A stretch of 64,000 nt of DNA, the filler included, from an uncultured Methanosarcinales archaeon (lineage in GTDB: Archaea > Nanobdellota > Nanobdellia > Woesearchaeales > CAZOXR01): NCBI GenBank assembly GCA_964566535.1. It is 6 parts of 6 records of this genome, joined end to end, with 100 filler letters (N's around TTAATTAATTAA, not from the genome) between each part and the next. Parts side by side here need not be neighbours in the genome. Positions count along the whole stretch, not along the records: positions 35,657 to 45,078 come from CAZMIO010000019.1; 5 more parts are not named here. The stretch is one strand, 5' to 3'. Both the position numbers and the translations under genes were made by a program. Within the stretch, counting starts at the first letter, position 1. The number at the start of each line of letters is the position of its first letter. The notes under the pieces were generated by a model. It made no database searches, was not told the origin of the DNA, and worked only from the letters and a program-made list of their open reading frames with translations. Below are positions 1 to 64,000 of this stretch, piece after piece.

Positions 1-8
1 CAGCACCG

Positions 9-1490
9 GTGGAGAACTATGTGTCTAATTGCTTAAAGTTAACTGCGGAGAATGCATTAGAGCTATTAGGCAAGCAGGGTGGGAAAATTTATACTGATCA
101 AGGAGGAGGAATCCCATTAGATAGAGTAAACCCACTTAATGAAGGCACCCTTTTTGTATGGAAATGTGTTGATACTAATAATGCAATTGTTAGTTGTGGT
201 GGAGCAGATCAATATGTAGTTCCTTATATCCTTATATATGATGGAGGATTTTACAGAGATAATGATTTCTTTGGCCTAAGAATTGCAGATAGAGCAGATT
301 TTGAAAATACTTTTGAACACACCATTGAATCATATGTAGCAGCTCAAATTGACTTTCCAGGACAAGGGTGTTTATTCCGTGACACAAATGATTATAAATC
401 CATATTAAAAGGATTTGAAATAATTCCCGATGCAACCAAAAAAGAAGTAGACGTTACAATCACTTCTAAGGATATAAAAATAGCCCTCACATTTCCATTA
501 AAAATCCAGGAACTTGCAACAGGAAAAAAAGAAGACATCGTTGAATATAAAACCTCAATAAACATTCAGCTAGAAAAAATCCGTACTTTTGTTAGAGAAT
601 ATCTTACTTCTATTCAAACAGGAGCAATTTCACCAACACTTCCAAGCGGAATTCAACTTTCTAAGGAAGAAGATACCCAAAAAGGGGACTTAAGCACCCC
701 TACAGGTGATGCATTTGTAAGAATCAGTGATGCTGATTCAAATGTTCGAGGCAAGCCTTTTGAATTTTGGTTTGGAATTGGCCGTCCATTACAATGTGTT
801 GATTATGGGGCGAGGGGCAGGTGTAGAGAGAGCAGAGATGGTATAACTACTGACCCTTGTAAATGGTCAGGAGATAGTTGCGATTTAACCTGTAAATCTG
901 ATTGGTCAGATACTCCCATCAGTCAAGACTTCCATAGAAATGATGGAACTACTGACCATATCATCAAGGCAGATAATGTTTGTTTCCCTGATTGTGGTAG
1001 TGCATTTCCTGGTGAAACTGAATGTAAACAATTTGGATGTAAATGGTCTTGGTTAGTAGGATGTAATTTTGATTGTAAAGGAGGATACGCTGACAGCACA
1101 AATCGTGGCAGATGTACACTTGATTGTACCCTGCCTCATTGGACACACTCAAGATGTATATCATCAACTAGCCCCTGTAAATGGACTCCAGGAGGCCCAA
1201 GTCCAGGCTGCCATTCAACTTGTTATACAGGCTATAAAAATCCATCAAGCGGAAAAACTTGTGCCTTCGATTGTGGTTCATCTCATTGGGACAATAATGC
1301 CAGATCAGGTAACTGTAAATCTAATGGGTGTTACTGGACCCCTACAACAAATAACTGTGATCCAACATCATGCGATACAGGATTCAAAGGAGACACTCCA
1401 AATCCAAAACTCTGCGATATTGAATGTGGTACCCTTGTAGAAGCCGATTGTATAGATGGCTGTACTTGGACAGCAGGAACGTGCAGCTAA
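9..1490 (+). CDS. Pilin-locus-associated protein with C-terminal Cys-rich repeats (probably 5'-truncated)
   Basis: Frame is open to the window edge. The C-terminal ~230 aa are ~40-aa repeats of the form CxW...C..xCxxGY/F. It lies 6 nt upstream of the giant gene. Confidence 0.7.
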   Translation: MENYVSNCLKLTAENALELLGKQGGKIYTDQGGGIPLDRVNPLNEGTLFVWKCVDTNNAIVSCGGADQYVVPYILIYDGGFYRDNDFFGLRIADRADFENTFEHTIESYVAAQIDFPGQGCLFRDTNDYKSILKGFEIIPDATKKEVDVTITSKDIKIALTFPLKIQELATGKKEDIVEYKTSINIQLEKIRTFVREYLTSIQTGAISPTLPSGIQLSKEEDTQKGDLSTPTGDAFVRISDADSNVRGKPFEFWFGIGRPLQCVDYGARGRCRESRDGITTDPCKWSGDSCDLTCKSDWSDTPISQDFHRNDGTTDHIIKADNVCFPDCGSAFPGETECKQFGCKWSWLVGCNFDCKGGYADSTNRGRCTLDCTLPHWTHSRCISSTSPCKWTPGGPSPGCHSTCYTGYKNPSSGKTCAFDCGSSHWDNNARSGNCKSNGCYWTPTTNNCDPTSCDTGFKGDTPNPKLCDIECGTLVEADCIDGCTWTAGTCS

Positions 1491-1496
1491 ACTAAA

Positions 1497-4400
1497 ATGA
1501 AAACAATGAAAATTAAAAAATTGATGTTATTGACTCTAATTGTATCTTTACTCCTTATAGTGCCTACAATAATCTCTCAAGCACAATCAGGTTGTTGTTT
1601 AAATCCATTATCCTCAAATTATTGCTGGAGAGATGAAGCATGGACTGCTGAACACCCAAGTATTCCTGATCTAGACCTCTTAGTAAATTGTTGTGCAAAT
1701 GGGTTATATGGTGATGGCGGACCTACAGACCAAACAACTTGTGAATCTTCTCCTTATTTCATTGCAGATAAAAGTTGTTTTGCATACACTCATTACACTA
1801 CAGACGATATAGATCCTAATTATGGGACTTTGTCAGCGTTCTATACCTTAACTAAAACAGATCCTACTTCACTTATTGAAGTATGCAATCCTGAGGGGTT
1901 AGGTTGTTGTTGTAATCCTAGTGGAGAAGGACAATCAAAGTTAGTTGCAGCCAATATATATTCTGCACAATGCGCAGCAATTGATGATACTGCTTTTCAA
2001 GAAACTGGTGGAACTTCTAATTGTGGAGTTGCATGTGGTGCTCCAACTCCTCCAGCTGATGAAGGTCTCTGTACAGCCTTAACACTAATCACTGATTGTG
2101 AATTAAATGCAATAGGTGGAGGCCCATGTAGATGGAGCCATACCGATTATGATAACAACCCAGATGTTGGTGAATGTCATTCAGGTTGTTTAGGTACTCA
2201 TACAGAAGCACAAGGAAGCATATTCTGTTATCCTTCATGTAATGAAGGAAAAATATCTGATGGAGGAGAATCTTGTGTATGTGGAGAAGGAACAATTGAA
2301 ATAATAGCAAGTTCAAGCAGGTATAATAATGGTTTTTGCTGTGGAGAAGTTTACACAGCAGATCCCGGAGACGGATCTAATCCTTGTGATGGAATGCCCC
2401 AAGGCCCAACAGCATCATTCACAATCTCCAATACAAATCCAACAGTTAGTGAAGAAATTACATTTACAAGCACAAACACTCCAGGAGATGCAGCAATTAC
2501 TAGTCATCAATGGATTATTTGCCTTCCTGATTCAAGTTGTACCTCCCTGCCAGGTTCAACCAGCTTAATCCGATACACTCCTACTGATGAAGGAGCATAT
2601 AATGTTAAATTGACAGTAAGTGATGGTACATTAAGTGATACAACTCTAGATCAAACAATCACAGTCACAGCAGCACCATTAGACCCCTGCACCGGAGACG
2701 GAGCTCATATGTCTAATGTATTACCTTGCACTTGCAGCGGAAACACATGTACTGAATTAACACCTTACTGCTACGGTGGAACATGTCATCATGACCCAGA
2801 ATCAGGAACAGCCTTCACTACAACACCAGTAGACTGCATCGCAGACACTGGCATAGAAACACAACCTCCAAACTTAGTAAGAATTTCACAATTACCTGGA
2901 CAAAGAAGATTAAAAATTGAAGTTAATTCTCCAGCACTAACTAGCCCAAGCCCTTCAAAAATAAAAGTTTACAAATGTGATGGTTCTTCTTGTGATGATA
3001 ATATCAGATATTTAGTTACACAAGCAAATTACCAATCAGGAGGTTCAGAATTATATGATTCAGGCCAAATTGAGAATTACCCTGTAGATGGGTTCCACAC
3101 AAATGTAGGCTTAGATTGGGACACAACATATACTTACCAAGTTGACCTATACTATGACGAATTAGGAATTGGGATTCCTTCTAACACAATAACCTTAACA
3201 ATGGGAAGTGAAGAATGTATTCATGAAGACGGCCTTGACGATAAAGACAAATACCCAACAAAATGGTGTACTAGAGACAAACAAGGAGACAGAATGGTAA
3301 CTTGTAGACTATCTGAACAGGCAGAACAAACTGCCTTCACTTATATCTATGAGCCAGACACAAATCGCTGCCCAGCTGGAACTATTTGTAAAGAAAATGA
3401 CAGAACCGCTTCTTGCATTCAAAAAGTTGAAAATTGCAATGACCTAGAAGGAAGTCCATTTGACCTTTACTACCCTCCCTCCCCAACAACAGCCCTAACC
3501 TTCTATGACATAACTAAAACAACAGTTGACAAATGCTATAGTTGTGCTAATATAAAAAATTGTTATGATTATAAAAGCGAATCTGCTTGTACATCAGACA
3601 GTTCAACTTGCGAAGTTGCATTAGGAGCTTGTCAATGGAGATCACTGTATGGGGACATAAACAACGGAGTCTGCATCGACTCAGGAGAAAACAATTGCCA
3701 ATATTGCGATGAAAAAGCATCAGAAGAAAATTTATTTGAGCCAGAATCAAAACCCAATCCAATTGAAGCTTATAATGAAATCTTTGACACTTGTACACAA
3801 TATAAGGCAACAAACTTAGCTCTTAACCTCGATGCAGCATTAAAAGATTTATGCTTATACAACCAAGAAACAAAAAAAGCAAAAAGTTGTGAAGATGTAA
3901 CTTGTTATGATTATAATCATATGACTTACACTGACGCAGCTGGAGCCCCAATACTTATGGAAGCCCTTTGTGGTGATCCTACAAATAACGCCGTTAATGA
4001 CCTTTGCGGTTTAAATGTATGTGCTCCTATCTCAGGAGTATGTACAAAGAACGCAGACGGAGACGACACTCCAGACTGTACAACTGAAAACTGCAGAATA
4101 GATATGACTCTCCCAATAACTCAGATAGAAATACATGGAGAATTATTAAAGGGAGACGAACAAGAAGCAATAAGGGTTGTAGCAACTGACCCATATTGTG
4201 GGGAATTACCTGGTTGTGGAACCCCAACAACTTATTTCTGTGTTGATCAAGGCACTGCTTGTAACCCTAATCCAGCAGGAGTCGGAATCGAAGCAGGAAG
4301 AACAATAGGAATTATTGGAGACCAATTAAATGGTAAATTCGCCAAAACCCCAGGTACTTTAAGCTCCACTAACATCAACTACATAAGGTTCTATTCAGTT

Positions 4401-7400
4401 GATATCCATAAAAACAAAGAGGAAATAAAAAACGTTTCATTTAGAATTGATAATACAGGCCCAAAAATCTACCAGGGAGTAAGTTATTCTGCTTCTGCTG
4501 AATTAATCAGCGGCCCATTAACAACTACCCAATACAATCAACAGATACAAGCAGCACCTCCGAGAACTAGTATAACAATTGACTTCAAAACTACTGAACC
4601 TTCAGTTTGTGAGTTTAGATTTAGGGGAGGGGGCAGAGACGATACTGAAGCACCTCTCGGCTGTTACGCTATTGAATATTCAAAAGAGTACTCTGATCTT
4701 ATAGATGGAACTTACTCTTTAACTGCCACATGTGAAGATAGAAGGGGAAACAGCAAAACTTATGCCTACACAATAAACATAGATAACGATCCCTCAATAA
4801 CTGCTGTTGTGCTCCAAGCAGGTGGGGAAACCTTGGGGTCAGGAGATACAGTATCTCAACCACCCGAAGTTTCATTTACCACTCCTGGAAATATTGTTTG
4901 TAGGTACTCTTTGGATGAAGATCTGGCCTATAGTGCGAAAACTGACTTAGCCTCCCCAACAGCATCTGGGGGAAATTGGCAACATACACTTGACACTTCT
5001 ACATTATCTCTAACAGAGGGAAGACACACATTATTCATAGAATGCCCGGGTGGTTCAAAAGAAATAATCGAATTCACAATAGACACAACACCTCCAGAAA
5101 TTAAAGCTTACTCTCAACACACTGTAACGCCATTCATAGAATTAGCTAGTGGCGATAGTTATCTTTCGCCAAAAAGCGTCTTAATCAGATGTGAAGACTC
5201 TCCAAGAGAAAACGACATTGCGCAAGGATATGGTTGTAACATACAATACTGTGAAGATGTGGGATGTACTTTAGCTGACATCCCAGCAGCAGAACTTCAA
5301 GACGTTCCTTCATCCCCAGACGAAAAACAAGTCGTAAAGACGTTCACAATTCCTGAGGGCGCTGAAGAACCAAAGGTATTTAGAATTAGGGCAATAGATA
5401 CAAACCCTAGCGCAACCCCTCCAACTTCAACAGTCCCTACGCCAATAGAAAAAACCATCAATTTAGACAACAACCCCCCCTTATTCCACATAAAAGATTT
5501 CGTTCAAGATGTAGTAGAACGTCCTTGGCCAAGACTTTCAACCCTCAATAACATACCGTCAATGGTAATGGATCCTGGGACCTACACTTTCACAATTGCA
5601 ACCGCAGGAGGGGAGGCCTTAAGATCGCCGCCTAAAGTTGTTTTTGAAAACAAAGAACCGCCCATAGATCTGGTAGGTACTGGCCCAACTTGGCAATTTA
5701 AATTTGAAGTTACTAGTGAAAACGAAGCAGACATATATATTCATGATGGAACTACATTTAGGAAGGAATTATCTGGTATGATCTTAACCGATGATTCCAA
5801 TGATCCAGATGATAATATCGACATTTCATTAAGTATAAGCGGATACGACAGAGCGGTTGGTCATGATGGTGCAGATCCAATCTCTGATGTATCATCACAA
5901 GGTAACTATGGGGATAAGGTAACTTATATTACCCCCATTGGAACAACATTTGATTCAGTTGGAACATTCTTCTTCAACATTGACGTAACCTCTCCATCTG
6001 ATTTCAGCTTAACAATACCTGATTCAATTGATAACTACAATCCTCAAAAAGAGGTGTACTACTTCAAAGATAGCGCATTAACTTTACAGTTAAACAAAGA
6101 AGGCGGTCCTGCAGCAACAGATTTAGAAACATTAGGTGCTTCTTCAGTTAAGTTCTTTAGGCAATATCTTGGCAAATCCCCCGATAAAGACCCCATCGAT
6201 ATCACAGAAGACTTTGACGGTCCAGACGAAAACAACATCTACACATTTACTGGATCACTTAGAGTGTTAGAAGACAACCTCTGGGCAGTGATTTATGATG
6301 AAATTGGCTATGAAAAACGATCAGATACTTTAAAGATACACCAAGATACTTCCGCTCCGGGGATCAGCGCAACAACTTACTCCCCCCCACCAAATGGTCA
6401 AAAATCACCAGACGGTGCTGGACTATTCACTTTACAGGTAACAGCAAAAGACGATCAATCAGGGATTAAACAATCCTCAACAAACTTAAAAATTTGTAAA
6501 CTACCTACAGATACAAGCACAACTTGTACTGATGGAATAATCCCAACAATTGATGCTACCAACCGAATAACTCATTCATTCCCTTCAGGATTATCTGAAA
6601 CTGACCCAGCAGAAGATTATGGTGCAACATTAACACTAGAGAACTGGGCGGGATTAACCTCTGAGATTGATTGGCCGTTTATTATCAACCCTTTAATACC
6701 TCGAGACCCTTCATGGACATTCAAAGTTGATGCAGATACTGCATTAGCTTCTCCTCCACCAAAAGATGCAGGTGATGTTTACTTAGTTTTATTAACTGAC
6801 TTTGTAGTTGAATCAATATTCCCGGTAGGGATAGAAATAATGGGCTACACTCTATCCGATGGTATCTCTCCCGCACTAACACCAACTAATCCAGTTACTG
6901 AAACAACCAGCCTTAACATTTCATTAGTTGACCTACACAACGGTCAACAATATACACTTACAGTTTTCGCAAAAAAGCCAGAAGATACTTCACTTACAGG
7001 ACATCCTTTCAACCTTTACTTTGTTATAGACACCTCGGATTTCTTCATAAGGCTGGCAGAACCTCCAATAGCACTTGCAACTGAAGAAATCCCTGTTCTA
7101 GGTCCATCAGATGATGGAGTTATTGGAATTGTCCAAGGAACATCATCTCCACAAGGAACCATAAACTTAAAGATAAACACAATTACTTGCCCGCAAACAA
7201 CAGCGGCTGGAGGACCTGAAACCGTAACAATAACTCCTGCAGGACTTAGCCAATCTTCATTAAGTCTCTCGCAAGGCCAGGAGTTTATTATTGACAATCA
7301 ACAAGGCGTAAGTATTGATATGGATGGCTCCTCCACAATACTTCCTAACTCACAAACATCCCCTATAACTGTAACTGAAAACCGCGATATTACCCTAACA

Positions 7401-10400
7401 CCAGATGAAGAGGGAACACCTTTAGCTCTAACTATTATCGTAGCTGCAGACTCACCAGGATTCTCATTAGACATAAGAGATTCTTGCTTAGGGGATAGCG
7501 GTACATATAATTATTACGCAACAATAACTCACCTACCTCCGTGGGAAGGCAAAAAAATTACCTTACACAAACAATTCATCTATGACAACACTCCACCAGA
7601 ATTAACATCAGTTAACATCGGAACAGGAACAATAACTGATTTAGATGATCTCAAAGTCGATCATTTACCAACAGCTATCAAATTCACTTTAACAGATGAT
7701 TATGGCTTTGGGGGTCAATTAGGCCCTACATTTATACGAAAACAGGGCGAAGATCCAATACAAGTTACTCCAGGCATAGTTGATTTAGGTAATAATGCTT
7801 GGGAGTTCACAATTCATACAACTAGCTCTCAAGATTCAGCTATACCTGCATTTAGTACCACAATCCCTCCAGACGAAATAACAACTGTAACAGTCACATT
7901 CCAAATACCTGACAAAGCAGGAAATATAATTGATTCAAGATTCACATTCATAGTAGACTCAAGAACTCCTACAATTACTGGATCTACTTACACTCCATCT
8001 CAACCATTAGGAGAAGCACCCCATGCGAGGTATGTAACAGAACAAGATAATGTTGATGTTAAACTACTATTCAATCACCAAGTAGACCCAGCGTCATTAA
8101 TAATTACTACTGATCCTGCAACAATACCTCAAGACATAACTGATTCAGGAACTTCCTATTCTTTTAGACTAGAAAACCTAAATGAAGGAAGTTATTCTAC
8201 TTCTGTTACTCCAACAGCAACAGCTAGTGGAATCCAAGGACCTATCTTTACTTTACCGCTACTTTTAGTAGACCTAAGCCCTCCAGAAATAACTTCCATT
8301 GGAGTAGGCACTCAATTATTAAACAGAGAACAGTTAGACGAAGGCGTAGAAACATTCAGAGTTAACTCAGAAGTCCCAACCATAACAATAAACTACATTG
8401 AAGCAACATTAGCATCAGTAACAGCTTCAATACTTGGAGAAACGCCTTTAACCTTAACTGAAGGATTAACTCCCAACTCATTAGCAATCCAAGATTTAGT
8501 CTTAAAAGAAAACCAAAACAATATAGTTACAATCACTTTGGCAGACTTAACTGGCAAATCAACAACCGAAGAAATTACAATCTTTGCAGACACAAGAGCC
8601 CCAATTATCACTTTATCATCAGTTGAATCAACAAAAACATCGCCATTTATAATCAATTACGAGATAGATGAAGCTATTGTCCCACCATTCGCATTCTTTG
8701 TTGATGGATCTAATGTTTACTCAATAACAGAACCTCTCGAAGCAGGTTCAGGCACAACACCACCTATTACATTACCAATTCCTGATGGCATCAAAACAAT
8801 CCATGCAACAGCATCCGATCACTTCGGAACACCAGGCACCTCAAACAATTTATTTGTAACATTAGACACAACTGCACCTGAAATTGAATCACAATATCCT
8901 AATGAGGATATAATCTTAGGTGACCTTAGTGAAATCAGAGTTAAACTAATGGATGATGGTGTTGGAGTTGATCTCCAAACTTCAGAAATGGGAGTAACTT
9001 ACACTGATGGAGCAACGGAGACAGAAAAAGAATGTACAAAAGGAATAGAAGGAGAATACATAACTTGTACATTTGAACATTCATTAAGAGATGATCAAGC
9101 AGACCAACTTCTCGAATATACTGTAACAGTAACAGCAAAAGACACTCTACAAAATGAAGAAGTACTAACCTTCGCATTCAGCATAGATAAAAACGCACCT
9201 ACAATAACATTCACTAATCCAGCCAATACACCATTCATTACAGCAGAGGATACAATTGAAGTAACTGGAACAATCATCCCAGACCCAGCAAGAACATTAA
9301 CCCTAACTCAATATCAAATAGGCACTGCACAACCAATAGACTTAGACTCAAATTTTGACCCTAATACAAACACATTCACACTACCTTTAACCTTAACACA
9401 ACTAGAAACTAGAGTTCATATCATAGCAGAAGATGAATTAGCAGAAACTCCATCTTCACGTTCAAGAGACTTTGTTGAAATTATATACGATACCCAACCA
9501 CCAACAATAACTATAACCTCCCCAGCAGAAGGCACAACAACAGAAGAATCTGAAATAACAATAGCTGGAATTTACAATGACAATGTGCAGATCCAATCAG
9601 TAAATGCAGTTGTAACCTACTATAACGAAGAATCTACCTCAGTAACAGCAGAAACAGCCTCAGGAACATTTGTTGTAACCGTTCCATTAATATCTGGTCC
9701 AAAAGACCAAGAAGGAGCAGACATAAACTCAATAACTTTGATAGCAACCGATATGGCAGGCCATACAGCAGAAACAGAAATAACAATCTCAAAAACATCC
9801 TTAAACATCCCGGTCATAGACCCACTAATACCTTCCCCAACAAACCAAAATGAAATCACAATCTCAGGATACTCTGATCTGCAAACTTTAGTAAGTCTTT
9901 TTGTTGACTATGGCAAGATAAGAGAAGCTTCAGTACCTCCAGATTCAATAACTGGAACTGAAATAATCAATTATGATATCGCAGCTGCAATTTCTACTGA
10001 ACCAAGATTGATTACAATACCTCAAGGTAAAGGATTAAAATTCGGTAATTCAATAGACGGACAAACAATATCAATCAGAGGGATATCAATAAGTGGAATT
10101 CCAGTCGACATAGAAAACATTGCGAAAGGAGCACAAGGACCACCAAGCCCAGTAATCCTGCCAATTGGAACTTACGATTACCAAGTATATGTTGGTGCAA
10201 CTCCAGAATCAAGAGGAACAATAACTGTATCCCCGGCATCTAACTCATTTGAATTTGCAGATGTTCCATTTTGTACTGCCAATGGCATAAAACGTGTTTC
10301 TGTAGAATCTGAATCGACTGAAGACACCACATTAACCTCAAAAGAGTCTGAAACTCAAATAATCACTTGCGACTTAACACCACCTTACTTAGGAACAAAA

Positions 10401-13400
10401 ACTCCCCCAGCAACAGTTATACCTACAGTTCCAGCCGCAGGTGAGCTAACAGTAGAACTAGAAGACAATATGGGAGTTGATCTCGGCTTAGTTACAGTAT
10501 CAATTGGAGAAGAAGGCACAACCCCTCATCCATTAACATTAGACACAGATTACACAATAGACCCAATAACTAACATACTATCAATAACAACTCCATCTGA
10601 CAATATGCAAACACCAGATGCAGCTGACCCGCCATTAACTTACATAATAACAGTGGGAATGACTGACACAGCAGGAACCTCAGTATCTGCACCATGGGAA
10701 CTAACAATAGACCAAAGAGTTCCAGCACCGCCAACATTTACATTCAACCCAGAACCAACAATCCATGACGATTCACCATCTGACTTTTACTTCACTTCAG
10801 ACCAAACAGGACCTATGCAAATAGGCATTATCCTAACATTCACTGAAGATATTGAAATCCTATCAGCAACCTTAGTCGCAGAACCATTAACATTTACATC
10901 AACTGATTCAAGAACATTCACAGCAACTACCCCATCAATCTCAGACGGAACCCCTACCTTAACAATAACAGCACAAAGGATTGATAATGAAGTTCCAGCA
11001 ATATTCGAAAAATCAATTATAGTTGACTTAACATCTCCATCAATATCTCCAGCAGTAATCTCAGCAGCTCCAGACCTAATCTCACCAAATGGCGACTCAG
11101 AAGAAGACACTACAGTCATATCATTCACACCATCCGAAGAAGTTACCTACACATTGACAATAACAGATGGAACAAAAACAAGAACCATTACAAGCCCCAA
11201 TTTCGTAACTGAATCTCAAACAGTAACTTGGGATGGCAAAGCAGATGATGATTCCGTAATGCAAACATCAACAGTATCTTTAACATTAACAGACAGAGCT
11301 GGCAATACATTCACATTACCGGAAGAAGACGAAATTGAAATAGAAATTGATATTTCGCCTCCATCATTAACCAATGTACAGATCTACTCAGAACCTTTAG
11401 AAGCAATAACTTACTATAAAAACGCACTACCACTAATCTCAGGAACAACTGAGGACGGAACAACCATCAAAATTATGAGTAGCAGAGAAGATGATGCTAC
11501 CGAATTAGATTCAATAGAAGTTACAGGAACAACAACCTTCTCAAAAGCCATAGGATTATCAGAAGGCCCAAACACCCTCATAGTTTATGCAATTGACGAT
11601 GTCGGAAATAAGATCTCAGTCCCACCAACAGACCAAGCAACAATAATTTATGATACAACACCTCCCACTGTAACTAACAAATACCCTCCACCTAATAATG
11701 AAGACGGAGACTTATCACCTGAAATTAGCGTCCTCTTATCTGATGGTCTCCCTATCTCTGATGTATCAGGTATTGACACAGACTCGATCAATCTAAAGAT
11801 CTGTAAACAAACACCTCCAGACACTAGTGAAATTTGCGAAGAAGGCATATCTGATTTATCAACTTTTGACATTTCATCTGGCTCAGTAACTTATGAATTC
11901 AATTCAGGATTAACAGAATCAGACACAATCCCTATCACTTACACTACAACCATAACAGTAAATGATATTGCAGGAAATTCTTTATCAGAAGAATGGTCAT
12001 TCACCATCAACCCAAATGTTCCAGCTTGGCCAACTTTCACCGGAACAAATTTAGTCAAACACTCACAAAGGCATTATTACTTCAGGACTACTAATGATGA
12101 AGACATTACAATAAACTTTGATGAAACAAATTCACAACAAGTAAGAATCACAGGAATTGAGTACACTGGACCTGTAAATACTCTAATTCCTGAAGATCCA
12201 CCAACACAGGTTTATGATTATACTTTAACCGGCCTAGCTGAAGGAGTTATTGAGAATTTGAAAGTTACAGCTGAAAAAGAACTTGAAGAAGACAGCTGGG
12301 GACCACCACAAACTTATAGTATCTATATAACTCCAGATGAAACAACACCTCAAATTGTTGAACTAACCTTAACTGGCTCAAATGGGGAAATAGTGCCATG
12401 TACAATTGGTACATTGTGCGAGGTAACAACTTCTGATCAAGTCCAGATCGAAGGAAATTATGATGAAGAACATCTAAATAAAACTAAACTAATCAAAACA
12501 TCTGACAATTCCATGGAAGAGATACCATTTGATGACTCTACAAAAACATTCTCATACATGAAAAACATAGATACAGATGGAACCTATGATTATGATATAA
12601 TGTTGATTGATAAGGCATCATACGAAACATCTACACCAATCCGGATAATAGTAGATAATGATGAACCTTCATTCTATCTAGAAGGATTTAATGATGAAAA
12701 TAAAAAATATGTATCTTCATCACCTACAATCTTAACAGGAGTAATCGATGGAAATATGGGGGCCACAGGAGTAGACATAAGTCTGGCTAATAATTTAAGA
12801 CCATCAGCCGCCCCCACACCATCAGAGGTTGGTATTGACAAAACAACTAAAGAAGTATCAATATTAGGGGCTGATTTTGTAGAAACCCTAGGTGATGTAA
12901 TAGTAGGCACCCCAATAAGGATAACTAATGATGAGCCGGATACAAATGATGATGTATACTCAGTAGACTGTGGCATTGAAACATTCAATTTAGCAAGAAC
13001 TGAATCTGGAACTGTAACTTACACGATATCTGGAGAAAAAACATGCCAATTCACCTTAGGAGCAGATACTGTCATTCTAACAATAAATGTAATAGATGAA
13101 CCTACAACATTTACTCTTTCAGGAATCGAAGTTGTACCAAACCGTGAAAACCGCCTGCATGTAGCTGTAACTCGAAAAGATATTGGTGTAAGTTCAATAT
13201 CTGACTCATACATATTGATCTATGACACAACACCTCCATCTATTTTTGATAATGAGGCTGATACATTCCAATCAGTACCTGATGAAATCACATTCAAGAT
13301 CTTAGACCAAAATCTTGTTGATTTCGAAACATTGGGGATAACAATTACAGAAGGGGCTAATGAAAAAACAGTTGACTCTGATGATATAACAATTACGCCA

Positions 13401-15167
13401 ACAGCTAATCCAACAATCAGTATAATAGCAATTGACTTATCTCATGACCCAGCAAAATACATGAACAACCCAGCAGAAGGAGAAGAAGCAACATACGGAA
13501 TAACTGTAACTGCCTCTGACTCAGCAGGGAACCCATCATCAACCTCTTGGAACATAATAATAGACAAAAGTCCACCAGAAATAACAAGTGCTACCTTTGA
13601 AAATCCTATAGAGGTTGATTCGACATTGTATTTATTCAATAATGTACATTCACTGACAATTAATGCCGATGAAGAAGTAACTTGCAAATATGAGATCGAT
13701 CCAGAAACAATAGATTTTGCTTCCTTATCGGAAACAATTTCGCCTGCTGCAATATCACTGACCACAGAGGTAAGTTTTTCAGGAGTATCTCGTGATGAAG
13801 AACATAGCTTATACATAATCTGTGAAGATGAAGTAGGAAATAATAATGATGCCTCCCCAACACAAATAGATTTCACCTATACTTTGCCAGCCGTAATAAT
13901 CTACGATACACAAATAACTTATATTGATCAATCTGGAGATGAGCAATTAAAAGACCTATCAACAGACACACTTACAAATGATGTAACTCCTACTATCATA
14001 GTCAAAACAGACGTTGAATCAGCATGTAGGATGGATAAGGGGATCCTTTCTGCTGATTTAGATATGGAACCAGATACTTCAGACCCTTTAATCCAGATAT
14101 ACCCTCCAGTGGGTACCGAATGGGACTCAGAATTTGAAGATGAAGACAGACAAGGATTCACAATTAAGTGTGAAGATACTACAGACATTGGAAAGGACGA
14201 AGGAAGATTAGAAATCGAATTCACAATAGACACAACAGCACCAGATGCACCAACCTTAGATGATCCAACAGAAACAACAGTCGGCTCAGAAACACAAGCA
14301 ATCACTGGAACAGGAACTGAAGGAGACCTGATAACTATCTACTTAGATGGATCACCAACATCATACACAGGAACAGTTCAGGAAGACAATACATTCTCAA
14401 TCAACACAAAGTTAGAAGAAGGACCTAACACAATAACTGCAACAGCAATAGACCCAGCAGGAAACGAAGGTCCAGAATCCAACTCAATATCAATAAATTA
14501 CATAGCAGGAGTTCCAAGTTATGATTCCATTGTACCTGGAGATGAGGATATATTAGATAGTGTTTCAAAAATACAAGTTACATGGGATGAAGCAGTTACA
14601 TTAGAAGCAGTTTCACTAACTTTAGTAAAAGAATCAGAGTTAGATGGAACCGGATCACCAGAAACAATAGTTGAAACATCAATATTCCCAGGAACAGATA
14701 ATGTTTTCACTTATGACCATGGCGATACTCCTCTAGCCAATGGCATATACACAGTTACTATCAGTGCTTCTGACAACTTAGATCACGATGAAGACTTCAC
14801 TTCAACCTTCACAGTAGATGATAGGGTTCCATCAATTGATATCTTAGTAAATGATGAATTTGACCCTACTGTAGTCACAATAACTATATCAGAAACAACT
14901 GCAAACCTAAAAGCAACTATTAATGGCAACACCTATGACTTAATAAAAGTAAACTTGACTAAAGTCCTAGACGAAGAAGAACTAATCATTGAATTTACAA
15001 CCGAATTAACAGGAGAAACCTACAACTTAGATCAAGATATTGACTTAGATTTAGAAGGAGTAAACACCTTCAAGATCAATGCCGAATCAGAACTTGCCAT
15101 AAGCACAGAAACAGTAACTATAACCCGCGATACAATAGTAGAAGGCGGCGACATATCAATCAGTTAG
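1497..15167 (+). CDS. Giant (4556 aa) secreted surface protein: Cys-rich N-terminus, PKD-like domain, many Ig-like domains
   Basis: Signal peptide (KIKKLMLLTLIVSLLLIV). Cys-dense first ~950 aa. PKD-like PTASFTIS...GAYNVKLTVSD segment. Recurrent D(T)TPP linkers and DxAGN turns. FlgD-Ig-like ISPNGD...VTWDG. No C-terminal TM. Confidence 0.85.
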   Translation: MKTMKIKKLMLLTLIVSLLLIVPTIISQAQSGCCLNPLSSNYCWRDEAWTAEHPSIPDLDLLVNCCANGLYGDGGPTDQTTCESSPYFIADKSCFAYTHYTTDDIDPNYGTLSAFYTLTKTDPTSLIEVCNPEGLGCCCNPSGEGQSKLVAANIYSAQCAAIDDTAFQETGGTSNCGVACGAPTPPADEGLCTALTLITDCELNAIGGGPCRWSHTDYDNNPDVGECHSGCLGTHTEAQGSIFCYPSCNEGKISDGGESCVCGEGTIEIIASSSRYNNGFCCGEVYTADPGDGSNPCDGMPQGPTASFTISNTNPTVSEEITFTSTNTPGDAAITSHQWIICLPDSSCTSLPGSTSLIRYTPTDEGAYNVKLTVSDGTLSDTTLDQTITVTAAPLDPCTGDGAHMSNVLPCTCSGNTCTELTPYCYGGTCHHDPESGTAFTTTPVDCIADTGIETQPPNLVRISQLPGQRRLKIEVNSPALTSPSPSKIKVYKCDGSSCDDNIRYLVTQANYQSGGSELYDSGQIENYPVDGFHTNVGLDWDTTYTYQVDLYYDELGIGIPSNTITLTMGSEECIHEDGLDDKDKYPTKWCTRDKQGDRMVTCRLSEQAEQTAFTYIYEPDTNRCPAGTICKENDRTASCIQKVENCNDLEGSPFDLYYPPSPTTALTFYDITKTTVDKCYSCANIKNCYDYKSESACTSDSSTCEVALGACQWRSLYGDINNGVCIDSGENNCQYCDEKASEENLFEPESKPNPIEAYNEIFDTCTQYKATNLALNLDAALKDLCLYNQETKKAKSCEDVTCYDYNHMTYTDAAGAPILMEALCGDPTNNAVNDLCGLNVCAPISGVCTKNADGDDTPDCTTENCRIDMTLPITQIEIHGELLKGDEQEAIRVVATDPYCGELPGCGTPTTYFCVDQGTACNPNPAGVGIEAGRTIGIIGDQLNGKFAKTPGTLSSTNINYIRFYSVDIHKNKEEIKNVSFRIDNTGPKIYQGVSYSASAELISGPLTTTQYNQQIQAAPPRTSITIDFKTTEPSVCEFRFRGGGRDDTEAPLGCYAIEYSKEYSDLIDGTYSLTATCEDRRGNSKTYAYTINIDNDPSITAVVLQAGGETLGSGDTVSQPPEVSFTTPGNIVCRYSLDEDLAYSAKTDLASPTASGGNWQHTLDTSTLSLTEGRHTLFIECPGGSKEIIEFTIDTTPPEIKAYSQHTVTPFIELASGDSYLSPKSVLIRCEDSPRENDIAQGYGCNIQYCEDVGCTLADIPAAELQDVPSSPDEKQVVKTFTIPEGAEEPKVFRIRAIDTNPSATPPTSTVPTPIEKTINLDNNPPLFHIKDFVQDVVERPWPRLSTLNNIPSMVMDPGTYTFTIATAGGEALRSPPKVVFENKEPPIDLVGTGPTWQFKFEVTSENEADIYIHDGTTFRKELSGMILTDDSNDPDDNIDISLSISGYDRAVGHDGADPISDVSSQGNYGDKVTYITPIGTTFDSVGTFFFNIDVTSPSDFSLTIPDSIDNYNPQKEVYYFKDSALTLQLNKEGGPAATDLETLGASSVKFFRQYLGKSPDKDPIDITEDFDGPDENNIYTFTGSLRVLEDNLWAVIYDEIGYEKRSDTLKIHQDTSAPGISATTYSPPPNGQKSPDGAGLFTLQVTAKDDQSGIKQSSTNLKICKLPTDTSTTCTDGIIPTIDATNRITHSFPSGLSETDPAEDYGATLTLENWAGLTSEIDWPFIINPLIPRDPSWTFKVDADTALASPPPKDAGDVYLVLLTDFVVESIFPVGIEIMGYTLSDGISPALTPTNPVTETTSLNISLVDLHNGQQYTLTVFAKKPEDTSLTGHPFNLYFVIDTSDFFIRLAEPPIALATEEIPVLGPSDDGVIGIVQGTSSPQGTINLKINTITCPQTTAAGGPETVTITPAGLSQSSLSLSQGQEFIIDNQQGVSIDMDGSSTILPNSQTSPITVTENRDITLTPDEEGTPLALTIIVAADSPGFSLDIRDSCLGDSGTYNYYATITHLPPWEGKKITLHKQFIYDNTPPELTSVNIGTGTITDLDDLKVDHLPTAIKFTLTDDYGFGGQLGPTFIRKQGEDPIQVTPGIVDLGNNAWEFTIHTTSSQDSAIPAFSTTIPPDEITTVTVTFQIPDKAGNIIDSRFTFIVDSRTPTITGSTYTPSQPLGEAPHARYVTEQDNVDVKLLFNHQVDPASLIITTDPATIPQDITDSGTSYSFRLENLNEGSYSTSVTPTATASGIQGPIFTLPLLLVDLSPPEITSIGVGTQLLNREQLDEGVETFRVNSEVPTITINYIEATLASVTASILGETPLTLTEGLTPNSLAIQDLVLKENQNNIVTITLADLTGKSTTEEITIFADTRAPIITLSSVESTKTSPFIINYEIDEAIVPPFAFFVDGSNVYSITEPLEAGSGTTPPITLPIPDGIKTIHATASDHFGTPGTSNNLFVTLDTTAPEIESQYPNEDIILGDLSEIRVKLMDDGVGVDLQTSEMGVTYTDGATETEKECTKGIEGEYITCTFEHSLRDDQADQLLEYTVTVTAKDTLQNEEVLTFAFSIDKNAPTITFTNPANTPFITAEDTIEVTGTIIPDPARTLTLTQYQIGTAQPIDLDSNFDPNTNTFTLPLTLTQLETRVHIIAEDELAETPSSRSRDFVEIIYDTQPPTITITSPAEGTTTEESEITIAGIYNDNVQIQSVNAVVTYYNEESTSVTAETASGTFVVTVPLISGPKDQEGADINSITLIATDMAGHTAETEITISKTSLNIPVIDPLIPSPTNQNEITISGYSDLQTLVSLFVDYGKIREASVPPDSITGTEIINYDIAAAISTEPRLITIPQGKGLKFGNSIDGQTISIRGISISGIPVDIENIAKGAQGPPSPVILPIGTYDYQVYVGATPESRGTITVSPASNSFEFADVPFCTANGIKRVSVESESTEDTTLTSKESETQIITCDLTPPYLGTKTPPATVIPTVPAAGELTVELEDNMGVDLGLVTVSIGEEGTTPHPLTLDTDYTIDPITNILSITTPSDNMQTPDAADPPLTYIITVGMTDTAGTSVSAPWELTIDQRVPAPPTFTFNPEPTIHDDSPSDFYFTSDQTGPMQIGIILTFTEDIEILSATLVAEPLTFTSTDSRTFTATTPSISDGTPTLTITAQRIDNEVPAIFEKSIIVDLTSPSISPAVISAAPDLISPNGDSEEDTTVISFTPSEEVTYTLTITDGTKTRTITSPNFVTESQTVTWDGKADDDSVMQTSTVSLTLTDRAGNTFTLPEEDEIEIEIDISPPSLTNVQIYSEPLEAITYYKNALPLISGTTEDGTTIKIMSSREDDATELDSIEVTGTTTFSKAIGLSEGPNTLIVYAIDDVGNKISVPPTDQATIIYDTTPPTVTNKYPPPNNEDGDLSPEISVLLSDGLPISDVSGIDTDSINLKICKQTPPDTSEICEEGISDLSTFDISSGSVTYEFNSGLTESDTIPITYTTTITVNDIAGNSLSEEWSFTINPNVPAWPTFTGTNLVKHSQRHYYFRTTNDEDITINFDETNSQQVRITGIEYTGPVNTLIPEDPPTQVYDYTLTGLAEGVIENLKVTAEKELEEDSWGPPQTYSIYITPDETTPQIVELTLTGSNGEIVPCTIGTLCEVTTSDQVQIEGNYDEEHLNKTKLIKTSDNSMEEIPFDDSTKTFSYMKNIDTDGTYDYDIMLIDKASYETSTPIRIIVDNDEPSFYLEGFNDENKKYVSSSPTILTGVIDGNMGATGVDISLANNLRPSAAPTPSEVGIDKTTKEVSILGADFVETLGDVIVGTPIRITNDEPDTNDDVYSVDCGIETFNLARTESGTVTYTISGEKTCQFTLGADTVILTINVIDEPTTFTLSGIEVVPNRENRLHVAVTRKDIGVSSISDSYILIYDTTPPSIFDNEADTFQSVPDEITFKILDQNLVDFETLGITITEGANEKTVDSDDITITPTANPTISIIAIDLSHDPAKYMNNPAEGEEATYGITVTASDSAGNPSSTSWNIIIDKSPPEITSATFENPIEVDSTLYLFNNVHSLTINADEEVTCKYEIDPETIDFASLSETISPAAISLTTEVSFSGVSRDEEHSLYIICEDEVGNNNDASPTQIDFTYTLPAVIIYDTQITYIDQSGDEQLKDLSTDTLTNDVTPTIIVKTDVESACRMDKGILSADLDMEPDTSDPLIQIYPPVGTEWDSEFEDEDRQGFTIKCEDTTDIGKDEGRLEIEFTIDTTAPDAPTLDDPTETTVGSETQAITGTGTEGDLITIYLDGSPTSYTGTVQEDNTFSINTKLEEGPNTITATAIDPAGNEGPESNSISINYIAGVPSYDSIVPGDEDILDSVSKIQVTWDEAVTLEAVSLTLVKESELDGTGSPETIVETSIFPGTDNVFTYDHGDTPLANGIYTVTISASDNLDHDEDFTSTFTVDDRVPSIDILVNDEFDPTVVTITISETTANLKATINGNTYDLIKVNLTKVLDEEELIIEFTTELTGETYNLDQDIDLDLEGVNTFKINAESELAISTETVTITRDTIVEGGDISIS

Positions 15168-15172
15168 ATAAA

Positions 15173-18016
15173 ATGAAAAAAAGAGGTATACTCACACTGA
15201 TCCTATTACTACTACTCGTATCTCTAGCCTATTCTGTATCTAATCCAAGGCCTACAATCACTGTAAGATATAATGAAACAGTTACAATCCTAGCAAGAAA
15301 CCTAACTTACTTAGACGAATCACCGACAGTTGACTATAAACTAGATCCAGAAGCTGATACAGCTACCTTCTATGATCCTTCAGATTCAGGCAGATCCGGA
15401 AGCAATGACGATGAACAACAATCACCTTACTTCGACTACAGATTCAGTGTAATTGACATCCTCCCAGAAGGAGAATATAATTTCAACATAACTTCTGAAG
15501 ATGATTTAGGAAACGAAAAAAATTCTTCCTTAAATTTCACAGTAAAATACACCGAATTTGACATAGACATAAAAAAACCAACTATGGGAGTTTCTTTTGA
15601 TCATGTTTTCAACCTAACAGTAAATGTCAGCAGAACAGCCGACTGTAATCATTCAAGATTCGATGACGAGATAGATGCTATGAGAAAGTTCAACGAAACA
15701 AATAATCAAAAAAAAGAACACGTAGCATACAACATAGCGGCAACTGGCTCATCAGTCATACATCATGTAAAATGTAAAGATGAACTAACTGAACAGATCT
15801 ACTCAAAAAGTCTAACAGTAAGAATAGACAAGACAAAACCCACGTTAACTGTAACATCAACACCTTCAACAATAAATGAAGGTACAGAATTCAGATATAA
15901 TATTACTGTAGAAACAGATGATTTCACTTTCTGCAGATGGCATGCAACTGAAACAGACTTTGACTTAATGCTTTCATTTGATGGCACTGACTACAAAAAA
16001 GAACACAAACAAGAATTTACAGAAGTTGAAGAAGGAACCTTCGAATACGAGATAAGATGTAAAAACGCAGTAGGATTGCTTTCAGACGTAGCAACATCTA
16101 CATTTACTGCAGACACCTCAGTTGCAACTGCAATCAATCTAGTATCCCCAATTGGCTGGGTAACCAATACTCCAGTAGATTTAACAGTATCAACAACAAG
16201 AAACAGGCATTGTTCATATGATGTAGGGGGTGGCTTAGTCTCATTCAACGAACCCTCAGCAACAACTGAACATTCAAAAAGCATATCGCCTGAAGAAGGA
16301 ATCCATTCATACGAGATATCATGTCGTCTTAGGGGTGAAGAAGAAGAAAGATCATTCGAAATCAAGGTAGATACAACTCATCCAGAAAAACCTGTAGTAA
16401 CTGACGATTCTGATCTAGTGGGAAACAAAGAATATACAGTTAGAGACGACCGCTTAAAAGCTGAAATAATAACAAGAGATAGAATCTCAAAAATAGTACA
16501 ATTCAATTACTCTATTTACAATGATTCAAATGACAAACTTATATTCAAAGACATAACAAGAGATGTTGATTGTGAAATTGAAGATTGTACAGATACAACA
16601 GATAACTCTGACTGTGGAGGGCAAATCTGTACTGCCACTGTTATTGCAACTGGCCTAGACTTACAAGACAAAACTGAATATTATTTCAAAGCTTTTGCAA
16701 CAGATGAAGCAGGACTAGCATCACTACAATCTCAAAAAAGCGATGGTATCAAAGTAGACAAAAGTAAAACACCAATAGAATCAGACGACCCCACTGGATG
16801 GATAACTAAAACTACTGTATCTGATGGAGTTTTAGTAAGGTTATTGTGTAGTGATACTGACACAGACGCATCAGGTTGTGATTCTTCATCCTATAAATAT
16901 GATTTTGAAGATGCAAAAGCTGATTGTACTTTACAAGCATACACTCAACCAGTGACAGTAGACAAATCAGGATGGTTCTGCTGGGAAGTTTCTGATAATG
17001 CAGACAATACTGTAGATGGAGCAGGAGAAATTACTGTCTCTGCAGCATCAACAAACGACAGAGATGGTGATGGAGAACTAGATACCCAAGACAACTGCCC
17101 AGATGTATCAAATTCAGGACAAGAAGATACAGATTCAGACAATATTGGAGATGATTGCGATAATTGCCCAAGAAGATACAATCCATCTCAATATGACTCA
17201 GACAGCGATGATGTAGGTGATAGCTGTGATAGTTGTGAAGACACACCATCAGGTGCTTCTGCTGATTCAAGCGGCTGTGCACCTACTCAGCAAGCTACAG
17301 AAGATAATGACAGAGACGATGACGGAATCCCTAACTCATGGGAACTACAGCACGGACTTGATCCTGACGACCCATCTGATGCAGCCCTAGACAATGATGG
17401 AGATGGATTAACAAATCTTGAAGAATATACTAAAAGAACAAACCCTAATAACAAAGATACAGATGGAGACGGATTTGATGATAAAGAAGAGATTGATGCT
17501 GGTACTGATCCATTAGACTCAAATTCAAAACCTAAAAAAGGATCTGTTTTAGGAACAATATTACTAATATTAGGCATACTCATAATCTTAGGGGGGGCAG
17601 GATACATAGCTTACCTTTATTTCTATAAAGGAGAAACAGACATATTCAACAAATTATTCAACTTCGGAACATCTAAAAAAGCACCGCCTCCAGTTTTAAG
17701 CCCGATGCAGAAGCTTCCTCCAATGAGAAGCCCTTTAACAAAAAGAAAAACCTATACTCCAGGCCAACAAAGATTATTAATGAAGAGATTATTAAAGAAA
17801 CAAACAGTCAAACAAGCACAAAGACAAAAAGCAATGACTTCATTTGGAAAACTAATCCCTGGAGCTCATGCCCCAACAAGACCATTAGCTCAACCTCCAA
17901 CACCTAAAGAACCTGTAAAAGAAGAGTCAGCCTTAGACCAAATCCGTAACAAATTAAAAGGAGTAAAAGGAAAAGAGGATTCATTTAAAAGATTATCAAG
18001 ATTAAGGAAAAAATGA
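15173..18016 (+). CDS. Membrane-anchored surface protein with Ig-like domains and thrombospondin type 3-like Ca-binding repeats
   Basis: Signal peptide. DRDGDGELDTQDNCP, DTDSDNIGDDCDNCP, DNDGDGLTNLEE and DTDGDGFDDKEE motifs. TM helix (ILLILGILIILGGAGYIAYLYF) followed by a basic Pro-rich tail. Confidence 0.85.
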   Translation: MKKRGILTLILLLLLVSLAYSVSNPRPTITVRYNETVTILARNLTYLDESPTVDYKLDPEADTATFYDPSDSGRSGSNDDEQQSPYFDYRFSVIDILPEGEYNFNITSEDDLGNEKNSSLNFTVKYTEFDIDIKKPTMGVSFDHVFNLTVNVSRTADCNHSRFDDEIDAMRKFNETNNQKKEHVAYNIAATGSSVIHHVKCKDELTEQIYSKSLTVRIDKTKPTLTVTSTPSTINEGTEFRYNITVETDDFTFCRWHATETDFDLMLSFDGTDYKKEHKQEFTEVEEGTFEYEIRCKNAVGLLSDVATSTFTADTSVATAINLVSPIGWVTNTPVDLTVSTTRNRHCSYDVGGGLVSFNEPSATTEHSKSISPEEGIHSYEISCRLRGEEEERSFEIKVDTTHPEKPVVTDDSDLVGNKEYTVRDDRLKAEIITRDRISKIVQFNYSIYNDSNDKLIFKDITRDVDCEIEDCTDTTDNSDCGGQICTATVIATGLDLQDKTEYYFKAFATDEAGLASLQSQKSDGIKVDKSKTPIESDDPTGWITKTTVSDGVLVRLLCSDTDTDASGCDSSSYKYDFEDAKADCTLQAYTQPVTVDKSGWFCWEVSDNADNTVDGAGEITVSAASTNDRDGDGELDTQDNCPDVSNSGQEDTDSDNIGDDCDNCPRRYNPSQYDSDSDDVGDSCDSCEDTPSGASADSSGCAPTQQATEDNDRDDDGIPNSWELQHGLDPDDPSDAALDNDGDGLTNLEEYTKRTNPNNKDTDGDGFDDKEEIDAGTDPLDSNSKPKKGSVLGTILLILGILIILGGAGYIAYLYFYKGETDIFNKLFNFGTSKKAPPPVLSPMQKLPPMRSPLTKRKTYTPGQQRLLMKRLLKKQTVKQAQRQKAMTSFGKLIPGAHAPTRPLAQPPTPKEPVKEESALDQIRNKLKGVKGKEDSFKRLSRLRKK

Positions 18017-18564
18017 GATCCAAAGCCCAGCTTTCTGTAAGCCAGATATTCACTTACGTCATTGCTTTGTTTATCGTTTCTTTTGTTTTGATCTTTGGCT
18101 ATAGATCAATTGCTGGTCTAAAGGAAACTGGGGAGAAAGCAGACTTTGCTCAATTTAAATCAAAATTAGAATCCTCGATTAAGTTAAGTAAAGGTTATGG
18201 TGATGTTTCTAATGAGGTTTTAGCTCTTCCTCCGGGTTATGAAAAGGTTTGTTTTGCTGATCTTGACAATCCAACTGCTTACCGATTTAGTGCACATGGA
18301 TTAATTAGCAATAGTTTAGATTATGTAAGTGGTGGAACAAATAAAGTAGAAAAAAACGTTTTTTTAATTCAAGATGGTGGTGGGATGGACTCTTTGTTTG
18401 TTGAAAATATTAAACCACGTATAGAATCGGAAAGTGAGACTCCTACTGATGATCCAAAAACCGAAGAACTTCCCAATGATAATCCTTGCATCGAAGTAAA
18501 AAACAGCAACATAAGAATTAGATTCGAAGGTCAAGGAGACAAAACGGCAATTTTAACTTATTAA
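18013..18564 (+). CDS. Type IV pilin-like protein (class III signal peptide)
   Basis: MRSKA/Q followed by a hydrophobic helix. ATGA overlap with the upstream stop. Confidence 0.75.
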   Translation: MRSKAQLSVSQIFTYVIALFIVSFVLIFGYRSIAGLKETGEKADFAQFKSKLESSIKLSKGYGDVSNEVLALPPGYEKVCFADLDNPTAYRFSAHGLISNSLDYVSGGTNKVEKNVFLIQDGGGMDSLFVENIKPRIESESETPTDDPKTEELPNDNPCIEVKNSNIRIRFEGQGDKTAILTY

Positions 18565-18579
18565 CTAAATCATTCTAAA

Positions 18580-18996
18580 ATGCTTAAATCCAAAAAAGCA
18601 GCAATTGAAGTCCAGTTTAATTGGATTTTTGTACTGATTGCAGGGGCATTAATAATTGGTTTTTTCGTAATGATAGTTTCAAAACAACAAACTTCTGTAA
18701 AGAGCGAAATTAATATCGTAGTTTCAAGAGCAATTGAGGCAATACTTACAGGCTCAAAAGTTTCTGCAGATTCTGCATCACCTGGTTCTCTTCCAGTTGG
18801 AAACATAGAGTTTGACTGCGACAGCTACTCAGTGGGTGATGTAGAGCGTAAACTAAAACAGATGACAGTATTTGCCCCAGACCTAATCAAAGGCAAACAA
18901 ATCATAACTTGGTCTCTGCCCTGGAACGTCCCTTTCAGAGCAACCAATTTACTTCTCCTCACCAGCCCCCAAGTAAGGTACATATTTGTTTATGAT
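18580..18996 (+). CDS. Type IV pilin-like protein, truncated at contig end
   Basis: KSKKA/AIEVQFNWIFVLIAGALII class III-like signal peptide. Confidence 0.7.
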
Positions 18997-19096
18997 NNNN
19001 NNNNNNNNNNNNNNNNNNNNNNNNNNNNNNNNNNNNNNNNTTAATTAATTAANNNNNNNNNNNNNNNNNNNNNNNNNNNNNNNNNNNNNNNNNNNN
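18997..19096. other. Artificial contig linker
   Basis: N-run + TTAATTAATTAA + N-run, 100 nt. Confidence 0.98.
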
Positions 19097-20220
19097 TTAC
19101 TAGCCAACTCCCCCTTAGTTTTATAATATTTATATTTATTAAAAACCTCAGTTGTGACTAAACTACCAACTAATAATTCAACTGCTCCTGAAAAACTAGA
19201 AGTATCAACAACGACTATCTTCCCATTCTCAAGTTCAGAACAGATATCATGTATAGTAGTATTCCCAGCATTCAAACAAAATACTCCATTACAATGCAGC
19301 TGATTATTAGCAAAATCCATATCCAATAAATAAAGCAACTGCCTCTTTACAACAGCCAAAGTCTCCTCCCTAAAAAACTTCTGCTTGTCATTATCTTCAG
19401 AAAGCGGCTTCTCAAGAACTATGGCCTCAATCCATTCCTTTCCATACTTCTTATAATAAAGCAACATTGCCTGCTTCTGAGGATCAGAAAAATCAGCAAC
19501 CCCGTTAAAGTGTTGCGGCTTAATAACTTCTAAGTTAATCTTCAAAGTCTTAGCACCAGCAGGAACCTCCCTTGGAGTATAATAAGCCAAATTCTCTTTC
19601 TTAGCATGATCCTTCAACCCAACCTTGTTCCTCCCATAATATTCATCATGCGGATCTAAAACTAATAGCCCACAATAATCTTTATCGATAGAATTCCAAA
19701 GTAAATTAGATATCAAAACACTTTTACCTCTTCCAGTAGTCCCAGGAACTAATATATGATGAGCAAAAACCTTTTCTCCATCTAAAAATATATCAACATC
19801 CATAACCTTAGTGCCAGATCTTAAATTTCCTAAAAATAAAGGGTTCTTTGGAGCAGTCAAAAACTTAAGATCCTCTTTCCTAACTTCCCTCACTTCAGAA
19901 AAAAAACTAGGCAAACTTTTGCACAACCCGGCATTTCCATTCTTCACCAAAGCCAGACTTTTCATCCTAGCTAAGTTATAATTCCTAAGATTAGCATCCA
20001 TCATTTCCATATCTGAGTCTTCTTCCAACTTCATTCCAGAAATTAACTCCAAATTAAGCTGAGAAATCTGTGAACCATAGATTAAATCAAAAACCTGCAG
20101 TAAAATCTTTCCATCAGGAGTATCAGAAATCAACAATTCACCTAACTCAATCTTCTCATCAGACTTCTGCCTTACAAGAATCCCACCATATTCACCACTT
20201 AACACACGCCCTTTTACCAT
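19097..20220 (-). CDS. HerA/DUF87-family P-loop ATPase, 3'-truncated
   Basis: N-terminal HAS-barrel-like region, HILVPGTTGRGKS Walker A, LLVLDPHDEY motif. Confidence 0.8.
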
Positions 20221-20268
20221 AACTCAAAAAGAATTGTATCTCCTTTAAAATTTTTTTGGAATTAGGTA

Positions 20269-21102
20269 TTATTTAGGTAATAAACGCCTAAGATCATCCA
20301 CTGAGGGAATTTGGTCTCCCAGTTCAGCTAATGTGCTCGCTAATTCACCAATTTCAACTCTCATCGCTCCTAATGCAGATAACTCATATGGATCAAACCC
20401 ATTCAAAATCTGAGTAAATTTATCCCTTACATCATCTAAGTCTCCATGATAAACCAATGAAAATCCTTTCTGCGATGGCAATACTTTTAATAACCTTCTC
20501 ACTGAATCCATTGCAATATCTATTCTTCCCCTATACCTTTTAAACCTCCTCACCTGAGTATGTGGTTCATCTAACTCTTTTATTCTCCTATCATTATAAA
20601 CTATCTCATCCACAAGAAATGCCGGATTTCTAAGTAGTCCCTCATTAACCCAGCTACGTAGTTTTCTTCCTAATCTGAATTGATAAGATGGACATATTGG
20701 GAAATGAAAAATATCACCTCTATTTGCCATTAAATAAAGATTTTCACCAAGATCTAATCCCTCATCAGAAGATAAGGTTTGGGCATAATCCTCCGGAGAA
20801 TCTGGAACTACATTTCCAGTAACTTCTGCAATAGCCATTACTAATGACTTATAGTTAGAATAACTTTCTTCGCCTTCATCAATAGGAAAATGTAAAATTC
20901 CAAAATATTCTCCTTTCCGGACTTTCCTATTCCTTATTCCAAAAGAATGTATTGTTAGGCTACCCCCATTATCAAATTGGTATTGCTCCACATAACCCCC
21001 AGGGTGCCTTATACTTACCCCGGGAATATTTATCCTTTCACATTCCAATTCAAGAGGACTTAACTCATAAGGTGTTTGAACTAATTGAGTATTATCTCTC
21101 AT
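20269..21102 (-). CDS. Hypothetical protein (277 aa)
   Basis: Long ORF with protein-like composition; no motif recognised. Confidence 0.65.
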   Translation of the reverse strand: MRDNTQLVQTPYELSPLELECERINIPGVSIRHPGGYVEQYQFDNGGSLTIHSFGIRNRKVRKGEYFGILHFPIDEGEESYSNYKSLVMAIAEVTGNVVPDSPEDYAQTLSSDEGLDLGENLYLMANRGDIFHFPICPSYQFRLGRKLRSWVNEGLLRNPAFLVDEIVYNDRRIKELDEPHTQVRRFKRYRGRIDIAMDSVRRLLKVLPSQKGFSLVYHGDLDDVRDKFTQILNGFDPYELSALGAMRVEIGELASTLAELGDQIPSVDDLRRLLPK

Positions 21103-21179
21103 ACAAAGGAAATAATGGGGGTTTATTTAAAATTTTAATTGATTAGATTAAGAAAATTAGTGAAAAAAAATAAAAAAAG

Positions 21180-21287
21180 CGCCCTCGATCAGACTCGAAC
21201 TGATGACCTTGAGATGTCTATAAAAGATATAACAGTCTCACGCTCTACCTATTGCTCCGTGCTTAAACACGTCTAAGCTACGAGGGC
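21180..21287 (-). tRNA. tRNA-Asn(GTT) with two introns (15/16 and 37/38)
   Basis: Acceptor GCCCTCG/CGAGGGC+G, anticodon arm TGAGA-CTGTTAA-TCTCA, T-arm ATCAG-TTCGAGT-CTGAT. Introns at 21252-21272 and 21216-21229, both with BHB/BHL folds. Confidence 0.92.
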
Positions 21288-21309
21288 ATTCAAAGAAGAA
21301 GTTCAAAGT

Positions 21310-21813
21310 CTATTTATATAGTTTTCGCTGTGTTTTCTTCTTTAATAAGACTAAAACAATCAACAACACAATACCAATACCAACCATCAACAACAAATTA
21401 CTCTCCTTCTTCTCTTCAACATCAATCCCCATAACCTTAACCTCTGAAGGATCATAAATCTCTATACTCTTAGCTTCACCATAATAAGGAAGAACCAGAG
21501 CAAACCTTGTACTATCAACCTTAACAATACCTCCGCTCAACTCCCCAGTCTCAACATCACTTATATCAACAAATTCAGTTAAAGGGACATTAAAATCAAA
21601 ATTATACAATACTGAATCATCAGATACTATCTCTCCCCTATAATCTCCTTCAGTTAACTTCCTATCCGGACTATAACCATACTTAACTATCTTATCATCA
21701 AATGTCAACTCCCCATTTTCATAACTAAAAGCAACAATATACACCTTACTACTCTCAGCATAAACACCAATTGCTAATAAAACCATCATTAAGAGCAAAA
21801 TTACCTTCCTCAT
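21310..21813 (-). CDS. Secreted, C-terminally membrane-anchored protein
   Basis: Signal peptide, C-terminal TM and basic tail. Overlaps the stop of the peptidase gene. Confidence 0.75.
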   Translation of the reverse strand: MRKVILLLMMVLLAIGVYAESSKVYIVAFSYENGELTFDDKIVKYGYSPDRKLTEGDYRGEIVSDDSVLYNFDFNVPLTEFVDISDVETGELSGGIVKVDSTRFALVLPYYGEAKSIEIYDPSEVKVMGIDVEEKKESNLLLMVGIGIVLLIVLVLLKKKTQRKLYK

Positions 21814-23000
21814 CTTCCTCCCCCATAGGCATTCAATTTCTCAATAATTGCCCTCTCACTCACAGGACCAAATGAATGCTGATCTAACTCCCTCATAATG
21901 GACGTTTCAGTGGACCTATAATACTCGGTCAAAGAACAACCATCCTCAGACCCTCTCTGCCCACCACCGTAGCATTCCAAACTAAGATCATTCCACTTTT
22001 CACATCTTGCCACATCACAATTTGGATAATTCCCCACCCTAAAGTCAACCTGACTGTAATAATCATCAACATACTCATCAGCAAGTCCTCCAAATATATG
22101 TCCAAACTCATGAACAACAACATTAGGATTATCCATTGTATTGACCTTCTCAACATTCCCGATAGCACTAGACCTTACAGGATCAAACAAATCAGCAATC
22201 CAACTTCTTGCAGCCAAAACAATAGTATAATCATTTGGACAATTAGAGGCCAATTTCTTAATCTTAAAGTCATCACATACTATCCAATTATTAAAACTAC
22301 AATCCAAATCCTCAAAATCATCTATAAAATAGAAGGTAAACTTATCTCTATTTGAATTAAACGGCTCAAAATTAAAAAAGACATCATCAATATACTCCCT
22401 CACCTTAAGATTAAACACTTCCTTATCATCATAACCATAACCTAGGAAGACAACATCCACCTTGTTATCCGGGTCTGTAGTCCCTTCAATAATATTACAA
22501 TCAACCTTCTTCTTGCCCAACTCTGCTAACTCAACCTCTGTTTTACCCCTTCTGCTAGTCATCTTAAGCTTCAACTGCCCATTAGTAACCTTAGCACATA
22601 AAGGGTTATTTCCCTCACTCAACTCCAAATAATCAACTTTTATTGGAACAATGTCAGGATTATCAAAATAAACAGTATAACCTTCATAAACGTCCATTAA
22701 TTCATTTAGTTCCGGACTTACCAGTCTATCAAATCCTTTTGTTTCATCAACAAAACAAAGACTCTTAACATCATCAGGAAGGTAAAACACTTCTTCATCT
22801 ACACTCCCTGCCCTATGATTAATGCTTGCCCTATTCCGCTCAAGACTCTCACTAAATTTCTTGTTAAAATTAACCAACTCAACCTCTTTAGCAGAAGAAA
22901 CAAACTTGCTTATCTGAGTATACCCAAAAAACAATATAATCCCAACTAGGATGATAACAATAATATTAAGAAAAACATTACCTATCTGCCCTCTTTTCAT
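21810..23000 (-). CDS. Pilin-like domain fused to M64 (IgA peptidase-like) zinc metallopeptidase
   Basis: MKRG/Q + hydrophobic helix. KVDVVFLGYGY, EPF, VVHEFGHIFGGLADEY and YYRSTETSIMR motifs. Confidence 0.8.
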   Translation of the reverse strand: MKRGQIGNVFLNIIVIILVGIILFFGYTQISKFVSSAKEVELVNFNKKFSESLERNRASINHRAGSVDEEVFYLPDDVKSLCFVDETKGFDRLVSPELNELMDVYEGYTVYFDNPDIVPIKVDYLELSEGNNPLCAKVTNGQLKLKMTSRRGKTEVELAELGKKKVDCNIIEGTTDPDNKVDVVFLGYGYDDKEVFNLKVREYIDDVFFNFEPFNSNRDKFTFYFIDDFEDLDCSFNNWIVCDDFKIKKLASNCPNDYTIVLAARSWIADLFDPVRSSAIGNVEKVNTMDNPNVVVHEFGHIFGGLADEYVDDYYSQVDFRVGNYPNCDVARCEKWNDLSLECYGGGQRGSEDGCSLTEYYRSTETSIMRELDQHSFGPVSERAIIEKLNAYGGGR

Positions 23001-23066
23001 TAATTACTACTATTTTAAGATGGATATTTAAACTTTTTGAATGTTCACCTAGATAATATTCAAATC

Positions 23067-23201
23067 GGTTTAGAAATCTTGAAATTTCTAAAACTTTTGG
23101 GAAACGGAGTTCCCAAAATGGTTTAGAAATCTATGATTTATAAAAATCTCATGGATTTTTATGACCTAAAAATTCTTTGAATTTTTAGATTTCTAAAACT
23201 T
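23067..23201. repeat. Cluster of nested palindromes (REP/MITE-like)
   Basis: Two GGTTTAGAAAT...ATTTCTAAAACTT units, TTTTGGGAA/TTCCCAAAA between them, and two hairpins inside the second unit. Confidence 0.7.
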
Positions 23202-23286
23202 AGTGATATATTTGTAAAGTAAAGACCGTATTGATAAGAAAATATTCACAAACATTTATAAACATCCATTACCCCTCATTTCTAAT

Positions 23287-23859
23287 ATGATAGACAAAAA
23301 CGAATTCACAAAACTAAGGCAAGAAACAGAAGATTTCGATGAAAAACGAGAACAAGTTATTCAGAAATCCAGAATAATAATCAAAATTTCTAAACAAATA
23401 ATCTATTCTACACATAGAAATGAGCTAAAACAAGCTGAAAAATTCATAAAAGACATAGAAAAAGACAAAAAAGAGCTAGAAAAGATAGGAACAAACCTAG
23501 ATACCAACATGGACAGAGTTGCTTACCAAGAATATGTTGAAGCACTATGTTTCTACCATTTTGTTAAAAACAACAAACTTCCTTCAAGAGCAGAGTTAAA
23601 AATCAGCGCAGATTCCTACCTTTTGGGCCTTTGCGACTTATCTGGTGAATTAGTAAGAAAAGCAGCTCAAGCAATAATCAATAAAGACTTCAAAAAAGTA
23701 GACCATATCAAAGATTTCGTTGATGAACTTTATGGGGAATTCTTAAAATTCAACCTAAGGAATTCTGAATTAAGAAAGAAATCAGACCAAATAAAGTGGA
23801 GTCTCAAAAAACTAGAAGAAGTTATTTTTGATGCAAAACTCAAAGGAATGATCAAGTAA
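23287..23859 (+). CDS. Translin/TRAX-family protein
   Basis: REQVIQKSR, YQEYVEA, YLLGLCDLSGELVRKA and LRKKSD motifs. Confidence 0.88.
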   Translation: MIDKNEFTKLRQETEDFDEKREQVIQKSRIIIKISKQIIYSTHRNELKQAEKFIKDIEKDKKELEKIGTNLDTNMDRVAYQEYVEALCFYHFVKNNKLPSRAELKISADSYLLGLCDLSGELVRKAAQAIINKDFKKVDHIKDFVDELYGEFLKFNLRNSELRKKSDQIKWSLKKLEEVIFDAKLKGMIK

Positions 23860-24096
23860 TTCTAAGTAAAACTACCTAAAATAACAAAAACAAGTATTAC
23901 CCATACGAATAATCAATAAATAAGAAAAATTAACAAAAAACCATTCAAATTTACTCTCCAAAAGTAAAAACTTTTTCCCAGTTATCGTCGACAAACACCT
24001 AATTTCTTTAAAAACAGTATTTATATAATATATAATAGAACATAGAAAACTATATATATGAGTTTAGTTTAAGTATAAGATAATAAAAAGATTTGT

Positions 24097-24208
24097 TGAG
24101 TTTTTTTGGCGAAAAACTCAGATTTGTCAAATAATTTTTTTGGTTAAACAAACTTAATTGGCGTTAAGTTAGTTTGGAAAATTTTGGTTAATCACTTATT
24201 GGCGTAAG
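24097..24208 (+). repeat. Three hairpins sharing a T-TGGC-G loop upstream of ftsZ
   Basis: TGAGTTTTTT-TGGC-GAAAAACTCA, AACTTAAT-TGGC-GTTAAGTT and CTTAT-TGGC-GTAAG. Confidence 0.6.
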
Positions 24209-24334
24209 CAATTAAACTTGTTCTTAGGAGTAATAATTGTACAACTACAATATAAACATTTCGATAGTTAAAAGTATATACTACAGAATTTATATTGTAA
24301 CATACACAAAAAAAACCACAAAGGGGGATGAAAC

Positions 24335-25405
24335 ATGGAACATATAATAAACAGTGCTTTGGAACAAGCAGAAGAACAAACATTTGATGGGGTGCAGGTT
24401 GGGCAGGCAAATATAAAAGTAGTAGGTGTTGGTGGAGCAGGCAACAATATGATCGGTTGGCTCTATCAGAAAGGCATCAAAGGCGCAGAAATTATTGGCT
24501 GCAACACAGACCAACAACATTTGGATATAATAAATGCTGATCGTAAATTTTTGATTGGCAGAGAGTCCACAAAAGGACTTGGATGTGGAGGATTCCCAGA
24601 AAGAGGAGCTGAAGCTGCTCAAGAATCCCTAAATGAGATAAAAGAAAGCTTAAAAGCATCAGACATGGTATTTGTATGTTCTGGTATGGGTGGAGGAACC
24701 GGAACTGGAGCCGCACCTGTTGTAGCACAAATTGCTAAAGATATAGGTGCAATTGTGATTGGAACAGTAACAATGCCGTTCAAGATCGAAAGAGCAAGAG
24801 TTGATAAAGCAGAATTTGGTCTGCAACAACTCAGACAGGTTTCTGACACAGTAATTGTAATAGATAACAACAGATTAGTAAGCATAGCTGGAAATTTGCC
24901 AATTAAGCAAGCATTTGCAGTTGCAAACGAACTAATCTCAACAATGATCAAAGGAATTGTAGAAACAATTGCTATCCCTTCTCTAGTAAACCTAGATTAT
25001 GCGGATGTTAAAGCAATTATGACAAATGGAGGAGTAGCAGCTATCGGAGTTGGTGCTTCAGACACAAACAGCAGAGTTGAAGAAGCAGTAAAAGGAGCTC
25101 TATCTAACCCATTATTAGATATCAGCTATAAAGGTGCGACTGGAGCACTCATTCATATCTCCGGCGGTCCAGAAATGACCTTAGACGAAATAAGCAAAGT
25201 TGGAGAAGTAGTAACTGAAAGCCTTGACCCAGACGCAAATGTAATCTGGGGAGCAAGAGTCGATGACAGCCTAAAAGGAAAACTAACTGTAATGACTATC
25301 ATTACAGGAGTTAAGTCTCCTTGGATACTTGGAAAAATTGACTACAATCAACCAAGCGTCAAAACTCAGCAAATTAGTGAAGAGTTAGGCATAGAAATCG
25401 TATGA
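24335..25405 (+). CDS. ftsZ: Cell division GTPase FtsZ
   Basis: VVGVGGAGNN, GMGGGTGTGAAP tubulin signature and NLDYADV T7 loop. GGGGGA RBS upstream. Confidence 0.97.
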   Translation: MEHIINSALEQAEEQTFDGVQVGQANIKVVGVGGAGNNMIGWLYQKGIKGAEIIGCNTDQQHLDIINADRKFLIGRESTKGLGCGGFPERGAEAAQESLNEIKESLKASDMVFVCSGMGGGTGTGAAPVVAQIAKDIGAIVIGTVTMPFKIERARVDKAEFGLQQLRQVSDTVIVIDNNRLVSIAGNLPIKQAFAVANELISTMIKGIVETIAIPSLVNLDYADVKAIMTNGGVAAIGVGASDTNSRVEEAVKGALSNPLLDISYKGATGALIHISGGPEMTLDEISKVGEVVTESLDPDANVIWGARVDDSLKGKLTVMTIITGVKSPWILGKIDYNQPSVKTQQISEELGIEIV

Positions 25406-25505
25406 TATTCACCCCTTTAGTCTTTGTGGTGACGCCCTTAAATGGGTGTATTTCTTTGCCTTCATTTTAAAACCACCCCCAACAATTTTAAACATGAAGG
25501 CAATT

Positions 25506-25532
25506 AATCCTCCGCGAGGGGGATTTTTTTTT
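25506..25532 (+). terminator. Hairpin + T-tract terminator after ftsZ
   Basis: AATCCTCC-GCGA-GGGGGATT followed by a T run. Confidence 0.65.
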
Positions 25533-25600
25533 CTTTCTTATTAAATTCTAAACAAATCCTAAAAACCGAAAGATTTAAATATATTACTCTATATGTATTT

Positions 25601-25627
25601 GTAATACTAAGTATTACTTAGTATGTA
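25601..25627. promoter_or_regulatory. Palindromic putative operator
   Basis: GTAATACT-A-AGTATTAC palindrome. TACTTAGTATGTA here recurs at 52666-52678. Confidence 0.45.
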
Positions 25628-25735
25628 CAACAAAATGAGTGATAAAGAGGCATTTTATTTGAAAAACTATTTCTACAGTAGAGATAAGAATATCAGTTTT
25701 TTGGGTGGTTTATCTGGATTTCGGGAGTCCAGCGA

Positions 25736-27508
25736 ATGGGAAAAAGGTTAAAGAAAAAATCAAGATTTTACGAAGAAAAAAGGCAAAAAAGAGTAACCTT
25801 CTTAATCTTAGTACTCTTAATATCATTATCTATAATATCTTATCTCTTTATCTTTAAGCCAGTAATTACAACATTTACAATTTATACAGACGAAGTCGGC
25901 TTTAATAATAGCGTATCTTTAACATATGATCAGAACTCAGAATATTCATTGCAGTTATCAAATCCAGGAGAGCTAAAAGCCCTAAAACTCAGTGGAATCC
26001 TAACACAAGGCGCTTCTGCAAAGATATATTTCGAAAAAAACAACCAAACTTATTTGATTTTCGATTCTTCCAAGTTAAGGGGGGAAGGTATCACTACAAT
26101 AACTGGTTTAGTTGTTGGAAATGAAACAATTCCAACAAACGAAACAAATCAAACAATAACTCCAATTATCAACGAAACAATAAATCAGACAGAAACTAAT
26201 CAAACAACACCAACAAACGAAACACCAGAAATCAGTCCAAAAAACATTGCCCTTTCATTAGCCTATCAAGGTAATTCTGCTTTTGATAACAACAATGACG
26301 GTATTGAAACTTTAACTGGAGTTATTGACTTTTCCACATCAACTCAATTTGATTGGGATGTTTCTTATGATAAGTTATGTACAAAATACGAGATCTATTC
26401 CGAAGAAAACCAAACATCTACTTTAACATGTTACGGTTCATCAGAATGTTGTACTCTCCTTAATCTAGCTCCTGATAAGGAGGTTTGGAACGAAACATTC
26501 TACCTAAATTACGGAAAATATGGTGCAACCAATAACAATATAATCTCTGCACAAGTTATTTATGCCGATTATAGTGTAGATCCTGAAAATCCATATTCAG
26601 ATATTGTTCAATCAACAGCTTCTCAACTAAATGCCAAATTCCTATCAAATGTAATTGTTTTCAAAGATATTTGTGTTGATACCTGCTTACTATCAAATTT
26701 AGATTCACTTTCTTACAATCTAATTATTAATGTGACTAATGGGACTGTAAGTTTAGATAAGATATCTTATAGTCTTTTGACTGAGTCTACAAACAACGCG
26801 CCCTCTCTTCTAAAAAACATCCCAACAATATATATTGAAAAAGATAAGAATGAAACTATAAATTTAAATGAATATTTCTTCGACAGCGAAGGGGATACCC
26901 TATATTTTAATTATCATGAAGTTGAAAATTTATCCATTTCGATTAACGAAAACATCGCTACATTAATTCCAGACAAGGGATTCACCGGAACAATATTCTC
27001 ATTCTTCAAAACAAATGATTCATCCTTAACAACAGTTTCAAATGTTTTCGCAATTAATGTTACTGAAGAATTACCAGAAAAAGCAATCTCAAATAAAACA
27101 TTGACAACCATTGATAGGCCAACAAAATGGATCAAAAGAATCATTCTTGAGGAATTGGTAAATAACCTATCTTTACCAGCTGGAGGTTACAACATTAACT
27201 TGACTAAGGTTGAAACTGATGGATCAGAAAAACTGGAAAGCGCTAAGATAAAGATTAAAGAGACCGGAAAAAGATTAGAAATCAGCGAAAATCAATCGAT
27301 TATAGAGATGGAGTATAGTTCTCCTGATGATTCAGATGTTGCTACATACCCGACACTAAGTTACTCTGTAATGCCTGCCTTAGCTAATAAAGCATCTATC
27401 CAAGTTTACTGGCCAGTAAATGATTCTATCCGTCAAATTGACCTAAACCTAGTCTGTGGCGGACGAATAGAAAGTTTTGAAGTCAAAAAATCTGAGTTTA
27501 AAGAATGA
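25736..27508 (+). CDS. N-terminally anchored surface glycoprotein
   Basis: Basic N-terminus + TM. NET/NQT-rich linker. NNAPSLLKNIP Ig/cadherin-like segment. Confidence 0.75.
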   Translation: MGKRLKKKSRFYEEKRQKRVTFLILVLLISLSIISYLFIFKPVITTFTIYTDEVGFNNSVSLTYDQNSEYSLQLSNPGELKALKLSGILTQGASAKIYFEKNNQTYLIFDSSKLRGEGITTITGLVVGNETIPTNETNQTITPIINETINQTETNQTTPTNETPEISPKNIALSLAYQGNSAFDNNNDGIETLTGVIDFSTSTQFDWDVSYDKLCTKYEIYSEENQTSTLTCYGSSECCTLLNLAPDKEVWNETFYLNYGKYGATNNNIISAQVIYADYSVDPENPYSDIVQSTASQLNAKFLSNVIVFKDICVDTCLLSNLDSLSYNLIINVTNGTVSLDKISYSLLTESTNNAPSLLKNIPTIYIEKDKNETINLNEYFFDSEGDTLYFNYHEVENLSISINENIATLIPDKGFTGTIFSFFKTNDSSLTTVSNVFAINVTEELPEKAISNKTLTTIDRPTKWIKRIILEELVNNLSLPAGGYNINLTKVETDGSEKLESAKIKIKETGKRLEISENQSIIEMEYSSPDDSDVATYPTLSYSVMPALANKASIQVYWPVNDSIRQIDLNLVCGGRIESFEVKKSEFKE

Positions 27509-27642
27509 AAGACCGCATAACCATAACACTTGACAAGAAATTATTGAATTGGCTAGATGAAAAAGTAGAGGACAAGATATTCGCAAATAGAAGTCATGGT
27601 TTTGAGTATTTAATAGCAAAAGAGATGAAGAATGAGAAATAA
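27505..27642 (+). CDS. Small ribbon-helix-helix (CopG/CdrS-like) protein, 45 aa, not in ORF track
   Basis: MKDRITITLDKKLLNWLDEKVEDKIFANRSHGFEYLIAKEMKNEK. ATGA overlap upstream and overlap with the next gene's start. Confidence 0.8.
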   Translation: MKDRITITLDKKLLNWLDEKVEDKIFANRSHGFEYLIAKEMKNEK

Positions 27643-30600
27643 AGTTTGGATTTCATTAATAATTGTAATCTTACTAGCTTCATTTGTATATGCAGTCCCA
27701 AGAGAGATCAATATAATTGGAAAACTAACTGATTCTTCAGGAACCGTTGTCCAAGGCAACTTCAATTTCAGCTTTAGGATCTATGATTCTTTTACAGGAG
27801 GAAATAAATTATACGAATCCACATTTAATCTAACTACTGATTCGTTAGGAGTCTATGATGGGATCTTAAGAAACGTAACGCTAAACTTCTCAGACCAATA
27901 TTACTTAGGCGTTGCAGTAAATAAAGACGCTGAGATGATCCCAAGATTAAATTTAACAACTTCACCTTACTCATTCAGATCCAACATCTCAGAAAGCCTA
28001 AATCCAGATAACAAATACAGAATAAAGGTAATCAACATAACTGGCAACACAACAATAGGAACAGATGGCTCAGACACACTAACAGTAACCACAGGAGACT
28101 TCAACCTCTCTTCTGGAAACATCAACATGTCAGGAGACCTAGGTTTAGGATCCTCAATCACTTTTGGTTTGGGCGAACTAATTGACAATTTAGTTAATGG
28201 TTTTTTAAGAATTACTGGTAGTTTAAACATTACTAATGATTTAACCGTAGTTGGAAACGTAGGAATCGGAACATCAACACCAAACGCGAAACTAGTCGTT
28301 ATAGGAGGAGTGAACATAACTGGTGGATTAAATGTAACAGGAGTAGTAAACTTTGATAATTACGCAAATTGGGACTCAGATACAAGTGATGACTACAACG
28401 CAGAAAACTTCACAACAGATTACGCAGTTGGTGGTTATGACGCAGAGAACTTTACAGTAAACTACGCAACAAACGGTTTTGACAACGAAAACTTCTCAAC
28501 AAGATATGCAGTAGAAGGTTATAGTGACAGTAACACCACAAACCTAAGAGCATCAATAGTAAACAACATAACAGATGCGAATACTTCTTTACTTGGCCAT
28601 TTAAACGCACTAGACGCTGCACTAAGAGTAGGACAAGCAGCAAATGACACATTAATCAGAACATCAATAGTAAACAACATAACAGATGCGAATACTTCTT
28701 TACTGGGCCATCTAGATACACAGGACATAGGCATTAGAGAAGGTATAACTGGTAACATAACTGAATTATACAACGGAACAATAATCAGAGACACAAACAG
28801 TTCTTGGGTATTAAGAAGTCTAGATGGAGCAAGCATCAACTTAACAGCCTTAAATGTCACCGGACAAGGATTATTCAAAAGCTCAATCCAATCCTTTGTT
28901 GAAGACAGCAGCAATGCTTCTATCGTAAATGTACTAACACTCGAACATGGTGCATCTAATAGAGGAATGCCAGGTTTAGGAGCAAGCATCTTATTCAAAG
29001 GAGAAGATAATTTCACCATAAGTGAAAATATTTCTATGATTGCAGGAATAATGACAAATGCAACTAACGGATCTGAGGCCGGTGTTTTAACATTCTCAAC
29101 AAGAACTTCTGGTGGAGCATTAACTGAACAATTAAGAATAGATGGTTCAGGTAATGTAGGTATTGGAGTAATAGAACCTCAAAATGCTTTAGAAGTAGCA
29201 GGAACAATAAACGCATCAGAAATAAAAGTAGGAACTCAAAGTGTAATCAGAGAAGATAATGAATCTTGGGTTGTAGATATAGGCAGTTTATACAACCAAC
29301 AAAACTTCACAGCAAACTACGCTTTAGAAGGTTATGACGCAGAAAATTTCACAGTAAACTACGCAGTAAACGGTTTCGACAACGAAAACTTCTCAGCAAG
29401 ATACACAGTAGAAGGTTACAGTGATGCAAACACAACTGGTCTAAGACTCTCAATCCTAAACAACATAACTGATGCAAACGCCTCAATTAAATCCTATCTA
29501 GACTCAAGAGACGCTAACCTAAGAACAGGCATGGAAGGCAACATAACCTCCTTAGAAAACTCAAGCATAGCCAGAACAAATAACGAAAACACCTTCGAAG
29601 AAAAAACCACCTTTAACGCACCAGTAACATTCAGAAGTAATGTTACATTTACAGATACTCAAAATAACCTAGTAAATGAATCTCTAAAACTAACAGATTT
29701 AGACGGGGCAACTAAAATATTACTAAACGCATCCATACCAGATATTACAATTGACGGAAATTCAGTAATAACTGACACAATCTTACCAAGTTTATACAAC
29801 CAACAAAACTTCACCGCAAATTACGCTTTAGAAGGATACGACGCAGAAAACTTCACAGATAACTATGCTATAAACGGTTTCGACAACGAAAACTTCTCAT
29901 CAAGATACGCAATAGAAGGTTATAGTGATGCAAACACAACTGGTCTAAGACTCTCAATAGTAAACAACATAACAGATGCAAATACTTCTTTACTTGGTCA
30001 CCTTGTCACCTTAGATGCAGCATTAAGGGCGGGACAAGCTGCAAACGATACTTTGGTCAGACTCTCAATAGTAAACAACATAACAGATGCAAATACATCA
30101 CTATTAGGCCACCTTAACACACTAGATGCAGCAATAAGAGCAGGACAAGCTGCAAATGATACTCTGGTCAGACTCTCAATAGTAAACAACATAACAGATG
30201 CGAATACTTCTTTACTTGGCCATTTAAACGCACTAGACGCTGCACTAAGAGTAGGACAAGCAGCAAATGACACATTAATCAGAACATCAATAGTAAACAA
30301 CATAACAGATGCGAATACTTCTTTACTGGGCCATCTAGATACACAGGACATAGGCATTAGAGAAGGTATAACTGGTAACATAACTGAATTATACAACGGA
30401 ACAATAATCAGAGACACAAACAGTTCTTGGGTATTAAGAAGTCTAGATGGAGCAAGCATCAACTTAACAGCCTTAAATGTCACCGGACAAGGATTATTCA
30501 AAAGCTCAATCCAATCCTTTGTTGAAGACAGCAGCAATGCTTCTATCGTAAATGTACTAACACTCGAACATGGTGCATCTAATAGAGGAATGCCAGGTTT

Positions 30601-33600
30601 AGGAGCAAGCATCTTATTCAAAGGAGAAGATAATTTCACCATAAGTGAAAATATTTCTATGATTGCAGGAATAATGACAAATGCAACTAACGGATCTGAG
30701 GCCGGTGTTTTAACATTCTCAACAAGAACTTCTGGTGGAGCATTAACTGAACAATTAAGAATAGATGGTTCAGGTAATGTAGGTATTGGAGTAATAGAAC
30801 CTCAAAATGCTTTAGAAGTAGCAGGAACAATAAACGCATCAGAAATAAAAGTAGGAACTCAAAGTGTAATCAGAGAAGATAATGAATCTTGGGTTGTAGA
30901 TATAGGCAGTTTATACAACCAACAAAACTTCACAGCAAACTACGCTTTAGAAGGTTATGACGCAGAAAATTTCACAGTAAACTACGCAGTAAACGGTTTC
31001 GACAACGAAAACTTCTCAGCAAGATACACAGTAGAAGGTTACAGTGATGCAAACACAACTGGTCTAAGACTCTCAATCCTAAACAACATAACTGATGCAA
31101 ACGCCTCAATTAAATCCTATCTAGACTCAAGAGACGCTAACCTAAGAACAGGCATGGAAGGCAACATAACCTCCTTAGAAAACTCAAGCATAGCCAGAAC
31201 AAATAACGAAAACACCTTCGAAGAAAAAACCACCTTTAACGCACCAGTAACATTCAGAAGTAATGTTACATTTACAGATACTCAAAATAACCTAGTAAAT
31301 GAATCTCTAAAACTAACAGATTTAGACGGGGCAACTAAAATATTACTAAACGCATCCATACCAGATATTACAATTGACGGAAATTCAGTAATAACTGACA
31401 CAATCTTACCAAGTTTATACAACCAACAAAACTTCACCGCAAATTACGCTTTAGAAGGATACGACGCAGAAAACTTCACAGATAACTATGCTATAAACGG
31501 TTTCGACAACGAAAACTTCTCATCAAGATACGCAATAGAAGGTTATAGTGATGCAAACACAACTGGTCTAAGACTCTCAATAGTAAACAACATAACAGAT
31601 GCAAATACTTCTTTACTTGGTCACCTTGTCACCTTAGATGCAGCATTAAGGGCGGGACAAGCTGCAAACGATACTTTGGTCAGACTCTCAATAGTAAACA
31701 ACATAACAGATGCAAATACATCACTATTAGGCCACCTTAACACACTAGATGCAGCAATAAGAGCAGGACAAGCTGCAAATGATACTCTGGTCAGACTCTC
31801 AATAGTAAACAACATAACTGATGCTAACACTTCTTTACTTGGTCACTTAAACACATTAGACGCAGCCATCAGAGAAGGTATAACTGGCAACATAACTGAA
31901 TTGGATAACGGAACAATAATCAGAAGCACAAACACTTCTTGGATTATTAACATAAGCAGCATATACACAGCAGAAAACTTCACCTCGGATTACGCAACAA
32001 ACGGTTTCGACAACGAAAACTTCTCATCAAGATACGCAGTAGAAGGTTTCTCCCTAGCAAACAACCTAACAGGAGCAAATGCAAACCTAACAACCCTAAA
32101 CGTCTCTGGACAAGTATTAATCCCTAATGGAAAAGTGGGAATTGGAACCCTAACACCAGCAGCAACATTAGATGTCAAAGGAGATACCTTACTTAATTTA
32201 ACTACAGATTCAAGAACATTCCAAGTAGTCAACGGCTCAGGAACATCAAGATTCATTGTAAACGAATCAAAAGGTTTTGTTGGAATTGGTACAACTTCAC
32301 CATCAGAAAAACTCAGCCTCAATGATGGAAACTTCCTCCAAACACCTGGAAATCCAACTCATGAAGGGAAATTTGATAAGAATGATCATCCAGATACTGA
32401 GCTTGATGGAGCTTATAATGTATATGTCTCCGGGAAGTATGCATATGTTACTGGAAATGGTGATGATGGAGTGGAGATTCTTGATATTTCGGATCCAGCT
32501 AATCCAACACACGTTGGAAAATTTAATGATTCGGATCATGCTAATGCAGAACTTGATGGGGCTTATGGAATATTTGTTTCTGGGAAGTATGCATATGTTG
32601 TTAGCACTACTGATAATGGAATGGAGATTATTGATATTTCAAATCCGGCTAATCCAACACATGTAGGGGCAATTACAGATGATGGTACTACTATACTTGG
32701 TAGTCCTCGTGACATATATGTTTCTGGGAAGTATGCGTATGTTACTAGTTATTCAGAGAATGGAGTAGAGATTCTTGATATTTCGGATCCAGCTAATCCA
32801 ACACATGTAGGGGCAATTACAGATGATGGTACTACTGAGCTTAGTGGAGCAAAAGGAATATATGTTTCTGGGAAGTATGCGTATGTTACTGGTCAAGGCG
32901 ATGATGGAGTGGAGATTCTTGATATTTCGGATCCGGCTAATCCAACACATGTAGGGGCAATTACAGATGACGATACTACTGAACTTGATGGAGCTAATGG
33001 AATATATGTTTCTGGGAAGTATGCATATATTGCTAGTACTATTGACGATGGAGTAGAGATTCTTGATATATCAAATGCAAGTAATCCTACTCATGTGGGA
33101 AAGTTTAATGATACTGATCACACTGATGCTGAGCTTGATGGGGCTGAAAGGATATATGTTTCTGGGAAGTATGCGTATGTCGCCAGTAATACAGATAGTG
33201 GAGTAGAGATTCTTGATATTTCGGATCCAGCTAATCCAACACATGTAGGGGCAATTACAGATGACGATACTACTGAACTTAATGGACCGAGGGGAATCTT
33301 TGTTTCTGGGAAGTATGCGTATGTTACTGGGAACACTGATGACGGACTAGAAATTCTTGACATCTCAGGCATAGACGCACCAGCAGCCTCCATCGGAACC
33401 ATCTCAACCTCAACTCTTACAGTAACTGAAAACGCAGACATAGGAAATAACCTATATGTAGGTGCCGGACTTAATGTCGGTCAAGGTGGAATCCTAAGTG
33501 ATGGAGACATTGCAACAGCTGGAGATTTATCAGCAAAGGGAGATTTCACAATAAACAAAACAGTCTTCTTCGCAAACGCAACTTCAGGAAGAGTAGGAAT

Positions 33601-34120
33601 CGGAACCTCAACTCCTAACGCAAAATTAGTAATAATAGGCGGAGTAAACATAACTGGAGGATTGAATGTAACAGGAGTAGTAAACTTTGATAATTACCCT
33701 AATTGGGATTCAGACTTAAGTGATGATTACAATGGAGCAAACTTCACAACAGACCTAACAGCAAGCGGAGTAAGACTCTCAATAGTAAACAACATAACAG
33801 ATGCAAATACTTCTTTACTAGGTCATTTAAACACATTAGACATAGCCATCAGAGAAGGTATAACTGGCAACATAACCGAACTATACAACGGAACAATCAT
33901 AAGAAACACAAACACCTCTTGGGCAACATCATCTATAGTAGGAGCAAACGCAAACTTCACAGTCTTAAACGTCTCCGGTCAAGCATTATTCTCAAACGGT
34001 AATGTAGGTATAGGAACTCAAACTCCAACAAAAACACTTCACGTAGAAGGAGAAATAAACGTTACTGACACAAATATTGGAATGTTTTTCGAAAATGGAG
34101 TATTTGTAATAGAAGGATAA
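27632..34120 (+). CDS. Large (2162 aa) fibre-like adhesin with GNVGIGT repeats, helical repeats and 7 LVIVD repeats
   Basis: Signal peptide. Several G(N/K/R)VGIGT motifs. SIVNNITDANTSLLGHL repeats. Seven (Y/F)VSGKYAY(V/I)...EI(L/I)DIS units. Very dense NxS/T sequons. Confidence 0.85.
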   Translation: MRNKVWISLIIVILLASFVYAVPREINIIGKLTDSSGTVVQGNFNFSFRIYDSFTGGNKLYESTFNLTTDSLGVYDGILRNVTLNFSDQYYLGVAVNKDAEMIPRLNLTTSPYSFRSNISESLNPDNKYRIKVINITGNTTIGTDGSDTLTVTTGDFNLSSGNINMSGDLGLGSSITFGLGELIDNLVNGFLRITGSLNITNDLTVVGNVGIGTSTPNAKLVVIGGVNITGGLNVTGVVNFDNYANWDSDTSDDYNAENFTTDYAVGGYDAENFTVNYATNGFDNENFSTRYAVEGYSDSNTTNLRASIVNNITDANTSLLGHLNALDAALRVGQAANDTLIRTSIVNNITDANTSLLGHLDTQDIGIREGITGNITELYNGTIIRDTNSSWVLRSLDGASINLTALNVTGQGLFKSSIQSFVEDSSNASIVNVLTLEHGASNRGMPGLGASILFKGEDNFTISENISMIAGIMTNATNGSEAGVLTFSTRTSGGALTEQLRIDGSGNVGIGVIEPQNALEVAGTINASEIKVGTQSVIREDNESWVVDIGSLYNQQNFTANYALEGYDAENFTVNYAVNGFDNENFSARYTVEGYSDANTTGLRLSILNNITDANASIKSYLDSRDANLRTGMEGNITSLENSSIARTNNENTFEEKTTFNAPVTFRSNVTFTDTQNNLVNESLKLTDLDGATKILLNASIPDITIDGNSVITDTILPSLYNQQNFTANYALEGYDAENFTDNYAINGFDNENFSSRYAIEGYSDANTTGLRLSIVNNITDANTSLLGHLVTLDAALRAGQAANDTLVRLSIVNNITDANTSLLGHLNTLDAAIRAGQAANDTLVRLSIVNNITDANTSLLGHLNALDAALRVGQAANDTLIRTSIVNNITDANTSLLGHLDTQDIGIREGITGNITELYNGTIIRDTNSSWVLRSLDGASINLTALNVTGQGLFKSSIQSFVEDSSNASIVNVLTLEHGASNRGMPGLGASILFKGEDNFTISENISMIAGIMTNATNGSEAGVLTFSTRTSGGALTEQLRIDGSGNVGIGVIEPQNALEVAGTINASEIKVGTQSVIREDNESWVVDIGSLYNQQNFTANYALEGYDAENFTVNYAVNGFDNENFSARYTVEGYSDANTTGLRLSILNNITDANASIKSYLDSRDANLRTGMEGNITSLENSSIARTNNENTFEEKTTFNAPVTFRSNVTFTDTQNNLVNESLKLTDLDGATKILLNASIPDITIDGNSVITDTILPSLYNQQNFTANYALEGYDAENFTDNYAINGFDNENFSSRYAIEGYSDANTTGLRLSIVNNITDANTSLLGHLVTLDAALRAGQAANDTLVRLSIVNNITDANTSLLGHLNTLDAAIRAGQAANDTLVRLSIVNNITDANTSLLGHLNTLDAAIREGITGNITELDNGTIIRSTNTSWIINISSIYTAENFTSDYATNGFDNENFSSRYAVEGFSLANNLTGANANLTTLNVSGQVLIPNGKVGIGTLTPAATLDVKGDTLLNLTTDSRTFQVVNGSGTSRFIVNESKGFVGIGTTSPSEKLSLNDGNFLQTPGNPTHEGKFDKNDHPDTELDGAYNVYVSGKYAYVTGNGDDGVEILDISDPANPTHVGKFNDSDHANAELDGAYGIFVSGKYAYVVSTTDNGMEIIDISNPANPTHVGAITDDGTTILGSPRDIYVSGKYAYVTSYSENGVEILDISDPANPTHVGAITDDGTTELSGAKGIYVSGKYAYVTGQGDDGVEILDISDPANPTHVGAITDDDTTELDGANGIYVSGKYAYIASTIDDGVEILDISNASNPTHVGKFNDTDHTDAELDGAERIYVSGKYAYVASNTDSGVEILDISDPANPTHVGAITDDDTTELNGPRGIFVSGKYAYVTGNTDDGLEILDISGIDAPAASIGTISTSTLTVTENADIGNNLYVGAGLNVGQGGILSDGDIATAGDLSAKGDFTINKTVFFANATSGRVGIGTSTPNAKLVIIGGVNITGGLNVTGVVNFDNYPNWDSDLSDDYNGANFTTDLTASGVRLSIVNNITDANTSLLGHLNTLDIAIREGITGNITELYNGTIIRNTNTSWATSSIVGANANFTVLNVSGQALFSNGNVGIGTQTPTKTLHVEGEINVTDTNIGMFFENGVFVIEG
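28553..31818 (+). repeat. In-frame tandem duplication, period 1623 bp (541 aa)
   Basis: 28553-30195 matches 30176-31818. The translations are identical, and the nucleotides were identical wherever compared. Confidence 0.9.
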
Positions 34121-34155
34121 AAATGAAAACAACAAACAATTCAAAAAAATTGATT

Positions 34156-34425
34156 TTATCTCCTGTAAGCATCATCGTGATGCCCAAAAGCAAGGAAAGT
34201 AACGATCTTACTAACTTCATCAATTTCAAATTTAAGAACAAAACTCTTGAGAATATGCACTCTTCTTTCTCCAGCAAGTTCATGTCTCAGGGGCTTATAA
34301 CGAGATGGGAAGATGGCAATCTCGTTCATCTTCTTTCTGAGGATTTCTCTCAAAATGGGATTTTTCTTGCATGCCTTCCCAATACTCCTTTGGCAGGAAG
34401 GCATAATATCTATAACATAAGTCAT
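34156..34425 (-). CDS. RelE/StbE-YafQ-like mRNA interferase toxin
   Basis: 89 aa, basic. YKPLRHELAGERRVHILKSFVLKFEI...FGHHDDAY. Confidence 0.85.
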   Translation of the reverse strand: MTYVIDIMPSCQRSIGKACKKNPILREILRKKMNEIAIFPSRYKPLRHELAGERRVHILKSFVLKFEIDEVSKIVTFLAFGHHDDAYRR

Positions 34426-34718
34426 TTTATTGTTTCAAAAAATTCATCTACAGAATCAAATCTAATAGGAGCTTCTTTCTTTGCTTGCTCCAACTTCTTA
34501 ACAAATTCCTCCTTCAGCGGAAGTTTATCAACAGGATGCCAATCAATCTTATCACAAAACTTCCAATCTTCATCAGATAGCTTGCCAGTTTTGATGTATT
34601 CTTCAAAGATTCTCTTTTTATTTAGTTCTTCCCTAACTACTTCAGACCAATTAACCCATGAAAAATTCTCAATCTCAGAAAATACCTTATCATCCAATGG
34701 AAAAGTGATGCTTACCAT
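34422..34718 (-). CDS. Antitoxin, RHH-type N-terminus with acidic C-terminus
   Basis: MVSITFPL...VNWSEVVRE N-terminus, FDSVDEFF tail. Overlaps the toxin start. Confidence 0.75.
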   Translation of the reverse strand: MVSITFPLDDKVFSEIENFSWVNWSEVVREELNKKRIFEEYIKTGKLSDEDWKFCDKIDWHPVDKLPLKEEFVKKLEQAKKEAPIRFDSVDEFFETIK

Positions 34719-34874
34719 TTACAATCTACCCCCATTATCAAGTTTCTCAAACTTTTTTAATTTAGATAATTTCTCAACTACTGCTTCCTTGGCAACCTCT
34801 GGCCAATTTATTTCCGGCAGTTTATCTAACTTCTCCTTTAATTCGTTAGGTATAGATACAGTAAATCTTCTCAT
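34719..34874 (-). CDS. Small RHH protein (51 aa), first gene of the TA operon, not in ORF track
   Basis: MRRFTVSIPNELKEKLDKLPEINWPEVAKEAVVEKLSKLKKFEKLDNGGRL. GAGGAGGT RBS. Its stop abuts the antitoxin ATG. Confidence 0.8.
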   Translation of the reverse strand: MRRFTVSIPNELKEKLDKLPEINWPEVAKEAVVEKLSKLKKFEKLDNGGRL

Positions 34875-34999
34875 TTTTACCTCCTCACTTCCTTGCGTTG
34901 ATAAACGTAAATGCGTTAATACTTATAAACCTTTTGTTTTCAGTAATTATCCAACAAACTTCATATCCAATTCAGAAAATAGTGTAGAGGCATAAAAAC

Positions 35000-35556
35000 A
35001 TGAAAAACAAATACAAAAAAACAATATTCATAATCACATTAATTATCCTATCATTACTCTACGCATCAACAGCTTCAGCTGAGTTAGTCCAAGTCTGGAG
35101 AAACAAATCATCCCAAACAAACGTCTCATCAGTTGATAACAGCGGAAACTGGTATATGTTAGGAAGTTTAGGAATAGGAACAACATCACCAAACGCAAAA
35201 TTAGTAGTTATTGGCGGAGTAAACATAACAGGTAGCCTAAACATCTCTGGAAGCATATACCAAAACGGAAACTTAGTCATAGACAATTCAACTCTAAAGA
35301 ACGGAACATTAATCAGAGATACAAACAGTTCTTGGGTAATTGCTATTGGTTCATTATACAACCAACAAAACTTCAGTGCTAATTATGCAGTTTCAGGTTT
35401 CTCCCTAGCAAACAACCTAACAGGAGCAAATGCAAACTTCACAACATTAAACGTCTCAGGACAAGTATTAATCCCTAACGGAAACGTAGGAATAGGAACT
35501 CTAACACCAAGCACAGAATTAAATGTTGTAGGAAGTGCAAACATAACAGGGGGAGC
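35000..35556 (+). CDS. Secreted fibre-like protein paralogous to 27632-34120, truncated
   Basis: Signal peptide. GIGTTSPNAKLVVIGGVNITG and GFSLANNLTGANAN blocks shared with the upstream gene. Confidence 0.8.
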
Positions 35557-35656
35557 NNNNNNNNNNNNNNNNNNNNNNNNNNNNNNNNNNNNNNNNNNNN
35601 TTAATTAATTAANNNNNNNNNNNNNNNNNNNNNNNNNNNNNNNNNNNNNNNNNNNN
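35557..35656. other. Artificial contig linker
   Basis: N-run + TTAATTAATTAA + N-run. Confidence 0.98.
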
Positions 35657-35712
35657 TCCCCCTAATAGTTTTTTTAGAAACCCCCGTTTTTTACAAGTAA
35701 GAATTTTATTGA

Positions 35713-35891
35713 ATATAACGTTGGGATTTTGCGAAGTTTTTTCCCTCGAGAATTTAACCCTCGATTTTTCAGGCATCCCTGAAAAATCAGAGTGGGAAAA
35801 TTCTCAGAGATGGAAAAAATTTGGGAAAAATCGGGAAATCGCTTGGCGATTTAGCGAAGCGACCGATTTTTCCGTAAAATCCCTGTTAAAT
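35713..35891. repeat. attC-like recombination site 1 (branched hairpin)
   Basis: ATATAAC-GTT-GGGATTTTGCG ... CGTAAAATCCC-T-GTTAAAT outer stem with AAC/GTT cores, plus two internal hairpin arms. Confidence 0.7.
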
Positions 35892-36105
35892 TCTTTTTCC
35901 ATACAAAGTATGGAAAAATTTCGTCCTAAAAGTTCGAAAACCCGCCGTGCAGCCAGTTGTTGCAGTAGTTTTTGGTTATAAATTAGTTAATAAATTTCTG
36001 CGTTAGCAGAGTATATCTCTATAGAAATCTGGGGCTAGTAAATTTAATATTCCTGTATTAGTAGTTTGTGAACTTAGTTTTTTATTTTTTTATTGTAATC
36101 AATAG

Positions 36106-36144
36106 GCGGGGCGGGATTTAGTGGTAGGACAAATCCCGCCCCGC
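36106..36144. repeat. Strong GC-rich hairpin downstream of the PIN toxin gene
   Basis: GCGGGGCGGGATTT / AAATCCCGCCCCGC 14-bp perfect stem. Possibly a terminator. Confidence 0.7.
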
Positions 36145-36253
36145 ACTATATTTTGAAAATTTTGCGAATGCAAAATTTTCGGAATGAAAACATAAAATTG
36201 TGTATATTGCTAAAAGTATTACCGTTTTAAAATTGACGTTTTGATTTTCAATG

Positions 36254-36664
36254 TTAAAATTTCATTACTTCTTCTGTAGAATAAACTTTTACAACATTTA
36301 GTTTTTCTTTAAGATCTTTATCATTAGACCAAATTGCAGCATTTAATTTTAATGCAAGAGCAACATAGGGAACGTCTTTTATGTCAGGAGATATTTCTTT
36401 GGCTTTGTCAATAAATGGGTCAACTTCTTTTTTTGGAATAATAGTAATCCTTCTTTTAAATAACCCAATCAATTTGTTGAAATCATGGTCAGATCTTTTT
36501 GTTTTTGAAATTAGCAATTCCTTGTATTGTTCAAATTCTTCAAAAATAAATTGCGGTGCATAAAAGCGAAATTTATCTGAAAACAATAAATCAGAAGTAG
36601 AACCTACTTTTATTAAAGCCGCAAATAGAATATTTGAGTCTATCACTAAAATTGTAACATTCAT
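36254..36664 (-). CDS. vapC: PIN-domain (VapC-like) toxin
   Basis: LVIDSNILFAAL, IFEE, PDIKDVPYVALA and IWSNDKDL motifs. Confidence 0.88.
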   Translation of the reverse strand: MNVTILVIDSNILFAALIKVGSTSDLLFSDKFRFYAPQFIFEEFEQYKELLISKTKRSDHDFNKLIGLFKRRITIIPKKEVDPFIDKAKEISPDIKDVPYVALALKLNAAIWSNDKDLKEKLNVVKVYSTEEVMKF

Positions 36665-36885
36665 TTTGAGAAGTATCTCTTGGCAAGTCTTCTATTAAGA
36701 TCTCCACCTAGCTTTAAAGCATCTTCCTCTGTCAAGGTACTTTTTGACTTAAACTTCTTTAAGAATTCTAGATCAGATATTTTTTGATTAAATGCTTGTC
36801 TAGCTACCTCAGACCAATTTATTTCTGGAAATGTATCCATTTTGTGTTTTAATTCTTCTGGAACTGCTAGTGTTAGGGTTACCAT
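36661..36885 (-). CDS. RHH-type antitoxin
   Basis: MVTLTLAVPEELKHKMDTFPEINWSEVAR. GAGGTG RBS. Overlaps the PIN gene start. Confidence 0.8.
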   Translation of the reverse strand: MVTLTLAVPEELKHKMDTFPEINWSEVARQAFNQKISDLEFLKKFKSKSTLTEEDALKLGGDLNRRLAKRYFSK

Positions 36886-37028
36886 TTTTTTAGCACCTCA
36901 CATTTGTTTATGTTCAAATATTTGAAATATGTGTAAATATATAAATTTTTCTATTTTGATTTGTTACTTTTTTATAGTAGTCAAAAAACGGAAGATTTAA
37001 ATATTAGTTCGATTTATTACTCAAAAGG

Positions 37029-38345
37029 GTGGTTAAAATTAATAATGTTCATTCAAAAGTCAGTGAAATACAAACAGCAATAGAGGATAGAAGAAAGGAA
37101 GAACTTGAATCTATTGTTAAATTGCAAGAAGATTACACTAGAATTATGGGGGAGCCAAGTTCTGAAATACAACTAAGAACAGGAGATGTAGATAAAAAAT
37201 ATAATGCCAAATCAGAGAAATTGGGGGCTTATGTTCGTAGATATAATCGTTTAACATCTTTTTCTGATAATGGATTACGTATTTTAAACTCAAATGGTGT
37301 TAATGAAGATAAAGATTTCGGGACATTTGAGGGTACAGTAAATTTTGAAGATGATCCGGTATATTCAAGAACATCTGAAGTTTTGCAGAGAAAAATCAGA
37401 GAAAGAGGTAAAGATTCAGCAGATATAGAAAGCGAATACTGGAGTGTTATATTCCCAGAGGATAGTGACTTGGAAGAAAAGACAACTCAAGCTATTACCC
37501 CTATCCAATTACCTGAATTAACAGAACCAAAAATACTTACATTACGAGAAGAATTAGAAAAGACCACTGATTTGGCATTAAAAGAAAAAGTAGAAACTGC
37601 AGTAGCTTATGTTAATCAACAAGTAGGACCAATTTATGATTTACATTCTTTATCAAGTCAAGAGTTATTTGAATTACAGCAAGGCTTAGAAAGATTCAAT
37701 GAGATGCCTTCTAACCAAAGACTGGAAAGAACATTCGATTTTGTGAATGCATATTTACCCCCAGATGCATGGAATGGATTATCTGCTCAAGAACAGGATT
37801 TAATTCATTATACAAGACTAAGAGACAAAAATTCTGATCCTGGGGAATTTAGGGCTATGACAAGAGATAGAGAAGAAAGACTCGCAACAACTATATTGAA
37901 AGCTTATACTAGAATGGTGGATCGCCATGGTCAATATAGACAAAGTCCTATACCTACTTCGCAATTTCCAGATAAAAATGGGAATGCAGGACAGGTTTTA
38001 TTTGTGGAGCAATGGTTAACGGAAAAGATAGACCCGTATAGAGAAGATGTTTATTCTCAAGTGACAGATCAAAATTTAAGAGGTGTATTAGATTTTCATT
38101 CTGGTGTAGAAGCAAGATTAACCCCAGAAGAAATGCAGGGAGTAAATGTAGGCTACCAGGTCAATAAAATGAGAAACTTGTCAACATTTTATGAGGGAAG
38201 ACATTCATTAAGTACTAAACAAAGACAATTTGCATTTGATCTAATGACACAGTACATAGCTAGTATTTCAAACCTACCAGATGTGTTAATGAATAAATTG
38301 GCAGAACCTGAAAAACCTAAAATGATTACTTATGGCACAAAATGA
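37029..38345 (+). CDS. Hypothetical protein (438 aa, helical)
   Basis: Long ORF; no family recognised. Confidence 0.75.
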   Translation: MVKINNVHSKVSEIQTAIEDRRKEELESIVKLQEDYTRIMGEPSSEIQLRTGDVDKKYNAKSEKLGAYVRRYNRLTSFSDNGLRILNSNGVNEDKDFGTFEGTVNFEDDPVYSRTSEVLQRKIRERGKDSADIESEYWSVIFPEDSDLEEKTTQAITPIQLPELTEPKILTLREELEKTTDLALKEKVETAVAYVNQQVGPIYDLHSLSSQELFELQQGLERFNEMPSNQRLERTFDFVNAYLPPDAWNGLSAQEQDLIHYTRLRDKNSDPGEFRAMTRDREERLATTILKAYTRMVDRHGQYRQSPIPTSQFPDKNGNAGQVLFVEQWLTEKIDPYREDVYSQVTDQNLRGVLDFHSGVEARLTPEEMQGVNVGYQVNKMRNLSTFYEGRHSLSTKQRQFAFDLMTQYIASISNLPDVLMNKLAEPEKPKMITYGTK

Positions 38346-39825
38346 GTATAGGGAGTTACTTAGCCTATTTTTTGAAAGAGGAAAGAAAACTTTTCTAGAA
38401 TCCCAAAGTCTTGAAGAATTATTGCAACAAACTATATCTTATGATAGGGGATTGGAGTTAGTCCAACCATTATATCCAACTTCTGACAAGACACAAATTT
38501 TAAGGAAATTAACAGCTGCAGACTTGCTTTATTTATCCTTAGCTGATAGGATTCCAAATCGTGCTGATCCTTTAGTAGAGGAGTACAATGTTACATCAAA
38601 AGGAATAAGATTTAAAACAAAACAACGTCAAATTTCTGCAAAATTTGTTCCACCAGTTGATTATTATGTTGATAGCCAATTTGAAATAATATCCAGAACA
38701 GAAAGGCAGGTATTAGAAGAAGGTGCATCTTTGAATAGATATTTTAGATATAACTTTCCTTCAGATGAATCTGGTGAAATGAAATTTTATGATCTTTCTT
38801 TAGACGAAGTTACCACATTACCAAATGGATTATTTCCAAAAATTATTGAGAATCCTGAAGAAATTAATAATATTTCAGAAAAATCGGGCTTAATGTTTAC
38901 AGCTAGTGGTATACTTATTTTAGATATTAATACAAATTCAGTGCATTTAGAACCCTATACTCCTAATTTACAGCAACAAATCGATAATGTCATTCGTGAG
39001 CATCGGAAATATAATAAAACTACACCATCTTTGACGGTTCGTGACGAACTAAAAGTATTTAGAGATAATTTCATGATGCATTTATACAATTTTGTTAATA
39101 ATACTGTCCGAACATTTTCAACGCAGAACTTAAGTGACATCGAACAAAGAGCTTTTAATTTAGAAAAAGGATATGGTGTAAAAATAGACTATCGGGGTAT
39201 GGATTTTGATCATCAAAGATTTCACCCTCCAATAAATAATGGAGACTTAAATGTTATAGAAAATATTTTGGAAATTATACAAGATACTTTTTTGAAATAT
39301 TTTTCAGAAATTCAAAAGATAAATGGACCTCGTCGATACGATGGTTCTAAAGAAAGTGCTCTACAATTAATGGATGAGAGAGTATCAAGACTTTATTCTA
39401 GAGCAGTTACTTCTTCTCAAGGAAAAGTTACTCCCCTAGACAATCGTTTATTATCACATAGTCCATCATATCAACCCTCAGCTTCCAAAGGCATTATAAT
39501 CCTTGATGAAGTTGGAGTAGAGGCTCTAAAGGAAGATTTTAATAGATACCTGCCTTACCACCTTAGCTCTATTGGTAGAAACCTATTTTTAGGATTACCA
39601 GAAAATTTAAGTAGCGAATATTTACAGTTGGCAAAACCTGAAATTGAAAGACAATTAGATCTTATACAGGTCATGGGTTATGACAGAAAAAGAAATGAGT
39701 CATCTTTAACTATGGTAGATTTTATGCGTTTTATATCTGAGTATCATATTGCACATATAGAGAGGAGACCTTATTCTTTAGATGAAGGTAGAGTTGCATT
39801 TTATGATAAATTATTTGGGAACTAG
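38332..39825 (+). CDS. Hypothetical protein (497 aa)
   Basis: Long ORF overlapping the previous gene by 14 nt. Confidence 0.75.
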   Translation: MAQNEYRELLSLFFERGKKTFLESQSLEELLQQTISYDRGLELVQPLYPTSDKTQILRKLTAADLLYLSLADRIPNRADPLVEEYNVTSKGIRFKTKQRQISAKFVPPVDYYVDSQFEIISRTERQVLEEGASLNRYFRYNFPSDESGEMKFYDLSLDEVTTLPNGLFPKIIENPEEINNISEKSGLMFTASGILILDINTNSVHLEPYTPNLQQQIDNVIREHRKYNKTTPSLTVRDELKVFRDNFMMHLYNFVNNTVRTFSTQNLSDIEQRAFNLEKGYGVKIDYRGMDFDHQRFHPPINNGDLNVIENILEIIQDTFLKYFSEIQKINGPRRYDGSKESALQLMDERVSRLYSRAVTSSQGKVTPLDNRLLSHSPSYQPSASKGIIILDEVGVEALKEDFNRYLPYHLSSIGRNLFLGLPENLSSEYLQLAKPEIERQLDLIQVMGYDRKRNESSLTMVDFMRFISEYHIAHIERRPYSLDEGRVAFYDKLFGN

Positions 39826-40121
39826 ATTTAATTTGATTTAGTGACTATGTAATTTCACATACTAATTTAATTCTACTATCGAAGTGATTTTAGTTTTATT
39901 GTAATGTTACATAATTTATTAAAAAATCTTTAAACAATTTTATCCCCTGATTCCATTTTATTATTTATAACCAAAAATTTGGGTGAAACAAAGTGTAACT
40001 GTTAAACTTTTGTTATTGGAAATGAAAAGCATTTACTATTCTCTTCTGTCTATGAAGTTTAACGAATGTAACAACTAAGGATGCACGGTCTACTATCACT
40101 ATAGGCGGGTTTTCGAATTGA

Positions 40122-40301
40122 ATTTAACATCTAGGATTAAGCGAAGTCCCGTAGCCCTCGAAAATTTCTCCTCGTTTGATTTTGAGGCAATCCACTAAAT
40201 CAAACAGAGCTGAGAAATTTTCAGAGTGGCGGAGGGATTTGGGTGAGTAACGCAGGGGCTTTGATGCCCCGAGTAACGCAACCGCTTAATCCTTGTTATG
40301 C
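40122..40301. repeat. attC-like recombination site 2 (branched hairpin)
   Basis: ATTTAAC-ATCT-AGGATTAAGCG ... CGCTTAATCCT-T-GTTATGC. Same length and arm layout as site 1. Confidence 0.75.
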
Positions 40302-40828
40302 GTAGTGAGGCTTTGATGCCGAACGGAGTTTTTTATTTGCCAAAAGGAAGCAGTACCCGATAGGGTTGTGCTGACTGTAATTTTTAGCAAATCTACAGTT
40401 TTTTCTAGATTAATTTTGGAATTAAAATCGTTAAGGAAAAAATTTGGGCTGGAATAGAGCTTGACTCGTATGTAACCGTTTAACGCTTGTTAGGCAAAGT
40501 GCAAAGCATTTTGACGGTTTCTTTTTTAGTGGCGTTAAGCGATGATTTGCGTTAAGAAAATTTTGGTTTACCTATAGTAGTTGAAAATCTATTACTATCA
40601 ATTACTGCTTTAGCAGACTATATTTTTACAAAGAGGCACTATGTTATACATTTCTTGCAAAGCAAGGCTATATTTCCGTAGGAATCGGGAGGCATTTTAG
40701 TTTTTATTTTATTGTTGTTAATTTTATGGAATTGGGGGCTACATTTCAGCTATTCTTTAAGGATTCGGGGGTAAAAGAATAGCAATTTTAAAGGAATATT
40801 TATAAATACAAATTGATAACCTTTATTC

Positions 40829-41527
40829 ATGAAATGGATATTATACATATTAATTTTAGTATTAATGTGTTTTAGTGTTTTGGCAAATGATTTTTTTATA
40901 ATTGATGAAACCAAAATAGATTCTTTTGCAGGTTTAGAAGAATCATCAGATTCTATATTTGTTGGTTCATCCATTAGATACAATCTTTCTTTTCACTATA
41001 ATGGCTCAAAATCTGATTTGGATATGCAATCGTTTCAAGTACAAATAATCAATCCAAATGGAGATATTCTTGAAGAGGAGAATTTTTCTTTGAATATTCA
41101 ACCCAACCTAAATTATAGTGTGGATAGTTCTATTGATGAGAATCTATATAAACTAATATATGCTGATGTACCTGGTGTTTATAAATTATTATTGACTTCA
41201 AACTCATATCCTTTTTATGAATCAAAAAAGACAGGATTCAGACAAGATAAATCGATACCATTCTTTTTTGAAGTTAGAAGGTTAGAGGAAAAAAGATTAA
41301 TAGACAGTTCAGAATCAATAGCAAAAGAAAGTAGTGAGATAAATAAAAAATTATTGAAGCTTACGAATAATATTTATGTAGCTACATTAGTTATGTTGGT
41401 GGTTGCACTGTTAACACTTTATACATCTCCAAAAGGAAGAGATTTATTAGTACAAATAATTAAAGTTGGATTTTATGTTATTGGTGCAATCTTAATATTA
41501 TTTATTTTGTATCAGTTGTTTTCTTGA
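40829..41527 (+). CDS. Secreted/membrane protein with two C-terminal TM helices
   Basis: Signal peptide and hydrophobic C-terminal segments. Confidence 0.75.
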   Translation: MKWILYILILVLMCFSVLANDFFIIDETKIDSFAGLEESSDSIFVGSSIRYNLSFHYNGSKSDLDMQSFQVQIINPNGDILEEENFSLNIQPNLNYSVDSSIDENLYKLIYADVPGVYKLLLTSNSYPFYESKKTGFRQDKSIPFFFEVRRLEEKRLIDSSESIAKESSEINKKLLKLTNNIYVATLVMLVVALLTLYTSPKGRDLLVQIIKVGFYVIGAILILFILYQLFS

Positions 41528-41607
41528 GTGAATAATATAAACGTGCCAAAAAAGAGAAATATTTATATATTATGCCTTATGATATATCATAGGAAGGGGG
41601 TTGTAAA

Positions 41608-41835
41608 TTGGTAAATACTAAACAAAAAATTATAGAATTATTGAAAAAAGCAGATTGGCCTTCTACAACAGAAGATATTGCGGTAGAGATTAAAGTATCT
41701 TGGAATACTGCCCAAGTTCATCTTTTAAAAATGCTTCATGAAGGTATTGTCAAATACAAGAAAGTTGGGAGACAAAATCAGTTTTGGCTTACTGAGAATT
41801 ATGAAAAATATTTTAAAAAGGGTGATAAAAAATGA
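41608..41835 (+). CDS. Winged helix-turn-helix regulator
   Basis: STTEDIAVEIKVSWNTAQVHLLKMLHEGIVKYKKVGRQNQFWL. TTG start after an AGGGGG RBS. Confidence 0.8.
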   Translation: MVNTKQKIIELLKKADWPSTTEDIAVEIKVSWNTAQVHLLKMLHEGIVKYKKVGRQNQFWLTENYEKYFKKGDKK

Positions 41836-42572
41836 AATGTCCTAAATGCGGAGCAAGTATAACAAAAGATGATGCTTTTTGTCCAGAATGTGGTAGTAAA
41901 GCTGATTTTGAAAAAATTGAGAAAAAAAGTAAAAAGCATGAAGAAAAAGAACCCCATCATAAAGCTACTTCAAATAAATGGGTTAAACCAGTTTCAATCA
42001 TTGGAATAATTTTAATTGTGGGTGTAATATTCATTTTTGCAATACCTCTTCCCTATTATCCAACTGAAGTATATAGTATTAGTGAACCTTATACTGCTTC
42101 TGAAACTTATTATGAAGAAGATTCCTATCAAGATACAGAATGCGAATGGAAGTATCCTTCCTACAACAAGGATCAAGAAATGGAATGGGTTGGTGAAAGG
42201 ATTAAAGTTATATGCACCATAACCAATTTTGAAGATGAAGCTGTAAGTTTTAGTTACACTTTATGGACTGGAGAAAATTCTGGAGATACTGATGATGACT
42301 ATGGTCCTAGAAGTGTTACTGTGGGTCCAGGACAAACCGTTACTAAGGATAGTCTTTTAGATAACGGTCCAGGCGGTCATTATGGGTGTAGCGTTTCTGC
42401 AAGCCAAATAAAAGAGTGTCATCTAACAACTAAGTTTAAATCCGTTCCTAAACAAAGAACTGTAACTAAATATAAAAATGTAGATAAGGAAAGAAAAGTT
42501 ACAAGATATGCACCGTTATTCCAACGGTGGACAGGTCAAGTTAATTGGTATTTCAGAGAGGGTGAAGCATGA
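41832..42572 (+). CDS. Zinc-ribbon membrane protein
   Basis: CPKCG...FCPECG, TM helix, extracellular T/E/Y-rich region. Confidence 0.8.
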   Translation: MKCPKCGASITKDDAFCPECGSKADFEKIEKKSKKHEEKEPHHKATSNKWVKPVSIIGIILIVGVIFIFAIPLPYYPTEVYSISEPYTASETYYEEDSYQDTECEWKYPSYNKDQEMEWVGERIKVICTITNFEDEAVSFSYTLWTGENSGDTDDDYGPRSVTVGPGQTVTKDSLLDNGPGGHYGCSVSASQIKECHLTTKFKSVPKQRTVTKYKNVDKERKVTRYAPLFQRWTGQVNWYFREGEA

Positions 42573-43261
42573 AATATTGTAATAAATGTGGAGCAAAAAT
42601 AAAAGGGAATACTAAATTTTGTAACAAGTGCGGGAATAAAATCGAGAAAAAACAACCTATAAAAGAAGATAAAATAGAACACAAGCCACATCACACCCAT
42701 CATAAGAAAAGTTATTCTACGTACATCTGGATAGCAGTTTTTTTAATTTTATTTGCAGGGATAGTTTTTCCAACAAAAAATGTAGAATATCAGGTAGAAG
42801 TCCCATATGAAGATGTAGAATATTATACAGAAAAAGAGCCATATGAAACACAAGAAGCTTACGAAAAACAAGTCCCATATGAGGCTACTGAAACTTATGT
42901 GGATACTGTTCCTGTAGAGAGAGAAGTGCCTTATACAGACTATGAAACAGAATCTTGGTATGATTATACTACTGATTGTGATTATTCTTCATATTGTTCT
43001 TGTACGGGTACAAGTTGGTGGACTGGTAAGTGTAATAAATGTTATTGTTCCAAAACTAATCCCGTTACAAAGTATAAAAAGGAAATTATTGATGAAGAAG
43101 TAGAAAAAGAAAGAGCTATTACAAAATATAAAACTGTAATTGATTATAAAACAGTTACTAAATATAAAGATGTTCAAAAATCTAGAGAAGTTATGAAGAC
43201 AAAAATGGAAACAAGAATAAAGAAAGTAAATTGGCTTTTTGGTTTTGAAGTTCCTTGGTAA
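42569..43261 (+). CDS. Zinc-ribbon membrane protein with long beta-hairpin stalk-like region
   Basis: CNKCG...FCNKCG, TM, repeated VPY/EPY outbound and TKYK inbound segments around a Cys-rich tip. Confidence 0.8.
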   Translation: MKYCNKCGAKIKGNTKFCNKCGNKIEKKQPIKEDKIEHKPHHTHHKKSYSTYIWIAVFLILFAGIVFPTKNVEYQVEVPYEDVEYYTEKEPYETQEAYEKQVPYEATETYVDTVPVEREVPYTDYETESWYDYTTDCDYSSYCSCTGTSWWTGKCNKCYCSKTNPVTKYKKEIIDEEVEKERAITKYKTVIDYKTVTKYKDVQKSREVMKTKMETRIKKVNWLFGFEVPW

Positions 43262-43266
43262 TTAAT

Positions 43267-44280
43267 ATGAAATACTGCAATAAATGTGGGGCAAAATTAA
43301 AAGAAAACACAAAATTTTGCAATAAATGTGGAAATACCATAAAATTAGAAAAAGAAACCAGTAAAAATTGGATATTACCTGTATTTCTCGTTACTCTAAT
43401 CATAATATCTGTAAGTGGTTATTTAGTTTATTATAATTCTATTTCAAAGCAGGGAAAAACTGATGAATTGAATAAGATGGATCAATTAAAACAAAAACAA
43501 TCTCAATTAGATGAAGAATTTAATAGACAATTACAAGAAAAAGAATCTTCATTAATCAAGCAAAAACAAAGCACAGAATCTGGAGACCAAGATAATGATG
43601 GGTTAACCTATTCAGAAGAGATGAGTATGAATACTGACCCCTACAATCCAGATAGTGATGCAGATGGGATTATGGATGGTGAAGATCCTCATCCTGCGGG
43701 CGGAGGAATTATTTACAAAAGAACTGTACATTGGCAACATAATGGAAGAGATTACACTACACAATTTGGTATTCCTGAAGACTGGTATTTATATTATAAA
43801 AAACAACCAAGAGGGTATTGTTGTGATGGATGGGATAAATTTGCTACCCCTAATGATATTACAATAAAAAACATAGCTAAAGATATTGTTGATGTATCCA
43901 TAAGCACTGGCGATAATTGTAAAATATGTATCGCTATTGATTTTGTTCAATCAATTATTTATGAAAAAGATATTGATTACAACAAAAACAGGGAGTATCC
44001 TAAGTTTGCTATTGAGACAATTATTGATGAGAAAGGCGACTGTGAAGATACCTCATTTTTAATGGCTTCAATTTTGGAAGCGTTAGATATAGACACGATA
44101 CTTTTCGATTTGCCAGGCCACATGGCAGTAGGCGTTTATTGTAATAGTTGTTCTGGAACTTATTATACATATAAGGGGAGAGATTATTATTTCCTTGAAA
44201 CTACTGGTGCTCCTGGAAGTTGGGAAATGGGGAGAACAAGTTATGACTTAGATGAACTTGAGCATATAATTGAGGTGTAA
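43267..44280 (+). CDS. Zinc-ribbon membrane protein with transglutaminase-like cysteine protease domain
   Basis: CNKCG x2, TM, coiled coil, DQDNDGL/DSDADGI Ca-binding motifs. YPKFAIET, GDCED, PGHMAVG and FLETT motifs. Confidence 0.82.
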   Translation: MKYCNKCGAKLKENTKFCNKCGNTIKLEKETSKNWILPVFLVTLIIISVSGYLVYYNSISKQGKTDELNKMDQLKQKQSQLDEEFNRQLQEKESSLIKQKQSTESGDQDNDGLTYSEEMSMNTDPYNPDSDADGIMDGEDPHPAGGGIIYKRTVHWQHNGRDYTTQFGIPEDWYLYYKKQPRGYCCDGWDKFATPNDITIKNIAKDIVDVSISTGDNCKICIAIDFVQSIIYEKDIDYNKNREYPKFAIETIIDEKGDCEDTSFLMASILEALDIDTILFDLPGHMAVGVYCNSCSGTYYTYKGRDYYFLETTGAPGSWEMGRTSYDLDELEHIIEV

Positions 44281-44281
44281 T

Positions 44282-44764
44282 ATGATAGATTTAAGTATGT
44301 GGGAGATATTAAGTTTATTTTTATCTTTAGGTTTCCCATTATTTATTTCCATATATGAAGAAACGAGATATGTTAAAAGAAAGAATCTACTAGCTTATGG
44401 GGTTGCACTAATAATTTTTACCCTCATTTTTTTTAGTTTACCGTTGATGGAAAATCATGAATATTTGAGGTTGATTTCAATAATCTTCTTGGTATTGGGT
44501 GGTTTAATGATTTATTTTTGGAAGTATCCAAATAAAAATCCTATTCCAATGAACAATAGTAAAAGTTTGATCTATAGTTGGAAAAATTTTGGTGCTTTTG
44601 AATTTGCTTTTGTTTCCGTCGTGTTTTATAGCGAAATACCTAAGATTATATATTTTTTTGGAATTAAAGTGTTAGATTTAGGAATAAGTCTATTAATTAT
44701 TTTTTGGGTAACCTCTTTTGGGATTCGAATTTATAGGAAATGGGAAAGAGATGATAGACACTAA
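44282..44764 (+). CDS. Multi-pass membrane protein
   Basis: About five hydrophobic segments. ATG 1 nt after the upstream stop. Confidence 0.7.
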   Translation: MIDLSMWEILSLFLSLGFPLFISIYEETRYVKRKNLLAYGVALIIFTLIFFSLPLMENHEYLRLISIIFLVLGGLMIYFWKYPNKNPIPMNNSKSLIYSWKNFGAFEFAFVSVVFYSEIPKIIYFFGIKVLDLGISLLIIFWVTSFGIRIYRKWERDDRH

Positions 44765-45021
44765 GCCCCCGATTTTATATTTTAGTTTTATTTAGTTAAT
44801 TATATTTAGCCCCCGATTCCGTTTTTTTCGTTTGTGCCTCTTTGTCTAAATAAATAGATTTTCAACTGCGAAGTTTCTCGACAATAACAGGAAATTATTG
44901 AGGATAATTTTATGCAAATTAATTCTTAATTAATTTATAGTTCTGAAATTCTTTGATGGATTTTAGAATTATCGTCGAGAAATCAGCTGAACGTAGTTCT
45001 GCGAGGCAAATAAAAAATTAC

Positions 45022-45062
45022 GCATAACAACTATTAAGCGAATATTTATCTCGCTTAATAGT
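45022..45062. repeat. Minimal/degenerate att-like site 3
   Basis: GCATAAC then a 12-bp perfect stem ACTATTAAGCGA/TCGCTTAATAGT sharing TTAAGCG/CGCTTAA with site 2. No right-hand GTT before the contig end. Confidence 0.55.
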
Positions 45063-45078
45063 ATCATCTAGTGCAAAA

Positions 45079-45178
45079 NNNNNNNNNNNNNNNNNNNNNN
45101 NNNNNNNNNNNNNNNNNNNNNNTTAATTAATTAANNNNNNNNNNNNNNNNNNNNNNNNNNNNNNNNNNNNNNNNNNNN
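45079..45178. other. Artificial contig linker
   Basis: N-run + TTAATTAATTAA + N-run. Confidence 0.98.
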
Positions 45179-48100
45179 TATCCTGTCTAATTCTTCTTGC
45201 TCCTTTTGTTGTTCTAGTTCTATTTGTTTTTGTCTTTCAAGTTCTTTTTCTTTTTCTTCTTGTGCTACTCTTTCCTTGTCTTTCCTTTGTCTTTCTTCTA
45301 TTCTTTGTTGTCTTTCAAGTTCTTTTTGTGCTTTTGCTTCTCCTATCTGTTTTTGTTCTTCTTCTAGTTTCTTTTGTGCCTCTAATTCTATTCTCTCTTG
45401 TTCTTTTCTTTTTTCATCTAATTCCTTTTGTCTTTCTAGTTGTATTTTTCTTTCTACTTCTTCCTTGGCTTTTCTTTCTTTTTCTAGCTCTAACTGCTTC
45501 TTTTCTTCTTTTGTTTTTATTATGCCTAAAGAATGGAATGTGTCATAGACTTTTTGCTTTGTTGCTTTTCTTAAGGTGACTAATTCCTTTTCCCTTCTTT
45601 CTTTCTTAGCTATCTTTTCTTTCTCAATCCTTCTTTTGTGAATCTTGATATCTTCGTAGCTTTGTTCTATCTTTTCGTAAAGAAGTTCTTCAATATCTTC
45701 AGGAGATCCTACGTATACCTTCCTTAATTTATCATATTGTCTTTCTGCTTTGCTTACGTTCTTCTCTTTTAATGATTCTGAGATGTCTTCTAGAATTTGG
45801 AGTGATTTTTGGAGGAGATCTTCTTTTCTTTTTTGGATAAGTTCTTTTTGTTTTTTCTTTTCTTCTCTTTTTTGTCTTCTCTTTTCAAGGGCATTTTGTT
45901 TTTCCTGCTCTACTCTTGTTTGTTCTTTATTTTTTTGCTCTGTTAATTCAATCTCTTTTTGTTTTTCTAGTTCTCTTTGTTTTTGCCTTTCTTCTTGTAA
46001 CTTTTGCTCTTCTTTTAGTTTCTTTTGTGCTTCTAATTCTCCTTTTTTAGCTTCTTCTTGTTCTTCTCTTTCTAATCTTTCTTGCTCTTTTCTTTGTTCC
46101 TCTGTTGCTTCCTGCCTTTCTTTATCTTTGATTGCTTTTTGCCTTTCTAATTCTTTTTGCCTTTCTTTTTCTTCTAGTTCTTTTTGCCTTTCTAGTATTT
46201 TTTGTTGATTCTCTCTTAGTCTCTTCTTTCTCCCTAGCTCAATTTGTTGGATTTCTTCTTCTGTCTTAGTTAAACCTATGCTATGGAATATGTCAAATAT
46301 TTTTTCTTGTCTTATTTTTTTTAGTTTCTTTCTTTTTCCCTCTTTTTCCCTAATCTTGTCTAGTTTATCCTGAGATATGTTTTCTTTCTTTGATTTAATT
46401 TCGTTATAGGTGGAATCAACTTTTTTGTATAATAAGTTTCTAACTTCTTCAGCTGAATCTAAGTATATTTTCTTTAATTTGTCATATCTGTGTTCTGCCT
46501 TGGAGATATTTTCTTTAGTTAGGGCAATGTGTACATCTTCAATGAGAACGTCACACCTTCTTAATAGGAGTCTAATATTTTTTCTCTTATTTTCCTTTTC
46601 TTTTTCCTTTAGTAGTTTTTCTTTTTCTTTTTCTACTATTAATCTTCCGTCCTGTATCTTTTTCTCTCTTGCTTTTCTTTCTTTTTCCTCTTTTTCTCTT
46701 AATCGTTTCTTTTCTGATTCTATTTGTCTTCTTGCTTCTTTCCTTCTTTTCTCTTCAAGTTCTTTTTCTCTTTCTTTTTGTTGTCTTATCTTATCTTTTT
46801 CTTTTTCTTGTTGTTTTCTTTCTTGTTCTATTCTTCTTGTTCGTTCTTCTTGTGCTCTTATCCTTTCTCTTTCTCTTTCTTCTATCCTTCTTTGTTGTTC
46901 TAATTCTTTTTGTCTCTTTTCTTCTATCTTTTTTTCTAAATTATTTGTCAGTTTTTCTTTATTTTTTTGGAATATTTTCTTCGGACTGAATAAATTTGAG
47001 AAGATATCTTTTCCTGTATCTTTCTTTTCCTGCTTTTTCTTGTTCTTATCTATTTTCTTTTTTAGTTTTCCTTCGCTGAGTGCTTTTTCTGTCTGTTTGA
47101 TTAATTTGTAAGAATTATTTACTTTTTTATAGACTGAACTTCTAATATCTTCTGGCAGGGAGACATAGACTCTTCTTAGTTTGTCATATTTCTTTTCTGC
47201 TTTGTAGACCTTGTTTTTGGATATAGAGTCCCTAATATCTTCAAATAAGAAGTTGCACTTTCTTAGAACTTTTCTTGCCTTTCTATTCTTTGCTCCCCTT
47301 ATTTTATCCCTTCTTATCCTTTCTTTTAGTCTTTGTTGGTTTAATCTTTCTTCTTCTTTTCTTTGTTCTTTTAACTCTTTTTCTCTTGTTACTTTTCTTT
47401 CTAATTTTCTTTTTTCTAGTATCCTTTCTTTGATTTCTTGTTCTCTTTGTCTTTTTTTCTCGTTAATTTCTCTTAATTTTATTATTTCTTCTTGTTTCTT
47501 TGCTTCTTCTTTGTTATTTCTTGCTAAGTCTCTTATCTTTATCTTTTCCTCTAATCTTTTGAATCTAGAATTTCTTGATTCTTCGAACTTTTTTAAGAGA
47601 TTATCTTCTTTTTCCTTAACTTTGCCTTTTATTGTTTCGACTAAATTGAAATACCTCTTTTTTGTTTGCCCTTGTTCTGATTGTGACTCTTCTATCTTTT
47701 CGGTTGGTTGCGGTATAGGTTCTGTTTGTTGAGTAAACTCATCTTTTGGTGCGAATATTTTAGTCTTAATGTCCTTTGCTTTTTGCTCGAAGTCTTCTTG
47801 CTCTTCGTCTTCTAACATCCCTTCTTTTTCTTGTTCTAATCTATCTTTTAGTTTTTGTATCGATGTTTTTTCACTTTCATGTAGCTTTTCTTCTTCTCCT
47901 TGGATTTCCTGGTTTAGTCTTTCCTTGTCTAATGCCTCTTTTAATTTAGCAACCCTTTCTTTTTGATCTTGCTTTGTCTTTTCATCCTGGGTCCTGTATA
48001 ATTCTTTTATTCTTTCTTTTTCAAGTTTTTTTCTTAGGTTGTGTTGTTTGACTAGCCATTTTCTTTTTTCTTCTCTTATCTTTACTCTTTGTTTTTGATT

Positions 48101-49858
48101 GGAAATGTTGTTTTTTGATTCGTTTAACTCCTCAATCAATCTTTTGAAGAAGGGGACTTTCTTTCTCTTTTTGTCAAGAATTCTTAATCTTTTGAGCTCT
48201 TTTTCTCTTAATTTACGTTCTTCATCTTCTCTTGCGTATGTTAGGTGGTCTTCTTGTAGGTTTTCTACTAATTTAGTTTGGTCATTCTTGAGATTATCTT
48301 TTAATTGTTGAATATGTTGTTTGCGAGACCCTTTGAGTTTATCCTTTTCTAAGATATCTCTTAATTCTGCCTGTTTAGATAGTTCTTTTTCTTTTAGTCT
48401 TCTTTCTTTGTCTTTTTGTTTGTCTTCTTTGTATTTGGTTAAATTATCTTTTAGTTTAGTGAATGGTTGTTTTAATTTGTTGATAAAAGTAGTTCTCTTT
48501 TTTTCTTGAAGTCCTTGTTTGTGGAGTTTTAGTTCTTTTTCATGCTGTCTGCTTAATTCTTTTAATTTTAGTTCTTCTAATCTTTGTTTTTGTTGTTCTA
48601 ATTTTATCTGTTCTTGCTGTTTCTTTTCTTCCTCTCTTTCCCTCTCTTCTTCTGATTCTTCATTGTTCAAGTCTTTTTCCTTCTTTAACTTCCATCTTTG
48701 GAATAGTTCTGTTAATCTTGGTACAGATCCTTTTACTCTGGCTGCTCCTTCTATGACTTTTGTTTGGGCTTCTGCTAGCTCCCTAGGTATAGCTATTACT
48801 TGCCTAGGTAGTTGAGTTTGTTGAATTGTTACTTCTGGTGGGATTCCACTTATCTTTCTGTAGATTAGGGAGCCTAGTGCGAAATAGCTATATGCTCCTA
48901 TTGAGAATATGATTAGGACTAGGATTAAGGATAGAGACCAGCACATGACATCGTTTCTACAGAATGCGATGAGGTCAAAGTATTTTTCCTCTGTTACTGG
49001 GTCAATTACTTCGAATAGGTAGGAGGCTGTTCCTATTGAACCCCCATATGTTGCTTTTGCAATGAATACATAACTTCCTAAGTTTAGATTCTTTGGGATG
49101 TGGATTGTTTTGAAGAAGGATGCCTGGGTTTTTACTACTACTGTTTCTATCTCTGTTATTATCGTGTTGCCCTCTAGGTCTTTTACGAAATACTCCATAT
49201 TTAGGTTAACTGGATCAATTCCCTGCAGATTGAATAGTCTTATTTCAACAACGATATCCTGGCTTCTTTTTACTGTTCTTTCTTTTGCTAATGTGTTTAG
49301 GTTCATGTCAAATAGTACATTGCTGCTTTCTATCTCAACTACTACAGGTATGTTCTTTGTGTAGTCTTCAGAAGTTGCTACTAGTGACCCTACATAGACT
49401 CCCGGTGTTTGTTCGATTTGCCTTATTGGGTCAAAGCTTGAAATATTTAAGTTTACAATCTTTGTCTGACCGGGTTTTGTTAGGAAGTTTGATTCTGACG
49501 TCCTTACGATATCCGCAAGATTCTTTGTGAATAGGGTGATTGATTGGTCTTCGTTTCCTGTATTTGTTACTCTTATTGGACGGCTCACGAATTCTTTTTC
49601 TTTGATTAATACTTTTAGTAGAAGTTGGTCTATATCAAATAGAGGAGTTTGTTCTGTTATAGTTTGTTGTTGGATAGTATGGGACCTTGATTGGATTATG
49701 AGGTAGCCGCCAAATACTATTGCTAAGATTATGAAAGCGCTGATTAGGAATGAGAAGAACTTTTTGAATCCTGTATGTGGGTGTTTGGTTTGGATTCTAG
49801 TTCTAGGCCTAGCGATTCTTTTTCTTGCTTTTTCTGGCTTTGATTTTCTTTTAACCAA
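45179..49858 (-). CDS. Large two-TM membrane protein with >1100-aa K/E/R/Q-rich coiled coil, 3'-truncated
   Basis: TTG start after AGGTGA. TM, Ig-like domains, TM, then a charged coiled coil with three AExxYDKLxxxY modules. Confidence 0.85.
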
Positions 49859-49960
49859 TTATTTCACCTATATAATAGATGATGAAAATTAGTTACAGCA
49901 CAGTGCTGGAACGGGTCTCATTATCTATCACTCTCTTTTTTTTGATGCCTTGATTGCGGA

Positions 49961-50116
49961 CTAGTCTTTTTTTTCTTTTGATCCTTTCATGTTGAGATCT
50001 TTTTTTATTAGATTCTCAAGGTAGTCAGATATTTCTGTCTCTAAGTCTATACATTTCTTCTTGACTTCCTTCCATAAGTCTGGATCTATTTTCAGACTAG
50101 TCGTTTTTCTAGGCAT
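49961..50116 (-). CDS. Small RHH/CopG-like protein (51 aa), not in ORF track
   Basis: MPRKTTSLKIDPDLWKEVKKKCIDLETEISDYLENLIKKDLNMKGSKEKKD. TATA-like sequence upstream. Confidence 0.75.
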   Translation of the reverse strand: MPRKTTSLKIDPDLWKEVKKKCIDLETEISDYLENLIKKDLNMKGSKEKKD

Positions 50117-50203
50117 GTAGGGTATTATAGGATTATTTAGGTATATAAATGTTCCTATATTGTAGTATAGTATTATAGGGATTGGTTAGAAATTAGGGTT
50201 TAT

Positions 50204-52510
50204 CTAGAATCCTCGTTTTTTTCTCTTAAGCAGCCTTGTTATGACAACAACGTAGATTAATGAAGAAATTGCTACAATTACGAATATTGAGATGACTCTG
50301 TTTCTTGCTTCTTTGATTGAGATTAGTTCTTCCTCTGTTAGTACTTCAAACATCTGGCTTGAAAGAGCGTATGAATTTGCATACCTTACTTCAATTGCAG
50401 CTACATATTGGCCAGGATTTAGGTCTGGTGGGAGGTCGAAAATCTTAACGTAGGATGATTGTTTTTCAACTGCAAATGTTTCTGATTCTTCAGTTATTAA
50501 GTTACCTTGGAGGTCTTTTATTAGATAGTTTACCATGACGTCTACTTTTCCTCCTAAGACGTTGAATAAAGTTATTTGAGCTCTGAGGTCTTGGTCTTGG
50601 GCTATTTGCTTGAAATTTGAGGGAATGTCTAATTTTGCATCGAATAATGCATCTTGTGATTCTATCTCTAAGATAATTGGGATTGATTTGATGACATTTT
50701 GAGTTGTTAATATTAGTCTTCCTACGAATAAACCAAATCTTTTACCTATCATGTTGATTATTATTGTCTTTCTTTCTCCAGCATTTAGGTCAAAATTATA
50801 ATCTGAGATTGAAACAAAGTCTCTTAACTCCTCTATGTCTAGGCTTAAGGAGATTTTTTCAGTACCTAGGTTTCTTATCTCTAAAGTGGTTTTGTCATCT
50901 CTTCCTATCTTAAGGGTGGCTTTAATCTCTTTTTTATCTAATCTGAAGTCGTATCTTAAGTCCTTTAACGTTGCTGGGGATCCTCCGCCTCCTCCACCTG
51001 CTGATGGGGCAGCTTCCCCCTCCTCTTTCGGAGGTATTGGTGTTTCACGGGATGAATAGGTGGCTATTTCTGAATTATTGTAGGATGTTAATTCAGTTAC
51101 ATTGAATCTAAATGTCTTGTTTTTGAAACTAGTTTCTAAGCAGTCTGAACAGGTTGTGCCATCTTTTAGCACTTGTGGATTTGAGAATGTTATATTGTAG
51201 AGGTAGATGTCTGAAGATGTGTTGAAGGATAATGGGTAAGTTCCATTTATCATTATTCTATTTAGGCTGATATTTACTCTTTTGTCAAAGTCAATACCTT
51301 TGCTTAAGTCAATTGATTCTAATAAATCTAATTTTCCATAATCTGGAATCTCTAGAATCAGATTAGGGACTTCAAATACATTTACTGTTGAGAATTCTGT
51401 TGTTTGGCCAGAGTATTTGGTTGTTTTTATGACTGCAACATTTCTTACTCCAGATGTTGCGTTGTTGCTTATGATGTTGATACATCCAATTGACCAATTA
51501 TAGCTTATTGGTTCAAGGTCATTCAAAGTGAAGTTTTGGTAGATTCCTTTTGTTATGGTTTGGTCTGTTTGATTTTCTAGGTCATTAATGTATAGTGTAC
51601 AGTTTGTTACGCTAATAGCATCAGTAACTGTATAGGTGAATGTGATATTTGCATCATTATCCCCCGATTTGTTTATTGGTGTGACTAATGTTATCTCTGG
51701 AGGGGTTGTGTCTATTATTATTACGATGCTTGCATTTTGACTATATCCTATCTGGTCATAAGCGCTTACTGAAACGTTGTAGGAACCGTCGTTTATTTCT
51801 AAGTTAGTGATATTGTTTCTTGAGGAGATATTGAACGTGTTGTTTATGTAAATTGTGTAGTTAATTGTATCGTTGTCTAAGTCAAATGATGAGTAGTTTA
51901 TGTCTAGTTGGGCTAGGATGGCGTTGTTATCAGGATATATTATTGTAGGTATTTTTGGTACTGTGTTGTTTATGTCAAATGATTGGATATCTGAGAATCC
52001 TAAATTCCCTGCTGTGTCATTACAGATGAATTGCCAACCTAATGTATCATTTTGTATTAATGTGACTTGGTAGGTGAAGCTTACTTCAACTGGAGAACCT
52101 GATGTGCTTACATATGATTCATTTACCCATTCTTCCGAATTGTTATGGCTGAATATATATCCATGAATGCTGCTTTGATCAGTACATGTTGCGTTGAATT
52201 TGACTATATCGTTGTATCTTATTGTTGAGGTGTTTGTCCCTATGTTTGTGATGTTTGGGCCTGTTGTGTCCCCTCCTAAAGTGTGTATGAACCCTACCTT
52301 TAGTTCATAGTTGTCCGAAGAGGTATTGTCTCCTACGTTAGTTATGGTTAATTTTGTGTTGTAATTTGACGAATTGGTTGATGCAGTTCCTCCATTGTTA
52401 ACATCTAATGTTGTTTTGTAAGTTGATGAGTTTGATGTTAGTGCGGAGATGGTTGAAACTAATAGGATTAGGATAGTTATCCAGATTGTTATGTTCACTT
52501 CTTTTTTCAT
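50204..52510 (-). CDS. Secreted surface glycoprotein with Ig-like domains and C-terminal TM
   Basis: Signal peptide, NxS/T-rich, GGGGGG linker. The C-terminal domain (YLIKDLQGNLITEESETFAV) is paralogous to YFVKDLEGNTIITEIETVVV of the 49858 gene. Confidence 0.82.
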   Translation of the reverse strand: MKKEVNITIWITILILLVSTISALTSNSSTYKTTLDVNNGGTASTNSSNYNTKLTITNVGDNTSSDNYELKVGFIHTLGGDTTGPNITNIGTNTSTIRYNDIVKFNATCTDQSSIHGYIFSHNNSEEWVNESYVSTSGSPVEVSFTYQVTLIQNDTLGWQFICNDTAGNLGFSDIQSFDINNTVPKIPTIIYPDNNAILAQLDINYSSFDLDNDTINYTIYINNTFNISSRNNITNLEINDGSYNVSVSAYDQIGYSQNASIVIIIDTTPPEITLVTPINKSGDNDANITFTYTVTDAISVTNCTLYINDLENQTDQTITKGIYQNFTLNDLEPISYNWSIGCINIISNNATSGVRNVAVIKTTKYSGQTTEFSTVNVFEVPNLILEIPDYGKLDLLESIDLSKGIDFDKRVNISLNRIMINGTYPLSFNTSSDIYLYNITFSNPQVLKDGTTCSDCLETSFKNKTFRFNVTELTSYNNSEIATYSSRETPIPPKEEGEAAPSAGGGGGGSPATLKDLRYDFRLDKKEIKATLKIGRDDKTTLEIRNLGTEKISLSLDIEELRDFVSISDYNFDLNAGERKTIIINMIGKRFGLFVGRLILTTQNVIKSIPIILEIESQDALFDAKLDIPSNFKQIAQDQDLRAQITLFNVLGGKVDVMVNYLIKDLQGNLITEESETFAVEKQSSYVKIFDLPPDLNPGQYVAAIEVRYANSYALSSQMFEVLTEEELISIKEARNRVISIFVIVAISSLIYVVVITRLLKRKKRGF

Positions 52511-52637
52511 CTTTTTTTGTCTATAGTCACGGACAAAATTAATTGAGCAATAGTTGTCCGTTCGTAATAAGCAAAGAGCAGTTTATTGCTCAATTATTTG
52601 TGCTCTTTGCTATATGCTTGGGATTTCCTTATTCTTT

Positions 52638-52682
52638 CTATTACATACTATTACATACTATTACATACTTAGTATGTAATAG
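52638..52682. promoter_or_regulatory. Tandem 10-bp repeats ending in a palindrome; putative operator
   Basis: (CTATTACATA)x3 and CTATTACATACT-T-AGTATGTAATAG. Confidence 0.5.
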
Positions 52683-52683
52683 G

Positions 52684-52890
52684 TTATTTATTGAAACATG
52701 GAGTTACTAGGCACCTTACTTTGACTTTATTGGTTGGTGTGCCTTCAATGTGGATTCTTCCGTAGTTGCTGATTGTTTTGTTGATTGTGATGAGACCTCC
52801 ATCTGAGTTGTTTATATAGAGATCATTTCCTTCTAAATCGGTAGCGGTGTTGACTGTACAGTTGCTTAGAGCATCTATGTACCAGTCTCC
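52684..52890 (-). pseudogene. Start-less C-terminal gene fragment
   Basis: Reads GDWYIDALSNCTVNTATDLEGNDLYINNS...VRCLVTPCFNK*. In-frame TGA just upstream and no start codon. Confidence 0.5.
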
Positions 52891-52942
52891 TTTTAGTATA
52901 TAAATAGTAACTAATCATACGACGCAAAATAAACGTAGACTT

Positions 52943-53182
52943 TCATTTTTTCTGTTCATTTTTAATGGATATAAACTCACTAACTACCTCATTTATAGAC
53001 ATCTCTTGTCCTTCAACTATCTCAAACTTATAGTAATCTGTCCCGTCAATAGTTACTTCTTTTGCAGTGTATTTATCAGTTGTTCTGAGAGGCAGGTATA
53101 TGTGGGCCATAAACAGGTCCTTTTTAGCAGTAACTAACAAAACCATTAATAATAGCATTATTATTAGTGTTGCTTTTTTCAT
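52943..53182 (-). CDS. Small secreted protein
   Basis: MKKATLIIMLLLMVLLVTA signal peptide. Starts 1 nt after the upstream stop. Confidence 0.65.
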   Translation of the reverse strand: MKKATLIIMLLLMVLLVTAKKDLFMAHIYLPLRTTDKYTAKEVTIDGTDYYKFEIVEGQEMSINEVVSEFISIKNEQKK

Positions 53183-53183
53183 T

Positions 53184-54076
53184 TTATCCTGTCCATTCTA
53201 TTCTGAAACTTGACGCATCTACAATAGTAAATATATCTTCATACCCACCACCAACTTCAGTACATTCTACTTGCAACTTATCATTTGCTGCCATCTCAAC
53301 ATCAAATAATTTACTTGCACATGTTTCTCCATCTCCGTCCCATCTACTATAACCAAAAGAATCAGAACCTGTTACTTCTACTGAATTTAAAGATAAGTAA
53401 CAATTTGGTGTTACTCTATTATTATTTGCATCGTTATGGTCTATACATACACTAAAATATGCTGTGTACCAGCCAGGTTCTGAAACAGTTACGTTTGAAT
53501 TATCACCAGTTGTTGAATGTGTATAAAAAGAACCTTCTCTTAATTCAGTATCAAATGGTATAGCCACTGGCCCTGAAGCAGAAGTTGGAATTTGTAATCC
53601 CCCTGTTCCGTCATAAGCAGAGAAGATATTTCTTCCGCCATATAGTGTTCCAGTTAGATTAATACCACCCCTAACTTCTAACTTCTGTGAGATTTTATCA
53701 GTGCTAGTTCCAATACCCATATTACCATCTGTATCAAAGACTGTGTGGATAGCAGAACCCCCTCCCCTTAATACCCTTAGACTTCCACCAGTCATATGTG
53801 GTCCAATCCTCATTAGTTTATTATCAAAATCAACGCCTATAAATCCTGCATTAGTATCATCTTCATTAGCAAATACCAATAATGAAGAATAATTTAAACC
53901 TGCCATTATACTTATCCCTGCTGCTGTGTTGTCCTCAACCAGAAATTCGTCTGCGTTGGAGTGTAATGATATAGAACCAGCATCCCCGCTTGTTACGTGA
54001 AGTTTAGCTTCAGGAGTTTGTGTTCCGATTCCTACGTTGCCATTTGAATCTTTAATAAAATCTACGTTTCCATCAG
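53184..54076 (-). CDS. Fibre-like protein C-terminus with GNVGIGT repeats and C1q/BclA-like head, 5'-truncated
   Basis: Frame is open from the contig edge (SNGNVGIGTQTPEAKLHV). AIPFDT...VTVSEPGWY...MAANDKLQV...SSFRIEWTG pattern. Confidence 0.72.
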
Positions 54077-54176
54077 NNNNNNNNNNNNNNNNNNNNNNNN
54101 NNNNNNNNNNNNNNNNNNNNTTAATTAATTAANNNNNNNNNNNNNNNNNNNNNNNNNNNNNNNNNNNNNNNNNNNN
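54077..54176. other. Artificial contig linker
   Basis: N-run + TTAATTAATTAA + N-run. Confidence 0.98.
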
Positions 54177-54194
54177 GGCCTTAGGACTATTGAA

Positions 54195-54836
54195 ATGGGT
54201 TATGCTACATTAAGGGTTGCTGCTATAGCTGGGTTACCCTATTTTCCAGGCGTTACACACGTGGTTCCTGTTTACGATAAGAGAGAATTTGATGATGCAA
54301 GATCAAGAGAATTTGATGATTTATTGACTGAATATGCTAGGGCCCATGCAGGGGACTTCAATGGTGTTATAGATAAAGGAACAGAATTAGAAAGAGCAAA
54401 AAAGGATTATACTAAAGCGGTTCTTGGACTAACTACAATTGAGGCATTAGGTCAAATTGATCCAAGTTATGATGCAGGACATATATTTGTTGTTACACCT
54501 AGTGGAGTTTATGAGGCACATCTTGATTATGGATTACAAGTTTCGGCAGTACTTAAAAGCGAGGGATTAACTCGAGCAGATTTTGGTGATAAAACAAATA
54601 CAGCTGAGTTTGCAGAATCTGGTTTTAGAGAAGCTTTGGGTGGTAGGGAAGTGAATGTCTATGTTGCTAGGAATGATTCGACTGCTGTACCTTATGTTGA
54701 TGTAGCTGCTGGTGCTACAGTAGCAGTGGTTAAACAGATAGAAGAAGCAAGAAAGGAAGCTGAGGATGCTAAGGAAGTTCCAGAAAGACTAGCTGATAAG
54801 GTTAGGACAGCTTTTGAACAAACTAGAAGGGGATAA
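54195..54836 (+). CDS. Hypothetical protein (possibly 5'-truncated)
   Basis: ORF at the contig start, followed by a T-tract. Confidence 0.65.
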   Translation: MGYATLRVAAIAGLPYFPGVTHVVPVYDKREFDDARSREFDDLLTEYARAHAGDFNGVIDKGTELERAKKDYTKAVLGLTTIEALGQIDPSYDAGHIFVVTPSGVYEAHLDYGLQVSAVLKSEGLTRADFGDKTNTAEFAESGFREALGGREVNVYVARNDSTAVPYVDVAAGATVAVVKQIEEARKEAEDAKEVPERLADKVRTAFEQTRRG

Positions 54837-54888
54837 TTTTTTCTTTTTTTACTATAAATTTATAAAGATTTATTCTTTTTAGATTCTT

Positions 54889-55668
54889 ATGATACTGACA
54901 GATGTACACTCTCATTTAGATCATCCTAAGTTTAATGATTTGGATGAGGTTATTGCAAGGGCAAAGGAAGCCGGGGTTAAGGTTATAGTTAGTAATGGGA
55001 TTAATCCGGAGACTAACAGAAGAGTGTTGGAACTTTCTAAGAAATATGATATTGTTAAAGCTGCTCTTGGGGTATATCCAGTTATGCAGTTGAAGAGGGA
55101 GATTTCTGAAGGTAGTTATCCTTTGAAGAATGTTGAGTTTTCAGTGGATGATGAGTTAAAGTTTATTGAGAAGAATAAAAGTAAAATAGTTGCAATTGGT
55201 GAATGTGGCTTGGATGGTATTGATAAGAAATGGATGGCTGAGCAGAAGGATGTTTTTGAGAAGCAGATTAAGCTTGCTAAGAAATTGGGGAAACCTATTA
55301 TTGTTCATTCACGGAAGGCTGAGGAGGATGCTGTTGATATGTTGGAGGAAGCTGGTGTGAGGAAGGTTGTTTTACATTGTTTTAGTGGGAAGAAGAGCTT
55401 AGTTAAAAGGGCTGCTGAGCTTGGCTATAGTTTTTCAATTCCAACTAATGTTGTTTTTTCTGAGCATTTTCAGAATGTTGTTAAGGAAGTTAATATTAAT
55501 CAGTTGTTTACGGAAACTGATGCTCCTTATTTAGGGCCATTTAAGGGAAAAAGGAATGAGCCTGCTAATATTATTGAGGGTGTGAAGAAAATTGCTTCTA
55601 TAAAGGGATTTGAGGTTGAGGAAGTAGCAAATAATATTTGGATGAATTATCAGAAGTTATTTTCCTAA
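54889..55668 (+). CDS. tatD: TatD-family hydrolase/nuclease
   Basis: DVHSHL, AIGECGLD, IIVHSRKAE, LHCFSG, TETDAPYL and RNEP motifs. Confidence 0.95.
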   Translation: MILTDVHSHLDHPKFNDLDEVIARAKEAGVKVIVSNGINPETNRRVLELSKKYDIVKAALGVYPVMQLKREISEGSYPLKNVEFSVDDELKFIEKNKSKIVAIGECGLDGIDKKWMAEQKDVFEKQIKLAKKLGKPIIVHSRKAEEDAVDMLEEAGVRKVVLHCFSGKKSLVKRAAELGYSFSIPTNVVFSEHFQNVVKEVNINQLFTETDAPYLGPFKGKRNEPANIIEGVKKIASIKGFEVEEVANNIWMNYQKLFS

Positions 55669-55920
55669 AGGTTTGAAAAAAGTAGAATGTCCCCATTGGA
55701 TTAATAAGTCAACTTTCTGTTTCTTTAAGTCAGGAATATCGCAAGCTCCAAAGCATGAGCCTAACCATATTAGAACGTTGGTTTTAGTTTCTTTTTCTAT
55801 TTGGTCTTTTATTTTATTTGCTTCTGGTTTTAAGCCATCTGGTAGTTGGATACATACTAATTTAGCCCTATGTTTCTTTATTTCTTTTACTGCTTTTTCT
55901 AATTCTAGGTTGTATTGCAT
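55657..55920 (-). CDS. Stand-alone N-terminal domain of diphthamide synthesis protein Dph2
   Basis: VCIQLPDGLK, SCFGACD and LLIQWGHS motifs, in only 87 aa. Confidence 0.82.
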   Translation of the reverse strand: MQYNLELEKAVKEIKKHRAKLVCIQLPDGLKPEANKIKDQIEKETKTNVLIWLGSCFGACDIPDLKKQKVDLLIQWGHSTFFKPLGK

Positions 55921-55960
55921 TGTATAGAATAAGTTAGGGGTTTATTTAAACGTTTGTGTT

Positions 55961-56323
55961 CTAATTAAGTTGGAGTAAGTAATCATCTATGCACATGGTA
56001 TCGGCATTTCTGCAAGCTAATGGTGTCCTATCTTTTCTTGTTCTTGATAATTCTATTTCAACATGGTCATCTAGATCATCCATAAATGCCCTTGCATATT
56101 CTAACCTAATTTCAATTTCTTCTCTTTTAGTATCTTTAGGTTGTTGACCATAATCTCCATTTAATATGCCTTTATACAGCCCTATTGCAGAAATAATCAA
56201 CCTGTATGCATTAACTATGTCTCGTTGTTTGTAACAGAAATCTGCTACATGGTATCTTGCATCTGCTATAATTGCTGCCTTCTCAGAATCTAATGGTTTA
56301 TTATGTATGTGGCCAAGGTCCAT
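55961..56323 (-). CDS. Hypothetical protein
   Basis: 120-aa ORF; no motif recognised. Confidence 0.55.
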   Translation of the reverse strand: MDLGHIHNKPLDSEKAAIIADARYHVADFCYKQRDIVNAYRLIISAIGLYKGILNGDYGQQPKDTKREEIEIRLEYARAFMDDLDDHVEIELSRTRKDRTPLACRNADTMCIDDYLLQLN

Positions 56324-56400
56324 TATAATAGTTGGAGGTTGACTAGGTTATTAAATTTAACTGAAGAAAAAGTTAATATTTTTTGGAGTTACCTTAATTA

Positions 56401-57186
56401 TTATCTCTTTTGTCTTTTGTAGTTTCTGAACCCTTGTTGTTGTGCAGGTGTAATTGTTGCATATTCTCCAAGGGCATCTTTCCAGTCGGTTCTTGCCATT
56501 ACCCTTACTGTATTCAATCCGTGTTTGTTAGGTCTTGCTTTATCAAGTGGGTTTCCACTTGGACCAATTCTATATTCGGTGGCTGCTATTCCAACTGAGT
56601 GAGGGTCATCCAATACTGGTTCTCCCCATGGTTTTCTATGGTCTCTTCTTAGAAGCCATTTTAGATACATTGAGACATATCTGGCATTTTCATCTGGTTC
56701 ACCCAATAGGGGTGTGATCTCATTAATTCGTTTAGGTAGACTTTCATACCTTCTGCTCATATGGTATGCTGTTACTACATTAATTTGGCCAGGTCCTAGG
56801 CTAGCGTTTCTATCAAAAAAATCCCCAGGAAGGTTAAGTGCAAATCTACCAATTCCATCTTTTATGTCATCTATCTTATTCCTACCTTCATTATGTTCAA
56901 TAATTACTGCAGCGACCACTTCAGGAGGTATGTTATATTTATTTGCGGCACTTGCTATATCTTCTTGATATTGTCTAATAAATTCTAATGGAACTTCTGC
57001 TTCCGGTACTGGGTTGTCTAAATGTCTTTCTAGATTATCTGATGGAGGTGCTGCTAAATCTATTAATTTTGTAGTTCCCCATAATACTAGTCCAGCTAGT
57101 CCGAGTGCGGCTATTCTTCTTCCGCGCTTGCTTTTTCCTGTTTTTTTAGGGGGTGTGTGACTTACCCCGTGGTTATAGCTTAACAT
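56401..57186 (-). CDS. Membrane-anchored lysozyme-like / lytic transglycosylase-fold protein
   Basis: YQEDIASAANKYNIPPEVVAAVIIE, ASLGPGQINV and LGEPDENARYVSMYL motifs. N-terminal basic stretch + TM. Confidence 0.65.
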   Translation of the reverse strand: MLSYNHGVSHTPPKKTGKSKRGRRIAALGLAGLVLWGTTKLIDLAAPPSDNLERHLDNPVPEAEVPLEFIRQYQEDIASAANKYNIPPEVVAAVIIEHNEGRNKIDDIKDGIGRFALNLPGDFFDRNASLGPGQINVVTAYHMSRRYESLPKRINEITPLLGEPDENARYVSMYLKWLLRRDHRKPWGEPVLDDPHSVGIAATEYRIGPSGNPLDKARPNKHGLNTVRVMARTDWKDALGEYATITPAQQQGFRNYKRQKR

Positions 57187-57219
57187 TTTTTAGAAAAGGA
57201 TCACCTCGATTTCTTAGAG

Positions 57220-57351
57220 TTATAGATCGTTGAATATCTCATCCATTTCAAAATCATCTATTTTGTCCTTATTTATAGATTTTTTGAAGGATTTTCTACT
57301 AATTTCCTTTCGTTTTCTTAGTTCTTCTAGAGTTTTGTCGTCTTCAAACAT
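57220..57351 (-). CDS. Small hypothetical protein (43 aa)
   Basis: MFEDDKTLEELRKRKEISRK...EIFNDL. GAGGT RBS. Overlaps the upstream stop. Confidence 0.5.
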   Translation of the reverse strand: MFEDDKTLEELRKRKEISRKSFKKSINKDKIDDFEMDEIFNDL

Positions 57352-57553
57352 TTTGGTTACCTCTGAACTCGTTGTTTTGGTTAGGTCCTCTATTGAATTT
57401 TAGATGTCTTATTTCTTGTTTTAGAGTTTGAACTTGTTTCTCTAGTTCATACTGCTTAGTATCTAAAGCTACTATCCAGTCTGAAACAGACTTCTTTAGC
57501 TTTTCAAAATTGTTCAATGTCTTTCTTAATGCTAATTGTTCGAATGAATTCAT
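57344..57553 (-). CDS. Small coiled-coil protein
   Basis: 69 aa with a heptad pattern. TTTATA box upstream. Confidence 0.55.
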   Translation of the reverse strand: MNSFEQLALRKTLNNFEKLKKSVSDWIVALDTKQYELEKQVQTLKQEIRHLKFNRGPNQNNEFRGNQNV

Positions 57554-57681
57554 TTTATTACTACTTTTTAGTAGTAGTTCCCCTATATAAATCTTTCGGT
57601 TTTTGGTTTCTTACGTGGTAAAGTTAAGCCTTGCTATGTTTTTAGAAATGTTTTTATACCACAAGTAGATTAGTATGTAAT

Positions 57682-58974
57682 ATGTTAGATATCAAATTTA
57701 TTAGGGAAAATGCTGATCTAGTGAAGAAAGACTTAGAGAAAAGGGATGACCATGAGAAGGTTAAATGGGTTGATGAGGTTCTTCAGAATGATAAGAGATA
57801 TAGGGATTTATTGCAGGAATCTCAGAAATTAAGGCATGATAGGAACATTATTACTCAGGAAATCAACGAATTACGAAAGCAAGGGGGAGATATTTCTCCT
57901 AAATTGAAGCTTGCTAAGGCTTTGCCAGGTAAGATTAAGAAGGCTGAAGAGGATACCCTGGAAATTAAGGAGAAATTGAAGTATTATTTGATGAGGATTC
58001 CTAATATTTTGCATAAATCGGTGCCATTTGGAACTGACGATACTGGTAATAAGACTGTTAGGACATTTGGTAAGAAGCCTAAGTTTGATTTTAAGCTTAA
58101 GGACCATAGTACGATTATTGAGGATCTTGGAATGGCTAATTTTGATGATGCAGCTAAGGTTTCTGGTAATGGTTTTTATTATTTAATGGGGGACTTAGCA
58201 CTTCTTGATTTAGCTTTGATGAGGTTTGCTATTGATATTTTAGTTAAGGATGGATATACTTTGGTTGAGCCTCCGCTTATGGTTAGGAAGAAGCCGTATG
58301 AGGGAGTTACTGATTTGGCTGATTTTGAGACTATGATGTATAAGATAGATGGAGAAGACCTTTATCTGATTGCTACGTCTGAACATCCAATTGCAGCTAT
58401 GAATATGAACAAGACTTTTGATGAAAGTGAGTTGCCACTAAAGTATTGTGGGGTAAGTCCTTGTTTTAGGAAAGAGATTGGAAGTCATGGTATTGATACT
58501 AAAGGGTTATTTAGGGTTCATCAGTTTAACAAGATAGAGCAGTTTGTTTTTTGCAAGCCGGAAGATTCATGGAAGTTACATGAGGAATTGATAGCTAATG
58601 CAGAGACCATATTTCAGAAGCTTAAATTGCCTTATAGGGTAGTTAATATCTGTACTGGTGATATTGGTATTGTTGCTGCTAAGAAGTATGACTTAGAGGT
58701 TTATATGCCTAGGGAGAATAAGTACAGAGAAGTTGTGTCATGTTCTAATTGTACAGGATATCAAGCTACTCGGCTTAATATTAAGTATCGTAAGGGTGGA
58801 GAGAAGGAATATATGCATACTTTGAATTCAACTGCAATTGCCACTGGTAGGGCTCTTAGGGCTATAATTGAGAATTATCAGCAGAAGGATGGAAGTGTTA
58901 AGATTCCCGCGGTTTTGGTTCCATATATGAATGGAATTAAGAAGTTGAGTTTGTCTGAGCAGAAGAAGGAATAA
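57682..58974 (+). CDS. serS: Seryl-tRNA synthetase
   Basis: MLDIKFIREN, LIATSEHP, FRKEIGSHG...GLFRVHQFNKIE, EVVSCSNC and HTLNSTAIA motifs. Confidence 0.97.
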   Translation: MLDIKFIRENADLVKKDLEKRDDHEKVKWVDEVLQNDKRYRDLLQESQKLRHDRNIITQEINELRKQGGDISPKLKLAKALPGKIKKAEEDTLEIKEKLKYYLMRIPNILHKSVPFGTDDTGNKTVRTFGKKPKFDFKLKDHSTIIEDLGMANFDDAAKVSGNGFYYLMGDLALLDLALMRFAIDILVKDGYTLVEPPLMVRKKPYEGVTDLADFETMMYKIDGEDLYLIATSEHPIAAMNMNKTFDESELPLKYCGVSPCFRKEIGSHGIDTKGLFRVHQFNKIEQFVFCKPEDSWKLHEELIANAETIFQKLKLPYRVVNICTGDIGIVAAKKYDLEVYMPRENKYREVVSCSNCTGYQATRLNIKYRKGGEKEYMHTLNSTAIATGRALRAIIENYQQKDGSVKIPAVLVPYMNGIKKLSLSEQKKE

Positions 58975-59014
58975 TTGGTTAGGTAGTGTTTGATTGTTAA
59001 AAAAGAGGTTTAGA

Positions 59015-59323
59015 ATGAAGATCCATTCATTGGTTTACATTATAGTCGGGATTGTAGTCTCAAGTTATGGATGGACTTATAATATTAACACTAGTTCTAA
59101 TAAGATGATAATGTTTTTTTATATTGGGATTGGGATGATATTTTATGGGTTGATTATGATGATTGTGTTTAGGGGGAAGAAGGAAGTTAAGACAAATGCT
59201 GAAAAGCCTGTTAATTTTGCTGCTAGATGTCCAAGATGCGGTTTACAGTTGAATGTTTTTGATAACTTTTGTTCTAAGTGTGGGAATTATTTGAAACAGC
59301 AGCATACCGTTCATCATAGATAA
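59015..59323 (+). CDS. Two-TM membrane protein with C-terminal zinc ribbon
   Basis: GAGGT RBS, two hydrophobic helices, CPRCG...FCSKCG. Confidence 0.75.
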   Translation: MKIHSLVYIIVGIVVSSYGWTYNINTSSNKMIMFFYIGIGMIFYGLIMMIVFRGKKEVKTNAEKPVNFAARCPRCGLQLNVFDNFCSKCGNYLKQQHTVHHR

Positions 59324-59344
59324 TTGGTTTTTGATGTGGCAACG

Positions 59345-59623
59345 TTAGGTGGGAGGTATTGTATATCCGCTCATACGTTCTTCAAGTTCAGCTGTATCAA
59401 TTCTTCCACGGGCGTAGGCGTCACAATGAGAGAAGGCTATACCAGATTCATCTTGAGGTACTTCGAAGACTTCTAGAGTTAGATATCCTAGGCGTGTTCC
59501 TTGGTCTAAGTCTGCTTCAAATTTTTCTCGTGTTGGTTTTAGTCTTGCACATAGAGAACCATTGTCTGTACTTTGAGTTACATAAACAAAAATAGAACTA
59601 TCTCTTTCTGGAGTATCGCGCAT
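59345..59623 (-). CDS. Hypothetical protein
   Basis: 92-aa ORF filling the gap, divergent from cdc6. Confidence 0.5.
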   Translation of the reverse strand: MRDTPERDSSIFVYVTQSTDNGSLCARLKPTREKFEADLDQGTRLGYLTLEVFEVPQDESGIAFSHCDAYARGRIDTAELEERMSGYTIPPT

Positions 59624-59724
59624 TATTATTATATGTGGGTGTTGAATTATTTAAACTTTTTGATGATTTGAGGATTTTAAGCAAAACAAATATAAAGTGG
59701 ATGATTTTACTACTATTTGAAAAA

Positions 59725-60798
59725 ATGGGTAATTTGTTTAAAGATATGCTAGCATCTAATCAGACTTTGTTTAAGGATGAAACTGCTTTAAGTTATGATT
59801 TTATTCCTAAATTGATGCCTTATAGGGAAGTGCAGCAAAGACATATTGCTTCTTGTATAAAGCCCATGTTTCAGGGGAGGAGTGGTCGGAATCTGTTCAT
59901 TTATGGGGCGCCAGGTATTGGGAAGACTGTTGCTTGTAAACACATATTCAATGAGTTAGAGGAAGAGACTGAAGATATACTTCCAATCTATATTAATTGC
60001 TGGCAGAAGAATACTTCTCATAAAATTATTTTAGAGATTTGTGATGTTTTAGGGTATAAATTAACACACAATAAGTCTACGGACGAGTTAGTTGAGGATA
60101 TTAAGGAAACGTTGAATGAGAAAGCTATTGTTTTTGCGTTTGATGAGATAGATAAGGTGGAGGATTTTGATTTTTTGTATACTTTGCTTGAAGAGATTAA
60201 TAAGAAGGCGGTTTTTTTGATAACTAACTATAAAACTTGGTTTGATGAGTTGGAGGATAGGATAAAGTCAAGATTAATGGCTGAAGCAATTGAGTTTAAG
60301 CATTATAATTATCATGAAACTAAAGGGATATTGCAGCATAGAAAAGAGTATGCTTTTTATCCAGGTATATGGGATGATAAGGCGTTTGAGCTTGTTGTTG
60401 GGAGGACTGCTAAGCTGCAGGATATTAGACTTGGTCTTTATTTATTGAAGGAAGCTGGAATGATTGCTGAGAATGTTTCTTCAAAGAATATTTTGGAAGA
60501 ACATACAAAGAAAGCTATTGAGAAGATTGATGAGTTTACTACTAAGGATGAAGCTGGGTTGAATAAGGAAGAGAAATTTATCCTGGAGATTATTCGGGGG
60601 CAACCTAATATGAAAATGGGGGAGTTGTTTAAGAAATATCAGCAGAAAGGTGGGAGTTTAAGCTATAAATCATTTCAGAGGAAGATAAATGTACTTTATG
60701 AGAATAGATTTGTAGTTTTAGAGAAAACTGGTGGTGGGAAGGGTGGGAATGTAACTATAGTTAAATTGTTGCAGATAAAGGAATTGACTGATTTCTGA
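59725..60798 (+). CDS. cdc6: Orc1/Cdc6 AAA+ replication initiator family protein
   Basis: LFKDETALSYDFIP..MPYRE, GAPGIGKT, YINC, FDEID and RIKSRL motifs, C-terminal wHTH. Likely start is MGNLF. Confidence 0.92.
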   Translation: MGNLFKDMLASNQTLFKDETALSYDFIPKLMPYREVQQRHIASCIKPMFQGRSGRNLFIYGAPGIGKTVACKHIFNELEEETEDILPIYINCWQKNTSHKIILEICDVLGYKLTHNKSTDELVEDIKETLNEKAIVFAFDEIDKVEDFDFLYTLLEEINKKAVFLITNYKTWFDELEDRIKSRLMAEAIEFKHYNYHETKGILQHRKEYAFYPGIWDDKAFELVVGRTAKLQDIRLGLYLLKEAGMIAENVSSKNILEEHTKKAIEKIDEFTTKDEAGLNKEEKFILEIIRGQPNMKMGELFKKYQQKGGSLSYKSFQRKINVLYENRFVVLEKTGGGKGGNVTIVKLLQIKELTDF

Positions 60799-60799
60799 G

Positions 60800-62678
60800 T
60801 TAAAGTGTTTTTATTTTTATGTAGATGTTGCTAAGTCTATCATGAGCTTGTCTTTTGTCTTCAGGAGGCAGTTTAAGATAGATTTCTCTTGCTTGCTTGT
60901 AAATTTTGATTAGGGCTGATTTGTCTTTGTTTTTGAACAGTTCTTCTGTTTGCTCTGTTAATTCATTGAACTCTTCGATATCGTTTTTCACATGTAGTGT
61001 TTTTTTGAAGAATTCTTCTGGTTGTTCCTGGGTTTTAGGGGTAATTGCGGGATCTATCTGTTTTCTTCTGAATATTTTTTTGAAGAGACCTTTTCTTTCT
61101 TCATCAAGCTTATACTTGATATTTTCTCTATCTTGTTCTTTAATCTTAAGACCTAATTCTATTTTTTCTATTTTTTCATCATCTAGCTTTTGATGTTGTT
61201 TGAATCTTTCTTCCTCTTCTTTTTTTCTTTCTATTGTTTTTTCTAATTTCTTTTGTTCCTCTTCTAGTTTTGTAATTTCGTATTTGTCTTTTATGGCCTC
61301 AGCTTTTTTGTTGTAATCTGTTGTTAGTTGTTCTTCTTTAGTTTCCAGGCTGTCTAATTTTTCTTTTGCTTTCTTGTTTAATCTTTTTTCTGCTAAGTTC
61401 TTCTTAGTTAGAAGTTCCTTTTCTTTCCACTCCTGCATCTTTTTCATTTCTTTTGCAGGGAGGCCTTTTAGGCTTATCTTTAGCTCTTCTAATGCTTTGT
61501 TTCTAATGTCTTCTTGTTCTTGGTCGAAACTTCCTTTTCCTGTCTTTTGTTCTTCTATTAGCTGTTGTTTTTGAGCTTTGATATTCTCTTTTTCTGTGCT
61601 AAGCCAATCCTTTAGTTCTTTTAGTTCGTCTGCTTCCTGTCTCTCTTTTTCTAATATAGTATTTTCTTCTTCTTTTATTTCTTCGATTTCTTTTTCTTTT
61701 TCAGAGAATAATATTGAGAACTTCTTTTTGTCTGTTTGGAGGTCTTTGATCTTTAATTCTTGTTCTTTGATTGTATCTTCTAACTTTTGGATTCCTGCTC
61801 TTGTTGCTTTTATTTTGTTAAGTCTTTTTTGTTTTTCTGCTTCTTCTAATGCTTTGTTTTCTCTTTCTTTTTGTCTCTTTACTTCATCTAGTTCTTTTTG
61901 TTTCTTTAGTTCCTGTAGTTTCTTCTTTTCTTCGATCTTATTTATCCTTTCTAATTCCTTTTGGTGTTTTAGCTCTTCTCCTCTTTTTTGTTCTTCTAAT
62001 TCTTCTAGTCTTTTTTGTTCTTCTATCTTTTGTTTTTCCTCTATTCTTTTTTGTCTTTCTAACTCTTTTTGTTTATTTTCTTGTTCTATTCTTTCTTCCT
62101 CCTGTTCTTTTAGTTTTCTTTCAAGCTCTATTCTTTTTTCTTTTTCTCTTAGTTTTCTTTTTAGTTCCTTTTGCTTCTTCCTTTCTTCCCTTATCTTTTC
62201 TTTTTCTCTTTGTTTTTGTAGTTTTTCTTTTTCTCTTTGTTTTTCTCTTTGAGCTTTAAGTTTGATTCTTGCTTCTTTTTCATTTAGTCTTATTTCTTCC
62301 TGTTTCTTTTCTTCTAATTCTTTCTGCCTTTCTTCCTCTTTTCCTCTTTTCTCATTTTCTATCTCTTGTTTTTTTAGTTCTTTTTGTCTCTTTGCTTCTT
62401 CAATTGCTTGTTGTTTTGCTAACTCTTCTTGTTTCTTTTGATCTTCAATTGCTTTTATCCTGTCTAATTCTTCTTGCTCCTTTTGTTGTTCTAGTTCTAT
62501 TTGTTTTTGTTTTTCTAACTCTATTTGTTTGGTTTTCTCTTCTTCTATCCTTTGTCTTTCTTCTATTCTTTGTTGTCTTTCAAGTTCTTTTTGTGCCCTT
62601 GCTTCCCCTATCTGTTGTTTCTTTTCTTCAATTGCTTGTTGTTTTGCTAACTCTTCTTGTTTCTTTTGATCTTCAATT
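60800..62678 (-). CDS. C-terminal part of a K/E/Q-rich coiled-coil protein, 5'-truncated
   Basis: The frame stays open upstream of the track start (61447) where checked, and EELDRI at 62456 is in the same frame. Repeats are shared with 45179-45350. Confidence 0.78.
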
Positions 62679-62778
62679 NNNNNNNNNNNNNNNNNNNNNN
62701 NNNNNNNNNNNNNNNNNNNNNNTTAATTAATTAANNNNNNNNNNNNNNNNNNNNNNNNNNNNNNNNNNNNNNNNNNNN
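62679..62778. other. Artificial contig linker
   Basis: N-run + TTAATTAATTAA + N-run. Confidence 0.98.
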
Positions 62779-63379
62779 ACCTAGGGATATCCCCACTTTT
62801 TCAGCGATGGCAAACAGTGAAACAATTGGCAACCAATGAGTTAAGAATGTTGCTCAGTACCCCTAAACTAATTATATTGTTGAGCAACAACTTCCCCTAT
62901 ACGAAGCAACTGTAGCACATAAATGTAAATGACGAATCCCACGGGATAACAGAGTGTTTGAGAGATTCAGTGTCAGAAAAGCAGGGTAATGAGATGAATA
63001 AAGAAAACGATGAATCTAAAAGCTTGGCAATCAAAGACGCCTGTATCCGCCTTCTTCCAAACTGTGCTGAGGATGTTGATGTCACCGTGTCTCCTACCGA
63101 ATTTGGTTGCAACAAGGCTACCTTTAAGGCAAGCGTAAATGGCAACGGTGATTATTTTGTTTAGGCTTTTGAATCAAGGATGGATAAGCAGGATCGAGAA
63201 TGGACCTTATACATCACTATCTTCACTAGTGCAGTATACCCACCCCGTCGGTGAAACAGGACTAGGACCTGCGGTGTTGGCTTCCGATGGACAGGCTATG
63301 ATAAGAGTGGGTCGAAGATATGGTTCTCGTGCTTGACAACTTTGATGTAATTATAAATGACATTGAGCATGCGGTGGCA

Positions 63380-63630
63380 ATTGGGGCGTTACTCGGTTGG
63401 ATGTATCAACTTCCAGTATACGCTGGTAAGGCTATACGGGTCGTCCCCATCAACTACACTTCTTGGGAGTTTGACAAAGTATTTCCGAGACTCTGCGAAT
63501 AGGATCAGAGGCTAGCGTTTGGGCCAAGTTCAACGCTCTACGGACACGCCCGCCCTTCGAGGGCAACCTTGGCTCGCGGCTAGTCTTAGTCCACGATGAC
63601 TTTCACTGGCTTAACGTGTTGATGACTTAC
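63380..63630 (-). other. Possible degenerate group II intron 5' domain or other structured RNA remnant
   Basis: Minus strand GTGAAAGTC..GGACTAAGACTAGCC and AACCGAGTAACGCCCC resemble domain I motifs. No RT ORF or GTGCG start seen. Confidence 0.25.
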
Positions 63631-63799
63631 TCCAAAGGGGGATTTGAGAGGAACGATGCTTAACTCCTCTAAAAAAACTTAGATGAAAAATGAGACTTAT
63701 GTCAGCGCCAAAGGAAATAAACACCGTCATAGCAAAGAATCCATCAGAAATCGGATTGCATGTACCGCGGTTTTTTTCTCACTGGCGTGCCAACTGACT

Positions 63800-64000
63800 A
63801 TGATGAAAGGCTACGGAATGGAACTCAAATTTCGGGAGACTCTAATGTGGCAGTGTGAGGAGTGGACGCTGAAAAATGCATCATGGTCTGGGAATCCTTT
63901 TGACGTGCTTGCCACAGTTAACTTCGTCCATTCGCACACGGGTGGACAACACACAACGCAAATGTTTTATGTAGGAAACAACCAGTGGAAGTTTCGTTTC
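63800..64000 (+). CDS. N-terminus of DUF5060-like protein, truncated by window end
   Basis: WQCEEWTL..SWSGNPFDVLATVNFVH..MFYVGNNQWKFRF. Confidence 0.6.
   Translation, partial: MMKGYGMELKFRETLMWQCEEWTLKNASWSGNPFDVLATVNFVHSHTGGQHTTQMFYVGNNQWKFRF

Follow-up and report, generated by a model that had tools for sequence, protein, structure and literature searches.

Contig C19, from a marine Woesearchaeales genome (G000), consists entirely of a cassette array that, with a probability of roughly 0.8, belongs to an integron-like cassette platform found in DPANN archaea and Patescibacteria and operated by XerA-type recombinases that lack the IntI insertion. The window analyzed here is a stretch of 64,000 nt made up of six contigs and N-linkers, in which C19 occupies positions 35657-45078. 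Comparison of genomes and metagenomes, all at the level of sequence, shows the parts of such a platform: a fixed attI beside a divergent recombinase gene, stacked cassettes, a crossover deduced to fall between TAA and C on the long-spacer side, a covarying hairpin closing the distal end of each cassette, and neighbors that change from one population to another. It seems that whole gene packages, in many cases defense operons, are stacked and swapped at a fixed chromosomal site in tiny symbiotic archaea and in certain tiny bacteria, with a chromosome-resolution-type enzyme and branched DNA hairpins in place of the integrase and sites of known integrons. No description of such a platform was found in the literature. 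The first-pass annotation had proposed a tyrosine-recombinase cassette system with crossover at an AAC/GTT triplet, offset complementarity and non-canonical sites, and these points are supported; the C19 array is real and, to judge from its changing neighbors, active, and the observations first reported are confirmed in part.

Layout of the C19 Array

The third site of the array (45028-45072, minus strand) had been described as another hairpin bounded by AAC and GTT, but it has a 6-nt spacer at the left, no GTT at the right and a loop of just 11 nt. It is a conserved attI-type site (type B) on the minus strand rather than a third attC, with a dif-like inner arm and a short upstream inverted repeat that encloses the loop. 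An inverted or degenerate attC was considered here and dropped, given the conserved attI loci in relatives. Since the third site is a fixed attI-like site, the array is to be read along the minus strand, in the order attI, cassette B (six genes), cassette A (four genes) and the beginning of a third cassette. The polarity first assigned is thus reversed, and each hairpin belongs to the cassette at its right. The cassette limits originally placed at 35885 and 40295 also have to be moved, as the crossover points fall after the long-spacer TAA, at 35718/35719, 40127/40128 and 45027/45028. The two blocks were correctly recognized as multi-gene, with four and six main ORFs.

Cassette B (40128-45027, minus strand, 4900 bp) is the first in the array and its genes are directed towards attI. 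It ends in an attC-like forked hairpin (40128-40295, plus strand) with spacers of 9 and 6 nt and a 3-nt bulge, the plus strand of which is the predicted recombining strand. The start arm (45017-45027) is complementary to the cassette's own end arm (40296-40303, five of five variable bases) and, together with an outer-stem block, covers 45005-45027 (minus strand), where 45005-45017 pairs with 40329-40341; three more nested pairing blocks reach 44804 and 40744. The cargo, all on the plus strand, begins with a 232-aa protein (40829-41527) of no confident family, predicted from its sequence topology to be exported and to carry a C-terminal membrane anchor, and a 75-aa winged-helix HTH regulator (41608-41835) with weak HTH matches below cut-off. 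These are followed by two paralogous zinc-ribbon single-TM proteins of 246 and 230 aa (41832-43261, PF13240 above cut-off), and by a 341-aa zinc-ribbon, TM and coiled-coil protein with a transglutaminase-like C-terminal domain (43255-44280; PF13240, Cys/His motif read from sequence), a few of whose 190 homologues contain PF01841 or PF04473. The last gene (44270-44764) encodes a 164-aa multi-TM protein with no function assigned by family searches.

Cassette A (35719-40127, minus strand, 4409 bp) is the second in the array. Its attC-like forked hairpin (35719-35885, plus strand) has spacers of 8 and 6 nt and a 2-nt bulge, the start arm (40117-40127) is complementary to the cassette's own end arm (35886-35893), and in the combined start arm and outer-stem block (40104-40127, minus strand) positions 40104-40117 pair with 35933-35946. 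It carries a VapBC-type toxin-antitoxin pair (36254-36885, minus strand), consisting of a 74-aa antitoxin and a 136-aa PIN nuclease (PF10130, E 2.8e-27; NF050799, E 6.7e-7, below cut-off), and two orphan ORFs of 438 and 497 aa (37029-39825, plus strand) for which Pfam, NCBIfam, PADLOC and Atlas gave nothing usable. No internal sites were found in either cassette by a script scan (heads of up to 260 nt) or by the covariance model R1. The start of the third cassette (35657-35718, minus strand) is truncated at the contig end and displays a start arm of the family form TTA-N5-AAT.

C19 is AT-richer than its bin (GC 31.4% vs. 35.5%), and its binning is therefore unproven. Contig-end overlaps were tried and none places C19; a join between the end of contig C10 and the third site was also rejected, the 12-nt identity between them reflecting two attI types. 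The end of contig C3 bears a 6-nt-spacer motif, for which no tie to the cassette system was found.

Structure and Distribution of the Hairpin Sites

The two large hairpins of C19 are homologous to each other and stable (z = -7.66 and -6.74, 0 of 200 shuffles each), and the asymmetry first noted in their spacers is real: it amounts here to 8 or 9 nt from TAA to TTW on one side and 6 nt on the other. Among the genomes sampled, 61 of 151 Woesearchaeales (~40%) and 13 of 151 Patescibacteria (~9%) carry a covarying hairpin of the same kind, which provides the further copies that the first-pass annotation asked for. Four genomes flagged as unpublished (G209, G337, G205 and G132) contribute one row of alignment A2, three rows of the first tree and one of the 61 Woesearchaeales, and the conclusions are independent of them. 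R1 was built from sites of up to 122 nt, so that the 170-nt sites of C19 score just 11-20 bits and were missed in the genome-wide search; Rfam gave no matches on three array loci.

The sites share dif-like 6/8-nt spacers, a 2-nt bulge (TC in 156 of 161), a forked head and cassette-specific outer stems. In the alignment 98.8% of cells are paired, a percentage inflated by the motif and pairing filter that seeded the site set, and 14 of the 21 pairs show two-sided changes (0 of 500 shuffles; slid controls 32-47%). The predicted recombining strand is the better folding one in 153 of 166 sites, and the fold of the cassette's own circle is the more stable in 65 of 66 cassettes. Outer stems are present in 42 of 66 cassettes, vs. 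0.9% of shuffled partners. Along arrays, start and end arms match in 75 of 102 consecutive intervals (shuffled mean 9.2, maximum 19), the other 27 failing arm validation. The offset matches reported in C19 (35885 with 40120, and 40293 with 45019) do sit at these positions, and across the family offset pairing is better than own pairing in 36 of 46 pairs, with 4 ties and 6 worse.

Double-stranded modules of the MITE or pdif kind, moved by their terminal inverted repeats, or inversion as in a shufflon, would make the hairpins mere by-products. Nested terminal inverted repeats do occur in 87% of 52 cassettes (11% when shuffled), block B lies between two inverted 6-nt-spacer half sites, and in locus L409 B-type ends surround other cargo. 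Such an origin is nevertheless very unlikely, as the hairpins of one array share a single polarity relative to attI, the bulge, like the bias towards G-T wobbles and the compensatory changes, indicates folding as a single strand, and contigs fork at the long-spacer core.

The hairpins could also be divergent attC of ordinary integron arrays that have lost their integrase (CALINs), with a canonical IntI elsewhere. Archaeal integrons and CALINs have been reported, including Nanoarchaeota genomes in which 2-14 attC occur without an IntI (PMC9668308, Data S1 and S3), and AAC/GTT crossover, strand bias and similar small cargo are common to both. By contrast, the nine archaeal attC printed in that paper have canonical geometry and none has the present spacers (a further 530 lie outside its supplement, and some overlap is possible). 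R1 is blank on a class 1 integron region, attI abuts recombinases without the insertion, and gene orientation is variable (74 ORFs away from attI and 70 towards it; 27 vs. 15 in single-gene cassettes), all of which makes an integrase-less canonical array scarcely probable.

The large multi-gene cassettes, singled out earlier as unusual, are present and represent a family-wide trait rather than one of this genome alone, operon cassettes reaching 9.9 kb. The cargo of the family includes TA, GNAT, methyltransferase and NUDIX genes.

attI-Like Sites and Their Recombinases

The 16-mer of the C19 attI, with the same upstream repeat, recurs identically in many DPANN loci, and 14 of the 80 loci examined have a recombinase gene 56-102 bp upstream of attI. 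The closest relative (L303, 96% over 55 bp) has the recombinase start at this place and a different first cassette, and 22 attI matches with the upstream repeat bear 16 different outer arms. Genome G401, a complete chromosome, combines recombinase, attI and an array of ~30 kb, and shows no IntI-sized match over the Pfam cut-off.

A search for recombinases of the Xer or IntI type, as suggested at first pass, succeeded for the former: XerA-like enzymes of ~270 aa adjoin the sites and lack the IntI domain. One of them, P0001, is encoded on C10 beside the second of the two attI types of G000; it passes the XerA model (NF040815, 228.4 vs. cut-off 220) and fails that of integron integrases (TIGR02249, 164 vs. 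265). The distance from GKGxK to HxxR is 55-64 aa in all 41 measurable rows, vs. 99-100 in IntI, and ~42 residues are absent relative to IntI4. The best structural matches are 5hxy and 4a8e, and IntI forms a separate branch in the recombinase tree. A single-sequence search of the genome contigs with P0001 gave no relative, and an alignment-based one found relatives. A single origin of the two recombinase groups, A and B, is weakly rejected (p-AU 0.023, with a grouping picked after the first tree).

An alternative reading is that no dedicated system exists, and that CTX-like elements hijack the housekeeping XerA at dif, which would be mistaken for attI. The 6-nt spacer and 11-nt arms match those of dif, the most frequent cassette arm agrees with the Woesearchaeales dif arm at 8 of 11 bases, and the attP of CTX, too, is a folded site of the 12-nt/5-7-nt form (PMC4246890). 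Recombinases of group A, P0001 among them, cluster with dif-linked XerA (100/98), and G000, G028 and G157 have a lone full-length XerA-type recombinase each. On the other hand, the palindromic dif adjoins a separate, slow-evolving XerA clade with mostly hairpin-free flanks, while attI is asymmetric, with conserved upstream repeats, and its adjoining recombinases are different paralogues; 20 of these make up a separate group of DPANN and CPR members. In addition, 113 cargo proteins include no replication or virion genes (Pfam, E<1e-6), and the hairpin motif has no matches in viral contigs. We therefore consider hijacking of dif improbable as a general explanation, although housekeeping XerA may be used in trans in some genomes. 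Two genomes fit the main reading poorly: in G163 (98% complete) sites are present and no recombinase was found, and the sole recombinase of G157 falls within the dif-linked clade, at a distance of 360 kb from its array. In G000 no palindromic dif of the relatives' kind was found.

As first noted, C19 itself encodes no integrase. Its enzyme could be a type-B recombinase located just past the contig end and missing from the assembly, no such gene having been found in G000, or P0001 acting in trans; neither candidate is physically linked to C19, and P0001 adjoins another attI type.

Changing Neighbors in Metagenomes

A fixed cargo order would have spoken against the cassette reading; instead, neighbors vary and switch at the cores. 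In a public metagenome (L410) cassette B occurs at 99.9% identity with another hairpin site replacing attI, and the B-type ends around different cargo in L409 likewise speak for mobility. Logan contigs begin, end or diverge at 35719, 40125, 45025 and 45029, and contigs of four runs fork at TAAC cores. Run X3 has a single contig covering 40125-45053 and another (contig 25) that departs from the reference after 35719, and contig 17 of run X2 extends 2.4 kb past the third-cassette start. In runs X2 and X3 cassette A has about half the depth of cassette B; in run X13 it is mostly uncovered, although missing cover in contigs is weak evidence. The circle junction proposed earlier (40295/35886) is incorrect, the right ones being 40127/35719 and 45027/40128; none was seen among the loose ends listed in contig-based mapping, which does not show absence. 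Some loose ends may stem from other organisms with the same site.

Proposed Mechanism

A free cassette would be a single-stranded circle, in which both ends and the hairpin fold into a nearly double-stranded, dif-like site, consisting of an 11-nt arm, a 6-nt overlap with the 2-3-nt bulge, an inner arm, a forked head and a side-branched outer stem. A single strand pair would be exchanged between this site and the double-stranded attI by the recombinase, leaving a junction for replication to resolve, in the manner of integron attC and CTX attP. The strand bias and the branch points of contigs are consistent with such a route. The newest cassette is expected to insert beside attI and to displace the older ones outwards. 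By pairing the two ends of an integrated cassette when the DNA is single-stranded, the outer stems would prepare excision, a possible reason why units of 5-10 kb can be mobile.

A broader reading, on which we are evenly divided, is that these arrays are an independent second class of integrons, assembled from Xer/dif parts in no fewer than two recruitments (groups A and B). They would then be the main gene-capture and defense-island platform of DPANN and Patescibacteria, common to both domains, and a living form of the I2-less stage, with Xer and folded DNA, from which integrons have been proposed to descend; their long terminal stems would guide the excision of whole operons.

Relation to Known Systems

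The platform shares with integrons (PMC9668308) the divergent recombinase gene beside a fixed attI, the stacked cassettes, the one-strand crossover at an AAC triplet, the offset core complementarity, the stabler recombining strand, the TA, GNAT, methyltransferase and NUDIX cargo, and the existence of recombinase-less arrays. The attI adjoins a recombinase gene and has a G/TT crossover, as in integrons, and for C19 this gene would be past the contig end. In contrast, its recombinases lack the additional domain of IntI (I2), its sites are strongly conserved in sequence, with forked heads and cassette-specific outer stems, and its operon cassettes have genes in either orientation, unlike promoterless, Pc-driven cassettes of a single orientation. 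An attC is defined by R and L boxes, an extrahelical L'' base and an unpaired central spacer (PMC5027507); here the inner arm pairs at 95-100% in seven positions, the extrahelical base of the L box is missing, and the 6/8-nt spacer is paired save for the fixed 2-nt bulge. Because the recombinase is XerA-like and has no IntI domain, the system falls outside the integron family as defined; by these sequence features it is integron-like in its working, yet not an integron.

Integron recombination is considered to hinge on the IntI insertion and on extrahelical bases in attC, features on which detection tools rely. A platform with neither would escape these tools. It would also account for the place in which reduced genomes store restriction-modification, toxin-antitoxin and surface genes open to exchange, and for assemblies that break there. 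The platform offers a direct test of the route by which integrons are proposed to have arisen out of Xer/dif and CTX-like elements (PMC4792948), as well as a small recombinase by which multi-kilobase operons are apparently stacked at a single site.

CTX attP(+) and other Xer-exploiting elements (PMC4246890, PMC4792948) likewise have two inverted dif-like halves with unequal spacers that fold to mimic double-stranded DNA, use a Xer enzyme without I2 and integrate in tandem. Sequence and covariation reveal the same folded single-stranded attP as in IMEX, with inverted Xer-type halves. Unlike a recombinase-less phage or replicating element that integrates at chromosomal dif with XerCD, the platform carries no phage or replication genes, has its own attI and recombinase paralogues, employs one recombinase, and its neighbors vary within populations. 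Archaeal XerA/dif (PMC2958812, PMC8371274) has in common with it the recombinase family, the 11-6-11 geometry and a site adjoining the gene. Instead of a single near-palindromic site with constant arms, the platform has an asymmetric attI with a variable outer arm, its partner would be a folded single strand, and the product is a cargo array and not a resolved dimer.

Structure of the Hairpin Sites

The array fills all of contig C19 (window 35657-45078, 31.4% GC) of a 1.45 Mb source genome that is 91% complete and whose order-level relatives in a genome search carry Woesearchaeota titles; the window as a whole strings together six contigs with N-linkers. Judged from sequence comparison, its cassette system is real, mobile and widespread, integron-like in its apparent working, but fails the defining integron tests. 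Cassette A (35719-40127) carries a hairpin at 35719..35885, cassette B (40128-45027) one at 40128..40295. The hairpin nature of both, proposed in the first-pass annotation, is borne out by folding z-scores of -7.66 and -6.74, far beyond chance; the two are homologous to one another, and the offset complementarity between neighbouring sites was recovered where it had been placed. Site 3 (45028..45072, minus strand) had been taken for a third equivalent site, which does not hold: it has a 6-nt spacer on the left and lacks GTT on the right.

In each large hairpin site a TAA-8 or 9 nt-TTW half faces a WAA-6 nt-TTA half in inverted orientation, both of Xer type. Among 166 distinct hairpins the long spacer measures 8 nt in 161, 9 nt in the other five, and the short spacer 6 nt. 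The spacer is paired apart from a bulge (TC in 156/161), the inner arm pairs at 95-100% with no extra base, and the head is a fork of two hairpins, of which the window sites are long versions. The long-spacer-first strand is the better folder in 153 of the 166. In an alignment of 70 sites, taken from the top of the 94 that remained once near-duplicates were removed, two-sided changes occur at 14 of 21 pairs, a value reached by none of 500 shuffles, and pairing drops to 32-47% in slid-alignment controls. Since the sites had to pass a filter on pairing, covariation outweighs the paired percentage as evidence. Collapsed sites, which lack the hairpin head, are seen on contig C14, at the last junction of contig C8 and in locus L409, and may hold cassettes fixed.

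The Recombinases

The source genome has two PF00589 matches, including P0001, a XerA-like protein of 273 aa (with its site, C10:40636-41642); the first-pass annotation had proposed to look for IntI/Xer-type recombinases. A second tyrosine recombinase, of 221 aa and with the catalytic domain only, lies at C15:8863-9528. P0001 points away from an attI that differs in type from site 3, and the contig end beside it coincides with the GTTA core of a 6-nt-spacer site, as does that of contig C12 of genome G050. At every locus seen of its group, the stretch between gene and site contains CCAGTG/CACTGG repeats.

Of the order's 401 genomes, 264 have matches to P0001. The protein scores above the cut-off of the archaeal XerA model and below those of the integron-integrase models. 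Compared with IntI4 it misses ~42 residues; its predicted structure has no helix at this segment, and the top matches are XerA structures. All 41 archaeal or CPR rows that could be measured lack the IntI insertion. A tree of 49 rows unites 20 cassette-linked recombinases of DPANN and Patescibacteria (94/90) and places 11 others, P0001 included, with dif-linked XerA (100/98), with IntI apart; rooted distantly and with two rows for IntI, it does not tell which group is nearest IntI. A single clade for all 31 is weakly rejected (p-AU 0.023). Use of the cell's own XerA would apply to some genomes at most. On a Clostridium plasmid (L266), a transposase of the IS91 family, another single-strand system, adjoins a XerA-like recombinase lacking the IntI insertion.

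The attI and Direction of the Array

Among the best 30 loci with P0001 relatives, one group has a palindromic dif adjoining the gene (for dif and archaeal XerA/dif see PMC2958812; PMC8371274), and a second has an asymmetric CG-nn-TAA-6 nt-TTA, mostly 135-240 bp upstream. A recombinase gene is present in 14/79 hairpin-motif loci, divergent from attI wherever attI is recognisable. The 16-mer of site 3 matches 107 stretches, many by chance. A recombinase starts 56-102 bp upstream of it in 14 of 80 loci examined. The 22 matches with the upstream repeat have 16 different outer arms, nearly all TTA-N5-AAT; among these matches one is probably chance and one locus is counted twice. Loci L303 and L275 have the window's flank in common but different first cassettes, the recombinase start being visible in L303. 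Together, the recombinase starts, varied outer arms and other first cassettes identify site 3 as the attI of the array, which reads leftwards from a crossover at 45027/45028. In the window, L275 and L303, the attI repeat has its 11-nt loop (45042-45052) in the opposite orientation to that in L140, L167 and most others, and at L285:246-288, adjoining a recombinase gene, the attI core occurs twice, as facing copies round a short loop.

Cassettes and Cargo

The start arm matches the end arm in 75 of 102 intervals (9.2 when shuffled). Cassettes A (4409 bp) and B (4900 bp) are large, as first described, though not uniquely so: the median is 906 bp, 14 of the measured cassettes reach at least 3 kb, and the maximum is 9.9 kb. 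Outer stems, in which at least 9 nt immediately following the start arm pair with a block 33-118 nt in from the end of that cassette, occur in 42 of 66 cassettes (0.9% with shuffled partners), and more nested blocks lie beyond them. Compared with a foreign junction, the predicted own circle is the better fold in 65/66.

Cassette genes occur in both orientations. The 113 cargo proteins scanned (121 located) include 16 restriction-modification parts and two ParE toxins; 47 have no Pfam match at 1e-6. Entire type I/II restriction-modification operons and GmrSD genes form single 5-10 kb cassettes in L406-L407 (G401 C1:836-866 kb), L377 and L390. On the complete chromosome G401, eight sites spread across 30 kb accompany a recombinase and attI. 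Genome G028 has three arrays but a single recombinase, so that two of the arrays have no such gene; in G157 the sole recombinase is a dif-clade XerA far from the array, and in G163, which has sites, a search found no recombinase.

Distribution

The hairpin motif occurs in at least 132 stretches of genome_contigs, with titles mostly DPANN and Patescibacteria, and has no match among viral contigs. Record titles are unreliable for host range, since several titled Methanosarcinales (L068, L079, L096 and others) sit by genome search in the order of the source genome. A hairpin-site model, R1, built from sites up to 122 nt, matches 61/151 Woesearchaeales genomes and 13/151 genomes of a Patescibacteria phylum sample, seed included, counts that are lower bounds because R1 misses the window's own long sites; five control bacteria and a class 1 integron region give no match. 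Further copies of the site, which the first-pass annotation had proposed to look for, exist in many relatives and in the source genome itself, there as array ends at C8:46815-48761 (two cassettes, the contig stopping within a hairpin) and C14:28640-28728.

Signs of Activity

Part of the stretch is present in 20 public runs from 14 studies, mainly marine. Across contigs of four runs, cassette B has ~2x the depth of cassette A in X2 and X3, contig depth being a coarse measure to which other organisms may contribute. One X3 contig spans 40125-45053 and another departs from the reference after 35719; X2 and X13 contigs depart at 45029, and an X10 contig joins a different start arm at 45025. Stronger evidence than depth and branching comes from locus L410, 99.9% identical from the end of A through hairpin 2 and the whole of B, which past the core at 45029 has another hairpin site in place of attI, the arrangement that insertion of a newer cassette would be expected to give. 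In L409, B-type ends (76-79%) enclose a different gene. No circle junctions were seen among metagenome contigs and matching loci.

Proposed Mechanism and Relation to Integrons

The folded long-spacer-first strand would be exchanged with attI, a step consistent with where the hairpin lies, with the branch points and with the 2-nt homology, CA, of attI to the long spacer. By analogy with integron and CTX biology (attC features, PMC5027507; CTX attP, PMC4246890), the chemistry would be single-stranded, the resolution replicative and the excision guided by the stems. A full-text literature search, largely outside subscription papers, found no description of the cassette system. In PMC9668308, archaeal IntIs have the extra domain and the nine attC printed are canonical, a comparison limited to these nine since 530 others are unprinted; the cassette system may overlap the Nanoarchaeota CALINs of that paper. 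PMC8138268 describes recombinase subgroups, with the insertion not fully conserved in its integron-like subgroup, and an integron ancestor has been proposed as Xer/IMEX (PMC4792948).

Elsewhere in the window, an ORF of 4556 aa occupies 1497-15167, and 27632-34120 encodes a 2162-aa repeat protein whose exact internal duplications, spaced by 1623 bp, may be genuine or come from assembly. At 45179-49858 a contig end truncates a long ORF for a charged coiled coil, and a related ORF lies at 61200-62650.
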